Origin: Myxococcota bacterium
GTDB lineage: Bacteria > Myxococcota_A > UBA9160 > UBA6930
Reading direction: 5' to 3'
Length of the DNA stretch: 64,000 nt
NCBI GenBank assembly: GCA_965223705.1
Contig: OZ245015.1
Coordinates: 1,504,001 to 1,568,000 of the forward strand
Part shown: positions 1 through 64,000 of the stretch, in pieces
Layout of the letters: each line of letters begins with the position of its first letter
Position numbering within the stretch: the first letter of the stretch is position 1
Translations under genes and position numbers: made by a program
The notes under the pieces: generated by a model
Database searches by the model: none
Seen by the model: only the letters and a program-made list of their open reading frames with translations
What the model was told of the DNA's origin: nothing

Positions 1-943
1 GCACCGGCTGCCCGGTGAGGTGGATTTCGACGCTGCCGTCGGCTTCGAGCGCGGACTGAATCTCGCGGATACGCGTGAAGACCGCTTCGTAATCGAGACG
101 TCCTTCGAGGAAGCCCGCGACCACAAGTGCGGCGTTGTCATCGAGCGACACCAGACGACCGAAGACCTGCTTGTTTTGATGGATCCGGTCCGGCAGGGTG
201 TCGACGGTTTCTTGGGGGAGAAGGTTCCCGTCCGGCCCTTCGATTTCGTCACCGTTCAACTTGTAGTCGTCCGGAAGATCCCGCATGCGGAGGCTCAAGA
301 ACTCGAGCTCCGCCGCTTCCTCGCGCTTGGCCTTGATGACCTTGGCCGCTTTCTGGTCCTCCATGAGCTCGAGGCGCACGGCCGCCGACGGCGCCAGCTC
401 CTCGCCGAGGGCGCGCTTGTCGCGGTCCACCATCTCGTCGAGTTCTTTCAAGGTGGTTGGGACGTCTTCCCCGCGTTCTTTTTTGCGTTCGATGTAGCGC
501 CGCGTAAAGAACTGCGCCTCGAGGAAGGAGATCGCTTGTTCGCCGATGATCTGGGCGGACTGCAGGATCCCCTCTTTGTCGATGTACTGGTCGCGGATCC
601 GGATGCTCGTGATCGACGACACCTGGTCGTGGTTGACGCCTTCGACTTTGTCGATCTGGTCGGTAAACCCGAAGATTTTTTCGAGGACCTGCTCGTCGTA
701 GATCGTGCCCTTCTTCGAGATGATGGCGGCGGTGACGATGTTCGCGCTTCCGAACTGCCGGTTGTACTTCTCGTAGACCTGGATGTGGGGGTGGTTGCGC
801 GGCAACAGGTCGATGAATTGGCTGAAGACTTGGAGCTGCAGCGCCTTGTAACCGAAGAACGCGGTCGCGGCGCCGATCAGGAGCAGGTTGATCAGGCGGT
901 GCTTGATAAAGAACCGCGAGAAGCGGAGCATCAGTTCGTCCAT
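1..943 (-). CDS. RND/MMPL-family transporter, N-terminal part (runs off window start)
   Basis: Not in ORF track. Read by hand from ATG at 943: MDELMLRFSRFFIKHRLINLLLIGAATAFFGYKALQLQVFSQFIDLLPRNHPHIQVYEKYNRQFGSAN...EIHLTGQPV. TM1 + DLLPxxHP + FGSAN is typical of MMPL/RND proteins found next to YCF48/DUF1302 genes. Confidence 0.85.
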   Translation of the reverse strand, partial: MDELMLRFSRFFIKHRLINLLLIGAATAFFGYKALQLQVFSQFIDLLPRNHPHIQVYEKYNRQFGSANIVTAAIISKKGTIYDEQVLEKIFGFTDQIDKVEGVNHDQVSSITSIRIRDQYIDKEGILQSAQIIGEQAISFLEAQFFTRRYIERKKERGEDVPTTLKELDEMVDRDKRALGEELAPSAAVRLELMEDQKAAKVIKAKREEAAELEFLSLRMRDLPDDYKLNGDEIEGPDGNLLPQETVDTLPDRIHQNKQVFGRLVSLDDNAALVVAGFLEGRLDYEAVFTRIREIQSALEADGSVEIHLTGQPV

Positions 944-959
944 GGGTCTTCCTTCGGGG

Positions 960-2096
960 CTATTTCGCCGGCGGTTTTTCTTGCGTGCCCTTCTCGAGGA
1001 GGAAGGGTACGGGCACTCGTTCGCGAGCGGGTTTGGGCGATTCGACAACGGCGCGTTCGAAACTCGCTCCGCCGTCGTTCGAGACGAGAATCACTGCATT
1101 TTCGCCCACGACTAAAACGACTCCGTTCGGCCCGTAATCCGCGCCCTGAAGCCAGTTGAAAAGATGCGGTCGCTTGGGTTCCGTCCACGTTTCACCCGCA
1201 TCGGAGCTGGTGAAGATGACGCCGCGGTCTCCGACGACGATCACTTTCTCGCCCGCAGCGGCGATGTCGTACAGACCCGCACCCGTCGGAACCCGGAGCG
1301 TCGTCCAAGTGACGCCCCCGTCTTGCGTCCGAATGGCGACGCCGCCGACGCCGCATGCATAGCTCAGCAGCTCGCCGGTGTTCGCCATTCCGATGAGGTA
1401 GATATCCTCGACCGCGCCATCGAGCTGCCGCTCTCCTTGCCAGGTCATGCCGGCATCCCGACTTCGGAGCAGGGTCCCGAACTCGCCCGTGATCCAACCG
1501 CTCTCGGGGGTCGAGAACTCGATGGCGTTGAAAATCCGGTCGGGGAGCTCCGTGTCGTTGAAATTCTCTTCCGGCACCCGCTCGCGCTTCCACGTCGCGC
1601 CGCCGTCCGAGGTGTGGATGATCACGCCGAGGTCTCCGACGGCCCACGCGGTGTCGGGCGATAAGGCGACGACCCCGAACAGGGTTTCCTCGATAGCGAT
1701 TCGCCCCTCGAATTCGTCGTCCACCTCGGCGACTTGCAGGCTCCAGGACTCTCCGCCGTCGGTCGTCCGGAGGATCACGCCTTGCGCGCCCACTGCCCAG
1801 CCGTGCTTTTCGCCGTGAAAGTCGACGGCGTGCAGATTGCGCTGGGTGGGTGTCGGAGCCACGCGCCAGGTCTGGCCCTGATCGGTGGAACGCAGGATGA
1901 CGCCCCAGTAACCCACCGCGAACGCCATATTTCCTTCGATGTCGACATCGTAGAGATCGGCGAGCGGTACTTCCCAGGACCGGGAGTTGGCCGGATCGAA
2001 GGGCGCGCCCTCGTCGTTGGCTGCGGCGGGGGTGGCGGAGATCAACCACACCAACATCCACCGCATCGCGCGCCGGAAACTCGTACTTTCCTTCAT
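960..2096 (-). CDS. YCF48-related BNR/Asp-box beta-propeller, secreted
   Basis: Repeated AVGxxGxIlxSxDGGxTW motifs and a signal peptide. Start at 2096 or 2066, not 2186. Confidence 0.88.
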   Translation of the reverse strand: MKESTSFRRAMRWMLVWLISATPAAANDEGAPFDPANSRSWEVPLADLYDVDIEGNMAFAVGYWGVILRSTDQGQTWRVAPTPTQRNLHAVDFHGEKHGWAVGAQGVILRTTDGGESWSLQVAEVDDEFEGRIAIEETLFGVVALSPDTAWAVGDLGVIIHTSDGGATWKRERVPEENFNDTELPDRIFNAIEFSTPESGWITGEFGTLLRSRDAGMTWQGERQLDGAVEDIYLIGMANTGELLSYACGVGGVAIRTQDGGVTWTTLRVPTGAGLYDIAAAGEKVIVVGDRGVIFTSSDAGETWTEPKRPHLFNWLQGADYGPNGVVLVVGENAVILVSNDGGASFERAVVESPKPARERVPVPFLLEKGTQEKPPAK

Positions 2097-2195
2097 ACCA
2101 ATCGCTGCCCGTTCGTTCGTAGGGTTGGTCCGGGATTCGCCCGGGGTCGTATCATCGTTTCGGAGGCGGTCCCCCGTCAATCGCATTCCTCGATT

Positions 2196-3275
2196 TCAGC
2201 GCACCTCAAAGCGCTCGGAGCCGTCTTCCCACTTGATCGGTACGTCTCCTGGGTCGCGCTGTTCCAAAAACATTCGCGTCCGGTACCGGAGACGGTGGAT
2301 CGTGACGGGATTCGGCTCCTGACCCTGCTGGTAGCTTGCCCGGATCACGTCCTCGAGGACGACACGGCGCACCCGCGACGTGGCCAATTCGATCCAGGCC
2401 TCTCCGTCGAGGCTCGCCACCACGCGATCAAAATCGAACCCTGCCGAGCTCGGAACGCCTTCGGCGTTCTGCTCGGCCTTGAGGAGCAACCAGGCGCAGG
2501 GAACCCCCTCGATCTCCGAGTAGCCGGCGAGGCTGTACTCGATATCGATGCCGAGGCCCAGCCCGCCCGCGAGGTTGGGGGGAAAGTGCGTGGTCGTCCA
2601 CGTATCGCCCGGCTCGACGGGCCCCTTCGGCAAGGGAACTCCGGCGTAGAGTACGCCCTGCCGGATCGGCATTTCCCGCAGGAAGCGGCGGATCGAGCGC
2701 AGACCCTGAGCCTGGTACTGCTTGATCTCACCGCGATCGTCGAGACTGATGAGCGCGAAGGGACGGTAGAGCAACTTTCTTGGCGTGATGGCCTGCTTGG
2801 GCGCGCTGCCTTCGATGTCCGCGACCTGCTCCTCGTTTTGAAACAGTCGCAGACGGTCTGAGCCCGCTTCGACTTCCCGACTTCGATCGGGATTCTGTTC
2901 AACGCGCTTGTAGTGAAGCGCGTCGAGGACCAACCGCTGGCCTTTCATATTCTCGGTATTGAGAGCGATCGCGCGATATTCGAGCTCGAGCAGGTGGGAA
3001 TCCCGCGAGGGGTCCTTACGGCGCTCGTCGTCGGACTTGAAGACATCGCGCTCGCCGCTCGTTTCGAGCACCAGCCGATACGCGACCTCGCCGGTGTCGA
3101 GATTGCGGGAGGGGAGGGCGAGCGGCCCGCGCGCTTCCGGCACGGCCTCCGTTACCGGCCGGTCACGCTCGATCGGGGACGACTCGAGGATGCTCGGCCC
3201 GCGCGGTTCGTTGGATTTGCAGGCGGAGAGACACGCGACGAGCAGAGAGCAGCAGATGAAGGCGCGGGGGATGAT
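2196..3275 (-). CDS. Putative lipoprotein of unknown function (DUF6263/LolA-like beta-rich); probable ATC start
   Basis: ORF 2196..3143 extends in frame to IIPRAFICCSLLVACLSA-C (lipobox). GAGGAG lies 7 nt upstream of ATC at 3275. LPKGPVEPGDTW motif. Confidence 0.6.
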   Translation of the reverse strand: MIPRAFICCSLLVACLSACKSNEPRGPSILESSPIERDRPVTEAVPEARGPLALPSRNLDTGEVAYRLVLETSGERDVFKSDDERRKDPSRDSHLLELEYRAIALNTENMKGQRLVLDALHYKRVEQNPDRSREVEAGSDRLRLFQNEEQVADIEGSAPKQAITPRKLLYRPFALISLDDRGEIKQYQAQGLRSIRRFLREMPIRQGVLYAGVPLPKGPVEPGDTWTTTHFPPNLAGGLGLGIDIEYSLAGYSEIEGVPCAWLLLKAEQNAEGVPSSAGFDFDRVVASLDGEAWIELATSRVRRVVLEDVIRASYQQGQEPNPVTIHRLRYRTRMFLEQRDPGDVPIKWEDGSERFEVR

Positions 3276-3375
3276 TGCCGGTCTCCTCGGGGCTCACCGG
3301 CCCCGGTCGCTAGATACAGTGCGGGGCGCGGAGCATCGCTCCGCGCCCCGTGTTCTTGGCGCGAGTTGGCTCAGC

Positions 3376-5868
3376 CTACCACTGGTAGGTGAAGCCGAAC
3401 CAAACCTCGTCGCGAGCCTGATAGAACTTGTCCGCGAAGGACTCCTGCCCGAAGAAGGGCGAGCGCGCCGATCGCTGGAAGTTCTCGACCCAGTTCTGCC
3501 AGGTGCCGGCCTGCCAGGTCGACGGATCGAAGATGTTACAACCCGCACCGTCGTCGCCGGTACCGAGCAGCCCGTCGGCGCCCGGGTTACCCAAGGTGCC
3601 GTCGGGGCAGAGGTTCGCGATGTCGTGGCTGCGTCGGTTGCCCCAAATCAGGTTCACGCCGATGTCGAAGAACCAGTTCTCGTTCAGCACGTAGCGGAGC
3701 CGCGGGAAGATCGTCCAAGCGCCCGCGTTCCAGTCGACGGCTGCGACCGTCGTCAGGATGATCGTGTCGTTCCGCCAGTAGTTCTCCATGAAGAACGTGC
3801 TGATGACGTTGGTCTCGTAATCGATCATGCCGTTGTCGTGACCGCTGCCGTCCTCGTAGTCCGTGATGTGCGCGATGAACGTCTGGAACGAGAGGAAGGC
3901 CGTGCGGTTCCGGTTCAGGAACGGAATGAACGTCGAGCGGTCGAGACCGATCGAGAGCTGGAAGAAATCGCTCTCGCTCTGGTAATCCTGCTCGGAGCTG
4001 TCGCTGAACTGCCGATCGAAGTCATACGAGAGCTCGAAGCGCAGGATCGTGTCGATGCCCGGGATCTGGTAGTCGATCGAACCACCGATCGTGAGGACCC
4101 GCGGGTACTCGAGCGTGAACTCCGACGCCGTCCAGGGCAGGGCGGCCAAGTCGAGGGAGTTCGCCGTGAAACACGCCCCGACGGCTGACGGAGCCAAGCC
4201 GCCGCAGGCCGCTGCCGCGACCGCTTGGAACTGGCCGAGGTACGTGTTGTTCATCGTCTCGAGCGAAGAGCCCGCGAGCGGCCGGCTAATCGTCGCCACT
4301 TCGCCGTTGGCGCGGACACCCTCAACCGGGGCATTTCTTGCGAACGGGTCAAAGGCCACGCCCAGCGCCCCCAACCCGGGAATTCCGCCGAAGCCCAAGC
4401 CCTGGAGGAACAGGAACATGGCCGAGTTCGGGTTATCCGTTGAGTAGTGGTTCTGGGCCTTCAGCACCGGGATGTCCTGGTGCGTCCAGAACGCCGACAG
4501 CGAGAACGCGATCGACGGCTTGGGAATCCGGAACTCGAGCCGCACACCCGGCTCGGTGTTCGAGAACTTCCAGTGCTGCACGTCGTCGGTCACGCCGGCG
4601 AAGGACACGTTGAACAGCTGGTGACCACCGGCGTCCGCACGCGCCTCGCAGGCGCCCGTGAAGGCGTAGGGCTCGCCGCACTGACCGACCTGCACCGGAA
4701 GGAAGCGGTCGAACACCCAGACGAACTCGAGAGAGACGTCCTGGAACATGCCCACGTTTCCAAAACTGTGGATGACGTCGAGAGCGAGCTGGGGGATGCG
4801 CCGCTCCTCGAGATCCGCCCAAATGCTGTGGTAGCCGAAGTCGAGCGGATTGATCCGATCCTGCAAGCGGAACGCGTCGGTCTTTCCCCAAACGATCTGT
4901 TGCTTGCCGAGTCGTACGAACGTCTCTTTGTGTTCGAACTCGATGTAGAGCTCGCGGACGAAGCACCAGGGGTGCGCGTTGTCGCCGCACTCGAATTGGA
5001 GGTTGCTTTGTCGGCGGTTGATGTCGACCGGGGCGTGCTCGTAAGAACCGCGGTCGCTGATGCCGCCTCCGAAGCCAAAGTTGAGCGGGGCCCAGGAGTT
5101 GTTGATCGCGACGGGGTCACCGTCGGCGATCGCGGCTCCGATGCCGCCTTCTTCGCCGGCCATACCGAGCGAAGCGAGGACCAACCCCGCGCCCGGGTTC
5201 AGGGTGCCGATGCCCTGCACTCGGCCGTCGAGGGTGGCGCCAGCGAAGCCTTGGTAGGTCTCGATGGTCGCGTTGCCGCCGCTCTTGCCCTGGTTGGGAC
5301 CGACGGCCTCCCACGTCGCGGGGACGCCGCCGAAGAACACCTTGTTGTCGATGAACACGGCCGCCGTCGGTCCGAAGCCGAACAGTGAACCCGTGTCGGC
5401 CGCCACCGTCGTGAGCTCGCCTTCGATCTGACAGCCAGCGCTACCGGTACCGCCAGCGGCGAGCATGACGTCGTCGCCGCGTCCCGACGCTTCCGCGTTG
5501 GCCGCGCCGACGCCGAAGGTGTCGAAGAAATCCTGGTCGATGTCGTCGCCGAAGCAGTCGTCCTGGATGTCGTAGATCGCTTCGTAGATCGGACGCACGA
5601 CGCCGTACACGGCAACGCGCGTATCCATGTTGTCGTAGAGACGGGCTTCCCACTCGAGGTTGAGTTCGGTGCGCCACGACGTCAGTTCCGGTCGCTCCCG
5701 GAAACCCGGTGTTCGGAAATACGCTTTCGAGGTCAAGAAACCGTGAACTTCGAAGTTGTCTTCCCACCAACCAGCGCTTGCGGGCTGGCTACCAAACGTG
5801 AGCGAGAACACAGAACTGAGCAGCAACGTGGCCAGAGCGGTTGCAACAGCCTTTCGGCAAATCGACAT
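3376..5868 (-). CDS. DUF1302-family outer-membrane protein
   Basis: Signal peptide; RELY...RLGKQQIVWGKTD...DRINPLD motif; ends in FGFTYQW (OM beta-signal); upstream of YCF48/RND. Confidence 0.8.
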   Translation of the reverse strand: MSICRKAVATALATLLLSSVFSLTFGSQPASAGWWEDNFEVHGFLTSKAYFRTPGFRERPELTSWRTELNLEWEARLYDNMDTRVAVYGVVRPIYEAIYDIQDDCFGDDIDQDFFDTFGVGAANAEASGRGDDVMLAAGGTGSAGCQIEGELTTVAADTGSLFGFGPTAAVFIDNKVFFGGVPATWEAVGPNQGKSGGNATIETYQGFAGATLDGRVQGIGTLNPGAGLVLASLGMAGEEGGIGAAIADGDPVAINNSWAPLNFGFGGGISDRGSYEHAPVDINRRQSNLQFECGDNAHPWCFVRELYIEFEHKETFVRLGKQQIVWGKTDAFRLQDRINPLDFGYHSIWADLEERRIPQLALDVIHSFGNVGMFQDVSLEFVWVFDRFLPVQVGQCGEPYAFTGACEARADAGGHQLFNVSFAGVTDDVQHWKFSNTEPGVRLEFRIPKPSIAFSLSAFWTHQDIPVLKAQNHYSTDNPNSAMFLFLQGLGFGGIPGLGALGVAFDPFARNAPVEGVRANGEVATISRPLAGSSLETMNNTYLGQFQAVAAAACGGLAPSAVGACFTANSLDLAALPWTASEFTLEYPRVLTIGGSIDYQIPGIDTILRFELSYDFDRQFSDSSEQDYQSESDFFQLSIGLDRSTFIPFLNRNRTAFLSFQTFIAHITDYEDGSGHDNGMIDYETNVISTFFMENYWRNDTIILTTVAAVDWNAGAWTIFPRLRYVLNENWFFDIGVNLIWGNRRSHDIANLCPDGTLGNPGADGLLGTGDDGAGCNIFDPSTWQAGTWQNWVENFQRSARSPFFGQESFADKFYQARDEVWFGFTYQW

Positions 5869-6083
5869 GATGTAAGCCCTTCCCCCTGTGGCGATCGGAG
5901 CCGACGGTGGGCACCCGCCGGATCAGACCGCATGTCCCCTTACGGGACAATCACTTACCGGGGATTTTTGCATGGGGATGGGGACCCGGGGCAAGTGATT
6001 TTCTGACTTTCCCGAGGGATTTTTTGCATTTGCGTGCCCCGGGGGGATCGGGCACCGTGAGGGATTCCCGGGAGGATTTCAGT

Positions 6084-6917
6084 ATGGATGGGAACGGCAA
6101 GCTCGAAGATCGCGTGGCGCTCGTCACCGGTGCAGGCCGCGGCGTGGGGGCGGCGTTGGCTCGAAAGCTGGCCGCCGAAGGCGCTTCGGTGGTGGTCGCC
6201 GACCTCGATGCGGGGCCGGCCGCGTCCGTCGCACAGGAGATCGAGGCCGCGGGCGGGCGGGCGACACCGCTGGCCGGGGACGTCACCGCCCCGGGCTTCG
6301 GCGAAACCGCGATCGCGTGCATGCTCGACACCTACGGCGGGGTGGACATCCTGGTCAACAACGCCGGCTACATCTGGAACTCGAGCATCCACAAGACAGG
6401 CGAAGAGCAGTGGCAAGCGATGCTCGACGTCCACGTGACGGCGCCGTTCCGAATCCTGAAAGCGGCGGCCGGTTTTATTCGCAACGCGGGGACGCGGGAA
6501 GTTCCAACGCATCATCGCAAGGTCGTGAACGTGTCGTCGGTCTCCGGACTCTACGGTGGCGCCACCCAGATCGGGTATTCCGCCGCAAAAGCGGCGCTCG
6601 TCGGCGTCACGCGCACCCTCGCGAAGGAATGGGGCCGGTACCGTGTCAACGTCAATTGTGTCGCGTTCGGCCTGATCGATACGCGGTTGACACAAACGTG
6701 GGACGGGGACGAGATCGCGCAGATCGAAGTCGGCGGTCGTCGCCATCCCGTCGGTTTCGACGACGCGACCCGTCAGGAGATTACGAAGCGGATTCCGCTC
6801 GGGCGCCCCGGTACCCCGGAAGAAGCGGCAGGAGCGGTGTACCTCTTGTGCACGCCGGAATCCGACTACATCAGCGGCGAAGTGCTCGTCGCGGGCGGCG
6901 GCCTGCTCTCGCTCTAG
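6084..6917 (+). CDS. SDR family oxidoreductase (3-oxoacyl-ACP/CoA reductase-like)
   Basis: TGAGRGVG, NNAG and YSAAK motifs; GGAGG upstream of ATG 6084. Confidence 0.93.
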   Translation: MDGNGKLEDRVALVTGAGRGVGAALARKLAAEGASVVVADLDAGPAASVAQEIEAAGGRATPLAGDVTAPGFGETAIACMLDTYGGVDILVNNAGYIWNSSIHKTGEEQWQAMLDVHVTAPFRILKAAAGFIRNAGTREVPTHHRKVVNVSSVSGLYGGATQIGYSAAKAALVGVTRTLAKEWGRYRVNVNCVAFGLIDTRLTQTWDGDEIAQIEVGGRRHPVGFDDATRQEITKRIPLGRPGTPEEAAGAVYLLCTPESDYISGEVLVAGGGLLSL

Positions 6918-7738
6918 CCCTTTCGCGGGTGGATGAGCTCGCTCTTCCGTTCGAGCCAGTCGCGCCGTTTCTCAAAGGGGAGGGCGATGTATTCCTGCAT
7001 GTCCCCGAGACCCCGGGGCGACTTCATCGTTTCCATGAACGCGTGCCCCTCGATCTCGAGTCCCGCCTCGAGGTGGGTCTCGATCCCCTGATAGAGGCAC
7101 CGCTTGATCTCGTTCACCGCCGAGGGATTGTGGCTGGCGAGTCCTTTCGCGACCTCGATCGCGCGCTTCGCGGCATCCGGTGCGATTTCCGCGACAAGCC
7201 CCATCTCGAGGGCTTCCTCGGGCCGGCAGATTCGGCCGCGCAGGATGAAGTCGATCGCTCGACCGACGCCGATCATGCGGGGCAGCCGCTGAGTGCCGCA
7301 GCCGCCGGGCAGAATGCCGAGGGTCACTTCCGGCAGCCCGAAGCGATGGTCGCCTTCCGCGCCGATGCGGATATCGCACGACAGCGACAATTCGAACCCG
7401 CCCCCCATCGTGTCGCCGTTCATCGCGGCGATCACGACTTTCGGCAGGTCCCGCAGCTTTCGGAGCATCGCGTGGTAGTTCGCGTTCAACGCGGTGCCCA
7501 TCCGCTCCATTCCTGCTTTGTCCGACGCGATCTCGACCAATTCCTCGACGGAGTAGTGCGTGATGAACTTGCCGTCCATACCGCCCGTGAGGACGACAGC
7601 CCGGATCTCCGGATCGCGCCAGGTCTCGATCAGTTCGAGGAGCTCTCCCGCGCCGTCTGCGCAGAAGTAGTTCATCGGGGGGTTCAGATACGTCGCGACG
7701 ACGACCGCGCCGTCGCGTTCGGTGGTCCAAAGCGGCAT
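6914..7738 (-). CDS. Enoyl-CoA hydratase/isomerase family
   Basis: KVVIAAMNG.TMGGGFELSLSCDIR and FGLPEVTLGILPG.GTQRLPR. Confidence 0.92.
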   Translation of the reverse strand: MPLWTTERDGAVVVATYLNPPMNYFCADGAGELLELIETWRDPEIRAVVLTGGMDGKFITHYSVEELVEIASDKAGMERMGTALNANYHAMLRKLRDLPKVVIAAMNGDTMGGGFELSLSCDIRIGAEGDHRFGLPEVTLGILPGGCGTQRLPRMIGVGRAIDFILRGRICRPEEALEMGLVAEIAPDAAKRAIEVAKGLASHNPSAVNEIKRCLYQGIETHLEAGLEIEGHAFMETMKSPRGLGDMQEYIALPFEKRRDWLERKSELIHPRKG

Positions 7739-7751
7739 CAAGGCCTCCGGG

Positions 7752-8219
7752 TTAGTCGTTCAGAACTTGCGAGACGCGGTACTGCACCGCCGGATTGCCG
7801 TCCTGCGTGAGGAGGCGACCCTCGGCGATGCAGAAAATGTCGTTCACCCAGGCGTAGCGGGGATCGCCCGTCTCCATCCGGGGATTCGTGAAGAAGTATT
7901 GGTCCCCGTACTGGGTCTCGCCGCCGCCTTCGAGCACGGCGACGACCTGCTCCGTCAATTCGACGATGCCGTAGTACTGGACGTAGATGAACGCGCCGTC
8001 GTGGGTCTCGAAAGTCGCCCGCACGTCGAGCGCGCCGTGGCCGGATTCGCGCATGATGAGCCAGTCGCCGCCGCTGTGGAGCAATTTACCCCGTAGCTTC
8101 GGTCCTTCGAAGACGCCGCCGGTCACGTCGACGATGTTGCGATTGCCCGAAGGCCCCGGGCCCACCGCGACGCCCGGCTTCAGGTTGGCGGTGTATTCGA
8201 GCAGAAATTCCGTCTTCAC
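7752..8219 (-). CDS. DUF3237 domain protein
   Basis: VGPGPSGNR, GGVFEGPKLRG, GGDW, LDVRATFETHDGAFIY, ETGDPRYAWVN; GAGGAG before GTG 8219. Confidence 0.88.
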   Translation of the reverse strand: MKTEFLLEYTANLKPGVAVGPGPSGNRNIVDVTGGVFEGPKLRGKLLHSGGDWLIMRESGHGALDVRATFETHDGAFIYVQYYGIVELTEQVVAVLEGGGETQYGDQYFFTNPRMETGDPRYAWVNDIFCIAEGRLLTQDGNPAVQYRVSQVLND

Positions 8220-8313
8220 AGCGAAAACTCCTCGTCGAAGCCGCCCCAAAAGACGAACGGCCAGGAGGGCATGAGACCACTCCTGGCCGTTCGCTGGCAA
8301 GGTGAATCGGCGG

Positions 8314-9882
8314 TCAGTCCGTGACGTTCACCGAGTACACCGTCGTGGTCGCGCTCTCCTCGTTCGTCACGACGAGCAGCGGCTGTCGCGTGGGACTCTG
8401 CAAGCGGCGGATGAAGACCAGCCCTTCGGGAGCCAAGTCGCCACCGCCGGCAAAGTCGCGGTTGTTGATGTAGTCCTCGAAGGTCGGGTCCCACGGGTTG
8501 GTCACGTCGTAGGTCATCACACCGCCGACCCGCTCGAGGCCGATGAACGCGTAGGTCCGGTGGCCGATACGACCCACGGCCACACCCTCGGGCTCCGGGC
8601 CTTTCGCGTCGCTGCGGGCGTCGAAGTCCGGTTCGTCGTTGTCGGCGTTGAAGTTGTCCGGAACGGCCAGCGCAGTGATCTGCTCGAAGTCGTCCCCGCT
8701 ATCGAAGACCAGATTCCCGCGCGAGGACCAGATCGAGAAGGAGCGGCCGCCGAGGGAAAACAGCGCGTCGTAATCGCCGTCCCCGTCGGGGTCTCCCTCG
8801 AAGAGGCTGACGCCCAGACGGCCTAGGTTCTCGTCCTCTTGCAGCGTGGCGGCGTCGGGGAAGGCCACCGGATCGAGGTCGAGATCTTTGATCCGTTCGT
8901 CTTCCTCGGTCACGTCACCGATCAGGCAGTCGTACTCGCGGGCATCGCCCTCGTTCGCGGTGATGACGAACGAGCGACCGTACGTGCGGAACGAGGCGAT
9001 GGAATCGGGCTGGTACATCCCGTGAACGGGCCAGTTCTGGATGTTGATGGCGTCGTCGCGATCACTCGCGTCGATCCCGTTGCCGGGCGCGTTGTGGTCC
9101 TTCGTACCGAGCGGGATGATCCGACGGACGCGCGCCCGAAACACGTCGACTTCCGCGATGGCGTTGTTCTCCTGCAGGGAGACCCAGGCCGTAAACGGGT
9201 CCTTCATCGTGATGTACTCGGGCTCGAGGTCCTGTGCGACCGTCGCGCCCGGTCCGAAGATCCGGACGCCGGCGTCTCGAAGCTGGTCGACTCGGTCGTT
9301 GAACCGGCGGAAGTCGGCGGTCCGGACGCGGATCTGGCCGGCGTGTCGCAGCCGGACCGGCAGCCGAATCACGGAGATCGATCCCTCCGGGTCGATGCCG
9401 TCCTCGCAGTACGAGCTCGGCTCGCCTTCGTTCGCGACCAGGATATGGATTCCCCACGTATCGAAGGTCACCATGTCGGGAAGCGCGCCGACCGGCACCA
9501 CCGCGATGGGAGAGCCGCTCGAGGACAGTGCGCTGCGATAGATGGCGACGCTTCCGGGCGACTGACGCGTGGTTCCGGGGATGGCGACGGCGAGCAGACC
9601 GCGTTTCACCGCGACACTCGTCGCTTCTCCGCCTCCGATTCCGGAGACATCGATCTGGAATAACAGGGTCGGATTCGTGGGGTCCGACAGGTCGAGAACA
9701 TCGACCGCTTGTTCGGGGCTGTTCGTCACGAAGAAACGATCCGTGTGGGAATCGAAGGCTCCGATCTCTGCGCCTCCGCCCGCGTACGTGCCGAGGACGG
9801 ACAACGAGACGTCTCCCGACGCGGGTGAGGCCGCCGCAATGGTCGCGGCTAGCAGGAAGGCGAAGGCGTGTCTGTGCTGCAT
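8314..9882 (-). CDS. Secreted choice-of-anchor I (alkaline-phosphatase-associated) beta-propeller
   Basis: VGALPDMVTF, ANEGEP, QDLEPEYI, LQENNAIA, DASDRD, ANEGDAR, RSDAKGPEPEG, GLERVGG motifs. Confidence 0.88.
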   Translation of the reverse strand: MQHRHAFAFLLAATIAAASPASGDVSLSVLGTYAGGGAEIGAFDSHTDRFFVTNSPEQAVDVLDLSDPTNPTLLFQIDVSGIGGGEATSVAVKRGLLAVAIPGTTRQSPGSVAIYRSALSSSGSPIAVVPVGALPDMVTFDTWGIHILVANEGEPSSYCEDGIDPEGSISVIRLPVRLRHAGQIRVRTADFRRFNDRVDQLRDAGVRIFGPGATVAQDLEPEYITMKDPFTAWVSLQENNAIAEVDVFRARVRRIIPLGTKDHNAPGNGIDASDRDDAINIQNWPVHGMYQPDSIASFRTYGRSFVITANEGDAREYDCLIGDVTEEDERIKDLDLDPVAFPDAATLQEDENLGRLGVSLFEGDPDGDGDYDALFSLGGRSFSIWSSRGNLVFDSGDDFEQITALAVPDNFNADNDEPDFDARSDAKGPEPEGVAVGRIGHRTYAFIGLERVGGVMTYDVTNPWDPTFEDYINNRDFAGGGDLAPEGLVFIRRLQSPTRQPLLVVTNEESATTTVYSVNVTD

Positions 9883-9983
9883 GGTGGTTCTCCCTTTGTG
9901 GAAGAAGGGCGTATACCGATACGCGTCTCCGGGGCGGTGACGTCCGCGTGAAGCCGCTGTGAAAGAGGCGGTACATTCGCGTC

Positions 9984-11045
9984 ATGGAACTCGGAATCGC
10001 TGTGGCGTCCGGTGCTGACGCCTTCCACGTGGTCCGCCGAGCGGAAGAGCTCGGCGTCGGGCACGCATGGTTTTACGACTCCCAACTTCTCTACGGGGAA
10101 ATCTTCGCTTCGATGGCCGCGGCCGCGATGAAGACGGAGCGCATTCGCCTGGGTTCCGGCGTTTTGATTCCATCGAACCGCACCGCTCCGATCGCCGCGA
10201 ACGGCTTTGCAACGTTGAACCGGTTGGCTCCCGGCCGGATCGATTTCGGCGTCGGGACAGGTTTCACCGGCCGGCGCACCGTCGGCGCGGACGCGATTCC
10301 GCTTCGCGAACTGAAGGAGCACGTGCGCGTCATTCGCGAACTGTGGGCCGGTGGCACGCCGGAATGGGATTTCGAGGGGAAGCGCCGGAAGATCCGTTTT
10401 CTGAACCCGGAAACAACGCGCCTCAATCTGGGCGACCCGATTCCGCTCTACGTCTCGGCCTTCGGTCCCAAGACCCGCGCGTACACGGCCGAGGCCGCAG
10501 ACGGTTGGATGAACTTCTTGTTCGACGACGAAACCGCGATCGCCGATGTCGCCGACATTCGGGAGTGTTGCCGCGAGCGCGGCCGCGAGCCCGATTCATT
10601 GCACAGCATTGCCTTCACCCTCGGCTGTGTGCTCGAGGCCGGCGAGCCGCCGGACAGCCCGCGTGCAATCGCTCAGGCAGGTCCCCTCGTCGGAGCGATG
10701 CTCCACAACTGGGCGGAAGCCGAAGAGCGTGGCAGCGCGCTGACGTTACCGCCCGCCTGGAGAGGTGTGATCGATGAATACATCGCGCACCACAAGACCT
10801 TTGAACCGCCGGACGCTCGCTACCTCGAAAACCACACCGGTCACCTGATGTTCGTCCGCGACGGCGATCGACGGTTTATCCGGGGCGACATGATTCGCGC
10901 GCTGACGTTCACGGGGACCGTCGGCGAACTCAGGGAACGCGCGCGAGCCTTGGCCGACGCGGGCTATCACCAGATCGCCATACAACTCGTGCCGGATGCG
11001 GAAGACGCACTCGACGCGTGGGTCGACGTGTTTCGGGGCCTCTAG
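9984..11045 (+). CDS. LLM-class flavin-dependent oxidoreductase
   Basis: AEELG..AWFYDSQ, TERIRLGSGV, APGRIDFGVGTG, AFGPKT...ADG. Confidence 0.9.
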   Translation: MELGIAVASGADAFHVVRRAEELGVGHAWFYDSQLLYGEIFASMAAAAMKTERIRLGSGVLIPSNRTAPIAANGFATLNRLAPGRIDFGVGTGFTGRRTVGADAIPLRELKEHVRVIRELWAGGTPEWDFEGKRRKIRFLNPETTRLNLGDPIPLYVSAFGPKTRAYTAEAADGWMNFLFDDETAIADVADIRECCRERGREPDSLHSIAFTLGCVLEAGEPPDSPRAIAQAGPLVGAMLHNWAEAEERGSALTLPPAWRGVIDEYIAHHKTFEPPDARYLENHTGHLMFVRDGDRRFIRGDMIRALTFTGTVGELRERARALADAGYHQIAIQLVPDAEDALDAWVDVFRGL

Positions 11046-12394
11046 GAGAGCCGACTGAGCAGGAGCGTCCCGAAGCCGAGGAAGCTCGCGAAGCCGAACA
11101 GGTCGGTCAGGGTCGTCACGAGGACACCAGAGCCCACTGCCGGGTCGAGTTTCAAGGCCTTGAGCGCCAGGGGAACGGCGGCCCCGAGCACCCCGGCGAC
11201 CATCATCGTCGCCATCATGGTCACGAACAACACGAGACCCAGGTACGCGTTGCCCTGCCACAGATACGCGAGGCCACCGCTGATCGCGCCGGTGACGAGT
11301 CCGATGGCACAGGCCACCGCGAGCTCTTTGCCAACCGCCCGAAGGCCGGTCGAGAACTCGATCTCGCCGAGCGCGATACCACGCGTGATGACGGTGAGCG
11401 CCTGGATTCCGCCGTTGCCCCCCATACCGGCGACGACGGGCATGAAGAAGGCGAGCGCCACGATTTCTTCGAGCGTTCGCTCGAAGAGACCCACCACCCA
11501 TGCCGCGAGAAACGTCGCCGCCAGGTTGAGGAGCATCCACGGCAATCGCTTGCGCACCGCGTGGTGGGCAGGGCTGAAGACGCGGTCCTCTTCCGACAAG
11601 CCCGCGAGCAGATACATGTCTTCCGTCGCTTCTTCGTGAATGACTTCGATGACGTCGTCGACGGTGATCACGCCGAGGATACGACGCTCGGGGTCGACCA
11701 CCGGAACCGCGAGCAGGTTGTAACGCGACACGATGCGAGCGACTTCCTCTTGATCGGCGTCGACGGAAACGCAGACCGGGTCCTCGACCATCATCACGCC
11801 GCAGGTCCGGTCTTTGGGCGCGGCGACGAGGCGACGGATCGGCACCACACCGCGCAGCTGTTCTTTGTCGTTCGTGACGTAGAGGTAGAGGATGGCCTCT
11901 TCGTCGTCCCCGGCCTGGCGAACGCGTTCGATCGCTTCCTCGGCCGTCATGTCTTCGGCCAGCGCGACGAAGTTCGTGTTCATCACCCGGCCGGCGGTCT
12001 CGGCCGGGTAGAGCTCTGCTTTGCGCAAGGCGTCGCGCTTCGGCGGAGGGAGCAGCGTCATCACCGCGTCGTGTCGCTCTTCCGGCAGCCACTCGACGAC
12101 CTCGACCATATCGTCGAGCTCGAGCCGCGCGAGGACCTGGGCGAGTAGCTCGTCGCCCACTGCGTCAAAGACGGTCGGTAACAACTCCGAAGGCAATTCC
12201 TTCAACATGGGCGCCGCGCGCCGTTGTCGGAAGAGGAGATCGACCACGGTACGGATCTCGCTGGGCGTTAGGTCGGAGATCACCGGGCCGACGTCGGCGG
12301 GATGAAGGCGGGCCAGCAGCCGTTCCGCACGCGTGGTCATGCTGCTCGCGAGCAGCCGGCGGAGGATTCGGGTGGTCTCGGTCGTTGTGGCCAC
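11042..12394 (-). CDS. mgtE: Magnesium transporter MgtE
   Basis: HPAD N-domain, CBS pair (ETAGRVM; GVITVDDVI), KRLPW, GMGGNGGIQ, DPAVGSG..TT.TD. Confidence 0.95.
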   Translation of the reverse strand: MATTTETTRILRRLLASSMTTRAERLLARLHPADVGPVISDLTPSEIRTVVDLLFRQRRAAPMLKELPSELLPTVFDAVGDELLAQVLARLELDDMVEVVEWLPEERHDAVMTLLPPPKRDALRKAELYPAETAGRVMNTNFVALAEDMTAEEAIERVRQAGDDEEAILYLYVTNDKEQLRGVVPIRRLVAAPKDRTCGVMMVEDPVCVSVDADQEEVARIVSRYNLLAVPVVDPERRILGVITVDDVIEVIHEEATEDMYLLAGLSEEDRVFSPAHHAVRKRLPWMLLNLAATFLAAWVVGLFERTLEEIVALAFFMPVVAGMGGNGGIQALTVITRGIALGEIEFSTGLRAVGKELAVACAIGLVTGAISGGLAYLWQGNAYLGLVLFVTMMATMMVAGVLGAAVPLALKALKLDPAVGSGVLVTTLTDLFGFASFLGFGTLLLSRLS

Positions 12395-12786
12395 GCGGCG
12401 CTCCGAGAGACTCCGAGGTCTGGCAAGTCGCCCACCCCGGCGGAGCCCCGATGGCCGCGCTTAGGTGGGCGTCGTTCCTGGCACGTGCGATGCGGGCAGC
12501 GGGACCCGCGATGGCCGTGCGACGTGTCGAGTACTTCGTGACATCCGTTGGACGGCTTTGTACTCCAGTTCGGATGACTTCTCTACCCGCCTGACGCTCT
12601 TCTCACGGACCGGCAAGTCGAGCGCGGTCTTTCCGGGTGCTTGCCGACGCTCGACCCCTTTTCTGCACGTCACCCTGCACTCCCGGTTCGATGCAGATAG
12701 GAATCTAAACCGCCGAAAAATAATCGAAATTCTTGTTTTTCCCCAGGGGATTCAAGATTCATGCGCGAATTCTTCCGGGTGGTGCA

Positions 12787-12813
12787 TCAAGCGCGGGTCG
12801 GTGGGACCGATGA
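12787..12813 (+). promoter_or_regulatory. Candidate sigma28-like promoter for the polysaccharide operon
   Basis: TCAA-N15-ACCGATGA, about 70 nt upstream of 12881, next to an AT-rich stretch (12690-12775). Confidence 0.35.
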
Positions 12814-12880
12814 GGGAAAGAGGCGCATTTCTCCCGACGCTGGGAGCGGGTGAAGTTCGCACGCGAAATGAGGTCTTTTC

Positions 12881-14215
12881 TTGTCGGGTCGCTCCCACAA
12901 CCGCCGTCGAAGAACCGTTTCCGCCCGAGACCGCTGGTTTGCGGGAGCGGCGGTGCTCGCGTTGTTCTTCTGCGCGAACGCGCTGGCGCGCGATGCGAGC
13001 TTCGGAACCTGGGATGGGGAGGAGCTCGAGCCCCACGACGTCCATCGAGCGATCAATCAAGCCGAGTGGGCGGCGATGCTGCTCGAAGCGCTCGGCTTGG
13101 CCGACGCTCTGCCCGAGGACCACGATGCGGAGGACCTTTTCTCGCTTCTCTGCGCAAAGCGGGCGCCGCGGAGGGCCCGGGCCGACGCGGGAATCCCCGC
13201 GTCGGGGGCACCGGACGTTTCGATTTTTGAACCGCGATCCGCCCCGAACCAGGGTCTCCGCTGGGTTGCGAAGGTCCCGACGACGGCGCTCTACGCGCTC
13301 TCGGTGACGGGCAGGGGCGCCGCGAACTGGAGCATCGATCGGCGACCGGTCGGGAGAATGGACCCGACCGCACTCGGTCGGGATGTATCGCGTCGATTGA
13401 TGGCGCTGCCTCGCGGTTTTCACGAAGTGGAAGCGAGCGCCTTCCGCGGGCAGGTCGAGACGCTTTCGCTCGTGCCGTACCGAAACCTCTGCATCGCACC
13501 GGCGGGTGGCTGGCGCGCATCTGCACCGCTTACGTACGGAGCGAAGGCGCGATCGCTCGTGCGAGCGTTCGGGATCGAAGACCAACTGCCGCACGCCGAC
13601 GAACCGGTGTTGATCGAAGGCGAGGCGTTTTCCGACGCATCGACGGGTGCGGTGGTCAGCGACCGCAACCTCGGCGCCATCGCCTCGGCCGACCGCTGGG
13701 GAAGCGCCGGCACCGGCACCGCGACGTTCGCCTACCGGCTGGTGCTCGAGGAACCGGCCTTAGTCAGCATCGCCGCCCGGGTTCACGGGGCCGAGCGTCA
13801 ACTCTGGAGTCTCGACGACCACTTCGTCGCCTCGGTAGCACCCCCGCCCGAGGCGCTCTCGTTCGGTTGGATGAAGATCTTCACGCTGCCGCTCCCCTCC
13901 GGTGAGCACCGGCTGCGCGCACAACTTCCGCGAGGCGCGGGGATCGACGTGATCCGGGTTCTGCCGAGGCGCGCATCGGATCGGGATTATCTGAACCTTC
14001 TGGAGAGCATGGGCTTCTCCGAAGGCGCACCGGGAGAAACCGTCTCACTACGAGGCGCGGAGAGCAATCTTTCGCATCCCGCGTTTCGGCCGCTGACGAA
14101 CGATCTCCTGGTTCGGTCTTTCTCCGGAACCGCGCGGGCGATTCGCGTGTTGCAGGAAGACAGCCGCCGCCACTTCGAACGCCCCCTGTCTCCTGTCGTG
14201 CCGTCGGAACTCTGA
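12881..14215 (+). CDS. Secreted protein heading the polysaccharide operon (SLH-like helices + CBM-like beta domains)
   Basis: Signal peptide (..FFCANALA); INQAEWAAMLLEALGL; IEGEAF...GEHRLR...GIDVIRV; stop overlaps next ATG (TGATG). Confidence 0.65.
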   Translation: MSGRSHNRRRRTVSARDRWFAGAAVLALFFCANALARDASFGTWDGEELEPHDVHRAINQAEWAAMLLEALGLADALPEDHDAEDLFSLLCAKRAPRRARADAGIPASGAPDVSIFEPRSAPNQGLRWVAKVPTTALYALSVTGRGAANWSIDRRPVGRMDPTALGRDVSRRLMALPRGFHEVEASAFRGQVETLSLVPYRNLCIAPAGGWRASAPLTYGAKARSLVRAFGIEDQLPHADEPVLIEGEAFSDASTGAVVSDRNLGAIASADRWGSAGTGTATFAYRLVLEEPALVSIAARVHGAERQLWSLDDHFVASVAPPPEALSFGWMKIFTLPLPSGEHRLRAQLPRGAGIDVIRVLPRRASDRDYLNLLESMGFSEGAPGETVSLRGAESNLSHPAFRPLTNDLLVRSFSGTARAIRVLQEDSRRHFERPLSPVVPSEL

Positions 14216-15387
14216 TGCGCGCTTCCACCGTTGCGATCGGTGCGGTTTTTCTCGCCTTCCCCGTAGCCGCGTACGGTGAAGGGGACCCGGAAAAGTTTCG
14301 CGTCGGCGCCAGGGTCCGGACCACGGCGGTCTACGACGACAACTTCGAGAACAACGATCAGAAACTCGATGACCTGGGCTACTGGATCGAGCCTCTCATC
14401 GAAGCCGAGTACCGGCGCCGCTCCATCCGTCTCCGCACGGAGCTCGGCGGCGACGTGCGTATCCACCCGCAGCACAGCGACGACAACGACGGGTTCGTCC
14501 ACGCGGTGGGGGAACTCGATTGGAGACTCGGGCGCGGACTGACCTTCAAGTTGTCCGATGCCTTCGTCCCGAGCCCTCTGGAACTCGGTCAGCCGTCGGA
14601 CGATGTCGGAAACCTCGGTCAAACGAACCGCGCGGAAGCGGAGCTCCGCTACGAGCGCGAGCTGGGGCAACGGCGCAGCGTCTTGTTCGGCGTCCGCGCT
14701 TCGCGCTTCGACACCGAAGGATTCGAAGCGACGCTCGATACCGACGGGGACGGCGCGGCCGAACTCGATCGCGATTTTCGCGCGGACTACTGGCAGGCAG
14801 ATACGTACTTGGAACTGCAGCAGCGATTGGGTCGCAAGCACCGGCTGTACGTGCGGGGCGAGTTGCGGGAAAGGCGATTCGACGACTTCGAGGACGCGGA
14901 CTTCGACGAAGTGTTCGGACTGGTCGGCATGAAAGGTCGGTTGGGAAAGCGCATCCGTTGGGGCGCCGCGTTGGGCTACGGGACTCTCAACTACGATCAG
15001 GGCGATCGCGACGGTCGCATGTTGGGCAACGCCAACCTCGAGTACGCGTTTGGCGCCGGCTACACGCTCGACGCGTCCGTCAGCCGTCGGCTGACCAGCG
15101 ACGCGGCGTTCTCCGATCACCGCGAAACGACCTACCGGGCATCGCTCGAGAAGCGGCTCGGCGCTCGCACTCGGGTCGAGCTCGGCAGCTTCTTGACGAG
15201 CTTTCGTAACAGCGTCACCGGAGGCGGAGACAACCGCGTCTTTGGTGTCGATCTCGAGATACGGCGTCAACTCTGGCGCCGTTTCGAAGGCGCCCTCATC
15301 GGACAGCATTTCAAGAACGCCGGCGATCAAGGCGCCGACGACTTCAGGAAGAACCGTGTTTTTGTCGAACTCACTTATCGCTACTAG
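14215..15387 (+). CDS. Outer-membrane beta-barrel, polysaccharide export (EpsX/Wzp-like)
   Basis: Signal peptide, YDDN motif, amphipathic strands, ends in VELTYRY; directly upstream of the OPX gene. Confidence 0.82.
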   Translation: MRASTVAIGAVFLAFPVAAYGEGDPEKFRVGARVRTTAVYDDNFENNDQKLDDLGYWIEPLIEAEYRRRSIRLRTELGGDVRIHPQHSDDNDGFVHAVGELDWRLGRGLTFKLSDAFVPSPLELGQPSDDVGNLGQTNRAEAELRYERELGQRRSVLFGVRASRFDTEGFEATLDTDGDGAAELDRDFRADYWQADTYLELQQRLGRKHRLYVRGELRERRFDDFEDADFDEVFGLVGMKGRLGKRIRWGAALGYGTLNYDQGDRDGRMLGNANLEYAFGAGYTLDASVSRRLTSDAAFSDHRETTYRASLEKRLGARTRVELGSFLTSFRNSVTGGGDNRVFGVDLEIRRQLWRRFEGALIGQHFKNAGDQGADDFRKNRVFVELTYRY

Positions 15388-16237
15388 CCGCGTTGCGATC
15401 GGCTGCCTCTTGCTCTTCGCGGCAGGGATCGCGGGGGCGACGGACTACCGAATCCGCCCGGGCGATCTACTGGAGATCACCGTCTGGCGAGAGCCCGACC
15501 TGTCGGGCACCCACCGCGTCGGCGCCGACGGCGCTCTGCAGCACGTATTGGTCGGCGCGGTCCCCGTGGAAGGTGCCAGCCTGAGCGAGGCCGGCGCCTT
15601 GATCTCCGAGCGACTGGAGCGCGAATTCCTCCGCGAGGCGCGCGTGGCGATCACGCTCGTCGAATCGACGCATCGGCAGGCATCGGTCCTCGGCGACGTG
15701 CCGGCCCCCGGTCGTTACCCCGTCGACGAAGCGACGCACGTCCTCGATCTGTTGCTCGCCGCCTCGGTTGTTCACGGTGCGGGCGGAACGCTGCTTCGCT
15801 TCGAAGCGGCCCCGGACTCGGGAGCGGTCACGGAACCGACGGAGCGATTGCCCGTCGACGTCGCGGCCCTGCTCCAAGGGCGCTCTTTCGAAGACAACCA
15901 TCGCGTCTTCCCCGGCGACGTTCTCGTCGTGAGCGCCGCACCGGGCGAGGTCAGCGCCGGCCCGCAGCGTCGAGAGCCGGTTCGCGTCGTCGGAGCGGTG
16001 GAGTCGCCCGGGGGATTCGAGCTCGAGCAGGCCAGCACCCTCCTCGACGCCGTGCTCGCGGCGGGCGGACTCGCCGAGTATGCGTCGGGAAACCGGGCAC
16101 GTCTGGTGCGGGGCACGGGTGAGTCGCGCACCGAAACGCGCGTGCGCTTGCGCGATCTTCTGAAAGGGCGAGGCGCCCAAGAGAACCTCGCGCTCGAACC
16201 CGGAGACCTGTTGGTTGTTCCGGAGAGCTTCTTCTAG
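15362..16237 (+). CDS. Polysaccharide export OPX protein (Poly_export + SLBB), short form
   Basis: DYRIRPGDLLEITVWREPDLS, VLGDVPAPGRY, VVGAVESPG, LEPGDLLVVPESFF. Start uncertain (TTG 15362). Confidence 0.88.
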   Translation: MSNSLIATSRVAIGCLLLFAAGIAGATDYRIRPGDLLEITVWREPDLSGTHRVGADGALQHVLVGAVPVEGASLSEAGALISERLEREFLREARVAITLVESTHRQASVLGDVPAPGRYPVDEATHVLDLLLAASVVHGAGGTLLRFEAAPDSGAVTEPTERLPVDVAALLQGRSFEDNHRVFPGDVLVVSAAPGEVSAGPQRREPVRVVGAVESPGGFELEQASTLLDAVLAAGGLAEYASGNRARLVRGTGESRTETRVRLRDLLKGRGAQENLALEPGDLLVVPESFF

Positions 16238-16239
16238 CC

Positions 16240-18072
16240 ATGCTCGGACGCGAAGAGGGGAACGCCGAAGACGCGCGGTTGTCGGATTACGTCGCTTTTT
16301 TGCGGCGCCGGTTCCGCACCGCACTCGGCGTCTGCGCCGGCTTCATGGCGGTCGCGTTTTTCTGGAACGGCAGCCTGCCCGAGGTCTACGAGTCGAGTGC
16401 GCGCGTCGTGATTGGCTCCGCAACCCGCGGGTTCTTTAGCGACACCACCAATCCGATCGAGAGCTACTTGTTCGAGCGTCGCTCTTTCGAAACGCAGCTC
16501 GAGGTCATCGCGAGCGAACCCGTCGCGACCCTCGCGGCGATCGACCTCGGTTGGGTCGCGGAGGATGCGCCCCTCGAGGCGCGGCAACACGCGGCCGGAC
16601 AAGTTCGCGGCGCTCTCTCCGTGCGTCATCTTCGCGACACCCGAATCGCGGTCATCGCGGCGCGCGATTCGAACCCGGCCCGGGCCCGGAACGTGGCAAA
16701 CGCTGTTGCGCGCGCCTACATCGCTTTTTCTCAGCAGGAAGGGCAGGAGGCCCGTTTGCGTTCTGCCGCTTGGTTGACCGAGGAGCTCGACGAGATTCGC
16801 GGTCGATTGCGCACGCGTTCCGAGGAGCTCGTCGCCGCACCGCCAGCGGTGAGCGCCGCACCCGGGCAGGCGGCTCGCGGCCAATCGGAACGGCTCACGA
16901 CGGCGTTGGGCGCGGCGGAGCTCGACTTGGTCGAGTTGCTGCAGCGCTATCGCGAGGGACACCCGCGCGTCGTCGAAGCGCGAGCGCGCGTCGCGCGTCT
17001 GCGCGGAAAGGCCGCGCCGCGCGTGGCGGAAGCGGACCAGGACGCGGCGACGCGCGCGAGACTGCTACAGCGGGACATCGAGCTCGATCATGAGATGTAC
17101 GACGTTCTCCTCAAGAAGCTGAAAGAGATCGACGTATCGGGCTCGATCGGCGAGGCGAATCTCCGAATTCTCGAATCCGCGCGCATGAGCTCCGCACCCA
17201 TCGCGCCGCGGACGACGCGCAACTTGGCCGTCGCTCTTCTGCTCTCGCTTTGCGCCGCGGTCGCCACGGCGTTCTGCATCGACAATCTCGACCGAAGCGT
17301 CGGAACGCCCGAAGAAATCAGACGCTTCTTGGGACTTCCCACCTTGGGCGTCGTCACCCGGCTCGCGCAGCACTCGGGCAGGGCGGGCGCGACCGGCACG
17401 AGCCCCGGCGGCGAGATGTTCCGGACCCTGCGGACGAACTTGCGTTTCAGCCACGTCGATGCCCCGCGTCGGGTCGTTCTCGTGACGAGCGCGGGGCCCG
17501 CGGAGGGCAAGTCGACGGTCATTGCGAACCTCGGTCGGTCGTTGGCAGCGAGCGGGCGCCGCACCTTGTTGATCGATACGGACCTTCGCAAGCCGTCATT
17601 GCATCGCGCCTTCGAGGTCGGACGCACCCCCGGCTTGGTCGATGTCCTGGCGGGCGACGCGTCGGTTACGGACGCCCTTCGCACCACGGAAACGGACGGC
17701 TTGGCACTCTTGACCTGCGGTCCGCGTCCTGCGAACCCGGCCGAACTCATCGAGTCTCGGAAGCTCCAAGAGCTCGTCGCGCAGCTGCGGGAGTCCTTTG
17801 ACTACGTGCTCCTCGACTCGCCGCCTTCGGGCGGACTCATCGATGCGAGCTTGCTGTCGGTACTGGCCGACGGAGTCATCTTCGTCGTCGAACCCCGACG
17901 TTTTGATTCGCGCATCTTGCGCGGCGCCCTGCGTCAGCTCGAGCGGGGCGGAGCGCGCATCTACGGAGCGGTCCTCAACAAGGCGGAGCGCGACGACAAC
18001 GCGTCGGTCTACGGCTACTACGAGTACGGAGAGCCGGCTGAAGTCGTCGCCGCGCCGGTCTCGACGCCGTGA
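16240..18072 (+). CDS. wzc: Wzc-like co-polymerase / tyrosine autokinase
   Basis: Wzz-like N-terminus, GEMFRTLRTNL, TSAGPAEGKST, LIDTDLRKP, LLDSPP, C-terminal YGYYEY cluster. Confidence 0.92.
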   Translation: MLGREEGNAEDARLSDYVAFLRRRFRTALGVCAGFMAVAFFWNGSLPEVYESSARVVIGSATRGFFSDTTNPIESYLFERRSFETQLEVIASEPVATLAAIDLGWVAEDAPLEARQHAAGQVRGALSVRHLRDTRIAVIAARDSNPARARNVANAVARAYIAFSQQEGQEARLRSAAWLTEELDEIRGRLRTRSEELVAAPPAVSAAPGQAARGQSERLTTALGAAELDLVELLQRYREGHPRVVEARARVARLRGKAAPRVAEADQDAATRARLLQRDIELDHEMYDVLLKKLKEIDVSGSIGEANLRILESARMSSAPIAPRTTRNLAVALLLSLCAAVATAFCIDNLDRSVGTPEEIRRFLGLPTLGVVTRLAQHSGRAGATGTSPGGEMFRTLRTNLRFSHVDAPRRVVLVTSAGPAEGKSTVIANLGRSLAASGRRTLLIDTDLRKPSLHRAFEVGRTPGLVDVLAGDASVTDALRTTETDGLALLTCGPRPANPAELIESRKLQELVAQLRESFDYVLLDSPPSGGLIDASLLSVLADGVIFVVEPRRFDSRILRGALRQLERGGARIYGAVLNKAERDDNASVYGYYEYGEPAEVVAAPVSTP

Positions 18073-19868
18073 GACACCTCGCGCTGCCGCTCGCTCTGTT
18101 GGCTTTGGTCGCGACGGCCTTGGTGGGCTATGGCGGTACCACGCCCTGGGCCGCGGCTCTGGCACACCTCCTGATTGCACTGACGGTTCTCGTCTTCGCG
18201 GTTGCTACACGCCGAACCGGCTCGATCAGCGCCTACGTGCTGGTGGGGTCATGGATCGGGCTCGGGGCGATGTCGCTCTCCATCGGAGACTCGGTCGACC
18301 CCGGTCTCGATGCCTTGGGCGCCTTGGTGGCTTCTGCGAGCGTGTTCTTGCTCGCCGAACGCGTCCGCGGTCGCCGCGCGGAGCGCTGGCTTGCGACTGG
18401 AATCGCGAGCCTCGCCGCCGTCGTCTCGGTGTGGGCGATCGTGCGGGTGCCGGCGGACGGCGATGCCCTCGGGCCTTTCGGAAACGCGAACCACCTGGCG
18501 TCCTGGATGCTGCTGCCGGGAGCCCTCGCGCTCGCCGCGTTTCTCGACTCCGACATCCGGAGGCGGGGCCGCCGAGAGTCGGGTTTCCTTTGGTTTCTCT
18601 TGTGCGGCGCAGCCGCTGCCGCCGTCGCGGTGACCGGTTCTCTCGGCGGGGCGATCGCGGGGGCGGTGGCCGCGCTGGTTGCGGTGGGAGGTCACCGGTT
18701 CGTCCGGAACGCGGAGATCCGAAAGGCCGCCGGACAACTCCCCGTGGCGAGGCTTCCGCGGATCGCCTCGCTTTCGCTCCTCGCAGCCTACGTGGCGCTC
18801 GCCGGAGCTCTGACCGTCGGTTCGTCACTCTTCCCCGACGGCATCTCCGTAAAATCGGTGGGAAGCGAGTCGTCCGTGGGGATGCGTTGGGCGGTTTACG
18901 GAGCGGCTTCGCGAGCCGGTCTCGAGCACGCGCCGCTCGGCTCCGGCCTGGGAAGCTTCGCGGAAGCCTTCGCCGCCGAACGGCCGCGAGGACTCCCCTA
19001 CGGCGTTCGGTTCGCGCACAACGAGCCGCTTCACGGATGGGTGGAGCTCGGAGTGCCCTTCCTGCTTCTCGCGCTCGTGTCTCTCACCATCATGGCGAGG
19101 CGTCTTCCCGCGGCGCTCGCGCTCGCTCCCTCGCGCTTTCGCATCGGAGCGATGGCGGGGCTCGCCGGCCTCGCGGTGCACAGTTTGTTCGACTTCCCGC
19201 TCCACGTGCCGGCAATCGCTTGCGTGGCGGCGATCGGCTTGGGTTTTGCCTGGCGTCTCCCCCGAGAAGGAACCGGCCTGCGGCCGCAGTGGTCGAGTGC
19301 TGCGCTGGCGAGTCTGGGCGTGCTCGGGATCGGTTTGTCCGGCACCCAGCTCGTCGCGAGCGCAAACGAGGAGCTGGCCGTTCGGGCGGAAGCGGCCGGC
19401 GACTTTCAGGCCGCGCTCTCCCACGTCGAACGCGGCCTGCGCGCGCGCCCCTGGCGGCCCTCGCTGCGGCAACTGCGCGCCGACAACCTGGAATACGCGG
19501 CCGTCTTCGATGGCGCAAAACTCGGAGACTCGTCCGTTGCCGACGCGCGCGCAGACGCCATCGCGGTAGCGCCGAGGCGCGCGAATTTCCGCCTGCAGTT
19601 CGCTCGGGCTCTCGCGGAGGCAGGTGACGCGGACCGCGCGCGCGAAGAAATCGCGGCGGCGAAGCGCCTCGACCCCGCATCTCCGGCGCCACTGCTCGCC
19701 GCCGCGAATCTCGCTTTTCGCAGCGGAGACCTGTCCCAGGCGGAAGAGCAGATCCGGGCGGCGATCGCCCTCCACCCGGGCTTGGCTTCGGAACTCGCAC
19801 GTCACGCTCCGGTATTGTGGGGACGCGTGCACGCGGTGTCCCTGGCCGAACCGGGGACGAAGAAATGA
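18069..19868 (+). CDS. O-antigen ligase/Wzy_C family protein with C-terminal TPRs
   Basis: Multi-TM; GPFGNANHLA, GSGLGSF, FAHNEPL..WVELG, HSLFDFPLH; TPR-like helices. Confidence 0.85.
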   Translation: MRHLALPLALLALVATALVGYGGTTPWAAALAHLLIALTVLVFAVATRRTGSISAYVLVGSWIGLGAMSLSIGDSVDPGLDALGALVASASVFLLAERVRGRRAERWLATGIASLAAVVSVWAIVRVPADGDALGPFGNANHLASWMLLPGALALAAFLDSDIRRRGRRESGFLWFLLCGAAAAAVAVTGSLGGAIAGAVAALVAVGGHRFVRNAEIRKAAGQLPVARLPRIASLSLLAAYVALAGALTVGSSLFPDGISVKSVGSESSVGMRWAVYGAASRAGLEHAPLGSGLGSFAEAFAAERPRGLPYGVRFAHNEPLHGWVELGVPFLLLALVSLTIMARRLPAALALAPSRFRIGAMAGLAGLAVHSLFDFPLHVPAIACVAAIGLGFAWRLPREGTGLRPQWSSAALASLGVLGIGLSGTQLVASANEELAVRAEAAGDFQAALSHVERGLRARPWRPSLRQLRADNLEYAAVFDGAKLGDSSVADARADAIAVAPRRANFRLQFARALAEAGDADRAREEIAAAKRLDPASPAPLLAAANLAFRSGDLSQAEEQIRAAIALHPGLASELARHAPVLWGRVHAVSLAEPGTKK

Positions 19869-21145
19869 TCCGGCCGAACGCGAACACGCAGTGGGTCCTG
19901 GGGGCGGCGTGCGGCGCAGCACTCGCAGGCGTGTTGGCCCTCGCCCCGCTCGGGCTTTCGGTCGCCCTCGCGGCCTTCTCTCTGCTGTTCGTTCCCTCGC
20001 TACTCCTGCTCGCGCGCGAGCCCTTCGAGCGACGGGTTTTCTGCGCGGCCGTGGGCGCACGTGCCCTCTTGGCGGTCGTGATCTACTACAGCGGAGTTTC
20101 GGACTTCTTTGCCCTCGATCCGGTGCGGTACGAGCGTCTCGGCGCCGAGCTCGCTGCCTACTGGTCGGGCTCGCAGAGCGCGCCGCCGCAAATCTACGGT
20201 CGCGTCGGCTACTACGCGTGGAATGCCGCCATCTATTTCGTGTTTGGCCACGAGCCCCTCGCGCCGACACTCATCAACGCCGTGATCGGCGGATGGTGCG
20301 TGATCTTCGCGAGCCGTGTCGCCGGAGTGCTCTCGGGAGAACGGGCGGCTCGCTACACGGCGTTGGTCTGCGCGTTCTGGCCATCGCTCATGCTGTGGTC
20401 GAGTCTCAATCTCAAAGACGCGCAGGCGATCTTTCTGATTCTGGCGGCGATCCTGGCCGTCCAAAAGCTCTCCGCCCGGCCCTTGGCAGCCGGGGCCTCG
20501 GCCTTTGCAGCGATCGCACTACTCAGTCAGATCCGCGGCTACATGGCGCTGGTCTTGCTCCTCTCGATGTCGCTCGGCGTTCTGATACCGCGACTCGCGC
20601 GGGTGTCTCTCCTTGTGGTGCCCGCCGCGGTCGTCGCGCTCGCGTTGCTGCCGAGCTTGGAGCTCTTTCAGGAGCTGGCTCAGGAAGTCACGCTCGAGCA
20701 GCTTTCGAGAACGCGCGGGAAACTCGCGGCCGGCGCGTCGGCGTATTTCGCGGACGCCGATCTGTCGACTCCGCGCGCGGCGCTGTCGTTCTTGCCGATC
20801 GGACTCACGTACTTCTTTCTAGCCCCGATGCCGTGGCATTTGCTCAGCGGGCGTCAGTTGATGGTCCTCCCCGAAATGCTCGCGTGGTACGGACTGTTGA
20901 TTTGGATTGCGCGGGGCGCCATTTCGCTGCTGCGCACGCGATCCAGGGAGACGCTGCCGGTTCTCCTGTTCGTCGCCACGGCGTCGGTCTCTTACGCGAT
21001 GGTGGAGGGGAACCTCGGCACGGTGTACCGACATCGCGCGCAGGTCGTGGTTCCGTTGCTGGTCTTCGCGGCCCACGCGCTCGCCGAAGCAAAGGAAGAA
21101 CGTCGACGCCCGCTGCCCCTGGCGCCGGCGGTGAGTCCCGCATGA
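19865..21145 (+). CDS. Polytopic GT-C-fold protein (putative Wzy polymerase)
   Basis: DPVRYE, FWPSLMLWSSLNLKD, APMPW, NLGTVYRHRAQ; many TM segments. Confidence 0.65.
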   Translation: MIRPNANTQWVLGAACGAALAGVLALAPLGLSVALAAFSLLFVPSLLLLAREPFERRVFCAAVGARALLAVVIYYSGVSDFFALDPVRYERLGAELAAYWSGSQSAPPQIYGRVGYYAWNAAIYFVFGHEPLAPTLINAVIGGWCVIFASRVAGVLSGERAARYTALVCAFWPSLMLWSSLNLKDAQAIFLILAAILAVQKLSARPLAAGASAFAAIALLSQIRGYMALVLLLSMSLGVLIPRLARVSLLVVPAAVVALALLPSLELFQELAQEVTLEQLSRTRGKLAAGASAYFADADLSTPRAALSFLPIGLTYFFLAPMPWHLLSGRQLMVLPEMLAWYGLLIWIARGAISLLRTRSRETLPVLLFVATASVSYAMVEGNLGTVYRHRAQVVVPLLVFAAHALAEAKEERRRPLPLAPAVSPA

Positions 21146-22332
21146 CGGTGGGTTGGCTCGTGGAGAACGCGGCTCCGTTTGTGTACGAGGAAGTCGCCGC
21201 CCTGAGGAAGCGGGGAATCTCGGTTTCCGTCGCGTCGGTGTTCCGGCCTTTCGGCGCACAAGATTGGACCGAAGCGTTCGACGGGCCGGTGTTCTATCCC
21301 GCACGCGGTCGGCGCGGTTGGCTCCTTCGTTCGATCCAAAACGCGGCGCGTCGACCCCTTGCTTTTGCGAGGGTGATGAACCGCGCACGGCTCGAGCGCG
21401 CGCCGTACCGGTTGGTCGCGCTCGCCGCCGAGTTGGCCGAGCGGGCGAAGGTCGAGGAATGGACCCATGTCCACGGAACGTTCGCGACGTTTCCGGCCTG
21501 GGTCGCTTGGGCGGTCGCCGAGATGCGGTCGATTCCCTTCAGCATGACGGGCCACGCGTACGATGTGCAGGAGCCGCGACCCTGGTTGCCGAGAGTGATC
21601 GACGACTGCGCGTTCGCTCGGGCGATTTCGACGGAAACCGCCGGCCGGATGAAGCGACTGGCCGCGAGCGGAAACGGCCGCTCGAAGATTCGGGTCGCAC
21701 ATTTAGGGGTCGACACCGAGCGTTTCGCGCCGAGTGGCGAGCGCCGCCGACGCGGTGCGCCGCGCATTCTTTGCGTCGCGAATCACGTCCCGGAAAAAGG
21801 GATCGAGCACCTTCTCGATGCCGCCCGCCAACTGGCCGAGGAGGGCACCGAAGTGCGCGTCGAGCTCGTCGGCGAGGGCCCGCTCACGGACTCGCTCCGC
21901 GCACGCGCCTCGCGTCTCGGGTTGACGCCGCGCTCTGTGGTCTTTCGCGGGCGTCGCGATCGAGAGCAGGTACGCCGAGCGCTCGCTCGCGCGACGATTT
22001 TTGCTTTGCCGTGCAGCGCGGGTGGGGGCGTCGATCACGACGGGTTGCCGGTGGCGATTCTGGAAGCGATGGCCTGCGGTCTCCCGCTGGTCACGACGCC
22101 GGTGGGCGGTATCCCCGACGCGATCGAAGACGGCGAGAACGGGCGTCTCGTCCCGCCGGACGACCCGGCCGCTCTCGCGCGCACGTTGTCGGAACTGCTG
22201 ACGGATCCCGCACAGCGGCGTCGGTTGGGAGCGAGCGCCCGCCGATCCGCGGAGGAGCGATTCTCCGCCAGCGCGGCGGCGCGGCGGCTCGATGTTCTTC
22301 TGTCGGGCACCGTGTCGGGAGCCCGCGCATGA
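21142..22332 (+). CDS. Glycosyltransferase family 4
   Basis: FSMTGHAYD, EKG, DGLPVAILEAMACGLP...GGIPDAIEDGENG; start inside track ORF 19624..22332. Confidence 0.9.
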   Translation: MTVGWLVENAAPFVYEEVAALRKRGISVSVASVFRPFGAQDWTEAFDGPVFYPARGRRGWLLRSIQNAARRPLAFARVMNRARLERAPYRLVALAAELAERAKVEEWTHVHGTFATFPAWVAWAVAEMRSIPFSMTGHAYDVQEPRPWLPRVIDDCAFARAISTETAGRMKRLAASGNGRSKIRVAHLGVDTERFAPSGERRRRGAPRILCVANHVPEKGIEHLLDAARQLAEEGTEVRVELVGEGPLTDSLRARASRLGLTPRSVVFRGRRDREQVRRALARATIFALPCSAGGGVDHDGLPVAILEAMACGLPLVTTPVGGIPDAIEDGENGRLVPPDDPAALARTLSELLTDPAQRRRLGASARRSAEERFSASAAARRLDVLLSGTVSGARA

Positions 22333-23639
22333 GGGCACCTCGCGTCTTGTTGGCGGCCTACTACTTTCCGCCCGTCGCGGGGGGCGGGGTCACGCGCACC
22401 CTCGCTTTGATCGATTCCCTGCGTCGGCACGGCGCCCACCCGTCGGTAGTGACCGTCGACGACGCGGCTTGGACGCGCGACCCGACCCTGTGCGCGGGAA
22501 TCTCCGAGGTGCCCGTCGTTCGCGTCCCGAATCCCGATTGGGGTCGCGTCCGTCGCCGTGGAACGGTGTCGGCTGGACGACCCGGAAGAGGGCGTCTGCG
22601 CAAAGTGCTCGTCCCCGATCTCCACGTCGGGTGGAGTGTGCTCGCCGCTGCGGTCGTCGCCGGGATGGCACGCGCCAACGCCTTCGACGTCGTCTACACC
22701 ACGGCGCCGCCGTACTCCGCACACGTCATCGGGTACGTCGCGCGTCGTTTGGGTAAGCGTTGGGTCGCGGATTTCCGCGACGCTTGGATCGATGCGCCGG
22801 ACCGACAAGGGCTCGGCCCGCGGCGACTCGCTGTTGAGAAACGGCTCGAAGCCGCCGTGTTTCGGCACGCCGATCGGACGATCTTCGCGTCGGCAGGTGC
22901 TCGGCGCCGCGCGATCGCGCGCCATCCGAACCTCGCGAACCGCAGCGAGGTAACGCTCACGGGCTTTGACCCCCGTCGCTACGTAGGCGCGGCCGATCCG
23001 GTTCCGACGCGCGCCGAACGCCGCTACCGGTTGGTGCACGCCGGCAACGTCGGACTCGATGCGAAGGCCTCGAGGGCGACCGCATTCCTCGACGTCTTGG
23101 CGACGTGGCGGGAGCGGCATCCCGAAGTAGAGACGTCCGTCGACGTGACGTTTCTCGCAGCGGAGGCGTGGTTCCGCGGTGAAATCAACCGTCGGGAGCT
23201 CCAGCGGTTCGTACGCATCGAACCCGCCTGCTCGCGCGGAGACCTCGCAGCGAGGCTCGAGCAGGCGCATCGATGTTTGCACATCGCGCCTCCGGGACCG
23301 CGTGGTGCCGACCCGATTCCGGGAAAGCTTTTCGACGCCCTGGGCTCCCGCCGTCGCTTGTTGTCCTTCGCCGACGGGGGCGCGCTGTCGGAGCTCTTGC
23401 AGCAATACGACTGGGGCGAGGCTTTCGCCCCAAGCGACACCGAGTCGCTGATCCACTTCCTCGAATCGGAACGCCGGGGGGTGCTCGCGGGGACTTACGT
23501 TCCCGTCCTGACCGACGCGGCTCGCTCGTCGTGCACGAACGAAGTGGCTCTCGAGGGCCTCGTTCGGGCGATTCTCCGAGAAGAGCGCGAGGAACGATCC
23601 CGGCAAACGGCGTTCGCGCCTTGGGGAGCGACGCCATGA
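22329..23639 (+). CDS. Glycosyltransferase family 4
   Basis: AYYFPPVAGGGV.R, TTAPPYSAH, WVADFRDAW, IPGKLFD. Confidence 0.87.
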   Translation: MRAPRVLLAAYYFPPVAGGGVTRTLALIDSLRRHGAHPSVVTVDDAAWTRDPTLCAGISEVPVVRVPNPDWGRVRRRGTVSAGRPGRGRLRKVLVPDLHVGWSVLAAAVVAGMARANAFDVVYTTAPPYSAHVIGYVARRLGKRWVADFRDAWIDAPDRQGLGPRRLAVEKRLEAAVFRHADRTIFASAGARRRAIARHPNLANRSEVTLTGFDPRRYVGAADPVPTRAERRYRLVHAGNVGLDAKASRATAFLDVLATWRERHPEVETSVDVTFLAAEAWFRGEINRRELQRFVRIEPACSRGDLAARLEQAHRCLHIAPPGPRGADPIPGKLFDALGSRRRLLSFADGGALSELLQQYDWGEAFAPSDTESLIHFLESERRGVLAGTYVPVLTDAARSSCTNEVALEGLVRAILREEREERSRQTAFAPWGATP

Positions 23640-24517
23640 GAGTGTCTGTCAGTCTCGTGACGCACCGCAGTCGATCGCATATCGACGCTTGCCTCGCTGC
23701 ACTCCGTACGCAGCGCGAAGTCGCAGAGATTCTCGTGGTGGACAGCGGCAGCGACGATGGTACGACGCAACACTTGCGGAGAACCCATCGCGATGTGTGG
23801 GTCGACGCGTCCGCCGAGAACGTCGGTTACGCGGCTGGACACAACCGCAACTACCGGCGCGCCACCGGGGACGCGTTCCTCGCGCTGAACCCGGACGTCG
23901 TCATGGATCTGAACTGTCTCGAACGACTCTGCGGCGCTCTGGCCGATCGAGCCGATATCGGCTCGGTCGGGCCCAAACTACTGCGCGCTCGTACGAACAG
24001 TCTGGTCGATTCCGCGGGGATCGAACGCGATGTCTTGCGCGGAAAGTTCCGCGACCGCGGTGCGGGCGAGGCATCGAGTCGATATCGCCAACGCGAAGAA
24101 GTGTTCGGGATCTGCGGGGCCGCCGCGCTCTACCGGAGGGAGGCGCTCGAAGAGGTTTCCGGGAAAGAGCGCGCTCCGTTCGCCGAATCATTTTTCATGT
24201 ACTACGAGGATGTCGACCTGGCGTGGCGTCTTCGCCGGGCTGGGTGGAAGAACGTTTTCGTACCGACCGCGCGCGCACACCACCGACGCGGGGGCGCAGG
24301 GGCGGCGTCGGCGTTTACGGAATACCACCTCGTGCGAAACCGCCTCTGGGTTTCCGTGCGAAATGCGAGCTTGGCCGAATTCGCGTGCGAAGCGCCGGGT
24401 CTTCTCTTGTTCGAAGCCGCGAAGTGCGTGCAGGCCACGCGCCGAGGCCATCTGCGTCGTGCGCTGAGGGATCAGTGGCGCGGCATGGCTCGGGCGTGGT
24501 CGGAGAGGGCGCCGTGA
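23636..24517 (+). CDS. Glycosyltransferase family 2
   Basis: VVDSGSDDGT, NVGYAAGHN, LNPD, FFMYYEDVDLAWR. Confidence 0.93.
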   Translation: MRVSVSLVTHRSRSHIDACLAALRTQREVAEILVVDSGSDDGTTQHLRRTHRDVWVDASAENVGYAAGHNRNYRRATGDAFLALNPDVVMDLNCLERLCGALADRADIGSVGPKLLRARTNSLVDSAGIERDVLRGKFRDRGAGEASSRYRQREEVFGICGAAALYRREALEEVSGKERAPFAESFFMYYEDVDLAWRLRRAGWKNVFVPTARAHHRRGGAGAASAFTEYHLVRNRLWVSVRNASLAEFACEAPGLLLFEAAKCVQATRRGHLRRALRDQWRGMARAWSERAP

Positions 24518-25692
24518 AGATCGCGCACGTCGCCAACACCGATTACTTCTGCGGTTTCCTGCTGCGGGATCAGTTGAGGAAGCTGCGCGACTCCGGGCAC
24601 GAGGTCCACGCCGTGAGCGGCCCCGGCCCGCTTCTCGATGCCCTCGGTGCCGACGGGATTCGCGTGCACACCGTCGAGAACGCGCGCCGGATCGATCCCG
24701 GGCGAGACCTGCGAACGCTCTTCTCCTACGTGCGTTTGTTCCGTCGAGAGGCGTTTGATCTGGTCCACACCCACAACCCGAAGGTGAACGTCTTGGCGAG
24801 TGCCGCCGCCCGCATCGCGGGAGTGCCGCGAGTGGTGTCTACGCTTCACGGTCTCTACTCCCACGAGGGGCAGCGGGCAGCCGTGCGACGCCTCTGGCGG
24901 GGATTCGAGTCGGTGGGCGCACGGTTCGCAGATCTCGTCCTGTGTCAAAGCGCCGAAGACGTCCGCACGGCGCGTTGGCGCCGCATCGTTCCGGACGAGA
25001 GCCTGCGACGGTTGGGCAACGGAGTCGATCTTCGACGATTCGACGCGCGCCGCTTTCGCTCGGAGGACAGCGCCGCGCTCCGCCGCCGCTTCGGCATCGC
25101 GGCGGACGAACGGGTCGTGGGTTTTGTCGGTCGTCTCGTGCGCGAAAAGGGCGTAGAGGATCTACTCGCCGCTTGCCGTCGTCTGCCTCGCACGCGTGTG
25201 TTGTTGGTCGGACCGGACGAGCGCGGAGAAAAAAGCGACGCGTTGGATCCCCGCGCGTTGCGAGCGGCTCCCGGCGTCTCGTGGCTCGGCGTGCGAAACG
25301 ACATGCCGTCGGTGTTCGCGACGTTCGACGCCTTTGTCTTGCCGTCCTACCGGGAGGGGTTCCCCCGCTCGCTGGTCGAGAGCGCAGCGATGGGAATCCC
25401 CGCGATTGCGACGGACATTCGCGGTTGCCGCGAAGTGGTCGTGCCGGGACAGACCGGTTGGCTCGTTCCGGCGCGGGCGCCCCACGTCTTGCGCAGCGCG
25501 CTCGAGGGGCTGCTGCGCGATGCTTCGCGTCGCCGACGATTCGGCGAAGCGGCCCGTCGCCGAGCGGAAGCGAACTTCGACGAGCACGCCGTTTTCGAGC
25601 GGGTCGCGCGGGCTTACGCGGAGCTCCCGCTCCGCCGTCCTGCTGCTGCGCCGCGCGTCCCTGCGCGTGCAGAGAGCCCGGCAACCCGCTGA
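24514..25692 (+). CDS. Glycosyltransferase family 4
   Basis: HTHNPK, VGRLVREKG, LPSYREGFPRSLVESAAMG, TDIRGCRE. Confidence 0.93.
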   Translation: MKIAHVANTDYFCGFLLRDQLRKLRDSGHEVHAVSGPGPLLDALGADGIRVHTVENARRIDPGRDLRTLFSYVRLFRREAFDLVHTHNPKVNVLASAAARIAGVPRVVSTLHGLYSHEGQRAAVRRLWRGFESVGARFADLVLCQSAEDVRTARWRRIVPDESLRRLGNGVDLRRFDARRFRSEDSAALRRRFGIAADERVVGFVGRLVREKGVEDLLAACRRLPRTRVLLVGPDERGEKSDALDPRALRAAPGVSWLGVRNDMPSVFATFDAFVLPSYREGFPRSLVESAAMGIPAIATDIRGCREVVVPGQTGWLVPARAPHVLRSALEGLLRDASRRRRFGEAARRRAEANFDEHAVFERVARAYAELPLRRPAAAPRVPARAESPATR

Positions 25693-25810
25693 ATCCGCGG
25701 ACCATTTCCCTAAAGCCGAGGGCGGGTCCCTCCGAAGAAACCAGGAGCGGCGCGTCCCTGGTTGTCCGGTGTTCGACTACGGGTGAGTGCGCGCGGAAGG
25801 AGGGGATTTC

Positions 25811-26995
25811 GTGTTCGTGATTCCCAGGCAATCCCCGCCGGCGAGACGCTGGCTAGCGCACCTCGTTCGTGCCTCGGCGGGTGCGATTCGCCCCGGCGAC
25901 CTGTTCGACGACGTGCTCCCGTTCGACACGGCCGAAGCCGTTTCTCTGGCGCGACGTCACCGGGTCGGTCCGCTGATCCACCGCGGGTTGGCCGATGGGA
26001 GAATCGCCGATTCGCTGCCCGACGCGTTCGCTCGGGCTTGTCGCGAACTGTATTTCGCGACGCTCCGCAAAAACATCGTCGCGCTCGAGACCGCCGGGCC
26101 GGTTCTCTCGCACTTGGCGGCCGCCGGCATCGCCAGCGCACCCCTCAAGGGTTGGGCGCTGCTCACCGGCGCCGAGCCGGTCTACGCCGACGCGGGCATG
26201 CGGCCGATGGACGACCTCGATCTCATCGTTCCGCGCGCGGAAGTCGACCGCGCGACGCGCATCATCGAAGCCCACGACTTCCGAGCCATCGCGCCTCGCG
26301 GTCCTCGGCTCGCTGCGGGGCACGAGATCGCGTTTCACCGGCAAGTCGCAGGCGTCGATCTTTTCGTCGAACTCCACTTTGCATGGGCCGGTAGCGAAAG
26401 CTTGATGCGGCAGTACGCGATGGGCGGGGAGACGTTCCTCGAGGCCTTCTGCTCCGATTGCGGACCGGGAGAACCCCGGCAACCGACACGGATCGGACAC
26501 CTTCTGTTCGTGGCGGTGCACGCGGCGCGACACGCGTTTCGCCGCTGGCTCTGGTTGCTCGACCTCCACCGGATTGTCGACGGGGTGGCTGGTGAGCCGG
26601 CACTGGATTGGTCCGAGGTCGTTCGCACGGCGAGCGAGCACCGGTTGCGGCGTCCGCTGTACGCGGGCCTCGCGGCGGCGCGCGAGCTCCTTCGGACGCC
26701 GGTGCCGAAGGAAGTGCTCGCAGAGCTCGCGCCGGGACCGGTGCGACGCCGCCTTCTGCACAGCAGCTTGCGGCCGAGTGCGGCGCCGAGCGAAGCCCAG
26801 CGTCGCGATCGCGTGGCGAAGCTTCTCTTGGGGGAGTCGTGGTGGGATGTGGCGCGAACCGCGGCCTGGGCGTCGAACCCGGGTCGCTCCTGGTACGAGA
26901 AACGCGGGGAGCGCTCGGATCTCGCTCAGCGGATCGCCAACCCGGTACGAATGCTTCGCGGAGCGCCTCGGCCGAATCTGGAGCCGCGCAAGTGA
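25811..26995 (+). CDS. Nucleotidyltransferase family protein (NTP_transf_5 type)
   Basis: LKG.AL...Y...GMRPMDDLDL, VELH, RWLWLLDL; AGGAGG before GTG 25811. Confidence 0.87.
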   Translation: MFVIPRQSPPARRWLAHLVRASAGAIRPGDLFDDVLPFDTAEAVSLARRHRVGPLIHRGLADGRIADSLPDAFARACRELYFATLRKNIVALETAGPVLSHLAAAGIASAPLKGWALLTGAEPVYADAGMRPMDDLDLIVPRAEVDRATRIIEAHDFRAIAPRGPRLAAGHEIAFHRQVAGVDLFVELHFAWAGSESLMRQYAMGGETFLEAFCSDCGPGEPRQPTRIGHLLFVAVHAARHAFRRWLWLLDLHRIVDGVAGEPALDWSEVVRTASEHRLRRPLYAGLAAARELLRTPVPKEVLAELAPGPVRRRLLHSSLRPSAAPSEAQRRDRVAKLLLGESWWDVARTAAWASNPGRSWYEKRGERSDLAQRIANPVRMLRGAPRPNLEPRK

Positions 26996-27273
26996 CCGAG
27001 AGCGCTTGCGCGCGAAGGGTCGAGGGGGTGATCTCTCGGACGATCGCCGGAGAGACGGTTCTCGTTCCGATTCACAGTCGCGCGGAAGAGCTCGGGCTCT
27101 TCACACTCAATTCCGTCGCCAGTTTTATCTGGGAACGGATGGACGGGCGCCCTCTTCGCGACATCGCATCCGAGCTGGCGGCCACCTACGACGTCAGCAT
27201 CGAAGAAGCGACGACGGACCTCACGCACTTTGCACGAGAACTCGTTGCCGCCCGCTGCGCCGAGGTGTGTTGA
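26992..27273 (+). CDS. PqqD-family RiPP recognition element (stand-alone RRE)
   Basis: 93 aa: SRTIAGETVLVPI...LFTLNSVASFIWERMDG...YDVSIEEATTDL.F..EL. Confidence 0.92.
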   Translation: MTESACARRVEGVISRTIAGETVLVPIHSRAEELGLFTLNSVASFIWERMDGRPLRDIASELAATYDVSIEEATTDLTHFARELVAARCAEVC

Positions 27274-28433
27274 TGGTTGCGCCCGAAGTGAACCTCCGAA
27301 GCGTCCGAAGCGATGCCCTCACGCGCGACTACAAGCGGCGGATCGTCGAGGATCGCGTTCCCGTCTCGGCGTCCATCGAGCTCACGTACCGTTGCAACCT
27401 GCACTGCGGCCACTGCTACTGCCCAAAGGGAGAGCGTTCACAGGAACTATCGACGCAGGAGATCTCGGATCTCATCGACGAGATGGCCGACATGGGGACG
27501 CTCTTTCTGCTGATGACGGGCGGGGACCCGCTGTTGCGGAAGGATTTCCCCGAGCTTTATCGCCACGCCAAGGAACGCGGGCTTCTCGTCACGGTCTTCA
27601 CAAATGGCACGTTGATCGATGAAGACATCGCCGACCTGTTTCGCGAACTCCCTCCGTACCTGATCGAAATCTCGCTCTATGGGCTCACTCGCAAGACCTA
27701 TGAGACCGTCGTCGCCGTTCGCGGTTCGTACGATCGCTGTCTCGCCGGGATCACGCGAGTTCTTCGCGATGGACACCGGCTCGCGCTGAAATGCCCGGCG
27801 ACGTCCGACAATGCCCACGAAATTCCCGAGCTCGCGCGTTTTGCCAAGGATCTGGGAGTCGACTTCCGCTACGACCCAGTGATCCTCGCGACGATGGAGG
27901 GCAAGACGCACACACACGCCATGCGACTCACGGCGGAGCAGGTCGTCGCCCTCGAAGCGGCCGACGTCGAGAAGGACCGGGCGTGGACGAGCTACATGGA
28001 GGAAGCCCCTGCGGTTCCCGAGAACGATCGGCTGTTCTCGTGTGGCGCCGGGAAGAACTCGTTCCACATCGATCCCTACGGAAACGTCCAAGTGTGTCTG
28101 ATGGTGAAAAATTTCCCCCGCAACGTGCGAGAACGCTCGCTTCGCGAGATCTACTACCAGGAATTCCCCGAGATCCTCGCGATCAAACGCAAGCCGGAAA
28201 CGAAATGCGGCTCGTGTAGCCACCGGGCGACGTGCAACAACTGTCCGGGGATGGCGCTCTGGGAAACCCAGACCAACGACGGGCACGTCGAGTTCGCTTG
28301 CCAGCTATCGCAAGTTCGGGCGGAAACGTACGGCCCGCCAGAAGCTTCGAGCGGCGCGTGCGGTTCCGGTGGTTGCGGTAGCGGCGGCTGTGGAGCCGCG
28401 GAATCGCTGCTTCAGATCGGGGGCATCCGATGA
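27273..28433 (+). CDS. Radical SAM/SPASM peptide maturase
   Basis: ELTYRCNLHCGHC, TGGDP, TNGT; SPASM CGAG...IDPYG..QVC...CGSC....CNNCPG...C. Confidence 0.93.
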   Translation: MVAPEVNLRSVRSDALTRDYKRRIVEDRVPVSASIELTYRCNLHCGHCYCPKGERSQELSTQEISDLIDEMADMGTLFLLMTGGDPLLRKDFPELYRHAKERGLLVTVFTNGTLIDEDIADLFRELPPYLIEISLYGLTRKTYETVVAVRGSYDRCLAGITRVLRDGHRLALKCPATSDNAHEIPELARFAKDLGVDFRYDPVILATMEGKTHTHAMRLTAEQVVALEAADVEKDRAWTSYMEEAPAVPENDRLFSCGAGKNSFHIDPYGNVQVCLMVKNFPRNVRERSLREIYYQEFPEILAIKRKPETKCGSCSHRATCNNCPGMALWETQTNDGHVEFACQLSQVRAETYGPPEASSGACGSGGCGSGGCGAAESLLQIGGIR

Positions 28434-28615
28434 CCGAGGAGAGCGGACGGAAACCCTACGAGGCGCCGGAGATTCGCAGAGTTGAACTCGACGTGATGGC
28501 GAGTTTCCCGGACAACTGCAAGATGGATGTCGGGACCGGGGGGTTTGGGGGTGCCGCGGGTTCATGCCAGCAGTCGAGCCTACCGACGGTGATGTGCATG
28601 AACATCGGCTCGTAG
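28430..28615 (+). CDS. Putative RiPP precursor peptide (61 aa)
   Basis: MTEESGRKPYEAPEIRRVELDVMASFPDNCKMDVGTGGFGGAAGSCQQSSLPTVMCMNIGS; YxxPxI leader; Cys30/46/56; ATGA-coupled to the rSAM gene. Confidence 0.85.
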   Translation: MTEESGRKPYEAPEIRRVELDVMASFPDNCKMDVGTGGFGGAAGSCQQSSLPTVMCMNIGS

Positions 28616-28620
28616 CCGAC

Positions 28621-29505
28621 GTGCGCGTTCTCGAGGTCGCGGGTGTGCGCATCGCGGTCGAAGTACCCCGGGAGTTGCCTTGGACGTGGCCGGACGGTCC
28701 GCTGACGCGATTCGCCGGCGCGGACGCAGGCCGCGCCGACGTGCGCGTCGCCGTTCGAATCGGAAAGCCCGTCGTCAGTGCCAGGGCGCTGTCGTACGAC
28801 TCGGGCGGCGGGATCTTTGACGTCGTCGCAAGTCGCGACACTCTGGAGATCGTTCTGCGCATCCGCGGCGAGATCCAGCGCGTGGCGCGATTCGACCGCG
28901 ACTTTCGCGATGGCGAAGTCACGCTCGCCCCGGATTCCTTCTACGCGACCGAGAACTACTACCCCTTGGCCTACCCCCTCGACGAATGGATCTTCTTCCA
29001 CCGCATCTTGCGGGAGAGCGGGTTGCTGGTTCACGCCTGCGCGGCGGAGCGGTCCGGGCGCGCGTTGTTGTACTGCGGTCGCTCCGGCGCCGGGAAGAGC
29101 ACCACCGCGAAGTTGCTGCGGCGCTACGCCGACGCTTCCGTGCTCTCAGACGATCGCATCGCGCTGCGGGTCGAAAAAGACGGAATCTGGGCGCACGGCA
29201 CGCCCTGGCACGGCGAAGCGCCGCTCTCCGAACCGCGCGCCGCGAAGCTCGTCGCGATTCACTGGATCGAGCACGCCGCACGCCTCGTACACTCGCCGAT
29301 GCGGGGGGCCCGTGCTGCGGTGGCTCTGCTGGGCAACGCTTTTCTCCCCGCCTACGACGACAAGGGCGCCGCCGCCGGTCTTGCAGTCGCAGAGGAAATC
29401 GTCGCGCGGGTACCCCTCGCGAAGCTCGGCTTCCCGAAAGATCGCCGCATGGTCGATCACGCACAGTCCCTCTGGTCGAACGCCGGTGGGAGCGCGCTGG
29501 CGTGA
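28621..29505 (+). CDS. HPr kinase-like P-loop kinase (ScmC / lasso-kinase-like)
   Basis: LVHACA, GRSGAGKST, LSDD, HGTPWHG. Start uncertain (GTG 28594 or 28621). Confidence 0.8.
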   Translation: MRVLEVAGVRIAVEVPRELPWTWPDGPLTRFAGADAGRADVRVAVRIGKPVVSARALSYDSGGGIFDVVASRDTLEIVLRIRGEIQRVARFDRDFRDGEVTLAPDSFYATENYYPLAYPLDEWIFFHRILRESGLLVHACAAERSGRALLYCGRSGAGKSTTAKLLRRYADASVLSDDRIALRVEKDGIWAHGTPWHGEAPLSEPRAAKLVAIHWIEHAARLVHSPMRGARAAVALLGNAFLPAYDDKGAAAGLAVAEEIVARVPLAKLGFPKDRRMVDHAQSLWSNAGGSALA

Positions 29506-29948
29506 GCGACGCTCCGCCGGCTTTTGCTGCACACGAGCTCGCCTTGACCGAGGCTCTTCGAAAAGGAGCCGTGTGGATCCGACCGTGCGGTGTGTCGATG
29601 CGCCCCACACTCGTCGAAGGCGATTCTGTCGAGCTCGCGCTCTTACCGGCGCGCTGGGGCGCGATCGCTCTGGTGTCCCACCGAGGAAGGTTGTGGCTCC
29701 ACCGGTTGGTATGGCGCCGCGGCGGGCGGTGGTTGTTGTGGGGCGACGCGCGAGCGCGTCCCGAGGGCTGGGTGGAAGAACGGCAGATCCTCGCGATCGC
29801 CGTGGCGCGCCGCCGCGATGACGGACGGGCGCTCGACCTCGTGCGCGGTCCGGCGCGCCTTCTGGGGCTCTGCGCCGCAGCCGTCCGACGCCCTTTGCGC
29901 CGTCTACGCGCCCACGCGCAGCGAGCCACGCCGCTCCGCGCGCCCTAG
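29502..29948 (+). CDS. S24/S26 signal-peptidase-like protein
   Basis: GVSMRPTLVEGD...LHRL...WGDA; start inside track ORF 28986..29948. Confidence 0.8.
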   Translation: MSDAPPAFAAHELALTEALRKGAVWIRPCGVSMRPTLVEGDSVELALLPARWGAIALVSHRGRLWLHRLVWRRGGRWLLWGDARARPEGWVEERQILAIAVARRRDDGRALDLVRGPARLLGLCAAAVRRPLRRLRAHAQRATPLRAP

Positions 29949-30743
29949 AGCGATCCGCAGGAGCGCGGAGGACAGGCACCATCCCAGCGCAGCCATCCAG
30001 GTGAGATGCAAGAGGGGCTCTGCGAGCTGACGCAGCGACGCGCCTGCAAACAACGCATCGCGGAGGGCGTCGATTCCGATGTAAAGGGGCAGCCACGAAG
30101 CGAGGACCGCGGCGGGGGCGGGGAGGAGCTCCGCCGGAAAATAGACGCCGCCGAGGAGCGTCATCAGCGCGAGCGACCCGCTGACGAACAAGTGCGCCCG
30201 TCGAGTGGCGAGCCACACCGCCGCTCCGGCGATGCCCACCGGAAGCATCGCGATTAGCGTGAGCGCGGCACACACCGAAGCGCCGATCCAATCGGGAGAG
30301 AATCCGGAGCTGCCGCGAAGCAACCAAAGCCAGGCGGCGGCGCCGTAGGCTGCCATTTGGATCGAAGCGAGGAGAAGTGCCGCCGTCGCGGCGCCGGCGA
30401 GAATCCCGGCGACGGGAGCCCCCGCTGCGATCGCGATTTCGAGCGTTCCCTCAGACGCGTCGCGCGCGAAGCCGTTCGCCACCGAACCGGCGACCACGGC
30501 GACCGTTTGGAACAGGATCAACCCCGATACGACGAATGCGAAGTAGTCGCCGCCGACGAGCTCGTCCGGCGCGCCGTCGACGAGACGGGCGATGAAAAAA
30601 TAGACGACCAGCCCGAGCAAACCGGACGCCAGCCCCGCGGCGGCAACCCAGCCGTAGGATCGCTGAATCGACAAGTCGCGTCGGATCACGCCCAGTGCCG
30701 TCGCGCATCCGGCGCGCCAATGCGGGCGCACGGCCGCGGTCAC
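29904..30743 (-). CDS. ABC-2 type exporter permease
   Basis: RRDL.I..SY, DYFAFV, EGTLE, LGGVYFPAELLP, LPLY.GIDALR. Confidence 0.85.
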   Translation of the reverse strand: MTAAVRPHWRAGCATALGVIRRDLSIQRSYGWVAAAGLASGLLGLVVYFFIARLVDGAPDELVGGDYFAFVVSGLILFQTVAVVAGSVANGFARDASEGTLEIAIAAGAPVAGILAGAATAALLLASIQMAAYGAAAWLWLLRGSSGFSPDWIGASVCAALTLIAMLPVGIAGAAVWLATRRAHLFVSGSLALMTLLGGVYFPAELLPAPAAVLASWLPLYIGIDALRDALFAGASLRQLAEPLLHLTWMAALGWCLSSALLRIALGRAERRGSLRVGA

Positions 30744-31402
30744 GCGGCGCGTTCCAAAGCCGATCGCGTCAGCCGACCTTCACGCAGGGTGAGCCACCCC
30801 GAGCAGTGTTCGGCGACGTGCCGCGGTTGGTGCGAAACCCAAAGTGCCGTCCGGCCCAACGCGCGAAGTTCCTCGGTGAGGCCGCGGTGGATGTCGTCCG
30901 TGCTGTCGGGATCGACCGCTGAGGTGGGCTCGTCGAGAAGTGCGAGTGTCGCAGGGGAGGTCAGGATTCGGACGAGGCCTGCGCGTTGCAGCATGCCCTG
31001 TGAGCATGCGTCGGCGCGAACGTCGAGGTCGCTCGCAATGCCGAAGCGCTCACTCAGCCGATCGATCTCCCGATCGATCGCGTGGGAGAAAGCGCCGGAC
31101 CAGCTCCCCGCGTAGCGCAGGTTCGCGCGCAGGCTGAGTCTGCGCTGAAAGCGGCCGCCGGCCTCTCCCGACCAAGCGATGGCGCCGCGCCGGCGAGCCG
31201 CGACCGCGCCGAGCGCGCCGACGCGTACGGTCCCGCGATCCGGGCGGAGCAGGCCGGCGCACAGGCGCAGCAGGGTGCTTTTGCCCGCTGCATTTCTTCC
31301 GCCGATCCCGACGATTCCCCCTCTGGGGACTTCGAGGCTCAACCCATCGAGGACGGCGTGCCCGTTGAATGCCTTCCGCACGTCGTGCAGTTCGAGAAAC
31401 AC
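30740..31402 (-). CDS. ABC exporter ATP-binding protein
   Basis: GRNAAGKST, CSQGMLQR, LLDEPT, SH; start uncertain. Confidence 0.87.
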   Translation of the reverse strand: MFLELHDVRKAFNGHAVLDGLSLEVPRGGIVGIGGRNAAGKSTLLRLCAGLLRPDRGTVRVGALGAVAARRRGAIAWSGEAGGRFQRRLSLRANLRYAGSWSGAFSHAIDREIDRLSERFGIASDLDVRADACSQGMLQRAGLVRILTSPATLALLDEPTSAVDPDSTDDIHRGLTEELRALGRTALWVSHQPRHVAEHCSGWLTLREGRLTRSALERAA

Positions 31403-31563
31403 GCCTCCAATTTCGGCGCCGTACAGGAAAACCTTGAGTCCCGAGATTTCGAGAAAACCCGCTGCAGACGCGAACTTCACGCCGCAATCACCGCTTCGTG
31501 ATACATTGGACAAGCTGTATCGGACCCGGTGTGCTTGTTCTGAGCGAGCTCGAGGGGAGCGGG

Positions 31564-31797
31564 ATGAGAGAGCTCATCGAAGCGATCGTGAAGGCTTTGG
31601 TCGATCAGCCCGACGAAGTCCAAATCAAGGAAGTGATCGGCGACCACGCCCACGTTCTCGAATTGCGCGTCGCCAAAGAAGATCTCGGAAAGGTGATCGG
31701 CAAGGGCGGGGCGCATGCGTCTGCCATCCGAACGATCATGGCCGCGGCCAGCGGCAAAGAGAAGAAGCGCTACATCCTGGAAATCATCGAGTTCTAG
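31564..31797 (+). CDS. khpA: KH-domain RNA-binding protein KhpA
   Basis: MRELIEAIVKALVDQPDEV...ELRVAKEDLGKVIGKGG..A.AIRTI. Confidence 0.92.
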   Translation: MRELIEAIVKALVDQPDEVQIKEVIGDHAHVLELRVAKEDLGKVIGKGGAHASAIRTIMAAASGKEKKRYILEIIEF

Positions 31798-31949
31798 GAA
31801 CTCGCTTCGCAAACCGCGCGGCAAGTCCCCCTCGCGCGAAGCACGATATTGAAACTGCAGTTCCGAAACGGGTATCGCCCGAAAGGGCGGATTGATGCCC
31901 GTTCACCGCAGTTCGGTGACTTAGCGCCGCGGCTGCGGGTGGCTTGGGT

Positions 31950-31964
31950 TGGCACGTGTGTTGC
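31950..31964 (+). promoter_or_regulatory. sigma54 (-24/-12) promoter
   Basis: TGGCACGTGTGTTGC matches TGGCACG-N4-TTGC exactly, 60 nt upstream of the TPR gene. Confidence 0.7.
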
Positions 31965-32023
31965 GATCACCAAAACGAAACGTGAGCCCGGTCACCCGCG
32001 GGCCCCCAACGCGGAGAAACAAC

Positions 32024-32518
32024 ATGAATGCCACTTTTCCGGCGGAAGAACAGTATCGGCGCGGACGCGACTTACTGGCAGACGACGCTCACCCCGAGGC
32101 GTTGGAGCATTTTCGAGCGGCCTACAACCTCGATCGCGCGAACCCCCGGTACCGCTCCTATTATGGGCTCGGCTTGGCGACGGTTGAGCGCCGCTTCGAC
32201 AAGGCGCTCGAGCTGTGTCGTTCCGCGGCGAAGGAAGAATTCTTCAACCCGGAGCTCTACCACAACTTGGCTCGCGTCCATCTGGCTTTCGGGTTCAAGG
32301 CCGAGGCGATTCGCTACCTGCGCCGCGGCCTCATGATCGACCCCGGCAACGGCGAGATGAGCACAGAGCTCGCGGGCCTCGGCGTTCGCAATCGGCCCGT
32401 TCTGACGTTCCTGCCGCGCAGGCATCCGATGAACCGCATGTTGGGCCGAGTTCGCCATTGGTGGCGCAGCGGTCCCGGCCGCATCGCCAGCATGGCAACG
32501 ACTCGCGCCCTCGGTTAG
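32024..32518 (+). CDS. Tetratricopeptide repeat protein
   Basis: EALEHFRAAY..D, ELYHNLARVHL..G..AEAI..LRRGL.IDPGN; GGAGA before ATG 32024. Confidence 0.85.
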   Translation: MNATFPAEEQYRRGRDLLADDAHPEALEHFRAAYNLDRANPRYRSYYGLGLATVERRFDKALELCRSAAKEEFFNPELYHNLARVHLAFGFKAEAIRYLRRGLMIDPGNGEMSTELAGLGVRNRPVLTFLPRRHPMNRMLGRVRHWWRSGPGRIASMATTRALG

Positions 32519-32614
32519 GCCGCGGCGCCGTTTGCCGTCCGGTTGACGGCGCGAGGCCCACGGACTATCTCTCCGGCTCCGCCGCCTCAGGCGGAGTTCG
32601 AGGGGTAGGCCTCC

Positions 32615-32707
32615 GTGGGCAACGTCATCAAAAAACGCCGCAAGAAGATGCGGAAGCACAAGAAGAAGAAGCTCCTCAAACGCTCGCGGCACAAGCGCAA
32701 GCGCTAA
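32615..32707 (+). CDS. 30-aa basic protein, AURKAIP1/COX24 domain (bS22/mS38-like)
   Basis: Translated by hand: MGNVIKKRRKKMRKHKKKKLLKRSRHKRKR*; GAGGGG upstream; below ORF-track cutoff. Confidence 0.88.
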   Translation: MGNVIKKRRKKMRKHKKKKLLKRSRHKRKR

Positions 32708-33040
32708 TCTTGGGGACCCGGCGCGGCGGAGCCGCGCCACCCCGCTACGCTCGCGTTCCGCTCGCTGCGTACTCTCTCCGCGCTTCGCGCTCCGTTCGCT
32801 TGCTCTGGCTGAAGAACGGTCCTTCCGGTCCGTTGGCTGTTAGGGGAGTAGGCAGCCGCCCGCAATCTGCCCAAAGTGCGAAGCACCGAGGGAATCGGGC
32901 ATGCGAGCGCCCGAAGTTCGAAGCATTCGAGGCGACCGCCATGCAAGCGACCGGAGTGCGAAGCGCGACGGAAGCGCGCAGCGAGCGGAACGCGAGCGTA
33001 GCGGGGTGGCGCGGCTCCGCCGCGCCGGGACTCCCCAGAT
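32707..33040. repeat. ~330-nt foldback element with perfect 53-bp inverted arms (MITE / REP doublet / structured RNA)
   Basis: 32717-32769 is the exact reverse complement of 32977-33029; inner arms 32779-32803 and 32943-32967 match at 23/25. Confidence 0.85.
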
Positions 33041-33096
33041 GAGTAAGTTGCTCGCAGCTTTAGCCTCCATCACCTTGATTTTTTTCTGTTTCTGAC

Positions 33097-33126
33097 TTGA
33101 CGGGCAAGTTTTCGTGTTGTTAGCGT
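33097..33126 (+). promoter_or_regulatory. sigma70-like promoter for the H1-like gene
   Basis: TTGACG-N18-TAGCGT with TGn before the -10 and a T-rich upstream tract. Confidence 0.5.
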
Positions 33127-33342
33127 CAGCCGCAATTGTGGCTCTAGTGCCGCGGATTGCTGTGGAAATGAAGGCAGTCTCGCAGCCAGTTTGTCTTTAA
33201 GTCGACAGTTGCACACTCCGATAGGAGTCGTGAGCTGTAGGCGGCGGACAAGCAGCATGGGAGCGGGTTGATCCCCTCTCTCGATGCATCAATGCAGCGC
33301 GGCCGAGGTGCTCGAGACCACCACAAGGGGGGTGACCCAGAA

Positions 33343-33804
33343 ATGGCAGCACGCAAGAAGGCGACCCGCAAGAAGGCTACGCGTAAGAAGGCTACGCGAA
33401 AGAAGGCCACGCGGAAGAAGGCGACTCGCAAGAAGGCCGCGCGTAAGAAGGCTACGCGCAAGAAGGCCACAAGGAAGAAGGCTACGCGTAAGAAGGCTAC
33501 GCGGAAGAAAGCCACCCGGAAGAAGGCTACGCGGAAGAAGGCTACGCGCCGCAAGAAAGCGACGCGAAAGAAGGCCACCCGCAAGAAGGCCACCCGCCGG
33601 AAGAAGGCTACGCGGAAGAAGGCGACCCGCAAGAAGGCCACTCGAAAGAAGGCCACGCGGAAGAAAGCCACACGCCGCAAGAAGGCTACGCGCAAGAAGG
33701 CGACCCGGAAGAAGGCTACGCGTAAGAAAGCTACGCGGAAAAAGGCCACCCGGAAGAAGGCCGCGCGCAAGAAGGCGACTCGCCGGCGACGTCGAGCTTC
33801 CTAG
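33343..33804 (+). CDS. Histone H1-like / HC2-like basic repeat protein (153 aa)
   Basis: MAA + 28 RKKA(T/A) units + RRRRRAS; synonymous codon variation between units; own promoter and terminator. Confidence 0.85.
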   Translation: MAARKKATRKKATRKKATRKKATRKKATRKKAARKKATRKKATRKKATRKKATRKKATRKKATRKKATRRKKATRKKATRKKATRRKKATRKKATRKKATRKKATRKKATRRKKATRKKATRKKATRKKATRKKATRKKAARKKATRRRRRAS

Positions 33805-33839
33805 CTCGAAGTCGGGGCAGACCTTCAGGGAGTCTGTGG

Positions 33840-33872
33840 ACCCCGGCCGGCACCTCGCCGGCCGGGGTTTCC
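33840..33872 (+). terminator. Probable intrinsic terminator
   Basis: CCCCGGCCGGC-ACCTC-GCCGGCCGGGG followed by TTTCCTCGTT (short U tract). Confidence 0.6.
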
Positions 33873-33948
33873 TCGTTCTCCTCGGCCTTTCGGTCGGGAC
33901 TAGAGTCCTCTAGGATCCTGCGTTCCGGAACCAACGAGGAATAGCTCC

Positions 33949-34161
33949 ATGGCGCGAATTACCGTAGAAGACTGCATCAAACGGGTTCCGAACCGTTTTC
34001 ATCTGGTTCAGATGGCGGGTATCCGGACCAAGCAATTGAAGAAAGGTGCGAGGCCTCTCGTCGCTGAGACGGAAAACAAAGAGGTCGTCACCGCCCTGCG
34101 AGAGATCGCTGCGGGCTACATCAAGCCCGACTACGCGGACGAAGAGGAATCTTTCGAGTAG
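33949..34161 (+). CDS. rpoZ: RNA polymerase omega subunit
   Basis: MARITVEDC...[30 protein letters not shown]. Confidence 0.96.
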
Positions 34162-34172
34162 CCCTTCGGCGG

Positions 34173-35414
34173 CTACCCGACCACCTGGATCGGCAGACGA
34201 ACCGTCACCGTGGTCCCCTGAGCAATCTCGCTCGACAGCGAGACCGAGCCACCCAGCAATTCGATGAGCTCGCGGACGAGCGCCAAGCCGAGTCCCGAGC
34301 CGCGGTACGCCGACGTCTGGGTATCGTCGACCTGAAAGAAATCGTCGAAGACGAGTTGCTGATCGTCGTGACAGATACCGACGCCGGTATCGCGAACTGA
34401 ACACACGAGGGAATCACCTTCGACGGCGGATTCGATCTCGATACGACCGGCCTCGGTGAATTTCACGGCGTTGTCGAGAATCAAGTAGAGGATCTGACTG
34501 ATCTTGGCCAAGTCCGTCCGGATCTTCGGATACGGATCTTGAAGCTGCTTGAAGATCTCGACGGGTTTTCCGGCCAGCGTGTCCTGCACGCTGAAGATCG
34601 CCTCTTCCACGACTTCTCGGAAGCTCACTTCCTGCGACTCGGGAACCATGGGCTGCTGCCGGATTTGCCACAGGTCGAGGATGTTCTGCAGCGTCCGCAA
34701 GAACGAGGTGCCGTCGTCGAGGGCGCCCCGCAGCGCCAGTTTCCCGCTCTCGCTCAAGTTCTCGTTCTCGCCGGCCAACACCGCGATGATCGCTTCGATG
34801 ATCCCGTTCAACGGCGTGCGCAACTCACGCGACATTTTTTCAATGAAGTCGCTCTTGAGTTTGTCGACCTGACCGAGCTTTTCCTCGTTTTCGAGCAGGG
34901 CGATGTCCTGCGCGAACAACGCTTCCGAGAGGCGCAAGACCTCATCGGCATCTTCGCCGGCGTCGGGCTCGCCGGCGACCAGAGGACTTCGCTCGAGGTG
35001 AAGCGCGATGATCTCCGCGATGTCGAGGAGTTTTTCTCGCGCGACGCCCTGAACGAGTTCCGGTGATGCGACGGCCAGCGCACCGACGTGGCCTCGTTCG
35101 ATTCGCAAGGGGGTAAGCCACAAACCGCCCGCGGAACGTCCTCCCAAAGACTCGAGAGGCGCAGCCGTCATCGTTTGGTCGTTCGCCAGGCAAGCGGCTA
35201 CGTGGGGGAGGGCTTCGGCAACCGCTCGATCTCGCGCTGCGTCGTCGTCGATCCCCAGCGCATGAAGGGGGCGAATGCCGCCGTTGTCTTTGCTCTGGCT
35301 GGCGAAGAGGAACACGACACCGCCGCGTGACGCGCGCGCCGCTTCGGCGAGGCGGACGCCGATCGGGCCAGTGGGCGAGAAGCCGGAAGCTCCTTGAGAG
35401 GTGACGTCAGCCAC
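34173..35414 (-). CDS. Sensor histidine kinase-like protein lacking the phosphoacceptor His
   Basis: H-box reads SRELRTPL; N (DNAVKFT), G1 (DTGVGI), F and G2 (GSGLGL) boxes present; GAF-like N-terminus. Confidence 0.85.
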   Translation of the reverse strand: MADVTSQGASGFSPTGPIGVRLAEAARASRGGVVFLFASQSKDNGGIRPLHALGIDDDAARDRAVAEALPHVAACLANDQTMTAAPLESLGGRSAGGLWLTPLRIERGHVGALAVASPELVQGVAREKLLDIAEIIALHLERSPLVAGEPDAGEDADEVLRLSEALFAQDIALLENEEKLGQVDKLKSDFIEKMSRELRTPLNGIIEAIIAVLAGENENLSESGKLALRGALDDGTSFLRTLQNILDLWQIRQQPMVPESQEVSFREVVEEAIFSVQDTLAGKPVEIFKQLQDPYPKIRTDLAKISQILYLILDNAVKFTEAGRIEIESAVEGDSLVCSVRDTGVGICHDDQQLVFDDFFQVDDTQTSAYRGSGLGLALVRELIELLGGSVSLSSEIAQGTTVTVRLPIQVVG

Positions 35415-35416
35415 CG

Positions 35417-36556
35417 CTAGAACCGGTCGTCCGAGTCGATCTCGACGGGGCTCTCTTCTTTTTCCTGATCCGGATCCGCCGGGCCGTCACCTTCGAGCGA
35501 CAGGGTCGTTTCGAAATCCGTCGGGTTGCTGGCCGCACCGACCGCGGTTTCGCGAGAAATCTTGTGCGCGCGCAAGAGGTCGAGCAGGTGCTGGTCGAAG
35601 CTCTGCATGTGGTCGCCACGACTGCGCGCAAGGTATTCGGGAATTTGAGCGGTCTTTTGGGGATCTCGAATACATTCTTGAATCGTGCGATTCGCCCGCG
35701 CGACTTCGACCGCCGGAACACGCCCGGTGCCCTTTTTATTCGGCAGGAGGCGAAGCGAAACGATGGCTTGCAGGTTGTCCGCGAGTCGCGCCCGAACCTG
35801 TGCTTGCTCATCCGTCGGGAAGAACGAGAGAAGACGACCGATGGTCGAAGTCACGTCCGACGTGTGAATCGATGAGAAGACCAAGTGGCCGGTCTCCGCG
35901 GCCTTGAGCGATGTATCGACCGTTTCGAGGTCGCGCATCTCGCCGACCATGATGACGTCTGGGTCTTGGCGCAAGGCGGCACGCAAGGCGTCGGGGAACG
36001 ACGCGGTGTCGGTGCCAATCTCGCGTTGGGTGATGATGCTTTTCTCGTGACCGAACACGAACTCGATCGGGTCCTCGATGGTCACAATCTTCGCGCGTCG
36101 GGCGCGATTAATTTCGTTGATGAGCACGGCGAGGGTCGTGGACTTGCCCATACCCGTCGGGCCCGTCACGAGGACGTATCCCCGTCGCAACGTCGCTAGA
36201 TCGCGCAACATCGATGGGAGGTTCAGATCTTCGAAGTTCTGAATCTGCAGGGGAATGACGCGCAGCACGATATTGAAGCAACGCCGCTGTCGCGAGATGT
36301 TGACGCGGAAGCGGCCTTCACCGGGAAGCTCGTAGGCGAGGTCGCGTTCGTTGAATTCGAGGTCGGCGTCGTCGTCGGAGTTGAGAAGCATCCGCGCGAT
36401 CGCATCGGTGTCTTCCTCCGTCAGAACTTTGTAACGGAGCTCGACGAGATTGCCGTTGAATCGGTAGAGCGGGAGGTTTCCGACCTGGAAATGGATGTCC
36501 GACGCGCCTTTCTCGACGCCCAGTCGCAACAGCCGATAGAACTTCTCTCGCTCCAC
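35417..36556 (-). CDS. pilT: PilT/PilU-family ATPase
   Basis: ASDIH, GPTGMGKSTT, TIEDPIEF, ALRQDPDVIMVGEMRD, AAETGHLVFSSIHT; probably a paralogue. Confidence 0.9.
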   Translation of the reverse strand: MEREKFYRLLRLGVEKGASDIHFQVGNLPLYRFNGNLVELRYKVLTEEDTDAIARMLLNSDDDADLEFNERDLAYELPGEGRFRVNISRQRRCFNIVLRVIPLQIQNFEDLNLPSMLRDLATLRRGYVLVTGPTGMGKSTTLAVLINEINRARRAKIVTIEDPIEFVFGHEKSIITQREIGTDTASFPDALRAALRQDPDVIMVGEMRDLETVDTSLKAAETGHLVFSSIHTSDVTSTIGRLLSFFPTDEQAQVRARLADNLQAIVSLRLLPNKKGTGRVPAVEVARANRTIQECIRDPQKTAQIPEYLARSRGDHMQSFDQHLLDLLRAHKISRETAVGAASNPTDFETTLSLEGDGPADPDQEKEESPVEIDSDDRF

Positions 36557-36696
36557 GCGCGAACATCCTCCGTTCCCGGTCGAGTCTCCGAGAACCTCGC
36601 TCATTTCTATCGGGCATCCCCCGCATGGCCTTGACCCATTCGGTCGCTATTCGGGGTTCCAGGGAGGCTCACCCGAACGGCGCTATACTTTGCTTT

Positions 36697-37185
36697 ATGG
36701 GTGCCTGGGCCATCATCGCGCTGCTCACGGTGCTCGCCTTGCCGGCGGCCGCCGACGATCAAGCCGCGTCTCAGAGCACCGAGGGCGAAGTCCGGGGGGC
36801 CGCGCCCTCGAGCCCGCCCCCGGTGGCGCTCGACCGACTCCTCGTGTTGCCAAAGACCCATACCTACTCGGTGGAGAAGCGAGGCGGGGCTTCGGAGACG
36901 GAGTGGCGCACGCGTTTCCGCGAAATGCGGGAATCCCTCGAGGATGAGCAGGCCCTCCTGAAAGAGAACGAGGAAGAGCTCGCCAAGGTCGCCGGAGCAA
37001 AGTCGGCATGGCAGTTCACGGCCCCGGGGATGGGCAACGCCGCCGTCGGCGAAACCACCGTGAGCTACGAGCTGCGCCAGAAGGTTCGGAGAGGCCGCGG
37101 CAAGGTGCGCCAACTCGAATACGAACTCCGCGAACTCGAGGTTCGGGCCAATCTGGCGGAAGTTCCCGAGTCCTGGCGCCACTAG
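36697..37185 (+). CDS. Secreted coiled-coil hypothetical protein
   Basis: Signal peptide (LALPAAA); EWRTRFREMRESLE...ANLAEVPESWR. Confidence 0.7.
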   Translation: MGAWAIIALLTVLALPAAADDQAASQSTEGEVRGAAPSSPPPVALDRLLVLPKTHTYSVEKRGGASETEWRTRFREMRESLEDEQALLKENEEELAKVAGAKSAWQFTAPGMGNAAVGETTVSYELRQKVRRGRGKVRQLEYELRELEVRANLAEVPESWRH

Positions 37186-37347
37186 TCTCCCGGCCACCGC
37201 GAGTCCCGGTTTCGAAACGCCGAGTACCAAGTCGTAACTCGACTCGTGATCCGCGCCACGAAGACTGTGGCGAAAATGCCACTTTGTCAGCTCCGTCTAG
37301 CACCACCATCTGCGGCGGGCCTGCAGGACCGCGAAGCCCGGATTTCT

Positions 37348-37362
37348 TGGCATCTCTCTTGC
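37348..37362 (+). promoter_or_regulatory. sigma54 (-24/-12) promoter
   Basis: TGGCATCTCTCTTGC with correct GG-N10-GC spacing, about 50 nt upstream of GTG 37414. Confidence 0.55.
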
Positions 37363-37413
37363 TGTATTGAAAAAGCTACGTCTTTTGGCCAAGCGCGCTC
37401 TGTGGGAGGTTTC

Positions 37414-39279
37414 GTGGCCCGAGCCCAGGTAGAGAAGGACGGGACCGGCAAGTCCGGCTCCTGGCTCGTGGTCGTCGCCCTTTGGTTGATTGCGGGTGCC
37501 GTAGCGGCCGCGCAGTTCGACCTCCGTCGGACGGAGCCGTTTGAGCAGCTTCGGGTGTCTCTCGCCCAGGCCCTCGGCCTCGAGCTGACAACCGGGCCCG
37601 TCCACCTCGATCTGGTCACCGCTCAGGGCTTGGTGATTCACAACTTCGAGATTCAGCTCGGGAGCTTCCGCCTGCGCGTTCCCCGTGCCGTCGTGCGCCC
37701 GACCTGGAGCAGCCTCGACGGACCGGAGCTGCGTCCCTCGATTCACGCGCACGGGTTCGATGTGTACGTCGACGCGGACAACTCCGCTGAAGCATTCTTG
37801 CGCCTCAAGGAACTCCTCGAGCTGGCCCATTTTCCCGACGCGAAGCTCGCACTCACCCGCGGCTCCGTGCGGTTGGCGAACGGGGACGAGGTCATGCGCG
37901 GCGTCCGCTTCCGCTTGGACGGGACGACGTCCCGTCCGCACTTGCGAGCGCGCGCGCGGACATCGCGCGGCGGACGCATCGACTTGCGCGGCGAGCGCAA
38001 TCCCGACGGCGCGTTGTTCGTGCATGCCTATCCGGAAGGGGTGCCGGTCGCGGATGTCTCCAGTTGGCTCGACAGTGCCGGCGTGGGTATGCCCGAGCGC
38101 TGGGAATGGCCCGAGGTCCCGGTCGCGGTCACCGGGCGTTGGCACATAGAGCTCGGAACCCACGGATCTGTCGCGCACGACTTCGACCTGGCCGTCGAAG
38201 GCAACGTCGTTCCGATCGCCCTCGACGTGACCGGAGAAGTGCGTACGGAGAACGAGAAGTTCGTTCCCGGCGGGCAGATCGAAGTTGTCGGCCGGGTCGG
38301 ACGGCTCCGCGGGGCGCAGCCCGCCGGGGCGTCCACGGATCCGGCTTCGATGTTGGTTTCGGGGCCGGTTCGGTTCGAGCTGCGCCCATCCGGTCGCGTC
38401 GATGCTCCCGAACTCCACGGGCTCGTGAACCTGGACGACGCCCATCTGCGCCTCTCGGACACCTTGCGAAAAGTGTGCGGCTCGCCCGCGCGGTTGAATT
38501 TCTCGAGCCAGCCCATCGGCGGTGTTCGCGTTTCGAACCTGGGGCTCGAGCTCGGCGCGCTTCGCGTGCGCGCGAAAAAAGTCGGTGACGATCCGCTGAT
38601 CGCGGAATCCGAGTGGGTCGAGGCAGCGGAACTCGCCGAGCTCCTTCCGGTACTGAGGGGCCGCGCGCATGCGGGTCGCCTGCGCTTGGCCTCTTCCGAG
38701 TTCCGCGACTGGACGGAGCTTGACGGACGCGTCGAGTTTGACGGTGTCGCGCTCGCCGGACGTCGCACGCCGATTCGCATCGACGGCATCGAGGGATCGG
38801 CGGACATCGGGCCCAACGGCTTCCGGGCTCGGCACCTCTTGGGAAACATTTCCGGTGTTCCCGTCACCGCTTCACTCAATGTCGAGCCGGGTGGTGACGA
38901 GGCGCGCGCCAAGGTCCGTCTCGATCTTCACGCCGCGGAAATCGACCTCGAGCGCTTGGGCATGCCGCTCGGAGCCGGCTCCGACGGGGAGCTCTCCCCG
39001 GAATCGATCGTGGCGGCTGCCGAGGCTCCCGTTACGCTCCTGCGCGAGCAGCGCGCCCGGGTCGATCGCGTCCTCGTCGAACGGGCTCGAGTGCGGGTCG
39101 ACCGACTCCGAAGTGGATCATCTCAGGTGCGGAAACTCGATCTCGTTCTGGCGTTGCGCTCCCTCCGTCTCGAACTCAAGCGAGCGCGGTTCGCCATCGG
39201 CGGCGAGACCTTCCAATACGCGGGGATGATCGACTTGAACCCCCTGGTTCCCGAGGTCCGAATCGCCGCAGCTCCCTAA
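37414..39279 (+). CDS. Membrane-anchored beta-rich protein, AsmA-like
   Basis: N-terminal TM followed by beta-strand-rich sequence (LDLHAAEIDLERL); GGAGG before GTG. Confidence 0.55.
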   Translation: MARAQVEKDGTGKSGSWLVVVALWLIAGAVAAAQFDLRRTEPFEQLRVSLAQALGLELTTGPVHLDLVTAQGLVIHNFEIQLGSFRLRVPRAVVRPTWSSLDGPELRPSIHAHGFDVYVDADNSAEAFLRLKELLELAHFPDAKLALTRGSVRLANGDEVMRGVRFRLDGTTSRPHLRARARTSRGGRIDLRGERNPDGALFVHAYPEGVPVADVSSWLDSAGVGMPERWEWPEVPVAVTGRWHIELGTHGSVAHDFDLAVEGNVVPIALDVTGEVRTENEKFVPGGQIEVVGRVGRLRGAQPAGASTDPASMLVSGPVRFELRPSGRVDAPELHGLVNLDDAHLRLSDTLRKVCGSPARLNFSSQPIGGVRVSNLGLELGALRVRAKKVGDDPLIAESEWVEAAELAELLPVLRGRAHAGRLRLASSEFRDWTELDGRVEFDGVALAGRRTPIRIDGIEGSADIGPNGFRARHLLGNISGVPVTASLNVEPGGDEARAKVRLDLHAAEIDLERLGMPLGAGSDGELSPESIVAAAEAPVTLLREQRARVDRVLVERARVRVDRLRSGSSQVRKLDLVLALRSLRLELKRARFAIGGETFQYAGMIDLNPLVPEVRIAAAP

Positions 39280-39428
39280 GGAGCCTGTGAAAGAAGACGG
39301 CTTCCGCCGCCGTGCGCGGACGGGCTGGACGTCGCGAGGTCTGGGTCTCGGAAAAGCGGGCTCCGGGCCCGGCTCGACGGTTCCGAGGACCGACGCTAGT
39401 GTCCCGGCCGCAACAGCCGAGGACCTCC

Positions 39429-39602
39429 ATGTCACAGCCTTCTGACGGTTCCACCCACAGCGACACTTCCCAAGACGACGGCCCTGGCGGAAAGGTCGAT
39501 CTCGTGGCGGTGCTCTACATCCTGGGTGGCATCCCGGCGATGGCGGCGTTCTTTGTCGGGCTCTTCGCGTTGGTGCGCATGTTCCCGAGTATCCCGGCCT
39601 AG
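39429..39602 (+). CDS. 57-aa small membrane protein
   Basis: GAGGA RBS; acidic N-terminus followed by hydrophobic VAVLYILGGIPAMAAFFVGLFALV. Confidence 0.6.
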   Translation: MSQPSDGSTHSDTSQDDGPGGKVDLVAVLYILGGIPAMAAFFVGLFALVRMFPSIPA

Positions 39603-39797
39603 ACCCTTTCCAGAATTCTCCACGAATCGTTCGCATTTCGTCTTCCGGCGCATCGCCGGCGCACTGCACCTTCGGGCGCGCGCAGCTGGTCGCGCAACGA
39701 GGGCGCAGCACGGACGTTTTTGGAAGGTCGCATAAAAATTGTATTGAAAATGACACGTAGCAATAAAGACTCGTAGCGTTTATCCGAACAGTGGGGT

Positions 39798-40541
39798 GTG
39801 ACCAGAAACACCCACACTTCGGCCGCGCGACGGGTTCTTCACAACGCTTTGCTGGCGGTTGTTTGCGTCGGACTCTTCGGATGCGCGAGCGTGGGCCGCC
39901 TCGGGCAAAGTTTCTCCTACGGTTATTTTTCGCCGGCGCCTCCGGACGATCTCTGGAGTCCCAAGATCCGCGCGTGGCAGGCCCGAGAGCGGGCGGACCT
40001 CGCGGCGGCGAGGAGCGAAAGCGCACCGGCACCGGTATCGGGTGCCGGTAGGGACACGCTCTTTCGTTCGCGGGACGAGCTGCGCCAGCGATACAACGAA
40101 AAGCGACGGTCGGTAGGCCGGCAGCACCGGGAAGGCGCAGAGCACAAAACCGCCAAGAATCTCGCTCGGTGGGTGCAGAAGCTCTCTGCGGATCACTACA
40201 TCCCCGATGGCGCGGTCGATCACTGGGCGACCCTCGAGGAGACCCTCGAGCGAGGCGGGGACGACTGTGACGGGCTCGAGCTTCTGACGTATCACCTGCT
40301 TCGCGATCTCGGCTTCGGTCTCGACCGGGTCTACCGGGCGATCGTTCACCGTCCGTCGGACGGCCAACACCATATGGTGACGCTCTGGTTCGAAGACCTC
40401 GACGACCCGTGGGTGCTCGACCCGACCGGCGCGATGACCGATGGCATGCCTCGTATGTCCGACGTGCCCGCGTGGGTCCCGCTCAAGGTATTCGGCCTGA
40501 GGCGGGATTTCACCGTCACCCGCGCCGAGCACCGTCTCTAG
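39798..40541 (+). CDS. Transglutaminase-like cysteine peptidase (BTLCP/LapG-like), lipoprotein
   Basis: LFGC lipobox; DHWAT..ET...GGDDCD...HHMV...WVLDP (Cys-His-Asp triad). Confidence 0.75.
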   Translation: MTRNTHTSAARRVLHNALLAVVCVGLFGCASVGRLGQSFSYGYFSPAPPDDLWSPKIRAWQARERADLAAARSESAPAPVSGAGRDTLFRSRDELRQRYNEKRRSVGRQHREGAEHKTAKNLARWVQKLSADHYIPDGAVDHWATLEETLERGGDDCDGLELLTYHLLRDLGFGLDRVYRAIVHRPSDGQHHMVTLWFEDLDDPWVLDPTGAMTDGMPRMSDVPAWVPLKVFGLRRDFTVTRAEHRL

Positions 40542-40574
40542 CTCACCCCCGCGCGGCGGCTAGACTGCCGCGCC

Positions 40575-41564
40575 ATGAAGTCGTGGCGAGCGCAACTCGC
40601 ATGGCCGCTTGTCGCCCTGACGTTAACGCTTGCTGCGTGCAGCGGGGGCGGCGAGGGCACCGCGTCGTTTCGCGTCGCGCTGCTGACACCGGGCAGCGTC
40701 GCCGACGGCGGCTGGAACCAAGGCGCTTACGAGGGGCTACAGCGGATCGAGCGTGAGCTCGACGCGCGCGTTTCCAACGTCGAGACGACGACACCCGCCG
40801 AATTTTACGAAGCGTTCCGCGGCTATGCCGCCGACGGCTTCCAACTGATTTTCGGGCACGGATTTGAGTACCAGGAAGCCGCGGCGCGCGCCGCCGCCGA
40901 GTTTCCGGACGCCATCTTCGTGACGACGTCGGGCAACACCCTCCGCGAGAACCTGGCGCCGATGGTGTTCGCGCTGGAAGAAGCGACCTACCTGTGCGGA
41001 ATCCTCGGAGCGCGCCTCGGCGGCGGGCGGCTGCTCGGGTTGGTCGGCGGCATCGACCTCCCTTCGATACGCAGCACGTTTACCGCGTTCGAAGCGGGCG
41101 CCCAGGCCGCTCGGCCGGGAATCGAAGTCCGCCGGGTGTTCCTCGGGAATTTCGATGACAGCGCTGCCGCGCGGGAGGCGGCCACTGCACTGCTTCACGC
41201 AGGCGCGGGTTTCCTGATGCATCAGGCGAACGATGCCGGTCGCGGTGTCTTTGAGGCCGCGCGAGAGGCCGGCGTGCTCGCGTGCGGAACAAACCGCGAC
41301 CAGAGCGCGCTCGCGCCCGGGGTCGTCGTCGCGTCCGCCGTTTTGGATCTGCCGTCGGCATTTCTCAGCGTCGGGCGCGAGGTGGCCGAGGGAACGTTCA
41401 CCGCCGAGGCGAAACGCCTGGGCATGAACGACGGCGTCGTCTCGTTCGTCTGGAACCCCGCGCTCTCGGAACGGGTTCCCGAGTCGGTGCGGGAAGAGAT
41501 CGCCTCGGCCGAGGCGGAGATTCGTGCCGGTGAATTGGCCGTGCCACGGCTCGGCGGTTCGTGA
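40575..41564 (+). CDS. BMP-family ABC substrate-binding lipoprotein (nucleoside type)
   Basis: LAAC lipobox; DGGWNQGAYEGL, GHGFEY, GNFDD. Confidence 0.9.
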   Translation: MKSWRAQLAWPLVALTLTLAACSGGGEGTASFRVALLTPGSVADGGWNQGAYEGLQRIERELDARVSNVETTTPAEFYEAFRGYAADGFQLIFGHGFEYQEAAARAAAEFPDAIFVTTSGNTLRENLAPMVFALEEATYLCGILGARLGGGRLLGLVGGIDLPSIRSTFTAFEAGAQAARPGIEVRRVFLGNFDDSAAAREAATALLHAGAGFLMHQANDAGRGVFEAAREAGVLACGTNRDQSALAPGVVVASAVLDLPSAFLSVGREVAEGTFTAEAKRLGMNDGVVSFVWNPALSERVPESVREEIASAEAEIRAGELAVPRLGGS

Positions 41565-43078
41565 ACGCTCCCATCGCCGAGCTCCGCGGCGTGACGAAAG
41601 CGTTCGGGCTTCCGGAGAACGTCCGACCCGCGCTGAAAGACATCGACTTCGAATGTCGCGCCGGGGAAATTCACGCCCTCGTCGGTGAAAACGGCGCCGG
41701 GAAATCGACCCTGGTCGGCGTGCTCGCGGGCATGGTGAACCCCGATCGCGGGGAGGTCATCTTCGGTGGGCACGCCGTGTCGCCCGCCGACCGTTCGCCG
41801 CGGACCTCCCGGGCGGCGGGGATCGCCGCGGTGTTTCAGCACGAGACGTTGGTCCCCACGTTGCGGGTGTCGGAGAACCTCGCGTTCGGCACAGACCCTG
41901 GCTTCTACAGCGAGTCGGCCAAGTGCCGCGAGATCCGCGAGCTGTGCGATCGCTTCCGCCTCGAGATCGATCCGAGTCGAAGAGTTGGTGACATGTCGGC
42001 CGGTGAACGCCAACGCGCCGAGCTCCTGCGCGCATTGTCGCGCGGCGCGAAGCTGCTTCTACTCGACGAGCCCACCGCGGTCCTTGCGCCGGCGGAAGTC
42101 GAGATCTTGCTCGGTGTGATGCGAAGGCTTCGAGAGGACGGCTGCGGCATTGTCCTCGTGTCGCATCGCCTCCCGGAAGTCCGCGAGGTTGCGGATCGCG
42201 TCACGGTGCTGCGGGCCGGCGAACGTGTCGGCGAGCAGCGAGCACCTCATTTCGATATTTCCGAGATCGCGCGGCTCATGGTCGGTGAGGTCCCGCCGAC
42301 GCCGATTTCTCGAAAAGGCGCGCCCAGGCCGACCGGTGACCCCGTTCTTTCCCTCGACCGAGTTTCGACGGAAGGCACGACGCGACGCAGCGCCCTACGC
42401 GAGCTTTCCCTAGCGGTCGAAGCCGGCGAAATCGTCGGAGTCGCCGGAATCGAAGGGAACGGGCAACTCGAACTCGAGGAGCTGCTCGTCGGCGAACGGG
42501 CCGCGCTCTCGGGCCGTGTCCTCGTGCACGGCGAACCGATCAAGCCTTCCGTCCGGGCTTTGCGGGCGCGCGGAGTGGCGGAACTGGCGAGCGATCGCAC
42601 AGGCCTTTTGCCGGGCTTCTCGGTGGCGTTGAACCTCGTCGCGAAAGCGTCCTACGACCACGGGCGTTTTTTCTCCCGGTGGCAGATCCACATGCGCGAA
42701 ATTATCGAACACGCCTACGGAATGATCGCGGCTTTCGGGATTCGGCCGCAGACGCCTCTCGCCGACGTCATGTCGCTCTCGGGCGGAAACGCCCAGAAGG
42801 TCGCCGTCGCGAGAGAATTCGACGAGGCGAAGAGCATGCTCATCGCGTTCCATCCCACGCGCGGTCTGGATTTCGCGGCCGCCGGATTCGTTCGCAACCG
42901 GATCGCACAAGCGAGGAATCGCGGGCTGGCGGTGCTGTTGGTCTCCGCCGACCTCGACGAATTGTTCCTTCTCGCCGATCGCATGGAGGTGTTGTCGGGC
43001 GGCCGGTTGACACCGGTCCCCGACGGTGGGACACGCGAAGAAATCGGCGAACTCATGCTCTCGGGTGGGGTCGAGTGA
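41561..43078 (+). CDS. ABC importer ATPase (two NBDs)
   Basis: GENGAGKST, LDEPTAVL, GVAGIEGNGQ, LSGGNAQK, PTRGLD. Confidence 0.93.
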   Translation: MNAPIAELRGVTKAFGLPENVRPALKDIDFECRAGEIHALVGENGAGKSTLVGVLAGMVNPDRGEVIFGGHAVSPADRSPRTSRAAGIAAVFQHETLVPTLRVSENLAFGTDPGFYSESAKCREIRELCDRFRLEIDPSRRVGDMSAGERQRAELLRALSRGAKLLLLDEPTAVLAPAEVEILLGVMRRLREDGCGIVLVSHRLPEVREVADRVTVLRAGERVGEQRAPHFDISEIARLMVGEVPPTPISRKGAPRPTGDPVLSLDRVSTEGTTRRSALRELSLAVEAGEIVGVAGIEGNGQLELEELLVGERAALSGRVLVHGEPIKPSVRALRARGVAELASDRTGLLPGFSVALNLVAKASYDHGRFFSRWQIHMREIIEHAYGMIAAFGIRPQTPLADVMSLSGGNAQKVAVAREFDEAKSMLIAFHPTRGLDFAAAGFVRNRIAQARNRGLAVLLVSADLDELFLLADRMEVLSGGRLTPVPDGGTREEIGELMLSGGVE

Positions 43079-44103
43079 ACCTCGTCGCGACGGACGATGC
43101 CCGCGGGGCGGTCGGCGCCGCGGCGATTCCCGCGGTTGCCTTGGGCTGCGCGGCGCTGGTCATCGCACTGTTCGGACACGATCCGTTGCGCGCACTGGCG
43201 GCGCTCTTCGTCGGCGCGTTCGGTTCGTCCGCAGGTTGGACCGTGACGTTGCAGAAAGCGGCACCGCTCCTCATCTGTGGTGTGGCCGTGTGTTTGGCGT
43301 TCCGCGCTGGCGTCTGGAACATCGGGGCCGAAGGACAGCTCTACATCGGCGCCTTGGCCGCGACCGCGTTTGCCACGCGTGTCGTCGGTGACTCGGCTTC
43401 GGTCTGGTGGACGCTTCCGCTCGTCGCTTCGGCCGGCGCGCTCGGCGGCGCGCTGTGGGCCGCCTTGGCGGCGGTCTTGCGGTACGGGCGCGGTGTGAAC
43501 GAAGTGATCGCGACGATTCTTCTCAACTTCGTCGCGATCCAGTTGGTCGCTTGGGCAGTCTTGGGGCCGCTCGCCGAAGCCGCTGGCACGTATCCCCAGA
43601 GCGATGCACTTCCCGAGGCTACGCGCCTTCCGAAATTGCTGCGTCTGCACTTGGGCGTCCCCTTGGCGATGACGATCGCGATGGGCGCCGCCGCGTTTCT
43701 CCACGCCACACCGGCCGGGTTTCGACTGCGCGCGGTCGGTGCCTCAGCGAAGAGCGCCTCACGCCTGGGCATGTCCCCGAAGCGGATCGGAGGGGCGGCG
43801 CTCGTCGCGTCGGGCTTGTTGGCCGGCCTCGCCGGCGCGTTCGAGATCATGGGCGTGACAGGGCGACTGTTCGCCGACTTCTCTCCGGGCACCGGCTACA
43901 CCGCAATCGCCGTGGCGCTCCTCGCGCGGCTTTCTCCGACCGGTGCGATGGCGACGGCGCTCCTCTTCGGGGGGCTCGAAGCGGGGGCGGCTTCGATGCA
44001 GCGCAACGCGGGTGTCCCGGCGGACATCGCCTTCGTCGTCCAGGGTGTCGTCGTTCTCGGAACCGCCTGGAGCGTCACCATGGTCAGCCGCAGGGACGCG
44101 TGA
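43075..44103 (+). CDS. ABC importer permease
   Basis: FRAGVWNIGAEGQ, NEVIATILLN, GYTAIAVALL. Confidence 0.9.
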   Translation: MNLVATDDARGAVGAAAIPAVALGCAALVIALFGHDPLRALAALFVGAFGSSAGWTVTLQKAAPLLICGVAVCLAFRAGVWNIGAEGQLYIGALAATAFATRVVGDSASVWWTLPLVASAGALGGALWAALAAVLRYGRGVNEVIATILLNFVAIQLVAWAVLGPLAEAAGTYPQSDALPEATRLPKLLRLHLGVPLAMTIAMGAAAFLHATPAGFRLRAVGASAKSASRLGMSPKRIGGAALVASGLLAGLAGAFEIMGVTGRLFADFSPGTGYTAIAVALLARLSPTGAMATALLFGGLEAGAASMQRNAGVPADIAFVVQGVVVLGTAWSVTMVSRRDA

Positions 44104-44966
44104 TGTCGACCGAGTTCGTCGACGCGGCGCTCCGCCTGGCGACGCCGATCTGGATCGCCGCTCTGGGAGAGCTCGTCGTCCAACGATCGGGCGTGATCAA
44201 CATCGGAATCGAGGGGATGATGCTCGCCGGCGCGTTTCTCGCGTATGTCGTGGGCGCGTCGACGGGATCCGTCGGGCTCGGTTGCCTCGCCGGAGCGTCG
44301 GCGGGAGCCTTGCTGGCCGTTCTCTTTGCGGGGCTATGTGTCATCCGCCAGGGCGATCAGATCGTGGCGGGAATGGGGGTCAACCTCGTGGCCCTCGGAC
44401 TGACCGGCGCGGGTTTCGCGAGCTTTTACGGAGCGGCACCTCCCGAAGCGCCGGCGGCATCGCCGATCGCGAGTAGTCAAAGCGGTTATTTCATTTTCGG
44501 CGTCGTGGCCGCCGCCGCGTTGGCCGCATTCTTTCGATGGACGCACACCGGGCTCGCGCTGCGAGCCGTCGGAGATCACGCCCGAGCCGCCGACGCCGAG
44601 GGCGTATCGGTGCCGCACTACCGCGGCGTAGCGATTCTGTTCGGCGGCGTGATGGCCGGTCTCGCGGGAAGCGCGCTGACGCTGTCTCTGACACACGTCT
44701 TCGCGGAAAACATGACCGCGGGCCGCGGCTTCATCGCGTTGGCTGTCGTGATCTTCGGCGGTTGGCGGGGGGGTGGCGTCGCTGCCGCCGCGTGTTTCTT
44801 CGGTGCGCTCCAAGCGCTTCAGTTCCGCTTGCAAGCTGCCGGTTACGACGTCCCGTATCCGCTCTGGCTGGCGCTTCCCTATGCGTTGACCCTCGTGGCC
44901 CTCGCTCTGGCCGCCCGCGCGTCGTCCGCGCCCGCCGAACTCGGTCGGCCGTATCGGCGTGAATAG
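44103..44966 (+). CDS. ABC importer permease
   Basis: RSGVINIGIEGMML, TAGRGFIALAVVIFG, LPYALT. Confidence 0.9.
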   Translation: MSTEFVDAALRLATPIWIAALGELVVQRSGVINIGIEGMMLAGAFLAYVVGASTGSVGLGCLAGASAGALLAVLFAGLCVIRQGDQIVAGMGVNLVALGLTGAGFASFYGAAPPEAPAASPIASSQSGYFIFGVVAAAALAAFFRWTHTGLALRAVGDHARAADAEGVSVPHYRGVAILFGGVMAGLAGSALTLSLTHVFAENMTAGRGFIALAVVIFGGWRGGGVAAAACFFGALQALQFRLQAAGYDVPYPLWLALPYALTLVALALAARASSAPAELGRPYRRE

Positions 44967-45026
44967 GAACGGCAATCGCTACCGCATCCCGGGTGCGGGA
45001 GTTACATTCCGCCCTTCGGGGGGATC

Positions 45027-45572
45027 ATGAGCGACGACGAATCCGGAAACCGGGCCGAGACCCAGGGCAAAGCGCTCGCGCCGCCCGGCACCGCGCTGCA
45101 ACAGCTGCCGGTGTTGGTCAAGCAATCCGACCATCCCTGCTTTTCGTGTGCGATGTGCTGCCACTACGTGGCGCTCGAAATCGACCGCCCGACGACGGCG
45201 AAGGAATATGACTACATCGTCTGGTACCTGATACACCAAGGCGTGAGCGTCTTCGTGGACTGGGAAGACGATTGGTACGTCAAGTTCGAAACCCGCTGCG
45301 AGAACCTGACCGATCAGGGCCTGTGCGGCGTGTACGACGATCGTCCGATCATCTGCCGCGAATTTGATTGGCGCGACTGCGAGAAGAACAATCCGGACGA
45401 TCAGGCGGACAAACTGACGTTCGACAAAGCCGAACAGTTTCTCGAATGGTTGGAGACGAAACGCCCGAAACAGTTCGAGAAATACCTGAAGTGGAAGGCC
45501 AAAAAATCGGCCAAGGGTGAAGAGAAAGAACTCACCCGGGTAGAGGAGGCCGGCGCCGAGAGCGCCGACTGA
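45027..45572 (+). CDS. YkgJ-family cysteine-cluster protein
   Basis: CFSCAMCC...C..L....C.VY..RP.ICR.F. Confidence 0.85.
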   Translation: MSDDESGNRAETQGKALAPPGTALQQLPVLVKQSDHPCFSCAMCCHYVALEIDRPTTAKEYDYIVWYLIHQGVSVFVDWEDDWYVKFETRCENLTDQGLCGVYDDRPIICREFDWRDCEKNNPDDQADKLTFDKAEQFLEWLETKRPKQFEKYLKWKAKKSAKGEEKELTRVEEAGAESAD

Positions 45573-45580
45573 GCGTCCGC

Positions 45581-47668
45581 CTACTCCGCGTCGGGATCCA
45601 CTTTGAGTTCGAGTTCCTTCCGCTGGCGTTCGGCGCGCTCCCGCGCCTCGGCGCGTTCGCGGTCGATCTCGATCTTGAGCTCTCGTCGAGTTTGCTCGAC
45701 CATTTCATCGCTCTCCCGCTTGAGCTCGATCAGACGCCGCTCGAGGAGCTGGTTGCGGCGCGTCACAAACTCCCGCGGCAAGGTCGGCGACGGCGCGTCC
45801 GGGGCGTACTGGAGTGTCACTTCCTCCGTCAAGCTCGAACCGTCGCTCCCGTAAGCGGTCACGCTGACGCGGTTCTTGCCCGCTTCGAGCGGAACCAAAG
45901 CGCTCCAAGAACCATCCGCCTTGATGAGAACCTCTTGCGCATCGGTATTCGCGGTGAGATTTCGAAGCTCGAGACGCTCGACATTGGCGAAGCTCACCGT
46001 ATCGACAATCTCGGTCAATTCGCCCGGGTGTCGCACAGGCGTAAAGTAACCGTCTGTGCGAGCGGCCATTTCGACGGTCGCAACCGGGCCGTCGAGGGCT
46101 TCGGGCCCGATTGCGAACGAGTGAATCGTGATCGACGCGCGCGCCGAGCGATCTGCGGCGCGCAGCACGGCTTTGACGTTTTCGGATTCGAAGACCGGGT
46201 CGTAGGGAAGGGTGGGGCGGCCGTCGGTAAAGAACAGCACGATCTTCTCGCTCGAGGGGTCGGGCTCCGACAACCCGCCGCGCAAGCCGAGCAGCTCGAT
46301 CGTCGCTTGGTCCACGCCCGCGGCCATGTGGGTCATGCCTTGGGGTTTGCGCTCGAGAAGACTCCGCATCGCGCGCTCGATTTTCGCGTAGTCCGACGTG
46401 AGCGGTTCTTCGGTGATCGCCGCCGCACGCCCTTGTCGCGGCGGAAAGCCCGTTCGGGGATCGCCCGCAAACGTGACGAGACCCACACGCGTGCCACGCG
46501 GATCGAATCCACGGAGCATCTGGGTCGCCGCCGCGATCTCCGCCGCGAGGATGGAATCGCCGTCGTCTGCTCGTCCGAACAGGCCGCTCTTACCGACGAC
46601 ACCGTTCTCGTTGATGTCGGTACCGGTCATCTCGTTCGTCGAGCCCGAAGTGTCGACGACGAAGATCACGTCGAACCGGCGGAGGCGACCTTCGAGTGCG
46701 TAGGCCTTCCCTGCGACGAAGGCACCCATGGGATCGCCGATAATCGCGTCATTCGGCGGGTACTCCACCGTTAGCGTAAGCGACACGTCGTCGGGTTCTC
46801 GAGGTTCGGCTCGCGGACCCGCCAGGGTTGGAACGTCGCTGGTTTCTTTCTTGTTGAGACCGGGGGGCAGACCGGGCTGGATCGAGTCGAGCTGCGGTGT
46901 CGCCGGGCCGGCCGCGATGCTGAAGGCCGCTTCCGACGAAGCGAGCTGTGTCGCGAGATGCTCGGTGATATCCGCCGCCCGGGTCAGGCCGAGGCGGTAT
47001 TTTTCCTCGTGGATCCAGGCGGCCTGCAACATGCCGATCAGGCGGCCGTCGTCGTCGAGCGCCGGTGCGCCGCCCCAGCCGCGCAGGTCGACGGATACGT
47101 CGAGATCTACATGGATCCGGTCGGATTCGATCGCCGCTACGATGCCGACGAGATCGTCTTGGTCGGCCGGTACTCCCGCCGGAACGCCGACGATTCGCAC
47201 GCGACTCCCCACTTGAGGATCGCCCTGTGCGGCTTCGAGGATGCCGACATCGGCGGGGGGCGCTTCGAGCGAAAAGCTCACGAGATCTTCGGAGAAGCTG
47301 CCCCCGGGAAGCGAGAACGCTCGCCCCGGTTTCGCGAAGAACCGCGTCGACCGCGCGACTCGGTGCTGGCTCTTGCCCAGCCGGAAGTCGACCATTGGGC
47401 TCAGGGCGAGTTCATCGAACGGGAGCGAGTGCGCCGCGCATACAGCCGCACTACCGACGACATCATCCGTTCGAACGAAGAAACAAGTGCTACCGGCTTG
47501 GGCTCGACCTTCGGCTTCGAATTGGGGGCGGGCGACGAGGATCTCGGGATCGGCGGCAGAGCTCGCGCCCGGGACGAGGCACCCACCCACGAAGATCGTC
47601 GCCGCGAAGAGCGCTCGAAAGCGAGCACGCCGATTGCGCGCACGCCTCCTCTCATCGGACGTGTTCAT
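45581..47668 (-). CDS. Exported multidomain protein: degenerate trypsin-like + vWA + Ig-like + coiled coil
   Basis: ATG 47668 then a hydrophobic signal; MIDAS DTSGS, FFTDG; LEAGKNRVSVTAY. The track's extension to 48586 is the antisense of the amidase. Confidence 0.8.
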   Translation of the reverse strand: MNTSDERRRARNRRARFRALFAATIFVGGCLVPGASSAADPEILVARPQFEAEGRAQAGSTCFFVRTDDVVGSAAVCAAHSLPFDELALSPMVDFRLGKSQHRVARSTRFFAKPGRAFSLPGGSFSEDLVSFSLEAPPADVGILEAAQGDPQVGSRVRIVGVPAGVPADQDDLVGIVAAIESDRIHVDLDVSVDLRGWGGAPALDDDGRLIGMLQAAWIHEEKYRLGLTRAADITEHLATQLASSEAAFSIAAGPATPQLDSIQPGLPPGLNKKETSDVPTLAGPRAEPREPDDVSLTLTVEYPPNDAIIGDPMGAFVAGKAYALEGRLRRFDVIFVVDTSGSTNEMTGTDINENGVVGKSGLFGRADDGDSILAAEIAAATQMLRGFDPRGTRVGLVTFAGDPRTGFPPRQGRAAAITEEPLTSDYAKIERAMRSLLERKPQGMTHMAAGVDQATIELLGLRGGLSEPDPSSEKIVLFFTDGRPTLPYDPVFESENVKAVLRAADRSARASITIHSFAIGPEALDGPVATVEMAARTDGYFTPVRHPGELTEIVDTVSFANVERLELRNLTANTDAQEVLIKADGSWSALVPLEAGKNRVSVTAYGSDGSSLTEEVTLQYAPDAPSPTLPREFVTRRNQLLERRLIELKRESDEMVEQTRRELKIEIDRERAEARERAERQRKELELKVDPDAE

Positions 47669-47791
47669 GAGCTCGCACCTCACCGCTACTTTGATACCGT
47701 AAACCCCGGGGGAGTTTCCGACTTGCTTGGAGAATCGCAGCCTCGAACCGGTCCGGCGAGTCTCGACCTCCGCACGCGACCCTTCCCTTGG

Positions 47792-48637
47792 ATGCGGTGG
47801 GCTTGTGGCGTGGCCTTGGCGGGCTGCGTCGCCGGTGTAAACGGGATCGTCGCCCGCGGGGAAACGCCGCCCACCGCGGCGCCGGACTACTTCGACACGG
47901 TTGTCATCGATCCCGGCCACGGCGGAAACGACCACGGAGCTCGGGGTGTCGCGGGTCTGGTCGAAAAAGAGCTGGTCCTCGATATCTCGCAGCGGGCGGC
48001 GCGGCGACTTCGGGAGCGCGGCCTTCAGGTGCTCCTGACGCGCGAAGAAGACCGCTTCGTCGGACTCGAGGAGCGGACGGAGCTCGCTAATGGGGCCGAG
48101 GCGGACCTCTTCGTTTCCGTGCACGCGAACTCGTCGAGCTTCCGCAACGCGCGTGGACCGGAGACTTTCTTCGCGTCCCTCGACGCGACGGATGAAGCGG
48201 CGCAAGCGCTCGCGACTCGCGAGAACTTGGCTCTCGGCGCGACCGAGGTGCCCGACGCCACGGTGTTCGATCCGGTGGCCGCCATCTTGGGCAAGCTCGC
48301 GGACAACGAATCGCTTCGCGAGTCGCAAGAGTTCGCGAAGATCGTGCAATCCCGGTTCGCGAGCCTCCACTCCTTGCGTTCGCGGGGCGTCAAGCAAGCG
48401 CCCTTCGTCGTGCTGATGAAGGTCAAGATGCCGGCGGCGCTCCTCGAGCTCGGGTTTGTCACGAACGCGCGCGAAGCGAAGGAATTTGGAAGCGAGGCGT
48501 ACCGAGAGCAACTCGCCGAAGCGCTCGTCGAGTCGGTGATCCGCTTCGGCGAGCGGAGAGACACCCGACGCGGCTTGACCCCCCACGCTCCGGATCCGGA
48601 AGGGCGGACCAGCTCGTCGCCGAAAGAGGAATCATGA
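47792..48637 (+). CDS. N-acetylmuramoyl-L-alanine amidase (Amidase_3)
   Basis: [39 protein letters not shown]; start uncertain. Confidence 0.92.
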
Positions 48638-49371
48638 CGAGAATCGATGGCCGGAACGCTTCGCAGCTCCGACCCGTACGCTTCCAAGTCGACTTCACGG
48701 AGAACCCGCTGGCGTCGGTCCTGTGTGAGTTCGGGCGAACGCGGGTTTTATGTACGGCGTGCGTCGAAGAGAGCGTCCCGCGCTTTCTGGTCGGCAGCGG
48801 TCGCGGATGGCTGACCGCTGAATACGGCCTCTTGCCGGGGTCGACGGACCAGCGGGTCGACCGTGAAGCGGCGCGGGGCAAAGTCTCCGGCCGCACCCAG
48901 GAGATCCAGCGTCTCATAGGGCGCAGCTTGCGCGCGGTGACCGATCTTTCGGCCCTGGGCGAGCGGACGCTCTGGATGGACTGCGACGTCCTCCAGGCGG
49001 ACGGCGGCACCAGGACGGCGTCGGTGAGCGGCGCGTTCGTCGCCTTGGCACTCGCGATCAGCCGTATGCGCGACGGGGGATTTCTCGAGAAGCCGGTACT
49101 GCGGGGCGGGTTGGCCGCAATCTCGGTCGGGGTCGTCGAGGGCGAGCCGCTTCTCGATCTCTGCTACGCGGAAGATTCGCGCGCGGAAGTCGACATGAAC
49201 GTGGTCGGTACCAGCGATGGTCGGCTCGCGGAAGTGCAGGGGACCGGCGAGGAGCACACGTTTTCGCGAGCGGAGCTCACGCGCATGTTGGAGCTCGCCG
49301 AGGCCGGCATCGCGGAAATCACAGCGCTGCAACGAGAGGCACTCGCCGGGGCCGGAGCCTCCATCACGTGA
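48634..49371 (+). CDS. rph: Ribonuclease PH
   Basis: [49 protein letters not shown]. Confidence 0.97.
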
Positions 49372-49988
49372 CCGGCTCCGGGCCGTATCGCGAGCTCGTC
49401 ATCGCCACGGAAAATCCCGGGAAGCTGCTCGAATTCCGAGCGCTGCTAGGAGAGCTCCCGTTGTCCCTGCGCATTCTGTCCGCGTTTCCCGAAGTGCTCC
49501 TGCCCGCGGAAGGAGAAGACTACGCGGAGAACGCGAGAGCGAAAGCGCGCGTAGCCGCGCGCGAGACCGGCCGGCCCGCGCTGGGGGACGATTCGGGGCT
49601 CGAAGTCTCGGCGCTCGGCAATCGCCCCGGTCCCTTGTCGGCGCGCTACGGGGGAGAGGGCCTCCGCGACGCGCAGCGATCCGCAAAGCTACTCGCAGAA
49701 CTCGATGCCGCCGGAACGCCGGATCGCTCGGCCCGCTTCGTGTGCGTCGCGGCGCTCGCACTTCCCGACGGAACCACCACCACCCAGGTGGGCACGTGCG
49801 AGGGAAAGATTCTCGATGCGGCGCAGGGAGACGGCGGGTTCGGTTACGACCCGATCTTTCAGCCCGAGGGCGAAAATCGCGCGATGGCGGAGCTTCCGCC
49901 CGCCAAGAAGAACGAAATCTCTCACCGCGCGCGCGCGATCGCCGCGTTGCTGCCGACGATCCGCGAACAGGTTCTTCGAGAGACTTAG
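49368..49988 (+). CDS. rdgB: dITP/XTP pyrophosphatase
   Basis: [36 protein letters not shown]; follows rph. Confidence 0.95.
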
Positions 49989-50716
49989 TTCTGTTTCGCG
50001 GTTCGCAGTCGAAGTCTGCGAATCAGCTGATGAATCTGTAGCGCTGCTTGTTGCTTCGGGTCGATGAAGGCCACCGCCATTCCGATCGGCGCCTTCGGGC
50101 GCGTGAGGTTGCCCGGAACGTTGCTGTACACGACGCGGGAGTGGATGGGTTCCGAAAGCTCCGACAGTTCGAGCTCGAGCCAGATCTCGGCTCCCGGACA
50201 GAACGGCCGCGGCGTTTCGAGGAACGCACCCGTCGCCGAAAGCGTGTAGATCCCGACGGGCTTTGTGCGGGCGCCGAGGGATGCCTGGGCTTCCCAACCC
50301 ACCGCGACCCGCGGCTCCCCTCGTTTCGAACGCCGTCGATGGTCGAGCTCGAGGCCGCGGTTCAAGGCGAAACGCAGGTGGCTCCGATTGCGGAGCGACA
50401 ACCGGTGGCGCAACCCGAGCTGTTGGAAGCGGCGGATCTCGACGCGATCGCCAAAGAAGAACCCCGCCCATTGCCGATTCGCGAGTCGGCTCGCGACCGG
50501 AGCGAGCAGTCGCTCGAGGGTTTCGAGGGGAACCTGATCCGAGGCGGCGACGCCGCGGAACGCACAATCGCTGCGGATGAGCTGCGCTTCGACCGCCCGC
50601 AAGCTGTCTGCCAGGTACGTTCGGGCTCCGAGCTCACCGAGCGCCATCGCAGCACGGCGGGTCGTGTGCGTGTTCGCATCATCGATGAGCAACAGGTCGG
50701 CAATCTGCTGGGACAT
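49985..50716 (-). CDS. PilZ domain protein with degenerate receiver-like N-terminus
   Basis: RGEPR...TLSATGAF...GMAVAF; N-terminal LLLIDD. Confidence 0.75.
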   Translation of the reverse strand: MSQQIADLLLIDDANTHTTRRAAMALGELGARTYLADSLRAVEAQLIRSDCAFRGVAASDQVPLETLERLLAPVASRLANRQWAGFFFGDRVEIRRFQQLGLRHRLSLRNRSHLRFALNRGLELDHRRRSKRGEPRVAVGWEAQASLGARTKPVGIYTLSATGAFLETPRPFCPGAEIWLELELSELSEPIHSRVVYSNVPGNLTRPKAPIGMAVAFIDPKQQAALQIHQLIRRLRLRTAKQN

Positions 50717-50803
50717 GGCGATACCCCCTTGTGTCGCAGAGACACGGCTTCCCGACCCTGTGAGTGCGAGCCCGAGAAGAAAAGTGATGCCCCGGAGGAG
50801 GCG

Positions 50804-52210
50804 CTAGAAAGCGGCGATAGCGGTCGCGAGGAGAATGCCCGCTCCCGCCGCGGTCACGGCCGGCGGAATCTGTGTGCGCACGTGGTCCATCATGTCGCAC
50901 CCGGTGAACATGCTCGACAGAATGGTGGTGTCGGAAATGGGTGAGCATTGATCGCCGAATACGGCGCCGCCCAGGACCGCTCCGAAACACAGCTGAATAA
51001 AGCCGGCGGAGGGGTCGATGGCGTACGCCAACGGCAGGGCGAGCGGAAAGACCACCGCGTAGGTCCCCCAGGACGTTCCCGTGGCGAAGGCGATCACCAT
51101 GCAGAGCAAGCAGAGGGCGCCCGGCAGCAGCGCGCGCGGGACCTGGTCGCCGAGGATTTCGACGACGTAGGCCGCGGTTCCGAGTTCTCGGGAGACGAGC
51201 GCCAGCGTGACCGCGAGGCCCAGAACGATGGCGCCGATGGTCATGCTCTGACAGCCGCGGACGAAGCCATCGAGTACTTGTCGGAGGGGCATTCCCCGGA
51301 AGGCGGCAACGCCCATCCCCGATAGGACGCACAACAGAAATGCCTGCTCGACCAGGCTCTTGTCGAAGAACACGATGGGCAGCACCGCCACGGACAGCAG
51401 CACGCCGATCGGCACCGTGAAGTCGAGCAAGCTCGGCACGTAGCCGGCGACCGGTTCCTCGACGGTCGCGTTCGGAAGCATCGGTTCCGCACCTGGAGCG
51501 TCGAGCTCACCGGTTTCTCTCGCACGCCGGCTCGCGCGCCGGAGGCCCGGGCCGATCGCCGGCAGGCCGAGTGCGAGACCGAGCGTCATGAGCACCGCGA
51601 AAATTCCGTAGAAGTTCCACGGTAGGGACGCAAAGAAGAGCCGAAGCGCTTCCTCCTCGGTGGTGACCAGCGGAATCGAGCCGACGATGAGCGAGGCGAC
51701 GTACGCCGGCCAAGCGTTGAAGGGCAAGATCGTCGCGACCGGCGACGCCGTGGAATCCACCACGTAGGAGAGCTCCTCGTGGCTGATTCGGTGGCGATCC
51801 GCGACGGGCTTGACGGTCGAACCGGCCAGGACGGTGCTGACGGTTCCGCCTTGGTGGAACAGGACGCCGAGCCCCCAAGCAAAGAGCAGGCTGCCTCGCG
51901 GGCCGCGCACGAAGCGCCGGCCCAACGTTTCCGCGAAATGGCGCGCACCGCCGGTCTTCTCCCAGAGGCCGATGAGCCCGCCGAGACACCACAGGTAGAT
52001 CATGAGAATTCGGGCGTAGCCTTCGGACCCGATCGCGGGCAGAAAGAAGCGCTTCACCGGTTCGGCCGAGAGGACGGGCTCCCCGGCCGCGAGGAGGACG
52101 GCGCTGCCGGTGAGAACTCCAGCGAAGAGCGCGGGAATCACTTGGCGCAGGGCAAACGCGAGCAGGATCGTCACCGCAGCGGGCAGTAGCGACCAGATTC
52201 CGGCTTCCAT
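50804..52210 (-). CDS. NhaC-family Na+/H+ antiporter / amino-acid transporter
   Basis: ISHEELSYVVDSTASP, FATGTSWGT, GAVFGDQCSPISDTTILSS, DHVRTQ. Confidence 0.88.
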   Translation of the reverse strand: MEAGIWSLLPAAVTILLAFALRQVIPALFAGVLTGSAVLLAAGEPVLSAEPVKRFFLPAIGSEGYARILMIYLWCLGGLIGLWEKTGGARHFAETLGRRFVRGPRGSLLFAWGLGVLFHQGGTVSTVLAGSTVKPVADRHRISHEELSYVVDSTASPVATILPFNAWPAYVASLIVGSIPLVTTEEEALRLFFASLPWNFYGIFAVLMTLGLALGLPAIGPGLRRASRRARETGELDAPGAEPMLPNATVEEPVAGYVPSLLDFTVPIGVLLSVAVLPIVFFDKSLVEQAFLLCVLSGMGVAAFRGMPLRQVLDGFVRGCQSMTIGAIVLGLAVTLALVSRELGTAAYVVEILGDQVPRALLPGALCLLCMVIAFATGTSWGTYAVVFPLALPLAYAIDPSAGFIQLCFGAVLGGAVFGDQCSPISDTTILSSMFTGCDMMDHVRTQIPPAVTAAGAGILLATAIAAF

Positions 52211-52275
52211 CGCGGTCCCCCCGGCAGCAAGACTACCAATTCAGCCCCGCACCGATCCCGCGTTAATATTGCTAG

Positions 52276-52638
52276 ATGGCGCAACTCCCCGTCCGAGCGG
52301 CGCTGATCGCTGTGACCTTGGCCGTCGCCTGGGCCGCATTTCAGTTCGCCGGCGCCGAAGAATCCGCGCGGGTCCAGGTGTTCTACCCAGCGGGCTCGTG
52401 CGAAACCCACCACCTGCAGGTCGAGCGCTATCACCGAAGCGCCAAACGCTGGATCCCCCACCCCGAGCATCCCGAAGTCGAGGCCGGTCGCTGTTACTGG
52501 GAGGATGAGAGTTTCCTGCTGAACGAGTTGCGGGTCCGCTGTATCGATCCGGTCGGCGAGAAGAATCCGTCGTCCTGGGTCGTCGGGGTCAATCTATCGC
52601 CGACGAACGTATCGGTCTGTGACGAACCCGCTCCCTGA
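52276..52638 (+). CDS. Secreted hypothetical protein (4 Cys)
   Basis: Signal peptide; sits between divergent nhaC and the phosphatase gene. Confidence 0.65.
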   Translation: MAQLPVRAALIAVTLAVAWAAFQFAGAEESARVQVFYPAGSCETHHLQVERYHRSAKRWIPHPEHPEVEAGRCYWEDESFLLNELRVRCIDPVGEKNPSSWVVGVNLSPTNVSVCDEPAP

Positions 52639-53248
52639 CCCGGGTCCGCAGTCTTTGCTGGTGATTCGCCACGCGGAATCCGTCTGGAATGAGCGCGGCC
52701 TGTGGCAGGGAAACGCCGATCCACCCCTCTGCGAGCGCGGTGCCGCGCTCCTAGCGAAACGAGCGCCGGAGATCGCTCGCACCGTTCGAGACGTCGGCTG
52801 GGTGATTGCGAGCGACCTCGAACGAGCTCTCGCCACGGCCCACGCGGTCGCCCGAGAGCTCGGCGCGGTTCTCTGGGTGTCGAAAGATCTCCGGGAGCGC
52901 GACGCAGGCGCCTGGACGGGGATGTCGCGCGACGCGATCGAGGCGTCGAACGATCCACAGCTCATCGCTCTTCGCCGAGGCGCACTCGACGCCAGACCGC
53001 CCGGGGGTGAAAGCGGCCACGAAGTGCGAGCGCGCGTACAGCGAGGGCTTCGGCGGGCCGCGCGCGCCGCGAACGGCGGCGCGATCGCGTGGGTCACCCA
53101 CTTGGGCGTGTTGCGCGCGGTTTCTCCCGGCGCTGTTCTGGGCCACACCGAAACGCGTTGGATCACGTGCGACCTTCATTCCGACGAGCTTTCGGTACAC
53201 GCTGGCGAGGAGCCGGTATCCTTGCCGACGGGGGAGGAACACGAATGA
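52619..53248 (+). CDS. Histidine phosphatase (PGM) family
   Basis: IRHAES.WN....QG..D.PL, SDL.RA, LRE...G.W.G, PGGES, VTH. Confidence 0.9.
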   Translation: MTNPLPDPGPQSLLVIRHAESVWNERGLWQGNADPPLCERGAALLAKRAPEIARTVRDVGWVIASDLERALATAHAVARELGAVLWVSKDLRERDAGAWTGMSRDAIEASNDPQLIALRRGALDARPPGGESGHEVRARVQRGLRRAARAANGGAIAWVTHLGVLRAVSPGAVLGHTETRWITCDLHSDELSVHAGEEPVSLPTGEEHE

Positions 53249-54585
53249 GTCGAGGCTCGGTGCGGGGTGACTCGCGGATGAGTCGACGCTTGGCGCTCGG
53301 TGTGACGGCGGCGGCCACGATCGGGCTGGGCTTAGCCTCTGCGCTGGCCGCTTCGGCGGGCGCGTGGCTCGCGTTCGTCGCCGCGTTTGCCGCCGCCACC
53401 GCGTATGAGCGGCTCCGCCGCGCGCGGTCCTTCGGGCGCGACGACGTCACGCGTTTGGTCGTCGCGGGCAGTGTGGGCCTCCTCGCGGGCCTGTGGTCGT
53501 TCGCGACAGGTGGCTTCGGTGTCGGGGGCTTTCTTCTCGCGTTGGGTATCGCCCAAATTCTGACGGCGACCCACGGAGTGCTCGGGCTGTTGCCCAAGCT
53601 GGAAGGATCCGATGCCGAACGACGTGCGGGTCCCGGGATCCACGCTTCTCTCGCGCTCGACGAGTGGGGGCGCTGCGGCCGGCGTATGCGACGCTTCATC
53701 CGCGCCGACAAGCCCGGTGCCGCGGAGTCCATGAGCGCCGAAGCCGGCCGGCCGGAGGTTCTTCTCCAAGCTCCGGCGAAGCCTGAGATCAAGGACCGTA
53801 AGTCATTTGTCGAGCTCCGGTTTCCTTCTCCATCGGACGAGCAGCGCGAGGTTCGGGTGGCCCTCTGGCGGGCCGGCGAACGGCCTGGCCCCGCACTGCT
53901 CGTACTTCCGTCTCCTCGCTGGCGCCCGGACGCGGTGGCGCGCTACCTGGCCCGGCCCTCGCGCTGGCGCTCACTCGGGCTCGATGTCGCGGTGATGTCG
54001 TGCGGCACCTCACGCCGCGACACTTTGCGCGATTTCGCGGATCGCCCCGCCGACGCTTCGGCCTGGATCGAGCGCACGGCCCGCGAGGCGCGGGCGGTGA
54101 TCGGTTGGCTCGCTTCCGAAGGGACGCCGCGGGTCGGATTGTGTGGTTTCGGTTGGGGGGCGAGCGCGGCGAGTTGGCTCGCGACGAAGCTGCCCGAACT
54201 CGCCAGTCTGGTACTCGTCGCACCCATCCCCGAGCCCCAGGGCGTCGCTTCGGACGGGCTTCCCGAGCGGCCGGAATCGCTCGAGTCATTCGCTCCGTGG
54301 ATGCCCGCGCGACACGACGCAGCGGTCTCCCCGGGATCGGCCTTCATCGTCGCCCCTCAGGTCGACGAACTCGCGCCGCCCGAGGACCTTCGTCGCTTGC
54401 GAGATCGCGTGAATCCCGGTGGCTGGGTCGTGGTGCCCGGCGGGCGCTCGCGCGCGCTCTCGCTCGCTGGCGGCGCCAGCGAGCGGGTCGAGGAGCACTT
54501 GCGGCGCACGCTGCTCGACGCGCCGGCCTCCGCCGAAGTACCGCTCTCGCGCTTTCGGAGACGCTCGGACGACGGGTCGGCCTAA
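53245..54585 (+). CDS. Membrane-anchored alpha/beta-hydrolase-fold protein, catalytic Ser apparently lost
   Basis: N-terminal TM helices; nucleophile elbow reads VGLCGFGWGA. Confidence 0.6.
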   Translation: MSRGSVRGDSRMSRRLALGVTAAATIGLGLASALAASAGAWLAFVAAFAAATAYERLRRARSFGRDDVTRLVVAGSVGLLAGLWSFATGGFGVGGFLLALGIAQILTATHGVLGLLPKLEGSDAERRAGPGIHASLALDEWGRCGRRMRRFIRADKPGAAESMSAEAGRPEVLLQAPAKPEIKDRKSFVELRFPSPSDEQREVRVALWRAGERPGPALLVLPSPRWRPDAVARYLARPSRWRSLGLDVAVMSCGTSRRDTLRDFADRPADASAWIERTAREARAVIGWLASEGTPRVGLCGFGWGASAASWLATKLPELASLVLVAPIPEPQGVASDGLPERPESLESFAPWMPARHDAAVSPGSAFIVAPQVDELAPPEDLRRLRDRVNPGGWVVVPGGRSRALSLAGGASERVEEHLRRTLLDAPASAEVPLSRFRRRSDDGSA

Positions 54586-56243
54586 CGCGACCGGTTCGTG
54601 AGCAACAAGTTGGCGCCGGCCAGCATGACCCAGAGGTCCGCGATGAGAATCGCGCTCCCGATCAGTGCGAGAAGCCAGCGCTCGCCGAACGCGGCGAAGT
54701 AGCTCGCGACTTCTCCCAGCATCGCGATGATCGTCGTCAGCCCGACGAAGAGCATCGGGAGCAGGGTGTAGACGATGGGGCGGCCGGTCTGTCGCAGCCA
54801 GACGCTTACGACCAAGAGGGTCGCTCCCGCGACGAGTTGGTTCGTCGTGCCGAACAGCGGCCACAGGATGAGTCCGCCCCGGCCGTCGGCCTGTGTCAAC
54901 GCCAGGAGGAGAGCGGCGCCGATCCCGAGGGCCGAGGCGGCGAACCGGTTCGTCAAGGGCTTGATGCCTACCCGCGAGGCGAGCTCTGCGATCACGAGTC
55001 GCTGGATCCGCGCGCCGGTGTCGAGGGAGGTCGCGGCGAACGCGATCACCATCACGGCGATGAAGGTCCGCGCGGTGTCGATGGGAATGCCCAGCGCGGC
55101 GACAAACGTCGCACCGCCTCCGACGAAGGCTTCGAGTTTCGCGCCGAGGCCGTTCGCCTCACCCCAGCTGGCGTAGTGGTGCGACCACCCGGCGGCGGTG
55201 GCGAAGCCCGCTGTTGCGGCGAGGACCGCCAGCATGCCGAGCGTCCCCTCACCGAGCATGCTCCCGTAGCCGATCGGCGTGGCGTCGGTCATGCAGCGCA
55301 CTTGTTTCGATGTCGTCCCCGACCCGACCAGTCCGTGGAAACCCGAAATCGCGCCGCAAGCAATCGTGATGAACAGGAACGGAATCATCGGCGGGGCGCC
55401 TTCCGGCGCCCAATTGACCACCGGGGCCACCACCGTCGGCTGCAGCACGACCAACCCGCCGATGAGGACCGCGAGCCCGGTCAGCAACTGGTGCGCGTTC
55501 AAGTAATCGCGCGGTTGTAGCAGGAGCCAGACCGGAAGGACGGACGCCGCGAAGGAATACAGCAGGAGGATCCATACCCAGTTGAGGACCGACAGCTCGG
55601 CGATCGCGGGGAAGGCGGCGACGAGCGCGTCGCCCCAGAAGATCGCGGCGAGGAGCACAGCGTAACCGATGACCGACGGCGCTCCGAGCGCGATGCCTCG
55701 CCGATGCACCAACCAACCGAGAAGCATCGCCACCAGGATCTGGATGTTGATCGGGAAGATCGCGCTGGGCGTGCCCACGAAGAGCGTCGCGATGATGTAG
55801 GAGAAGACCGCGAGGACGATCCAAATGAGCAGCGAGATGATCAGCAGGAACAAGAGCTGCGCGCGCGGGCCGATCACCTGACCCGCGATATCCCCGATCG
55901 AACGTCCGCGGTTGCGCAGGCTGATCACCAGAGCTGAAAAGTCGTGTACCGCTCCCATGAAGACCGTGCCCAGGACGACCCACAGGAGCGCCGGAAGCCA
56001 GCCCCAGATGACGGCGATCGCCGGGCCCACGATCGGCGCGGCACCGGCGATGGACGTGAAGTGGTGGCCCCAGAGAATGCGCTTGTCCGTCGGGACGTAG
56101 TCGACGCCATCGCGATAGGTTTCGGACGGCACGGGCTCATCGTCGGCCAGCGCGAAAATCTTGCGGGACAAGAAGCGGGCATAGGTCCGGTAGCCGATCA
56201 GGAACAGGGCGACGGTTCCGAGTGCGATCCACGCGGCGTTCAC
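54582..56243 (-). CDS. cstA: Carbon starvation protein A (peptide/pyruvate transporter)
   Basis: DGVDYVPT, GHHFTSIAGAAPIVGP, LLQPRDYLN, TIACGAISGFH, LWPLFGTTNQL. Confidence 0.95.
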   Translation of the reverse strand: MNAAWIALGTVALFLIGYRTYARFLSRKIFALADDEPVPSETYRDGVDYVPTDKRILWGHHFTSIAGAAPIVGPAIAVIWGWLPALLWVVLGTVFMGAVHDFSALVISLRNRGRSIGDIAGQVIGPRAQLLFLLIISLLIWIVLAVFSYIIATLFVGTPSAIFPINIQILVAMLLGWLVHRRGIALGAPSVIGYAVLLAAIFWGDALVAAFPAIAELSVLNWVWILLLYSFAASVLPVWLLLQPRDYLNAHQLLTGLAVLIGGLVVLQPTVVAPVVNWAPEGAPPMIPFLFITIACGAISGFHGLVGSGTTSKQVRCMTDATPIGYGSMLGEGTLGMLAVLAATAGFATAAGWSHHYASWGEANGLGAKLEAFVGGGATFVAALGIPIDTARTFIAVMVIAFAATSLDTGARIQRLVIAELASRVGIKPLTNRFAASALGIGAALLLALTQADGRGGLILWPLFGTTNQLVAGATLLVVSVWLRQTGRPIVYTLLPMLFVGLTTIIAMLGEVASYFAAFGERWLLALIGSAILIADLWVMLAGANLLLTNRSR

Positions 56244-56253
56244 GATGCCTCCT

Positions 56254-57885
56254 CTAGCCGCCGGCCACCGGGATGAACAGCGGCCCCCCAGGCCCGAGCG
56301 GGACTTCGAGGCTGATCCAGACGAGAAGCAAGATCAACCACGCACCCGCGAAAGCCAACGCGTAGGGGATCATCATCGAAAGCAAGGTGCCGAGACCCGC
56401 CTTCGGCACGTAGCGCCGCAGGAACGCGAGGATGATGACGAGGTACGGGTTCAGGGGCGTGATGACGTTGGTCACCGAGTCCCCCACGCGATACGCCGCC
56501 TGCGTGAGCTCGGGGCTGATTCCCACCTGCATGAACATCGGTACAAAGACCGGCGCGAAGAACGCGTACTTGGCGGACATCGAGCCAATGAGGAGGTTCG
56601 CCAGCGCGACGACGAGCACGAAGCTCGCCACGAGCCCGCCGGCCGGTAGATCCGCGGAAGCGAGAAACTCGCCGCCCGTAATCGCCAACATCTCTCCGAG
56701 TCCCGAATAGCGGAAGTACTCGATGAACTGGGCCGCGAAAAAGGCGAGGGCGATGTAGGGGCCCATGCCGGCCATGGTTTCGCCCAAGAGCTTCGCCGCG
56801 TCGCGATCGGAGCGGACGGTTCCGACGGCGATTCCGTAGGCGATGCCCGGAACGAGGAAGCCGATGAACATGAGCGGTACGACGGCGCTCACCCAACGCG
56901 GGAAACGGCCGTCCATGCCGTTGAGCGGCGCTCCCGGAATCCAGGTGGCGGCCACCATCACGCCGAGCACGGCCGCGGCGCAGAAGAGCGCGACGGCGAG
57001 CGCGCGCTTCTCACCTGGCTCAAGGCCGACCGCAACGTCGCTGTGTTCGGCGGGCCCTCCGTCTTCGGCCGTCTTGTCGGCAAAGCGAGGTTCGACCCAC
57101 CAGGCGCTCGTCGCCCAGCCGACGACCGTCAGCAGTCCCGTCGAGACGATGAGAAACCACAGGTTGGCCGTCGCCGCGACGCGGTACTCGGGATCGACGA
57201 GGCGCGCCCCCGCTTCCGAGAATCCCGCGAGGATCGTATCGAGGCTCGTCACCATCAAGTTCGCGCTGAAGCCGGCCGCGACACCCGCAAAGACGGCGGC
57301 GAGACCCGCGGCCGGCGACCGGCCCACCGCGGCGTAGAGCGCCGCCGCGATCGGCGGCAGCACGACGTACCCGGCGTCGAGGGCCAAGGACGAGACGACG
57401 CCGACCGCGAAGACCGCGGGGGTGAGCAGGGGGCCCGGGACGTTGATCAGCGTCGCGCGCAGGAAGGCGGAAATAAATCCGGTTCGGTCGGCCAACCCGA
57501 TCCCAAGCATTCCAACCAGTACCACCACCAAAGGTGGAAAGTTCTTGAAGTTTTCGACCAGGCTCGAGACCGCGAAATAGAGGCCATCGGAAGACAGCAG
57601 ACTGCGCGCCCGCACCGGATCCTGCGCGACCTCCCGCACGGGGAGACCTTCATCATCGACTCGGGGGATCTGCACGGGAGCGCCGGTCAAGGGGTTCCGC
57701 ACGGGCTCACCATCGGCTTGGCGGACGACATCCATCGCCTGCACCGATGTCCGTTTGTAGACCGTCCAGTCCAGCTCCACGGCGGCGTGCGAGACGACCA
57801 TGACGCCGAGCGCACCGAGGGCGAAGAGGGTGATCGGGTCGGGGAGCAGGTTGCCGAGACGTTCTACGCGATCGAGCCAACTCAT
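56254..57885 (-). CDS. AbgT-family transporter
   Basis: LDRVERLGNLLPDP, AGVAAGFSAN, FFAAQF, QAAYRVGDSVTNVITP, PLGPG; GAAAGGG before ATG 57885. Confidence 0.92.
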   Translation of the reverse strand: MSWLDRVERLGNLLPDPITLFALGALGVMVVSHAAVELDWTVYKRTSVQAMDVVRQADGEPVRNPLTGAPVQIPRVDDEGLPVREVAQDPVRARSLLSSDGLYFAVSSLVENFKNFPPLVVVLVGMLGIGLADRTGFISAFLRATLINVPGPLLTPAVFAVGVVSSLALDAGYVVLPPIAAALYAAVGRSPAAGLAAVFAGVAAGFSANLMVTSLDTILAGFSEAGARLVDPEYRVAATANLWFLIVSTGLLTVVGWATSAWWVEPRFADKTAEDGGPAEHSDVAVGLEPGEKRALAVALFCAAAVLGVMVAATWIPGAPLNGMDGRFPRWVSAVVPLMFIGFLVPGIAYGIAVGTVRSDRDAAKLLGETMAGMGPYIALAFFAAQFIEYFRYSGLGEMLAITGGEFLASADLPAGGLVASFVLVVALANLLIGSMSAKYAFFAPVFVPMFMQVGISPELTQAAYRVGDSVTNVITPLNPYLVIILAFLRRYVPKAGLGTLLSMMIPYALAFAGAWLILLLVWISLEVPLGPGGPLFIPVAGG

Positions 57886-58331
57886 TGCGCTCCCTTTCTC
57901 AATGCGTGGAGACGGTATGCCGCGACCCCCAGGAGTGCCCCGAAACCGTCGATTCCGACGTCCTGGAGGCTGCCCGTCCGAACCGCCGACGTCGACTGGA
58001 AGCCCTCGTCGATGAGCGCGATGGAGATCGCCAGCAGCCACGCCCACAGCAAGGATCGAGAAAGGGGCACCGATCGCGCGAGCGCTCGGGCCGTCAGCAG
58101 CCCGAGGCCGGCGTACTCAGCGAGATGAGCGCCCTTCCGGACGAGGACGTGGAGGACCCGCAAGGTCGCCTTCGAGACGTCCGCTCCGAGCTCCGCGAGG
58201 ATGTGAGCGAGAAGCCCGCCCGTGGCGGTCGCGGAGAAGTTGTCCGATGCGAGTACCAAGATCAGCAGCGCCCAAGCGCCCGCCACCAGCCAGGCGCGGG
58301 TCGCCGAACGCGAGCCGCGGAACCCCCCCAT
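57882..58331 (-). CDS. VanZ-family membrane protein
   Basis: VRKGAHLAEYAGLG...DEGFQ...RTGSLQDV.ID. Confidence 0.88.
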   Translation of the reverse strand: MGGFRGSRSATRAWLVAGAWALLILVLASDNFSATATGGLLAHILAELGADVSKATLRVLHVLVRKGAHLAEYAGLGLLTARALARSVPLSRSLLWAWLLAISIALIDEGFQSTSAVRTGSLQDVGIDGFGALLGVAAYRLHALRKGAQ

Positions 58332-58416
58332 GGGCGCCAGCTTACGGAACTCGGACCCCGCCGTCCGGGGAGGCGCGCACGCGGCCTGGGGGCCGTTCCG
58401 TTACGTTTCGACCGGC

Positions 58417-59400
58417 ATGCGCGTTGGGATCGTCTTCGAATTGCTCCGCCCCGTTCCCGCTGGCTCGGGGCTGCCGGCCGACGCTTTCGATGAGTACGAG
58501 CCCGAAGCGACGCTGACGCTCCTCGAAGACGCGCTGGCACACGCGGGCGCCGAGCCGGTGCGGCTGGGAGGGCCGCGCGAACTCTTCGCGAAAGCGTCCG
58601 ACGGGGCGCCCGACGTCGACGCGGTTCTGAACATCGCCGAGGGTTACGGCACCCGAAACCGGGAAGCCTGGGCACCGGTGCTCCTCGAGATGTGGGAGCT
58701 TCCGACCCTCGGGAGCGATGCGCTTGCACTGTCGGCGAGCCTCGACAAGGTCTTTGCGAAACGCATTGTCGCGGGCGCGGGCGTGCCGGTTGCACCGGAT
58801 TGCTGCATCGCGGTGAACGCGTCTCCCGGCGCGGCGTTGCCCGGGCCGTTCCCTCTGTTCGTCAAGCCTCGCTGGGAAGGCACGGCAAAAGGCATTGAAC
58901 GGCACTCGCGGGTCGAGAGCCGAGACGAACTCGAACGCGCCGTCACGCGCGTCCACCGCGTCTACGGCCAACCGGCCCTCGTCGAGCCCTTCCTCGACGG
59001 CGCGGAATACACCGTGACGGTCGTGGGCCACGCACCCGCGAGGGCACTGCCGGCGTTGCAGCGCGCCCTCGACTCGGAGAGCGGTATCGGGGCCCACGCG
59101 ATCGCGCCGTCCTCGGTCGCCGGACACGAGTTGCCAGGCTCCTTGACGCCCGAACTCGAAAGCGAGCTCGCGGAGGCGTCCCTCGCCGCGTTCGAAGCGC
59201 TCGGCTGCCTCGATTTCGCCCGCGTCGACTTTCGCCTCGACGCCCGCGGCCGGCCGTTCTTCCTCGAGATCAACCCGCTGCCGACCTTCGCGCCGGACGG
59301 TTCTTTCGGCATCCTCGCCGAGCTCGAAGGCCGGAGCGCCGCAGAATGGGTCGGCGACGTCCTCGCCGAAGGGCTTGCGCGGCTGGGGTTGCGCGAATGA
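58417..59400 (+). CDS. D-Ala-D-Ala ligase-like ATP-grasp enzyme (KamA-associated type)
   Basis: NIAEG...RNREA, DK, FVKP..EG...GI, RVDFRLD, FLEINPLP; lacks the Ddl GGxSxE N-terminal motif. Confidence 0.85.
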   Translation: MRVGIVFELLRPVPAGSGLPADAFDEYEPEATLTLLEDALAHAGAEPVRLGGPRELFAKASDGAPDVDAVLNIAEGYGTRNREAWAPVLLEMWELPTLGSDALALSASLDKVFAKRIVAGAGVPVAPDCCIAVNASPGAALPGPFPLFVKPRWEGTAKGIERHSRVESRDELERAVTRVHRVYGQPALVEPFLDGAEYTVTVVGHAPARALPALQRALDSESGIGAHAIAPSSVAGHELPGSLTPELESELAEASLAAFEALGCLDFARVDFRLDARGRPFFLEINPLPTFAPDGSFGILAELEGRSAAEWVGDVLAEGLARLGLRE

Positions 59401-60476
59401 CGGCGGCGGAATTCCGAGACTGGACGTGGCAGATGCAGCACCGCGTCCGCAGCGCCGCGGATCTCGAGCGCTACATCCGCGTGACCGACGATGAGCGACA
59501 GGCGATCTCCGCACTCGCGGAGCGCTTCCGGTTCGTCATCACGCCGTATTACGCGTCGTTGATGGATCCCGACGATCCGAACTGTCCGGTGCGGCGGCAG
59601 GTGGTGCCGCGCACCGCCGAGCTCGACGACTCCGCCGGGCTCGCCGACCCCCTCGACGAAGTCGCCCATTCGCCCGTGAAAAACGTCATTCGCGTCTATC
59701 CCGACCGGATCGCGTTTTGCGTGAACAACGAGTGCGCCCTCTATTGTCGCTACTGCCTGCGCAAACGGATGGTCGGCGACGAGGAGTGGGCGATGAAGCG
59801 CCGCGAGCTCGGCGAGGCGCTCGAATGGATCGCCGCGACGCCCGAGATCCGCGACGTCCTGCTCACCGGCGGCGATCCGCTGGTCTTCTCCGATTCGCGC
59901 CTCGAGTGGCTCATCGCCGCGCTTCGCGAGATTCCGCACGTCGAGATCATTCGCCTCGGGACTCGGCTGCCCGTCACGTTGCCGTTCCGCGTCACCGACG
60001 AGCTCTGCCAAATGCTCGCCCGGTACCATCCGATTTGGCTCAATACCCACTTCAACCACCCGAAAGAGCTCACTGCCGAAGCGCGGGAAGCGTGCGAGCG
60101 GCTCGCGGCCGCGGGTATTCCGGTCGGTAACCAGAGCGTGCTGCTCGCCGGTATCAACGACGACGCGGCGGTGATGAAAGAGCTCGTCGAAGGACTCGTA
60201 CGCATGCGGGTACGTCCCTACTACTGCTACCAGGCGCAGCTCCTGGAAGGCACGGCACATTTTCGCGTTCCGGTCGAACGGGGGATCGATCTGTTCCGCG
60301 CTCTGCGCGGCAGGACGAGTGGCTTCGCGATCCCGCAGTACGTGCTCGACACGCCGCACGGCAAGGTCCCTCTCGACTACCCGCATTTTCGTGGGCGGGA
60401 GGGCGACGCCGTCGTTGTCGAAACCTTCGACGGCACCCTCTGGTCGGAGCCCAATCCACTCGGCGGGGACGGATGA
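59397..60476 (+). CDS. kamA: KamA-family radical SAM aminomutase (lysine 2,3-aminomutase-like)
   Basis: DW.WQ, YPDR, CALYCRYC.RKR, LLTGGDPL, THFNHP, NQSVLL.GIND, RPYY, SGFAIP.YVLD...GK. Confidence 0.9.
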   Translation: MTAAEFRDWTWQMQHRVRSAADLERYIRVTDDERQAISALAERFRFVITPYYASLMDPDDPNCPVRRQVVPRTAELDDSAGLADPLDEVAHSPVKNVIRVYPDRIAFCVNNECALYCRYCLRKRMVGDEEWAMKRRELGEALEWIAATPEIRDVLLTGGDPLVFSDSRLEWLIAALREIPHVEIIRLGTRLPVTLPFRVTDELCQMLARYHPIWLNTHFNHPKELTAEAREACERLAAAGIPVGNQSVLLAGINDDAAVMKELVEGLVRMRVRPYYCYQAQLLEGTAHFRVPVERGIDLFRALRGRTSGFAIPQYVLDTPHGKVPLDYPHFRGREGDAVVVETFDGTLWSEPNPLGGDG

Positions 60477-61999
60477 AACGACTGTCCGCAGCCGCGCTGC
60501 TACTGGCCGGCAGCGTGCTGCTGTCGCGGGTGCTCGGCTTCCTGCGCGAGATCGTGCTGGCGCAGCAGATCGGCGTGAGTCCAGAGGCAGACGCCTACAG
60601 CGCCGCCTTCCAGATTCCGGACCTGCTGAACTATTTCCTCGCGGGCGGCGCGCTGTCGATCGCGTTCGTTCCCCTCTACACCCGGGCGAAGACCCGGGGT
60701 GGCCACGAAGAAGCCGGTCGATTGCTTGCCACGGTTCTCGGCACCGTTTCTGCAGCGGCGATCGCGGCGACGGCTTTGCTGTTTTGGTTCGCGGAGCCCC
60801 TGGTCGCTTTCCAGTTCCCTCGCTTTGACGCCGAGATGCAGGCGCTGACGGTGCGATTGACCCGCATCGTCCTGCCGGCGCAGATCGCGTTCGTCGCCGG
60901 CGGCATCGTCCGGGCCGGGCTCATGGCAGAAGGGCGCTTCCTGTCTCAGGCCCTGGCACCACTTCTCTACAACGCGGGCATCATCCTGGGCGGGCTTCTC
61001 TTTGCGCCCACCCTCGGTGTGGAGGGGTTTGCCTGGGGTGCGCTGGTCGGCGCGTTCGTCGGGCCGCTCGGCGCAGCCCTCATCGAAGCGCGCGGCCGCA
61101 TCGCGTTGCGCCTTCGCGTGGCACCCTTCGAGGCCGCTTTCGTTCGCTATCTCGTGCAGGCCCTACCGCTGATGCTCGGCGTCACGCTCCTCACTGTCGA
61201 CGAATGGTACGACCGCTGGTTCGGCCAACTGGGGGATGCGGGCACCATCGCGGCGCTTCGGTACGCACGCCAACTCATGCTGCTGCCGGTCGCTGTCGTC
61301 GGGCAGGCGGTCGCCACGGCGGCCCTGCCGACGCTCTCGAAGCTCTACGAGGAGGGGCGCCGAGAAGAGCTCGCCGACATCGTCCAGGGCACGCTCGGGG
61401 CGTCGGTGGCGCTGGCGTGTCTCGCGGGTGCGGCGACCTGGGCGTTGGCTGCGCCCATCGTCACGGTTGTCTACGAGCGCGGCGCATTCGATACCGATGC
61501 CGCCGCGCGCGTCGCTCCGGTTCTCGCGATGTTCGCGTTCGCGATTCCCGGCTGGATCACCCAGCAGATCGCGGTGCGGATCTTCTACGCCCAAGGCGAT
61601 ACCTGGCGACCGATGCTTCTCGGCACTGCACTGGCCGCACTCGCCATTCCGATCTACGCGACGCTCGGTCCGCGTTACGGCGCGCTCGGACTCGCCGCCG
61701 CCGGCGCGATCGCCATCAGCGCGAATGCTCTCGCGACCCTCTGCTGGGCTCGCGGTCGCTACGGCTTGCCGACGCTCGGTGCGCTGTCGGCGACCCTCGT
61801 TCGCGCATTATGCGTCGCCGCGTTGGCCGGAGGCGCCGCCCACCTCACCGCTGCAGCCCTCGCTCCGCCCTGGCTCGCCCTGTTCGCCGGGGGCGGCGCA
61901 TTCGCTGTGGTGGCGCTCGCCGCAGGTGCCACGATCGGCGATGACGCCATGCGCGGCGCCCTGCGCGGTCTGTGGCGAAAGGTCTCCCGTCGTGGCTAG
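60473..61999 (+). CDS. murJ: Lipid II flippase MurJ (MviN)
   Basis: SRVLGFLRE, DAY.AAF.IPD, GGALS.AFVP, ERGAFD, R.FYA.GDT..P. Confidence 0.9.
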   Translation: MKRLSAAALLLAGSVLLSRVLGFLREIVLAQQIGVSPEADAYSAAFQIPDLLNYFLAGGALSIAFVPLYTRAKTRGGHEEAGRLLATVLGTVSAAAIAATALLFWFAEPLVAFQFPRFDAEMQALTVRLTRIVLPAQIAFVAGGIVRAGLMAEGRFLSQALAPLLYNAGIILGGLLFAPTLGVEGFAWGALVGAFVGPLGAALIEARGRIALRLRVAPFEAAFVRYLVQALPLMLGVTLLTVDEWYDRWFGQLGDAGTIAALRYARQLMLLPVAVVGQAVATAALPTLSKLYEEGRREELADIVQGTLGASVALACLAGAATWALAAPIVTVVYERGAFDTDAAARVAPVLAMFAFAIPGWITQQIAVRIFYAQGDTWRPMLLGTALAALAIPIYATLGPRYGALGLAAAGAIAISANALATLCWARGRYGLPTLGALSATLVRALCVAALAGGAAHLTAAALAPPWLALFAGGGAFAVVALAAGATIGDDAMRGALRGLWRKVSRRG

Positions 62000-64000
62000 C
62001 GCCTGGGAGTTCTGGATCGATCGCGGCGGCACGTTTACAGATTGCATCGGCGTCGCTCCGTCAGGCCGCACCTACACGGCGAAACGGTTGTCTTCGGAGA
62101 CCGCGGCGGCCGAAGCGATTCGGGACATTCTCGCTTCTGCGCCGGAGCCTTCTGCAGAAGATCCGACACTGCGGGTGCGGATGGGGACGACGGTCGCCAC
62201 GAACGCACTCCTCGAGCGTCGGGGCGTACCGACGGCGCTCATTACGCAGCGTGGACTCGGCGACGTGCTCGAAATCGGCACCCAGGAGCGTCCCGAACTC
62301 TTCGACCTCGACATTCGAAGGCCGCCTCCGCTGACGCGGCGCGTGATCGAAGTCGACGGTCGGGTCGATGCGCGGGGGGAAACGCTCGGCATTCTCGAGG
62401 AAGCACCGCTTCGCGAAGAGCTTCGCGACGCGCGGGCGAACGGCATCCAGTCCGTCGCCGTGCTCGCGATGCATGCCTACGCGTTCCCCGAGCTCGAAGA
62501 GCGGATTGCGGCGTGCGCGCGCGAGGAGGGAATCGCGTACGTCGTCCCTTCGCACGAAGCCGCGTCGGAGCTCGGTTTCCTCGCGCGAGGCGAGACGGCA
62601 GTCGCCGACGCTTACCTGACGCCGCTGTTGGCGCGGCACATCGACGTCCTGCGAGAAGCGCTTCCGGGGGCGCGCCTCCACTTCATGCAGAGCTCCGGTG
62701 GCCTCACGCGACCCGAGAGTTTTCGGGGACCCGCGGCGCTGTTGTCGGGGCCGGCCGGGGGCGTCATCGGCACGGCCCACGTTGCTTCACTCCTGGGCAT
62801 GCGCCGCGCGATCGGCTTCGACATGGGGGGGACTTCGACGGATGTCTCGCTCGTGGTGGACGGCGAAGCGGAGCGCGCTTTTGAGAGCGTCGTAGCGGGC
62901 ATCCGCGTGCGCGCACCCATGCTTCATATTCACACGGTCGCGGCGGGCGGCGGCTCGTTATGCCGTTTCGACGGCGCCCGGGCGAGCGTTGGGCCCGAAA
63001 GCGCGGGAGCTGATCCCGGGCCCCTTTGCTACGGACGCGACGCTTCCGGCGAGGGGGGCCTCGCCTTGACCGATGTCAACTTCTGGCTCGATCGGATTCC
63101 GGGCGATCGTCTGCCGTTCCCTCTCGAGCGGGCGCCGGTCGCCGCTGCGTTCGATCGCCTGATTCGCGAGCTCACCGAAGCGGGCCACGAATTCGAGCCC
63201 GACGAGCTGGCGGCGGGTTTCATCGACATCGCGAATGATGCGATGGCCCAAGCGATTCAGGAGGTATCGGTGCGTCGCGGTGTCGATCCGCGAGATTTCG
63301 CCTTGGTCGGTTTCGGAGGCGCGGGGGGACAACACGTTTGCGCCGTGGCGCGCAAGCTTCGAATTCGCACGGTCCTCCTCCACCCCCAAGGCGGCGTGCT
63401 GTCGGCGTTCGGCATCGGTGTCGCCGACTTGACCTGGGATCGCCAACGCGACGTCGGGCGGGCGCCGCTCGTCGAGGGGCGTGCCGACCCCTCCGTCCTC
63501 GACACGCTAGCTGCGCTCGAAGCCGAGGGTCGCCGAGCACTCGCCGCGGAAACCGGTCAGCCGGAGGGCCGCGTCGAGATCGAGCGCTTCCTCGATTTGC
63601 GCTACCGCGGGACGGAATCCGCGTTGACCATCGCCGCGCCGGCGGAAGGGGATTTCGGCGCGGCGTTTCGCTTCGCTCACCGCGAGCGCTTCGGGTACGA
63701 CCGATCGGAACGCCCGATCGAAGTGACCACAGCACGCGTTCGCGCACGCGTCTCCGAGGCGCGCCCGCCGGAGGTCCCGTCGTTTGCGGAGGAACCCGGT
63801 ACGCCGATTCGGACGGCCCACGCGTGGTTCCCCGGGCGCGGACGTTGCGACGCTCCGGTGTTCCTGCGGGAGTCACTGGCGCTCGAGCAGACGATTGATG
63901 GTCCGGCCATCGTGCTCGAAGCGGCTTCGACGATTGTCCTCGACCCCGGTTTCCGGGCTCGGCTCGACGCGACCGGCGTTCTCGTCGTGACCGATGAAGC
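61992..64000 (+). CDS. 5-oxoprolinase / hydantoinase A family (runs off window end)
   Basis: Not in ORF track. From GTG 61992: MASAWEFWIDRGGTFTDC...MGTTVATNALLER...LSGPAGG...FDMGGTSTDVS...IHTVAAGGGS...GPESAGADPGP. Confidence 0.93.
   Translation, partial: MASAWEFWIDRGGTFTDCIGVAPSGRTYTAKRLSSETAAAEAIRDILASAPEPSAEDPTLRVRMGTTVATNALLERRGVPTALITQRGLGDVLEIGTQERPELFDLDIRRPPPLTRRVIEVDGRVDARGETLGILEEAPLREELRDARANGIQSVAVLAMHAYAFPELEERIAACAREEGIAYVVPSHEAASELGFLARGETAVADAYLTPLLARHIDVLREALPGARLHFMQSSGGLTRPESFRGPAALLSGPAGGVIGTAHVASLLGMRRAIGFDMGGTSTDVSLVVDGEAERAFESVVAGIRVRAPMLHIHTVAAGGGSLCRFDGARASVGPESAGADPGPLCYGRDASGEGGLALTDVNFWLDRIPGDRLPFPLERAPVAAAFDRLIRELTEAGHEFEPDELAAGFIDIANDAMAQAIQEVSVRRGVDPRDFALVGFGGAGGQHVCAVARKLRIRTVLLHPQGGVLSAFGIGVADLTWDRQRDVGRAPLVEGRADPSVLDTLAALEAEGRRALAAETGQPEGRVEIERFLDLRYRGTESALTIAAPAEGDFGAAFRFAHRERFGYDRSERPIEVTTARVRARVSEARPPEVPSFAEEPGTPIRTAHAWFPGRGRCDAPVFLRESLALEQTIDGPAIVLEAASTIVLDPGFRARLDATGVLVVTDE

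What the first reader, a model, noticed from the sequence alone, without database searches (positions are those of the whole stretch)
25811..31402. Candidate new RiPP system: lasso-style tailoring kit built around a radical SAM enzyme, with no lasso cyclase
Seen: five or six tightly coupled genes (nucleotidyltransferase, PqqD/RRE, rSAM-SPASM, 61-aa Cys peptide, HPr-kinase-like protein, S26-like peptidase) and a convergent ABC-2 exporter. Known: RREs bind YxxPxL-type leaders; RRE plus SPASM enzymes cross-link peptides (sactipeptides, ranthipeptides); HPr-like kinase and nucleotidyltransferase accompany paeninodin/pseudomycoidin-type lasso clusters; the bioinformatically defined SynChlorMet cassette has PqqD, ScmC and two rSAMs. 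Here there is one rSAM, and no asparagine-synthetase-like cyclase or lasso B2 protease in the window. Inference: a thioether-cross-linked, phosphorylated and further decorated peptide whose product I do not recognise as characterised.
Basis: partly seen in the sequence, partly recalled or inferred. Interest (0 to 1): 0.92.

Follow-up and report, generated by a model that had tools for sequence, protein, structure and literature searches.

The report
Capsule-linked radical-SAM phosphopeptide gene cluster
This is a real, conserved gene set that most likely makes a small sulfur-cross-linked, phosphorylated peptide; it is inherited as one block with a surface-polysaccharide operon and is replaced by a lasso-peptide kit in one relative, which hints that such peptides serve the cell's sugar coat.

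Summary
The cluster is real: PF14907 nucleotidyltransferase, PqqD/RRE, seven-Cys radical SAM-SPASM enzyme, 61-aa three-Cys peptide, HprK-like kinase, Sec11-type S26 peptidase, convergent ABC-2 exporter. The peptide has 37 relatives, is under purifying selection and keeps its Cys residues and final Ser. No curated NCBIfam cut-off is reached (SynChlorMet, GeoRSP, lasso). Closest studied system: the LPP peptides of Bacillota (PMC13381572), same accessory set but no radical SAM. Likely product: a Cys-thioether peptide, phosphorylated (then perhaps glycosylated) on its last Ser; all inferred.

The radical SAM gene occurs in 10 of 225 class genomes, all among the 12 with the operon's Wzy-like gene. 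The whole 19.6-kb block is absent at the site in 4 of 4 testable negative genomes. One of the two exceptions has a lasso kit in the same slot, behind a catalytically decayed copy of this nucleotidyltransferase.

The parts
12953..14215 (+). First gene of the polysaccharide operon, 420 aa, no family; weak SLH-domain lead only
   Evidence: No Pfam or NCBIfam hit; Atlas feature score 0.78, below the reliable range; conserved at 36-46% in 4 relatives
14215..18072 (+). Outer-membrane beta-barrel (BBP2-like), Wza-type export protein, Wzc-type chain-length/tyrosine kinase
   Evidence: PF10082 (just under cut-off), PF02563 + SLBB, GNVR + AAA_31; TIGR01007 175 vs cut-off 108
18069..21145 (+). Wzy_C/O-antigen-ligase + TPR protein and a 426-aa membrane protein that I call Wzy-like (label inferred; no family hit), used as marker of the operon
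   Evidence: PF04932 36.8 vs 31.7; marker found in 12 of 225 class genomes
21142..25692 (+). Four glycosyltransferases (GT4, GT4, GT2, GT4), each overlapping the next by 4 nt
   Evidence: PF00534/PF13692, PF13439 (below cut-off for the second), PF00535; overlaps. Relatives carry an EPS-type AsnB between GT2 and the last GT4
25811..26995 (+). NTP_transf_5 nucleotidyltransferase (PsmN/LppN-like); candidate for decorating the phospho-Ser
   Evidence: PF14907 126.8 bits; LKG at 112-114 and DDLD at 134-137, kept in 6 of 6 aligned radical-SAM-module copies and decayed in the lasso-swapped genome
26992..27273 (+). Discrete RiPP recognition element (PqqD family)
   Evidence: PF05402 57.1 bits; profile's best solved relative is the lasso RRE TbiB1, E 2.1e-12
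27273..28433 (+). Radical SAM-SPASM maturase: CxxxCxxC (C41, C45, C48), seven SPASM Cys (257, 275, 312, 315, 321, 324, 343) and a Gly/Cys-rich tail
   Evidence: seven Cys in 44 of 44 and 78 of 78 aligned; AlphaFold2 model pLDDT 87.5, best folds SuiB, SkfB, PqqE, CteB
28430..28615 (+). 61-aa precursor: YxxPxI leader motif (Y10-I15), Cys30/Cys46/Cys56, final Gly-Ser
   Evidence: 38-member alignment; purifying selection
28594..29505 (+). HprK-like peptide kinase (start uncertain, 28594 or 28621)
   Evidence: H147-G162-G165-G167-K168-S169-D186-D187 matches the eight-residue BsfK motif of PMC10368454
29502..29948 (+). Sec11/SipW-type S26 peptidase without an N-terminal anchor; candidate RRE-dependent leader peptidase
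   Evidence: S32, H67, D82 invariant in 14 of 14 aligned; best solved relatives SEC11C/SEC11A
29904..31402 (-). ABC-2 exporter (ATPase 30740-31402, permease 29904-30743), convergent, 3' end overlapping the peptidase gene by 45 nt
   Evidence: PF00005, PF12698, PF01061; conserved next to the module in relatives, missing in 1 metagenome locus (L022)

Best explanation
A RiPP pathway that uses the accessory logic of phosphorylated lasso peptides and LPPs but closes its rings with a radical SAM enzyme. Steps, all inferred from sequence and homology, none shown biochemically: (1) the RRE binds the YxxPxI leader; (2) the radical SAM-SPASM enzyme links Cys30, Cys46 and Cys56 through thioether bonds, most likely to alpha carbons (sactionine type), -2 Da each; (3) the HprK-like kinase phosphorylates the final Ser61; (4) the nucleotidyltransferase decorates that phosphate, probably with a sugar as for pseudomycoidin; (5) the S26 peptidase, helped by the RRE, cuts the leader, most likely after Ser25, giving a 36-residue core; (6) the ABC-2 transporter exports it. 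Shown by genomics: the module is inherited as one block with a Wzy-type polysaccharide operon, and a lasso kit can occupy the same slot. Its role is therefore probably at the cell surface or in the matrix, together with the polysaccharide (inferred).
For: Peptide: C30 38 of 38, C46 and C56 37 of 37, S61 37 of 38 (the odd one is cut short); 291 synonymous vs 74 non-synonymous differences. Distant branch: 18 candidate precursors from 21 loci searched have the first Cys 19-23 residues from the leader Tyr/Trp (here 21), three Cys in 16 of 18, a final Ser in 15 of 18; the filter did not ask for a final Ser. Enzyme: seven SPASM Cys align with those of the thioether-forming CteB. The six active-site positions of PMC10288494 read Y,T,F,S,L,M here: 4 of 6 identical to SkfB (read), 3 of 6 to StsB, 1 of 6 to PqqE and to CteB. 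Kinase carries the full BsfK motif; terminal-Ser phosphorylation and PsmN-dependent hexose addition are shown for pseudomycoidin (PMC6993621). An SpI-like peptidase with RRE cuts the LPP leader after position 16 counted from the leader Tyr (PMC13381572); M23-A24-S25 lies in that register, and two distant precursors have E-T there. Block inheritance. Swap: G148 has RRE, B2 (71.1 vs cut-off 33), cyclase-like gene, lasso leader (22.9 vs 19), kinase, second NT and ABC in the slot, and its copy of the first NT has lost LKG, DxD and ELH.
Against: No biochemistry and no product seen. Best NCBIfam scores are to MftC and heme b synthase/NirJ models (129 and 123 bits, far under cut-off) and the top fold is SuiB, a C-C cross-linker, so the active-site profile may reflect ancestry; it differs from StsB at position 5, which that enzyme needs. 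The tail Cys363 (41 of 44) and Cys368 (37 of 44) could fill the open site on the first auxiliary cluster. The Cys spacing is not the CxCxC hairpin of StsA, and no acceptor residue is conserved across the distant branch. S25, S49 and S50 are also almost invariant and could be the phosphate sites. 3 of 18 distant precursors lack a final Ser; no precursor was found in 4 of 21 loci. LppN gave no product in a heterologous host. G033 has the operon without a peptide module (68% complete, last GT truncated). The swap is one genome, seen on one assembled contig.
Confidence: 0.57

Rival explanations
1. Same pathway, but the radical SAM enzyme does other chemistry (C-C cross-link at the invariant Lys31, Phe26 or Phe39, epimerisation, or Cys oxidation) and the Cys residues form a disulfide or bind metal.
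For: K31, F26 and F39 are invariant in 38 of 38; Lys follows the first Cys in 12 of 18 distant precursors; top fold match is the Lys-Trp cross-linker SuiB; top HMM is MftC; tail Cys could complete the first auxiliary cluster.
Against: Aromatic residues are not kept in the distant cores while three Cys are; three is an odd number for disulfides; the active-site profile is nearer SkfB/StsB than PqqE; no conserved eighth SPASM Cys upstream of C257 in the close clade.
Confidence: 0.21
2. The peptide is a working part of polysaccharide assembly: a ring-stiffened phosphopeptide on which the nucleotidyltransferase primes a glycan that the upstream glycosyltransferases extend, or which caps or anchors the polymer. 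Any cyclic phosphopeptide kit (radical SAM, lasso) can fill this slot.
For: All 10 radical-SAM genomes have the operon marker; block absent as a unit in 4 of 4 testable negative genomes; slot refilled by a lasso kit with its own kinase and NT; no priming phosphoglycosyl transferase in the operon (three PF02397 genes lie elsewhere); Wzc/Wza within 10 kb in 5 of 15 distant loci and GT or Wzy hits in 2 more; LPP and paeninodin clusters also lie in capsule loci and are co-induced with espG (PMC13381572).
Against: Co-inheritance in one block can be hitch-hiking; G033 has the operon without the module; a 118-nt gap separates the last GT from the NT while the operon genes overlap; decay of the NT after the swap ties it to the peptide rather than to the polymer; 8 of 15 distant loci show no polysaccharide gene by this search; priming and flippase genes may act from elsewhere.
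Confidence: 0.13
3. A reduced, single-enzyme form of the SynChlorMet (or GeoRSP) cassette, so a member of an already catalogued family.
For: Similar parts list (PqqD, HprK-like ScmC, radical SAM-SPASM); ScmD and ScmC are the best NCBIfam hits of the RRE and kinase; two- and three-enzyme relatives exist (L035, L037, L039).
Against: ScmC 25.9 vs 125, ScmD 28.4 vs 100, ScmE 77.9 vs 400, ScmF 67.6 vs 400, GeoRSP 74.2 vs 400; the peptide hits no such model. The two-enzyme relatives L035 and L039 also stay under 90 bits on ScmE/ScmF, and 0 of 10 precursors tested hit any model.
Confidence: 0.06
4. A lasso peptide whose cyclase is the AsnB-like gene of the operon or lies elsewhere in the genome.
For: Lasso-type leader and RRE; an AsnB-like gene sits 1-2 kb upstream of the NT in 6 of 8 radical-SAM genomes where the interval is visible; Asp33 would be residue 9 of a core starting at Ser25.
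Against: Asp33 is kept in only 30 of 38; no Thr at -2; no B2 protease in the genome; that AsnB scores 424.7 as glutamine-hydrolysing synthase and 182 vs 525 as lasso cyclase and is missing here and in G009, where the module is intact.
Confidence: 0.02

Closest known systems
LPP, 'linear polyphosphorylated peptides' of Bacillota (Popov et al. 2026, PMC13381572)
   Same: SpI-like S26 leader peptidase (Ser-His-Asp), discrete RRE, HprK-like kinase, NTP transferase, exporter; YxxP leader; no lasso cyclase; embedded in capsular polysaccharide loci.
   Different: Here a radical SAM-SPASM gene and three conserved Cys; exporter is ABC-2, not MsbA-like; no Ser at the LPP phosphorylation position (Asp28 here) but an invariant final Ser; leader lacks the HQxIxFET motif; Myxococcota-like host. 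The paper's main text never mentions radical SAM.
Phosphorylated and phosphoglycosylated lasso peptides: paeninodin, pseudomycoidin (PsmK, PsmN; PMC6993621), Bsf of Bradymonas (PMC10368454)
   Same: RRE of lasso type, HprK-like kinase with the BsfK motif, PF14907-type transferase, final Ser as in paeninodin and pseudomycoidin. A lasso kit occupies the same chromosomal slot in G148.
   Different: No macrolactam cyclase, no B2 protease, no conserved ring Asp/Glu or Thr(-2); ring formation falls to a radical SAM enzyme.
Sactipeptides and ranthipeptides with SPASM/twitch enzymes (StsB/StsC, SkfB, CteB; PMC10288494)
   Same: Seven-Cys SPASM pattern as in CteB; discrete RRE and three-Cys, Gly-rich precursor as in the sts cluster; active-site profile close to SkfB and StsB.
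   Different: StsB model scores 105.5 vs 625; about 20% identity to all solved relatives; kinase, nucleotidyltransferase and S26 peptidase are not part of those pathways as far as the passages I read and my recall go.
SynChlorMet (TIGR04248-TIGR04251) and GeoRSP (TIGR04302, TIGR04303) cassettes, defined in silico
   Same: PqqD + HprK-like protein + radical SAM-SPASM parts list; product unknown.
   Different: One radical SAM gene; all models far below cut-off.

Membership tests
RRE-dependent radical SAM RiPP | Discrete RRE beside a radical SAM-SPASM gene and a conserved short ORF with an RRE-binding leader | tested here: met
RRE-dependent radical SAM RiPP | Enzyme modifies the peptide | not testable with these tools
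   Needs co-expression or in vitro assay
Sactipeptide / ranthipeptide | Conserved Cys donors in the core and a SPASM domain with the CteB-type seven Cys | tested here: met
   Three Cys invariant; seven Cys align with CteB. That CteB leaves an open site for the substrate thiol is recalled, from no call
Sactipeptide / ranthipeptide | Active-site profile of known thioether-forming enzymes | tested here: inconclusive
   Y,T,F,S,L,M: 4 of 6 as SkfB, 3 of 6 as StsB, 1 of 6 as CteB or PqqE; MftC and SuiB not compared; the paper's scoring not reproduced
Sactipeptide / ranthipeptide | S-C thioether bonds in the product | not testable with these tools
   Needs mass spectrometry
LPP (PMC13381572) | Core genes SpI-like peptidase, discrete RRE, HprK-like kinase, NTP transferase | tested here: met
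LPP (PMC13381572) | Leader consensus YxxPxVLxHQxIxFETxxS with Ser3 as phosphate site | tested here: not met
   Only YxxP is shared; the Ser3 position is Asp (37 of 38)
LPP (PMC13381572) | Linear product, no ring-forming enzyme, MsbA-like exporter | tested here: not met
   Radical SAM-SPASM gene in the operon; ABC-2 exporter
Lasso peptide (paeninodin/pseudomycoidin/Bsf type) | Macrolactam cyclase and B2 protease | tested here: not met
   No PF13471 in the genome; no AsnB-like gene in the window; relatives' AsnB is of the glutamine-hydrolysing type
Lasso peptide (paeninodin/pseudomycoidin/Bsf type) | Thr (or Ile) at -2 and a conserved Asp/Glu at core position 7-9 | tested here: not met
   Asp33 30 of 38; no Thr/Ile at the candidate -2 positions
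Lasso peptide (paeninodin/pseudomycoidin/Bsf type) | Kinase motif H-G-G-G-K-S-D-D and a final Ser | tested here: met
SynChlorMet cassette | ScmC, ScmD, ScmE, ScmF above curated cut-offs; two radical SAM genes | tested here: not met
   25.9/125, 28.4/100, 77.9/400, 67.6/400; one radical SAM gene
GeoRSP system | TIGR04302 and TIGR04303 above cut-off | tested here: not met
   21.3/100 and 74.2/400

The most novel reading that the evidence does not exclude
Polysaccharide operons carry an interchangeable 'phospho-RiPP slot' (RRE + kinase + nucleotidyltransferase + exporter, with a radical SAM enzyme, a lasso cyclase or nothing as ring-former, and S26 or B2 as protease), because the peptide is itself a component of the glycan system: a ribosomal, ring-stiffened phosphopeptide that primes, caps or anchors the surface polysaccharide. 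This cluster would make the first thioether-cross-linked phosphoglycopeptide and explain why paeninodin-type, LPP and related clusters sit in capsule loci.
Probability: 0.14. Interest if true: 0.9.

Novelty: new variant of a known kind. Interest (0 to 1): 0.64.

Why it matters
The product class (radical SAM cross-links plus kinase, nucleotidyltransferase and S26 leader peptidase) has no characterised member that I could find, although the enzyme family has over a thousand sequence clusters. This copy is a minimal, one-enzyme, one-precursor version with a very conserved peptide, so it is an easy target for heterologous expression. It extends the S26 leader peptidase, reported in 2026 for Bacillota LPPs, to a radical SAM pathway in another phylum. 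The LPP paper states that the role of capsule-linked phosphopeptides is unknown. The block inheritance and the lasso-for-radical-SAM swap, with decay of the displaced nucleotidyltransferase, form a natural experiment: what is kept is a cyclic phosphopeptide kit beside the polysaccharide genes, not a particular ring chemistry.

Tried and rejected
Complex prediction of RRE + precursor + S26 peptidase: no verdict (score 0.00, controls not folded); not used either way. RNA runs: no RNA holder listed. Promoter/terminator scan of 12300-32000: at chance level (1 vs 1.1; 16 vs 16.6). Atlas look-ups: radical SAM gave only unnamed radical SAM clusters; the 420-aa gene gave a 0.78 SLH lead. Phylum search for more swaps (401 genomes): two stronger distant marker hits followed up; G335 has no RiPP genes nearby; G467 has a lasso kit about 11 kb away in a mixed-orientation polysaccharide region, not the same slot; seven genomes with weak hits not followed. 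Class-wide PF14907 (39 of 225) and PF05402 (135 of 225) searches were too general to map further swaps. Trees of the radical SAM and Wzy-like proteins agree in their supported clades but 4 of 7 and 6 of 9 inner branches are open. Paper searches found nothing; others listed nothing on this system by title or abstract. SynChlorMet, GeoRSP and lasso membership rejected (see membership test).

Full report
Observation. Pfam confirms NTP_transf_5, PqqD, Radical_SAM + SPASM and the ABC-2 pair above cut-off. The kinase and peptidase reach no curated cut-off. Profiles of their homologues hit solved HprK (E 1.7e-4) and SEC11C/A (E 2.9e-6). The kinase has all eight residues of the motif given for the lasso kinase BsfK (PMC10368454; positions). 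The peptidase keeps Ser32, His67 and Asp82 in 14 of 14 aligned sequences. The genome (95% complete) has no lasso B2 protease and no AsnB-like gene in the window.

The peptide. A search with the 61-aa ORF returned 38 proteins of 38 candidates, itself included, at 68-98% identity. Cys30 is kept in 38 of 38; Cys46, Cys56, Ser49 and Ser50 in 37 of 37; the final Gly-Ser in 37 of 38, the exception being cut short. Over the last 44 codons, 17 of 18 loci examined give 291 synonymous and 74 non-synonymous codon differences from the window (some loci are close kin; L012 is a chimeric contig end). The ORF follows the radical SAM gene in 8 of 9 other genomes; in the ninth the contig ends there.

The family. 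The radical SAM enzyme has 43 full-length relatives at 62-86% identity, the named ones labelled Myxococcota, then a gap to a broad group at about 40% (1,082 proteins at E<=1e-60 among 8,000 scored). Loci of the broad group come from Nitrospirota, Chloroflexota, Verrucomicrobiota, deltaproteobacteria, Aminicenantes, Planctomycetota and others. Of 21 such genome loci examined, 17 had the kinase. Among 15 kept after dropping six (see Tried and rejected), an S26 gene was found in 9 and a nucleotidyltransferase in 6. A motif search in 21 loci gave 19 rows; I dropped one reverse-strand row as spurious, and 4 loci gave none. In the 18 kept (17 distinct) the first Cys lies 19-23 residues from the leader Tyr/Trp, 16 have three Cys, 12 have Lys after the first Cys, and 15 end in Ser. 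No member tested reaches a specific NCBIfam cut-off. This scan has noted the broad family on other genomes; searches by sequence and by place found no note on this clade.

The enzyme. The AlphaFold2 model (pLDDT 87.5) matches SuiB, SkfB, PqqE and CteB at about 20% identity. Seven SPASM Cys are invariant in 44 of 44 close and 78 of 78 mixed sequences and align with the seven of CteB; that CteB binds its substrate thiol at an open site is recalled. The six active-site positions defined in PMC10288494 read Y49, T82, F109, S134, L276, M277. That is 4 of 6 identical to SkfB, 3 of 6 to StsB, and 1 of 6 to PqqE or CteB (SkfB and PqqE read from the alignments). Against this: the best HMMs are MftC and heme b synthase, and a Gly/Cys tail special to the close clade (Cys363 in 41 of 44) could fill the open site. 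Thioether formation is the best guess, not a result.

Upstream lies a co-directional operon: a 420-aa unknown gene, a beta-barrel, Wza, Wzc, a Wzy_C/TPR protein, a Wzy-like membrane protein and four glycosyltransferases, mostly with overlapping stops and starts, then 118 nt to the nucleotidyltransferase. The radical SAM gene was found in 10 of 225 genomes of the class (a stricter first look was used, so this is a floor) and the Wzy-like gene in 12 of 225; all 10 are among the 12. The last glycosyltransferase lies directly before the NT in 7 of 9 other genomes; in G102 NT and marker share a contig, and in G044 the contig ends. The downstream KH/TPR/rpoZ site is the same in four families. In 4 of 5 negative genomes probed both flanking genes were found, 1.8-4.5 kb apart against 19.6 kb here; in the fifth one flank was not found. 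So operon and peptide module come and go as one block. Most relatives have an AsnB between GT2 and the last GT4; it is of the glutamine-hydrolysing EPS type and is missing here and in G009, so it is not the peptide's cyclase.

The two exceptions. G033 (68% complete) has the operon up to a truncated last glycosyltransferase and no module there, nor a close radical SAM relative; this counts against a strict link. G148 (92% complete) has the operon, the orthologous NT (48%), and then, coupled by a 4-nt overlap, a lasso kit: RRE, B2 (71.1 vs cut-off 33), a cyclase-like gene (best hit lasso cyclase, 312.8 vs 525), a lasso-leader ORF (22.9 vs 19), kinase, methyltransferase, a second NT and an MsbA-like exporter, followed by the same KH/TPR/rpoZ genes. 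It has no relative of the radical SAM gene. Its first NT has lost the LKG, DxD and ELH motifs that 6 of 6 aligned radical-SAM-module copies keep, while the lasso kit's own NT keeps LKG and DxD. I infer that the radical SAM module was there first, that the NT serves the peptide, and that the slot was refilled by another cyclic phosphopeptide kit. This rests on one genome and one contig. A more distant genome, G467, has a lasso kit in a polysaccharide region but not in the same arrangement. Wzc or Wza lie within 10 kb in 5 of 15 broad-family loci.

Mechanism. Shown: gene content, conservation, motifs, block inheritance, one swap. Inferred: RRE binds the leader; the radical SAM enzyme makes three Cys thioethers; the kinase phosphorylates Ser61, as PsmK does the last Ser of pseudomycoidin; the NT adds a sugar to the phosphate, as PsmN is needed to do (PMC6993621); the S26 peptidase removes the leader with RRE help, as LppS does (PMC13381572), probably after Ser25 by register with the LPP site; ABC-2 exports the product. 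I give this 0.57, other radical chemistry 0.21, a direct role in polysaccharide assembly 0.13, SynChlorMet membership 0.06, lasso 0.02. That it is a RiPP pathway at all is about 0.95.

Known or new. It works like LPP and phosphorylated lasso pathways but fails their membership tests, and those of SynChlorMet and GeoRSP. The LPP paper's main text has no mention of radical SAM or SPASM; in six supplementary files Radical_SAM occurs once, as a column head of a domain matrix; a seventh file was too large to read. Nine library searches showed no paper on a product of this kind; the library lacks most subscription journals, and 'SynChlorMet' itself is not in it. Papers seen: PMC13381572, abstract, parts 1-2 of 12, sections 11 and 12, passages, supplement search; PMC10288494, passages and parts 3-4 of 8, supplements not seen and possibly listing this family; PMC10368454, abstract and passages; PMC6993621 and PMC10114670, passages; the others, search listings only.

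Verdict. Real and uncharacterised; a new variant of a known kind (radical SAM version of the LPP/phospho-lasso logic). Interest 0.64: a RiPP specialist would not be astonished by one more unstudied cluster, but this one is minimal and testable, and the block inheritance and swap bear on the open question of why phosphopeptide clusters sit in capsule loci.

Noticed in passing
G000:C1:4508478-4513243 (outside the window; L147): A second PF14907 nucleotidyltransferase with a PqqD protein that carries a leader-like YxxPxL segment at its own C-terminus, an HprK-like protein and two GT2 genes, with no radical SAM or cyclase. Looks like an RRE-precursor fusion in a glycosyltransferase context.
   Followed up: partly
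window 28350-28433: The radical SAM enzyme ends in a low-confidence Gly/Cys-rich tail with an LLQIGG-like end, kept in 36 of 44 close relatives but in 4 of 78 of the mixed set. Possible extra metal or cluster ligand.
   Followed up: partly
L142:5251-14258 (G148): Complete lasso kit with a PRMT-like methyltransferase; candidate ring Asp falls at position 10 if Thr is taken as -2, which is unusual.
   Followed up: partly
L216:1792-7429 (G467): Lasso kit (RRE, B2, cyclase, precursor ending in Ser, methyltransferase, kinase, divergent NT-like gene) inside a polysaccharide region.
   Followed up: partly
L041 (Candidatus Solincola contig): Broad-family radical SAM + RRE + kinase locus with a hit to the lasso B2 protease and none to S26: possibly a third mix of ring-former and protease.
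   Followed up: no
L035, L037, L039, L102: Broad-family loci with two or three radical SAM genes or two precursor copies; none of those tested reaches SynChlorMet cut-offs.
   Followed up: partly
L140:11140-14147 (G033): Operon ends in a truncated GT4 next to an ArnT-like glycosyltransferase; rearrangement or assembly fault.
   Followed up: partly
L007:13303-15162 and other relatives: An acyl-CoA-synthetase-like gene (label from its sequence motifs, no family search) lies between the KH and TPR genes in relatives but not in the window.
   Followed up: no
window 33268-33804: Histone-like protein made of KKATR repeats, no Pfam hit.
   Followed up: no
window 58222-61999: D-Ala-D-Ala-ligase-like gene, lysine-2,3-aminomutase-like radical SAM gene and MurJ in a row; unrelated to the cluster as far as tested.
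   Followed up: no
window 12953-14215: Conserved 420-aa first gene of the operon with no family; weak SLH-like lead. If true it would be a surface-polymer-binding protein.
   Followed up: partly
L012:9000-9502: Contig end is an inverted chimera of the precursor gene, an assembly artefact.
   Followed up: yes
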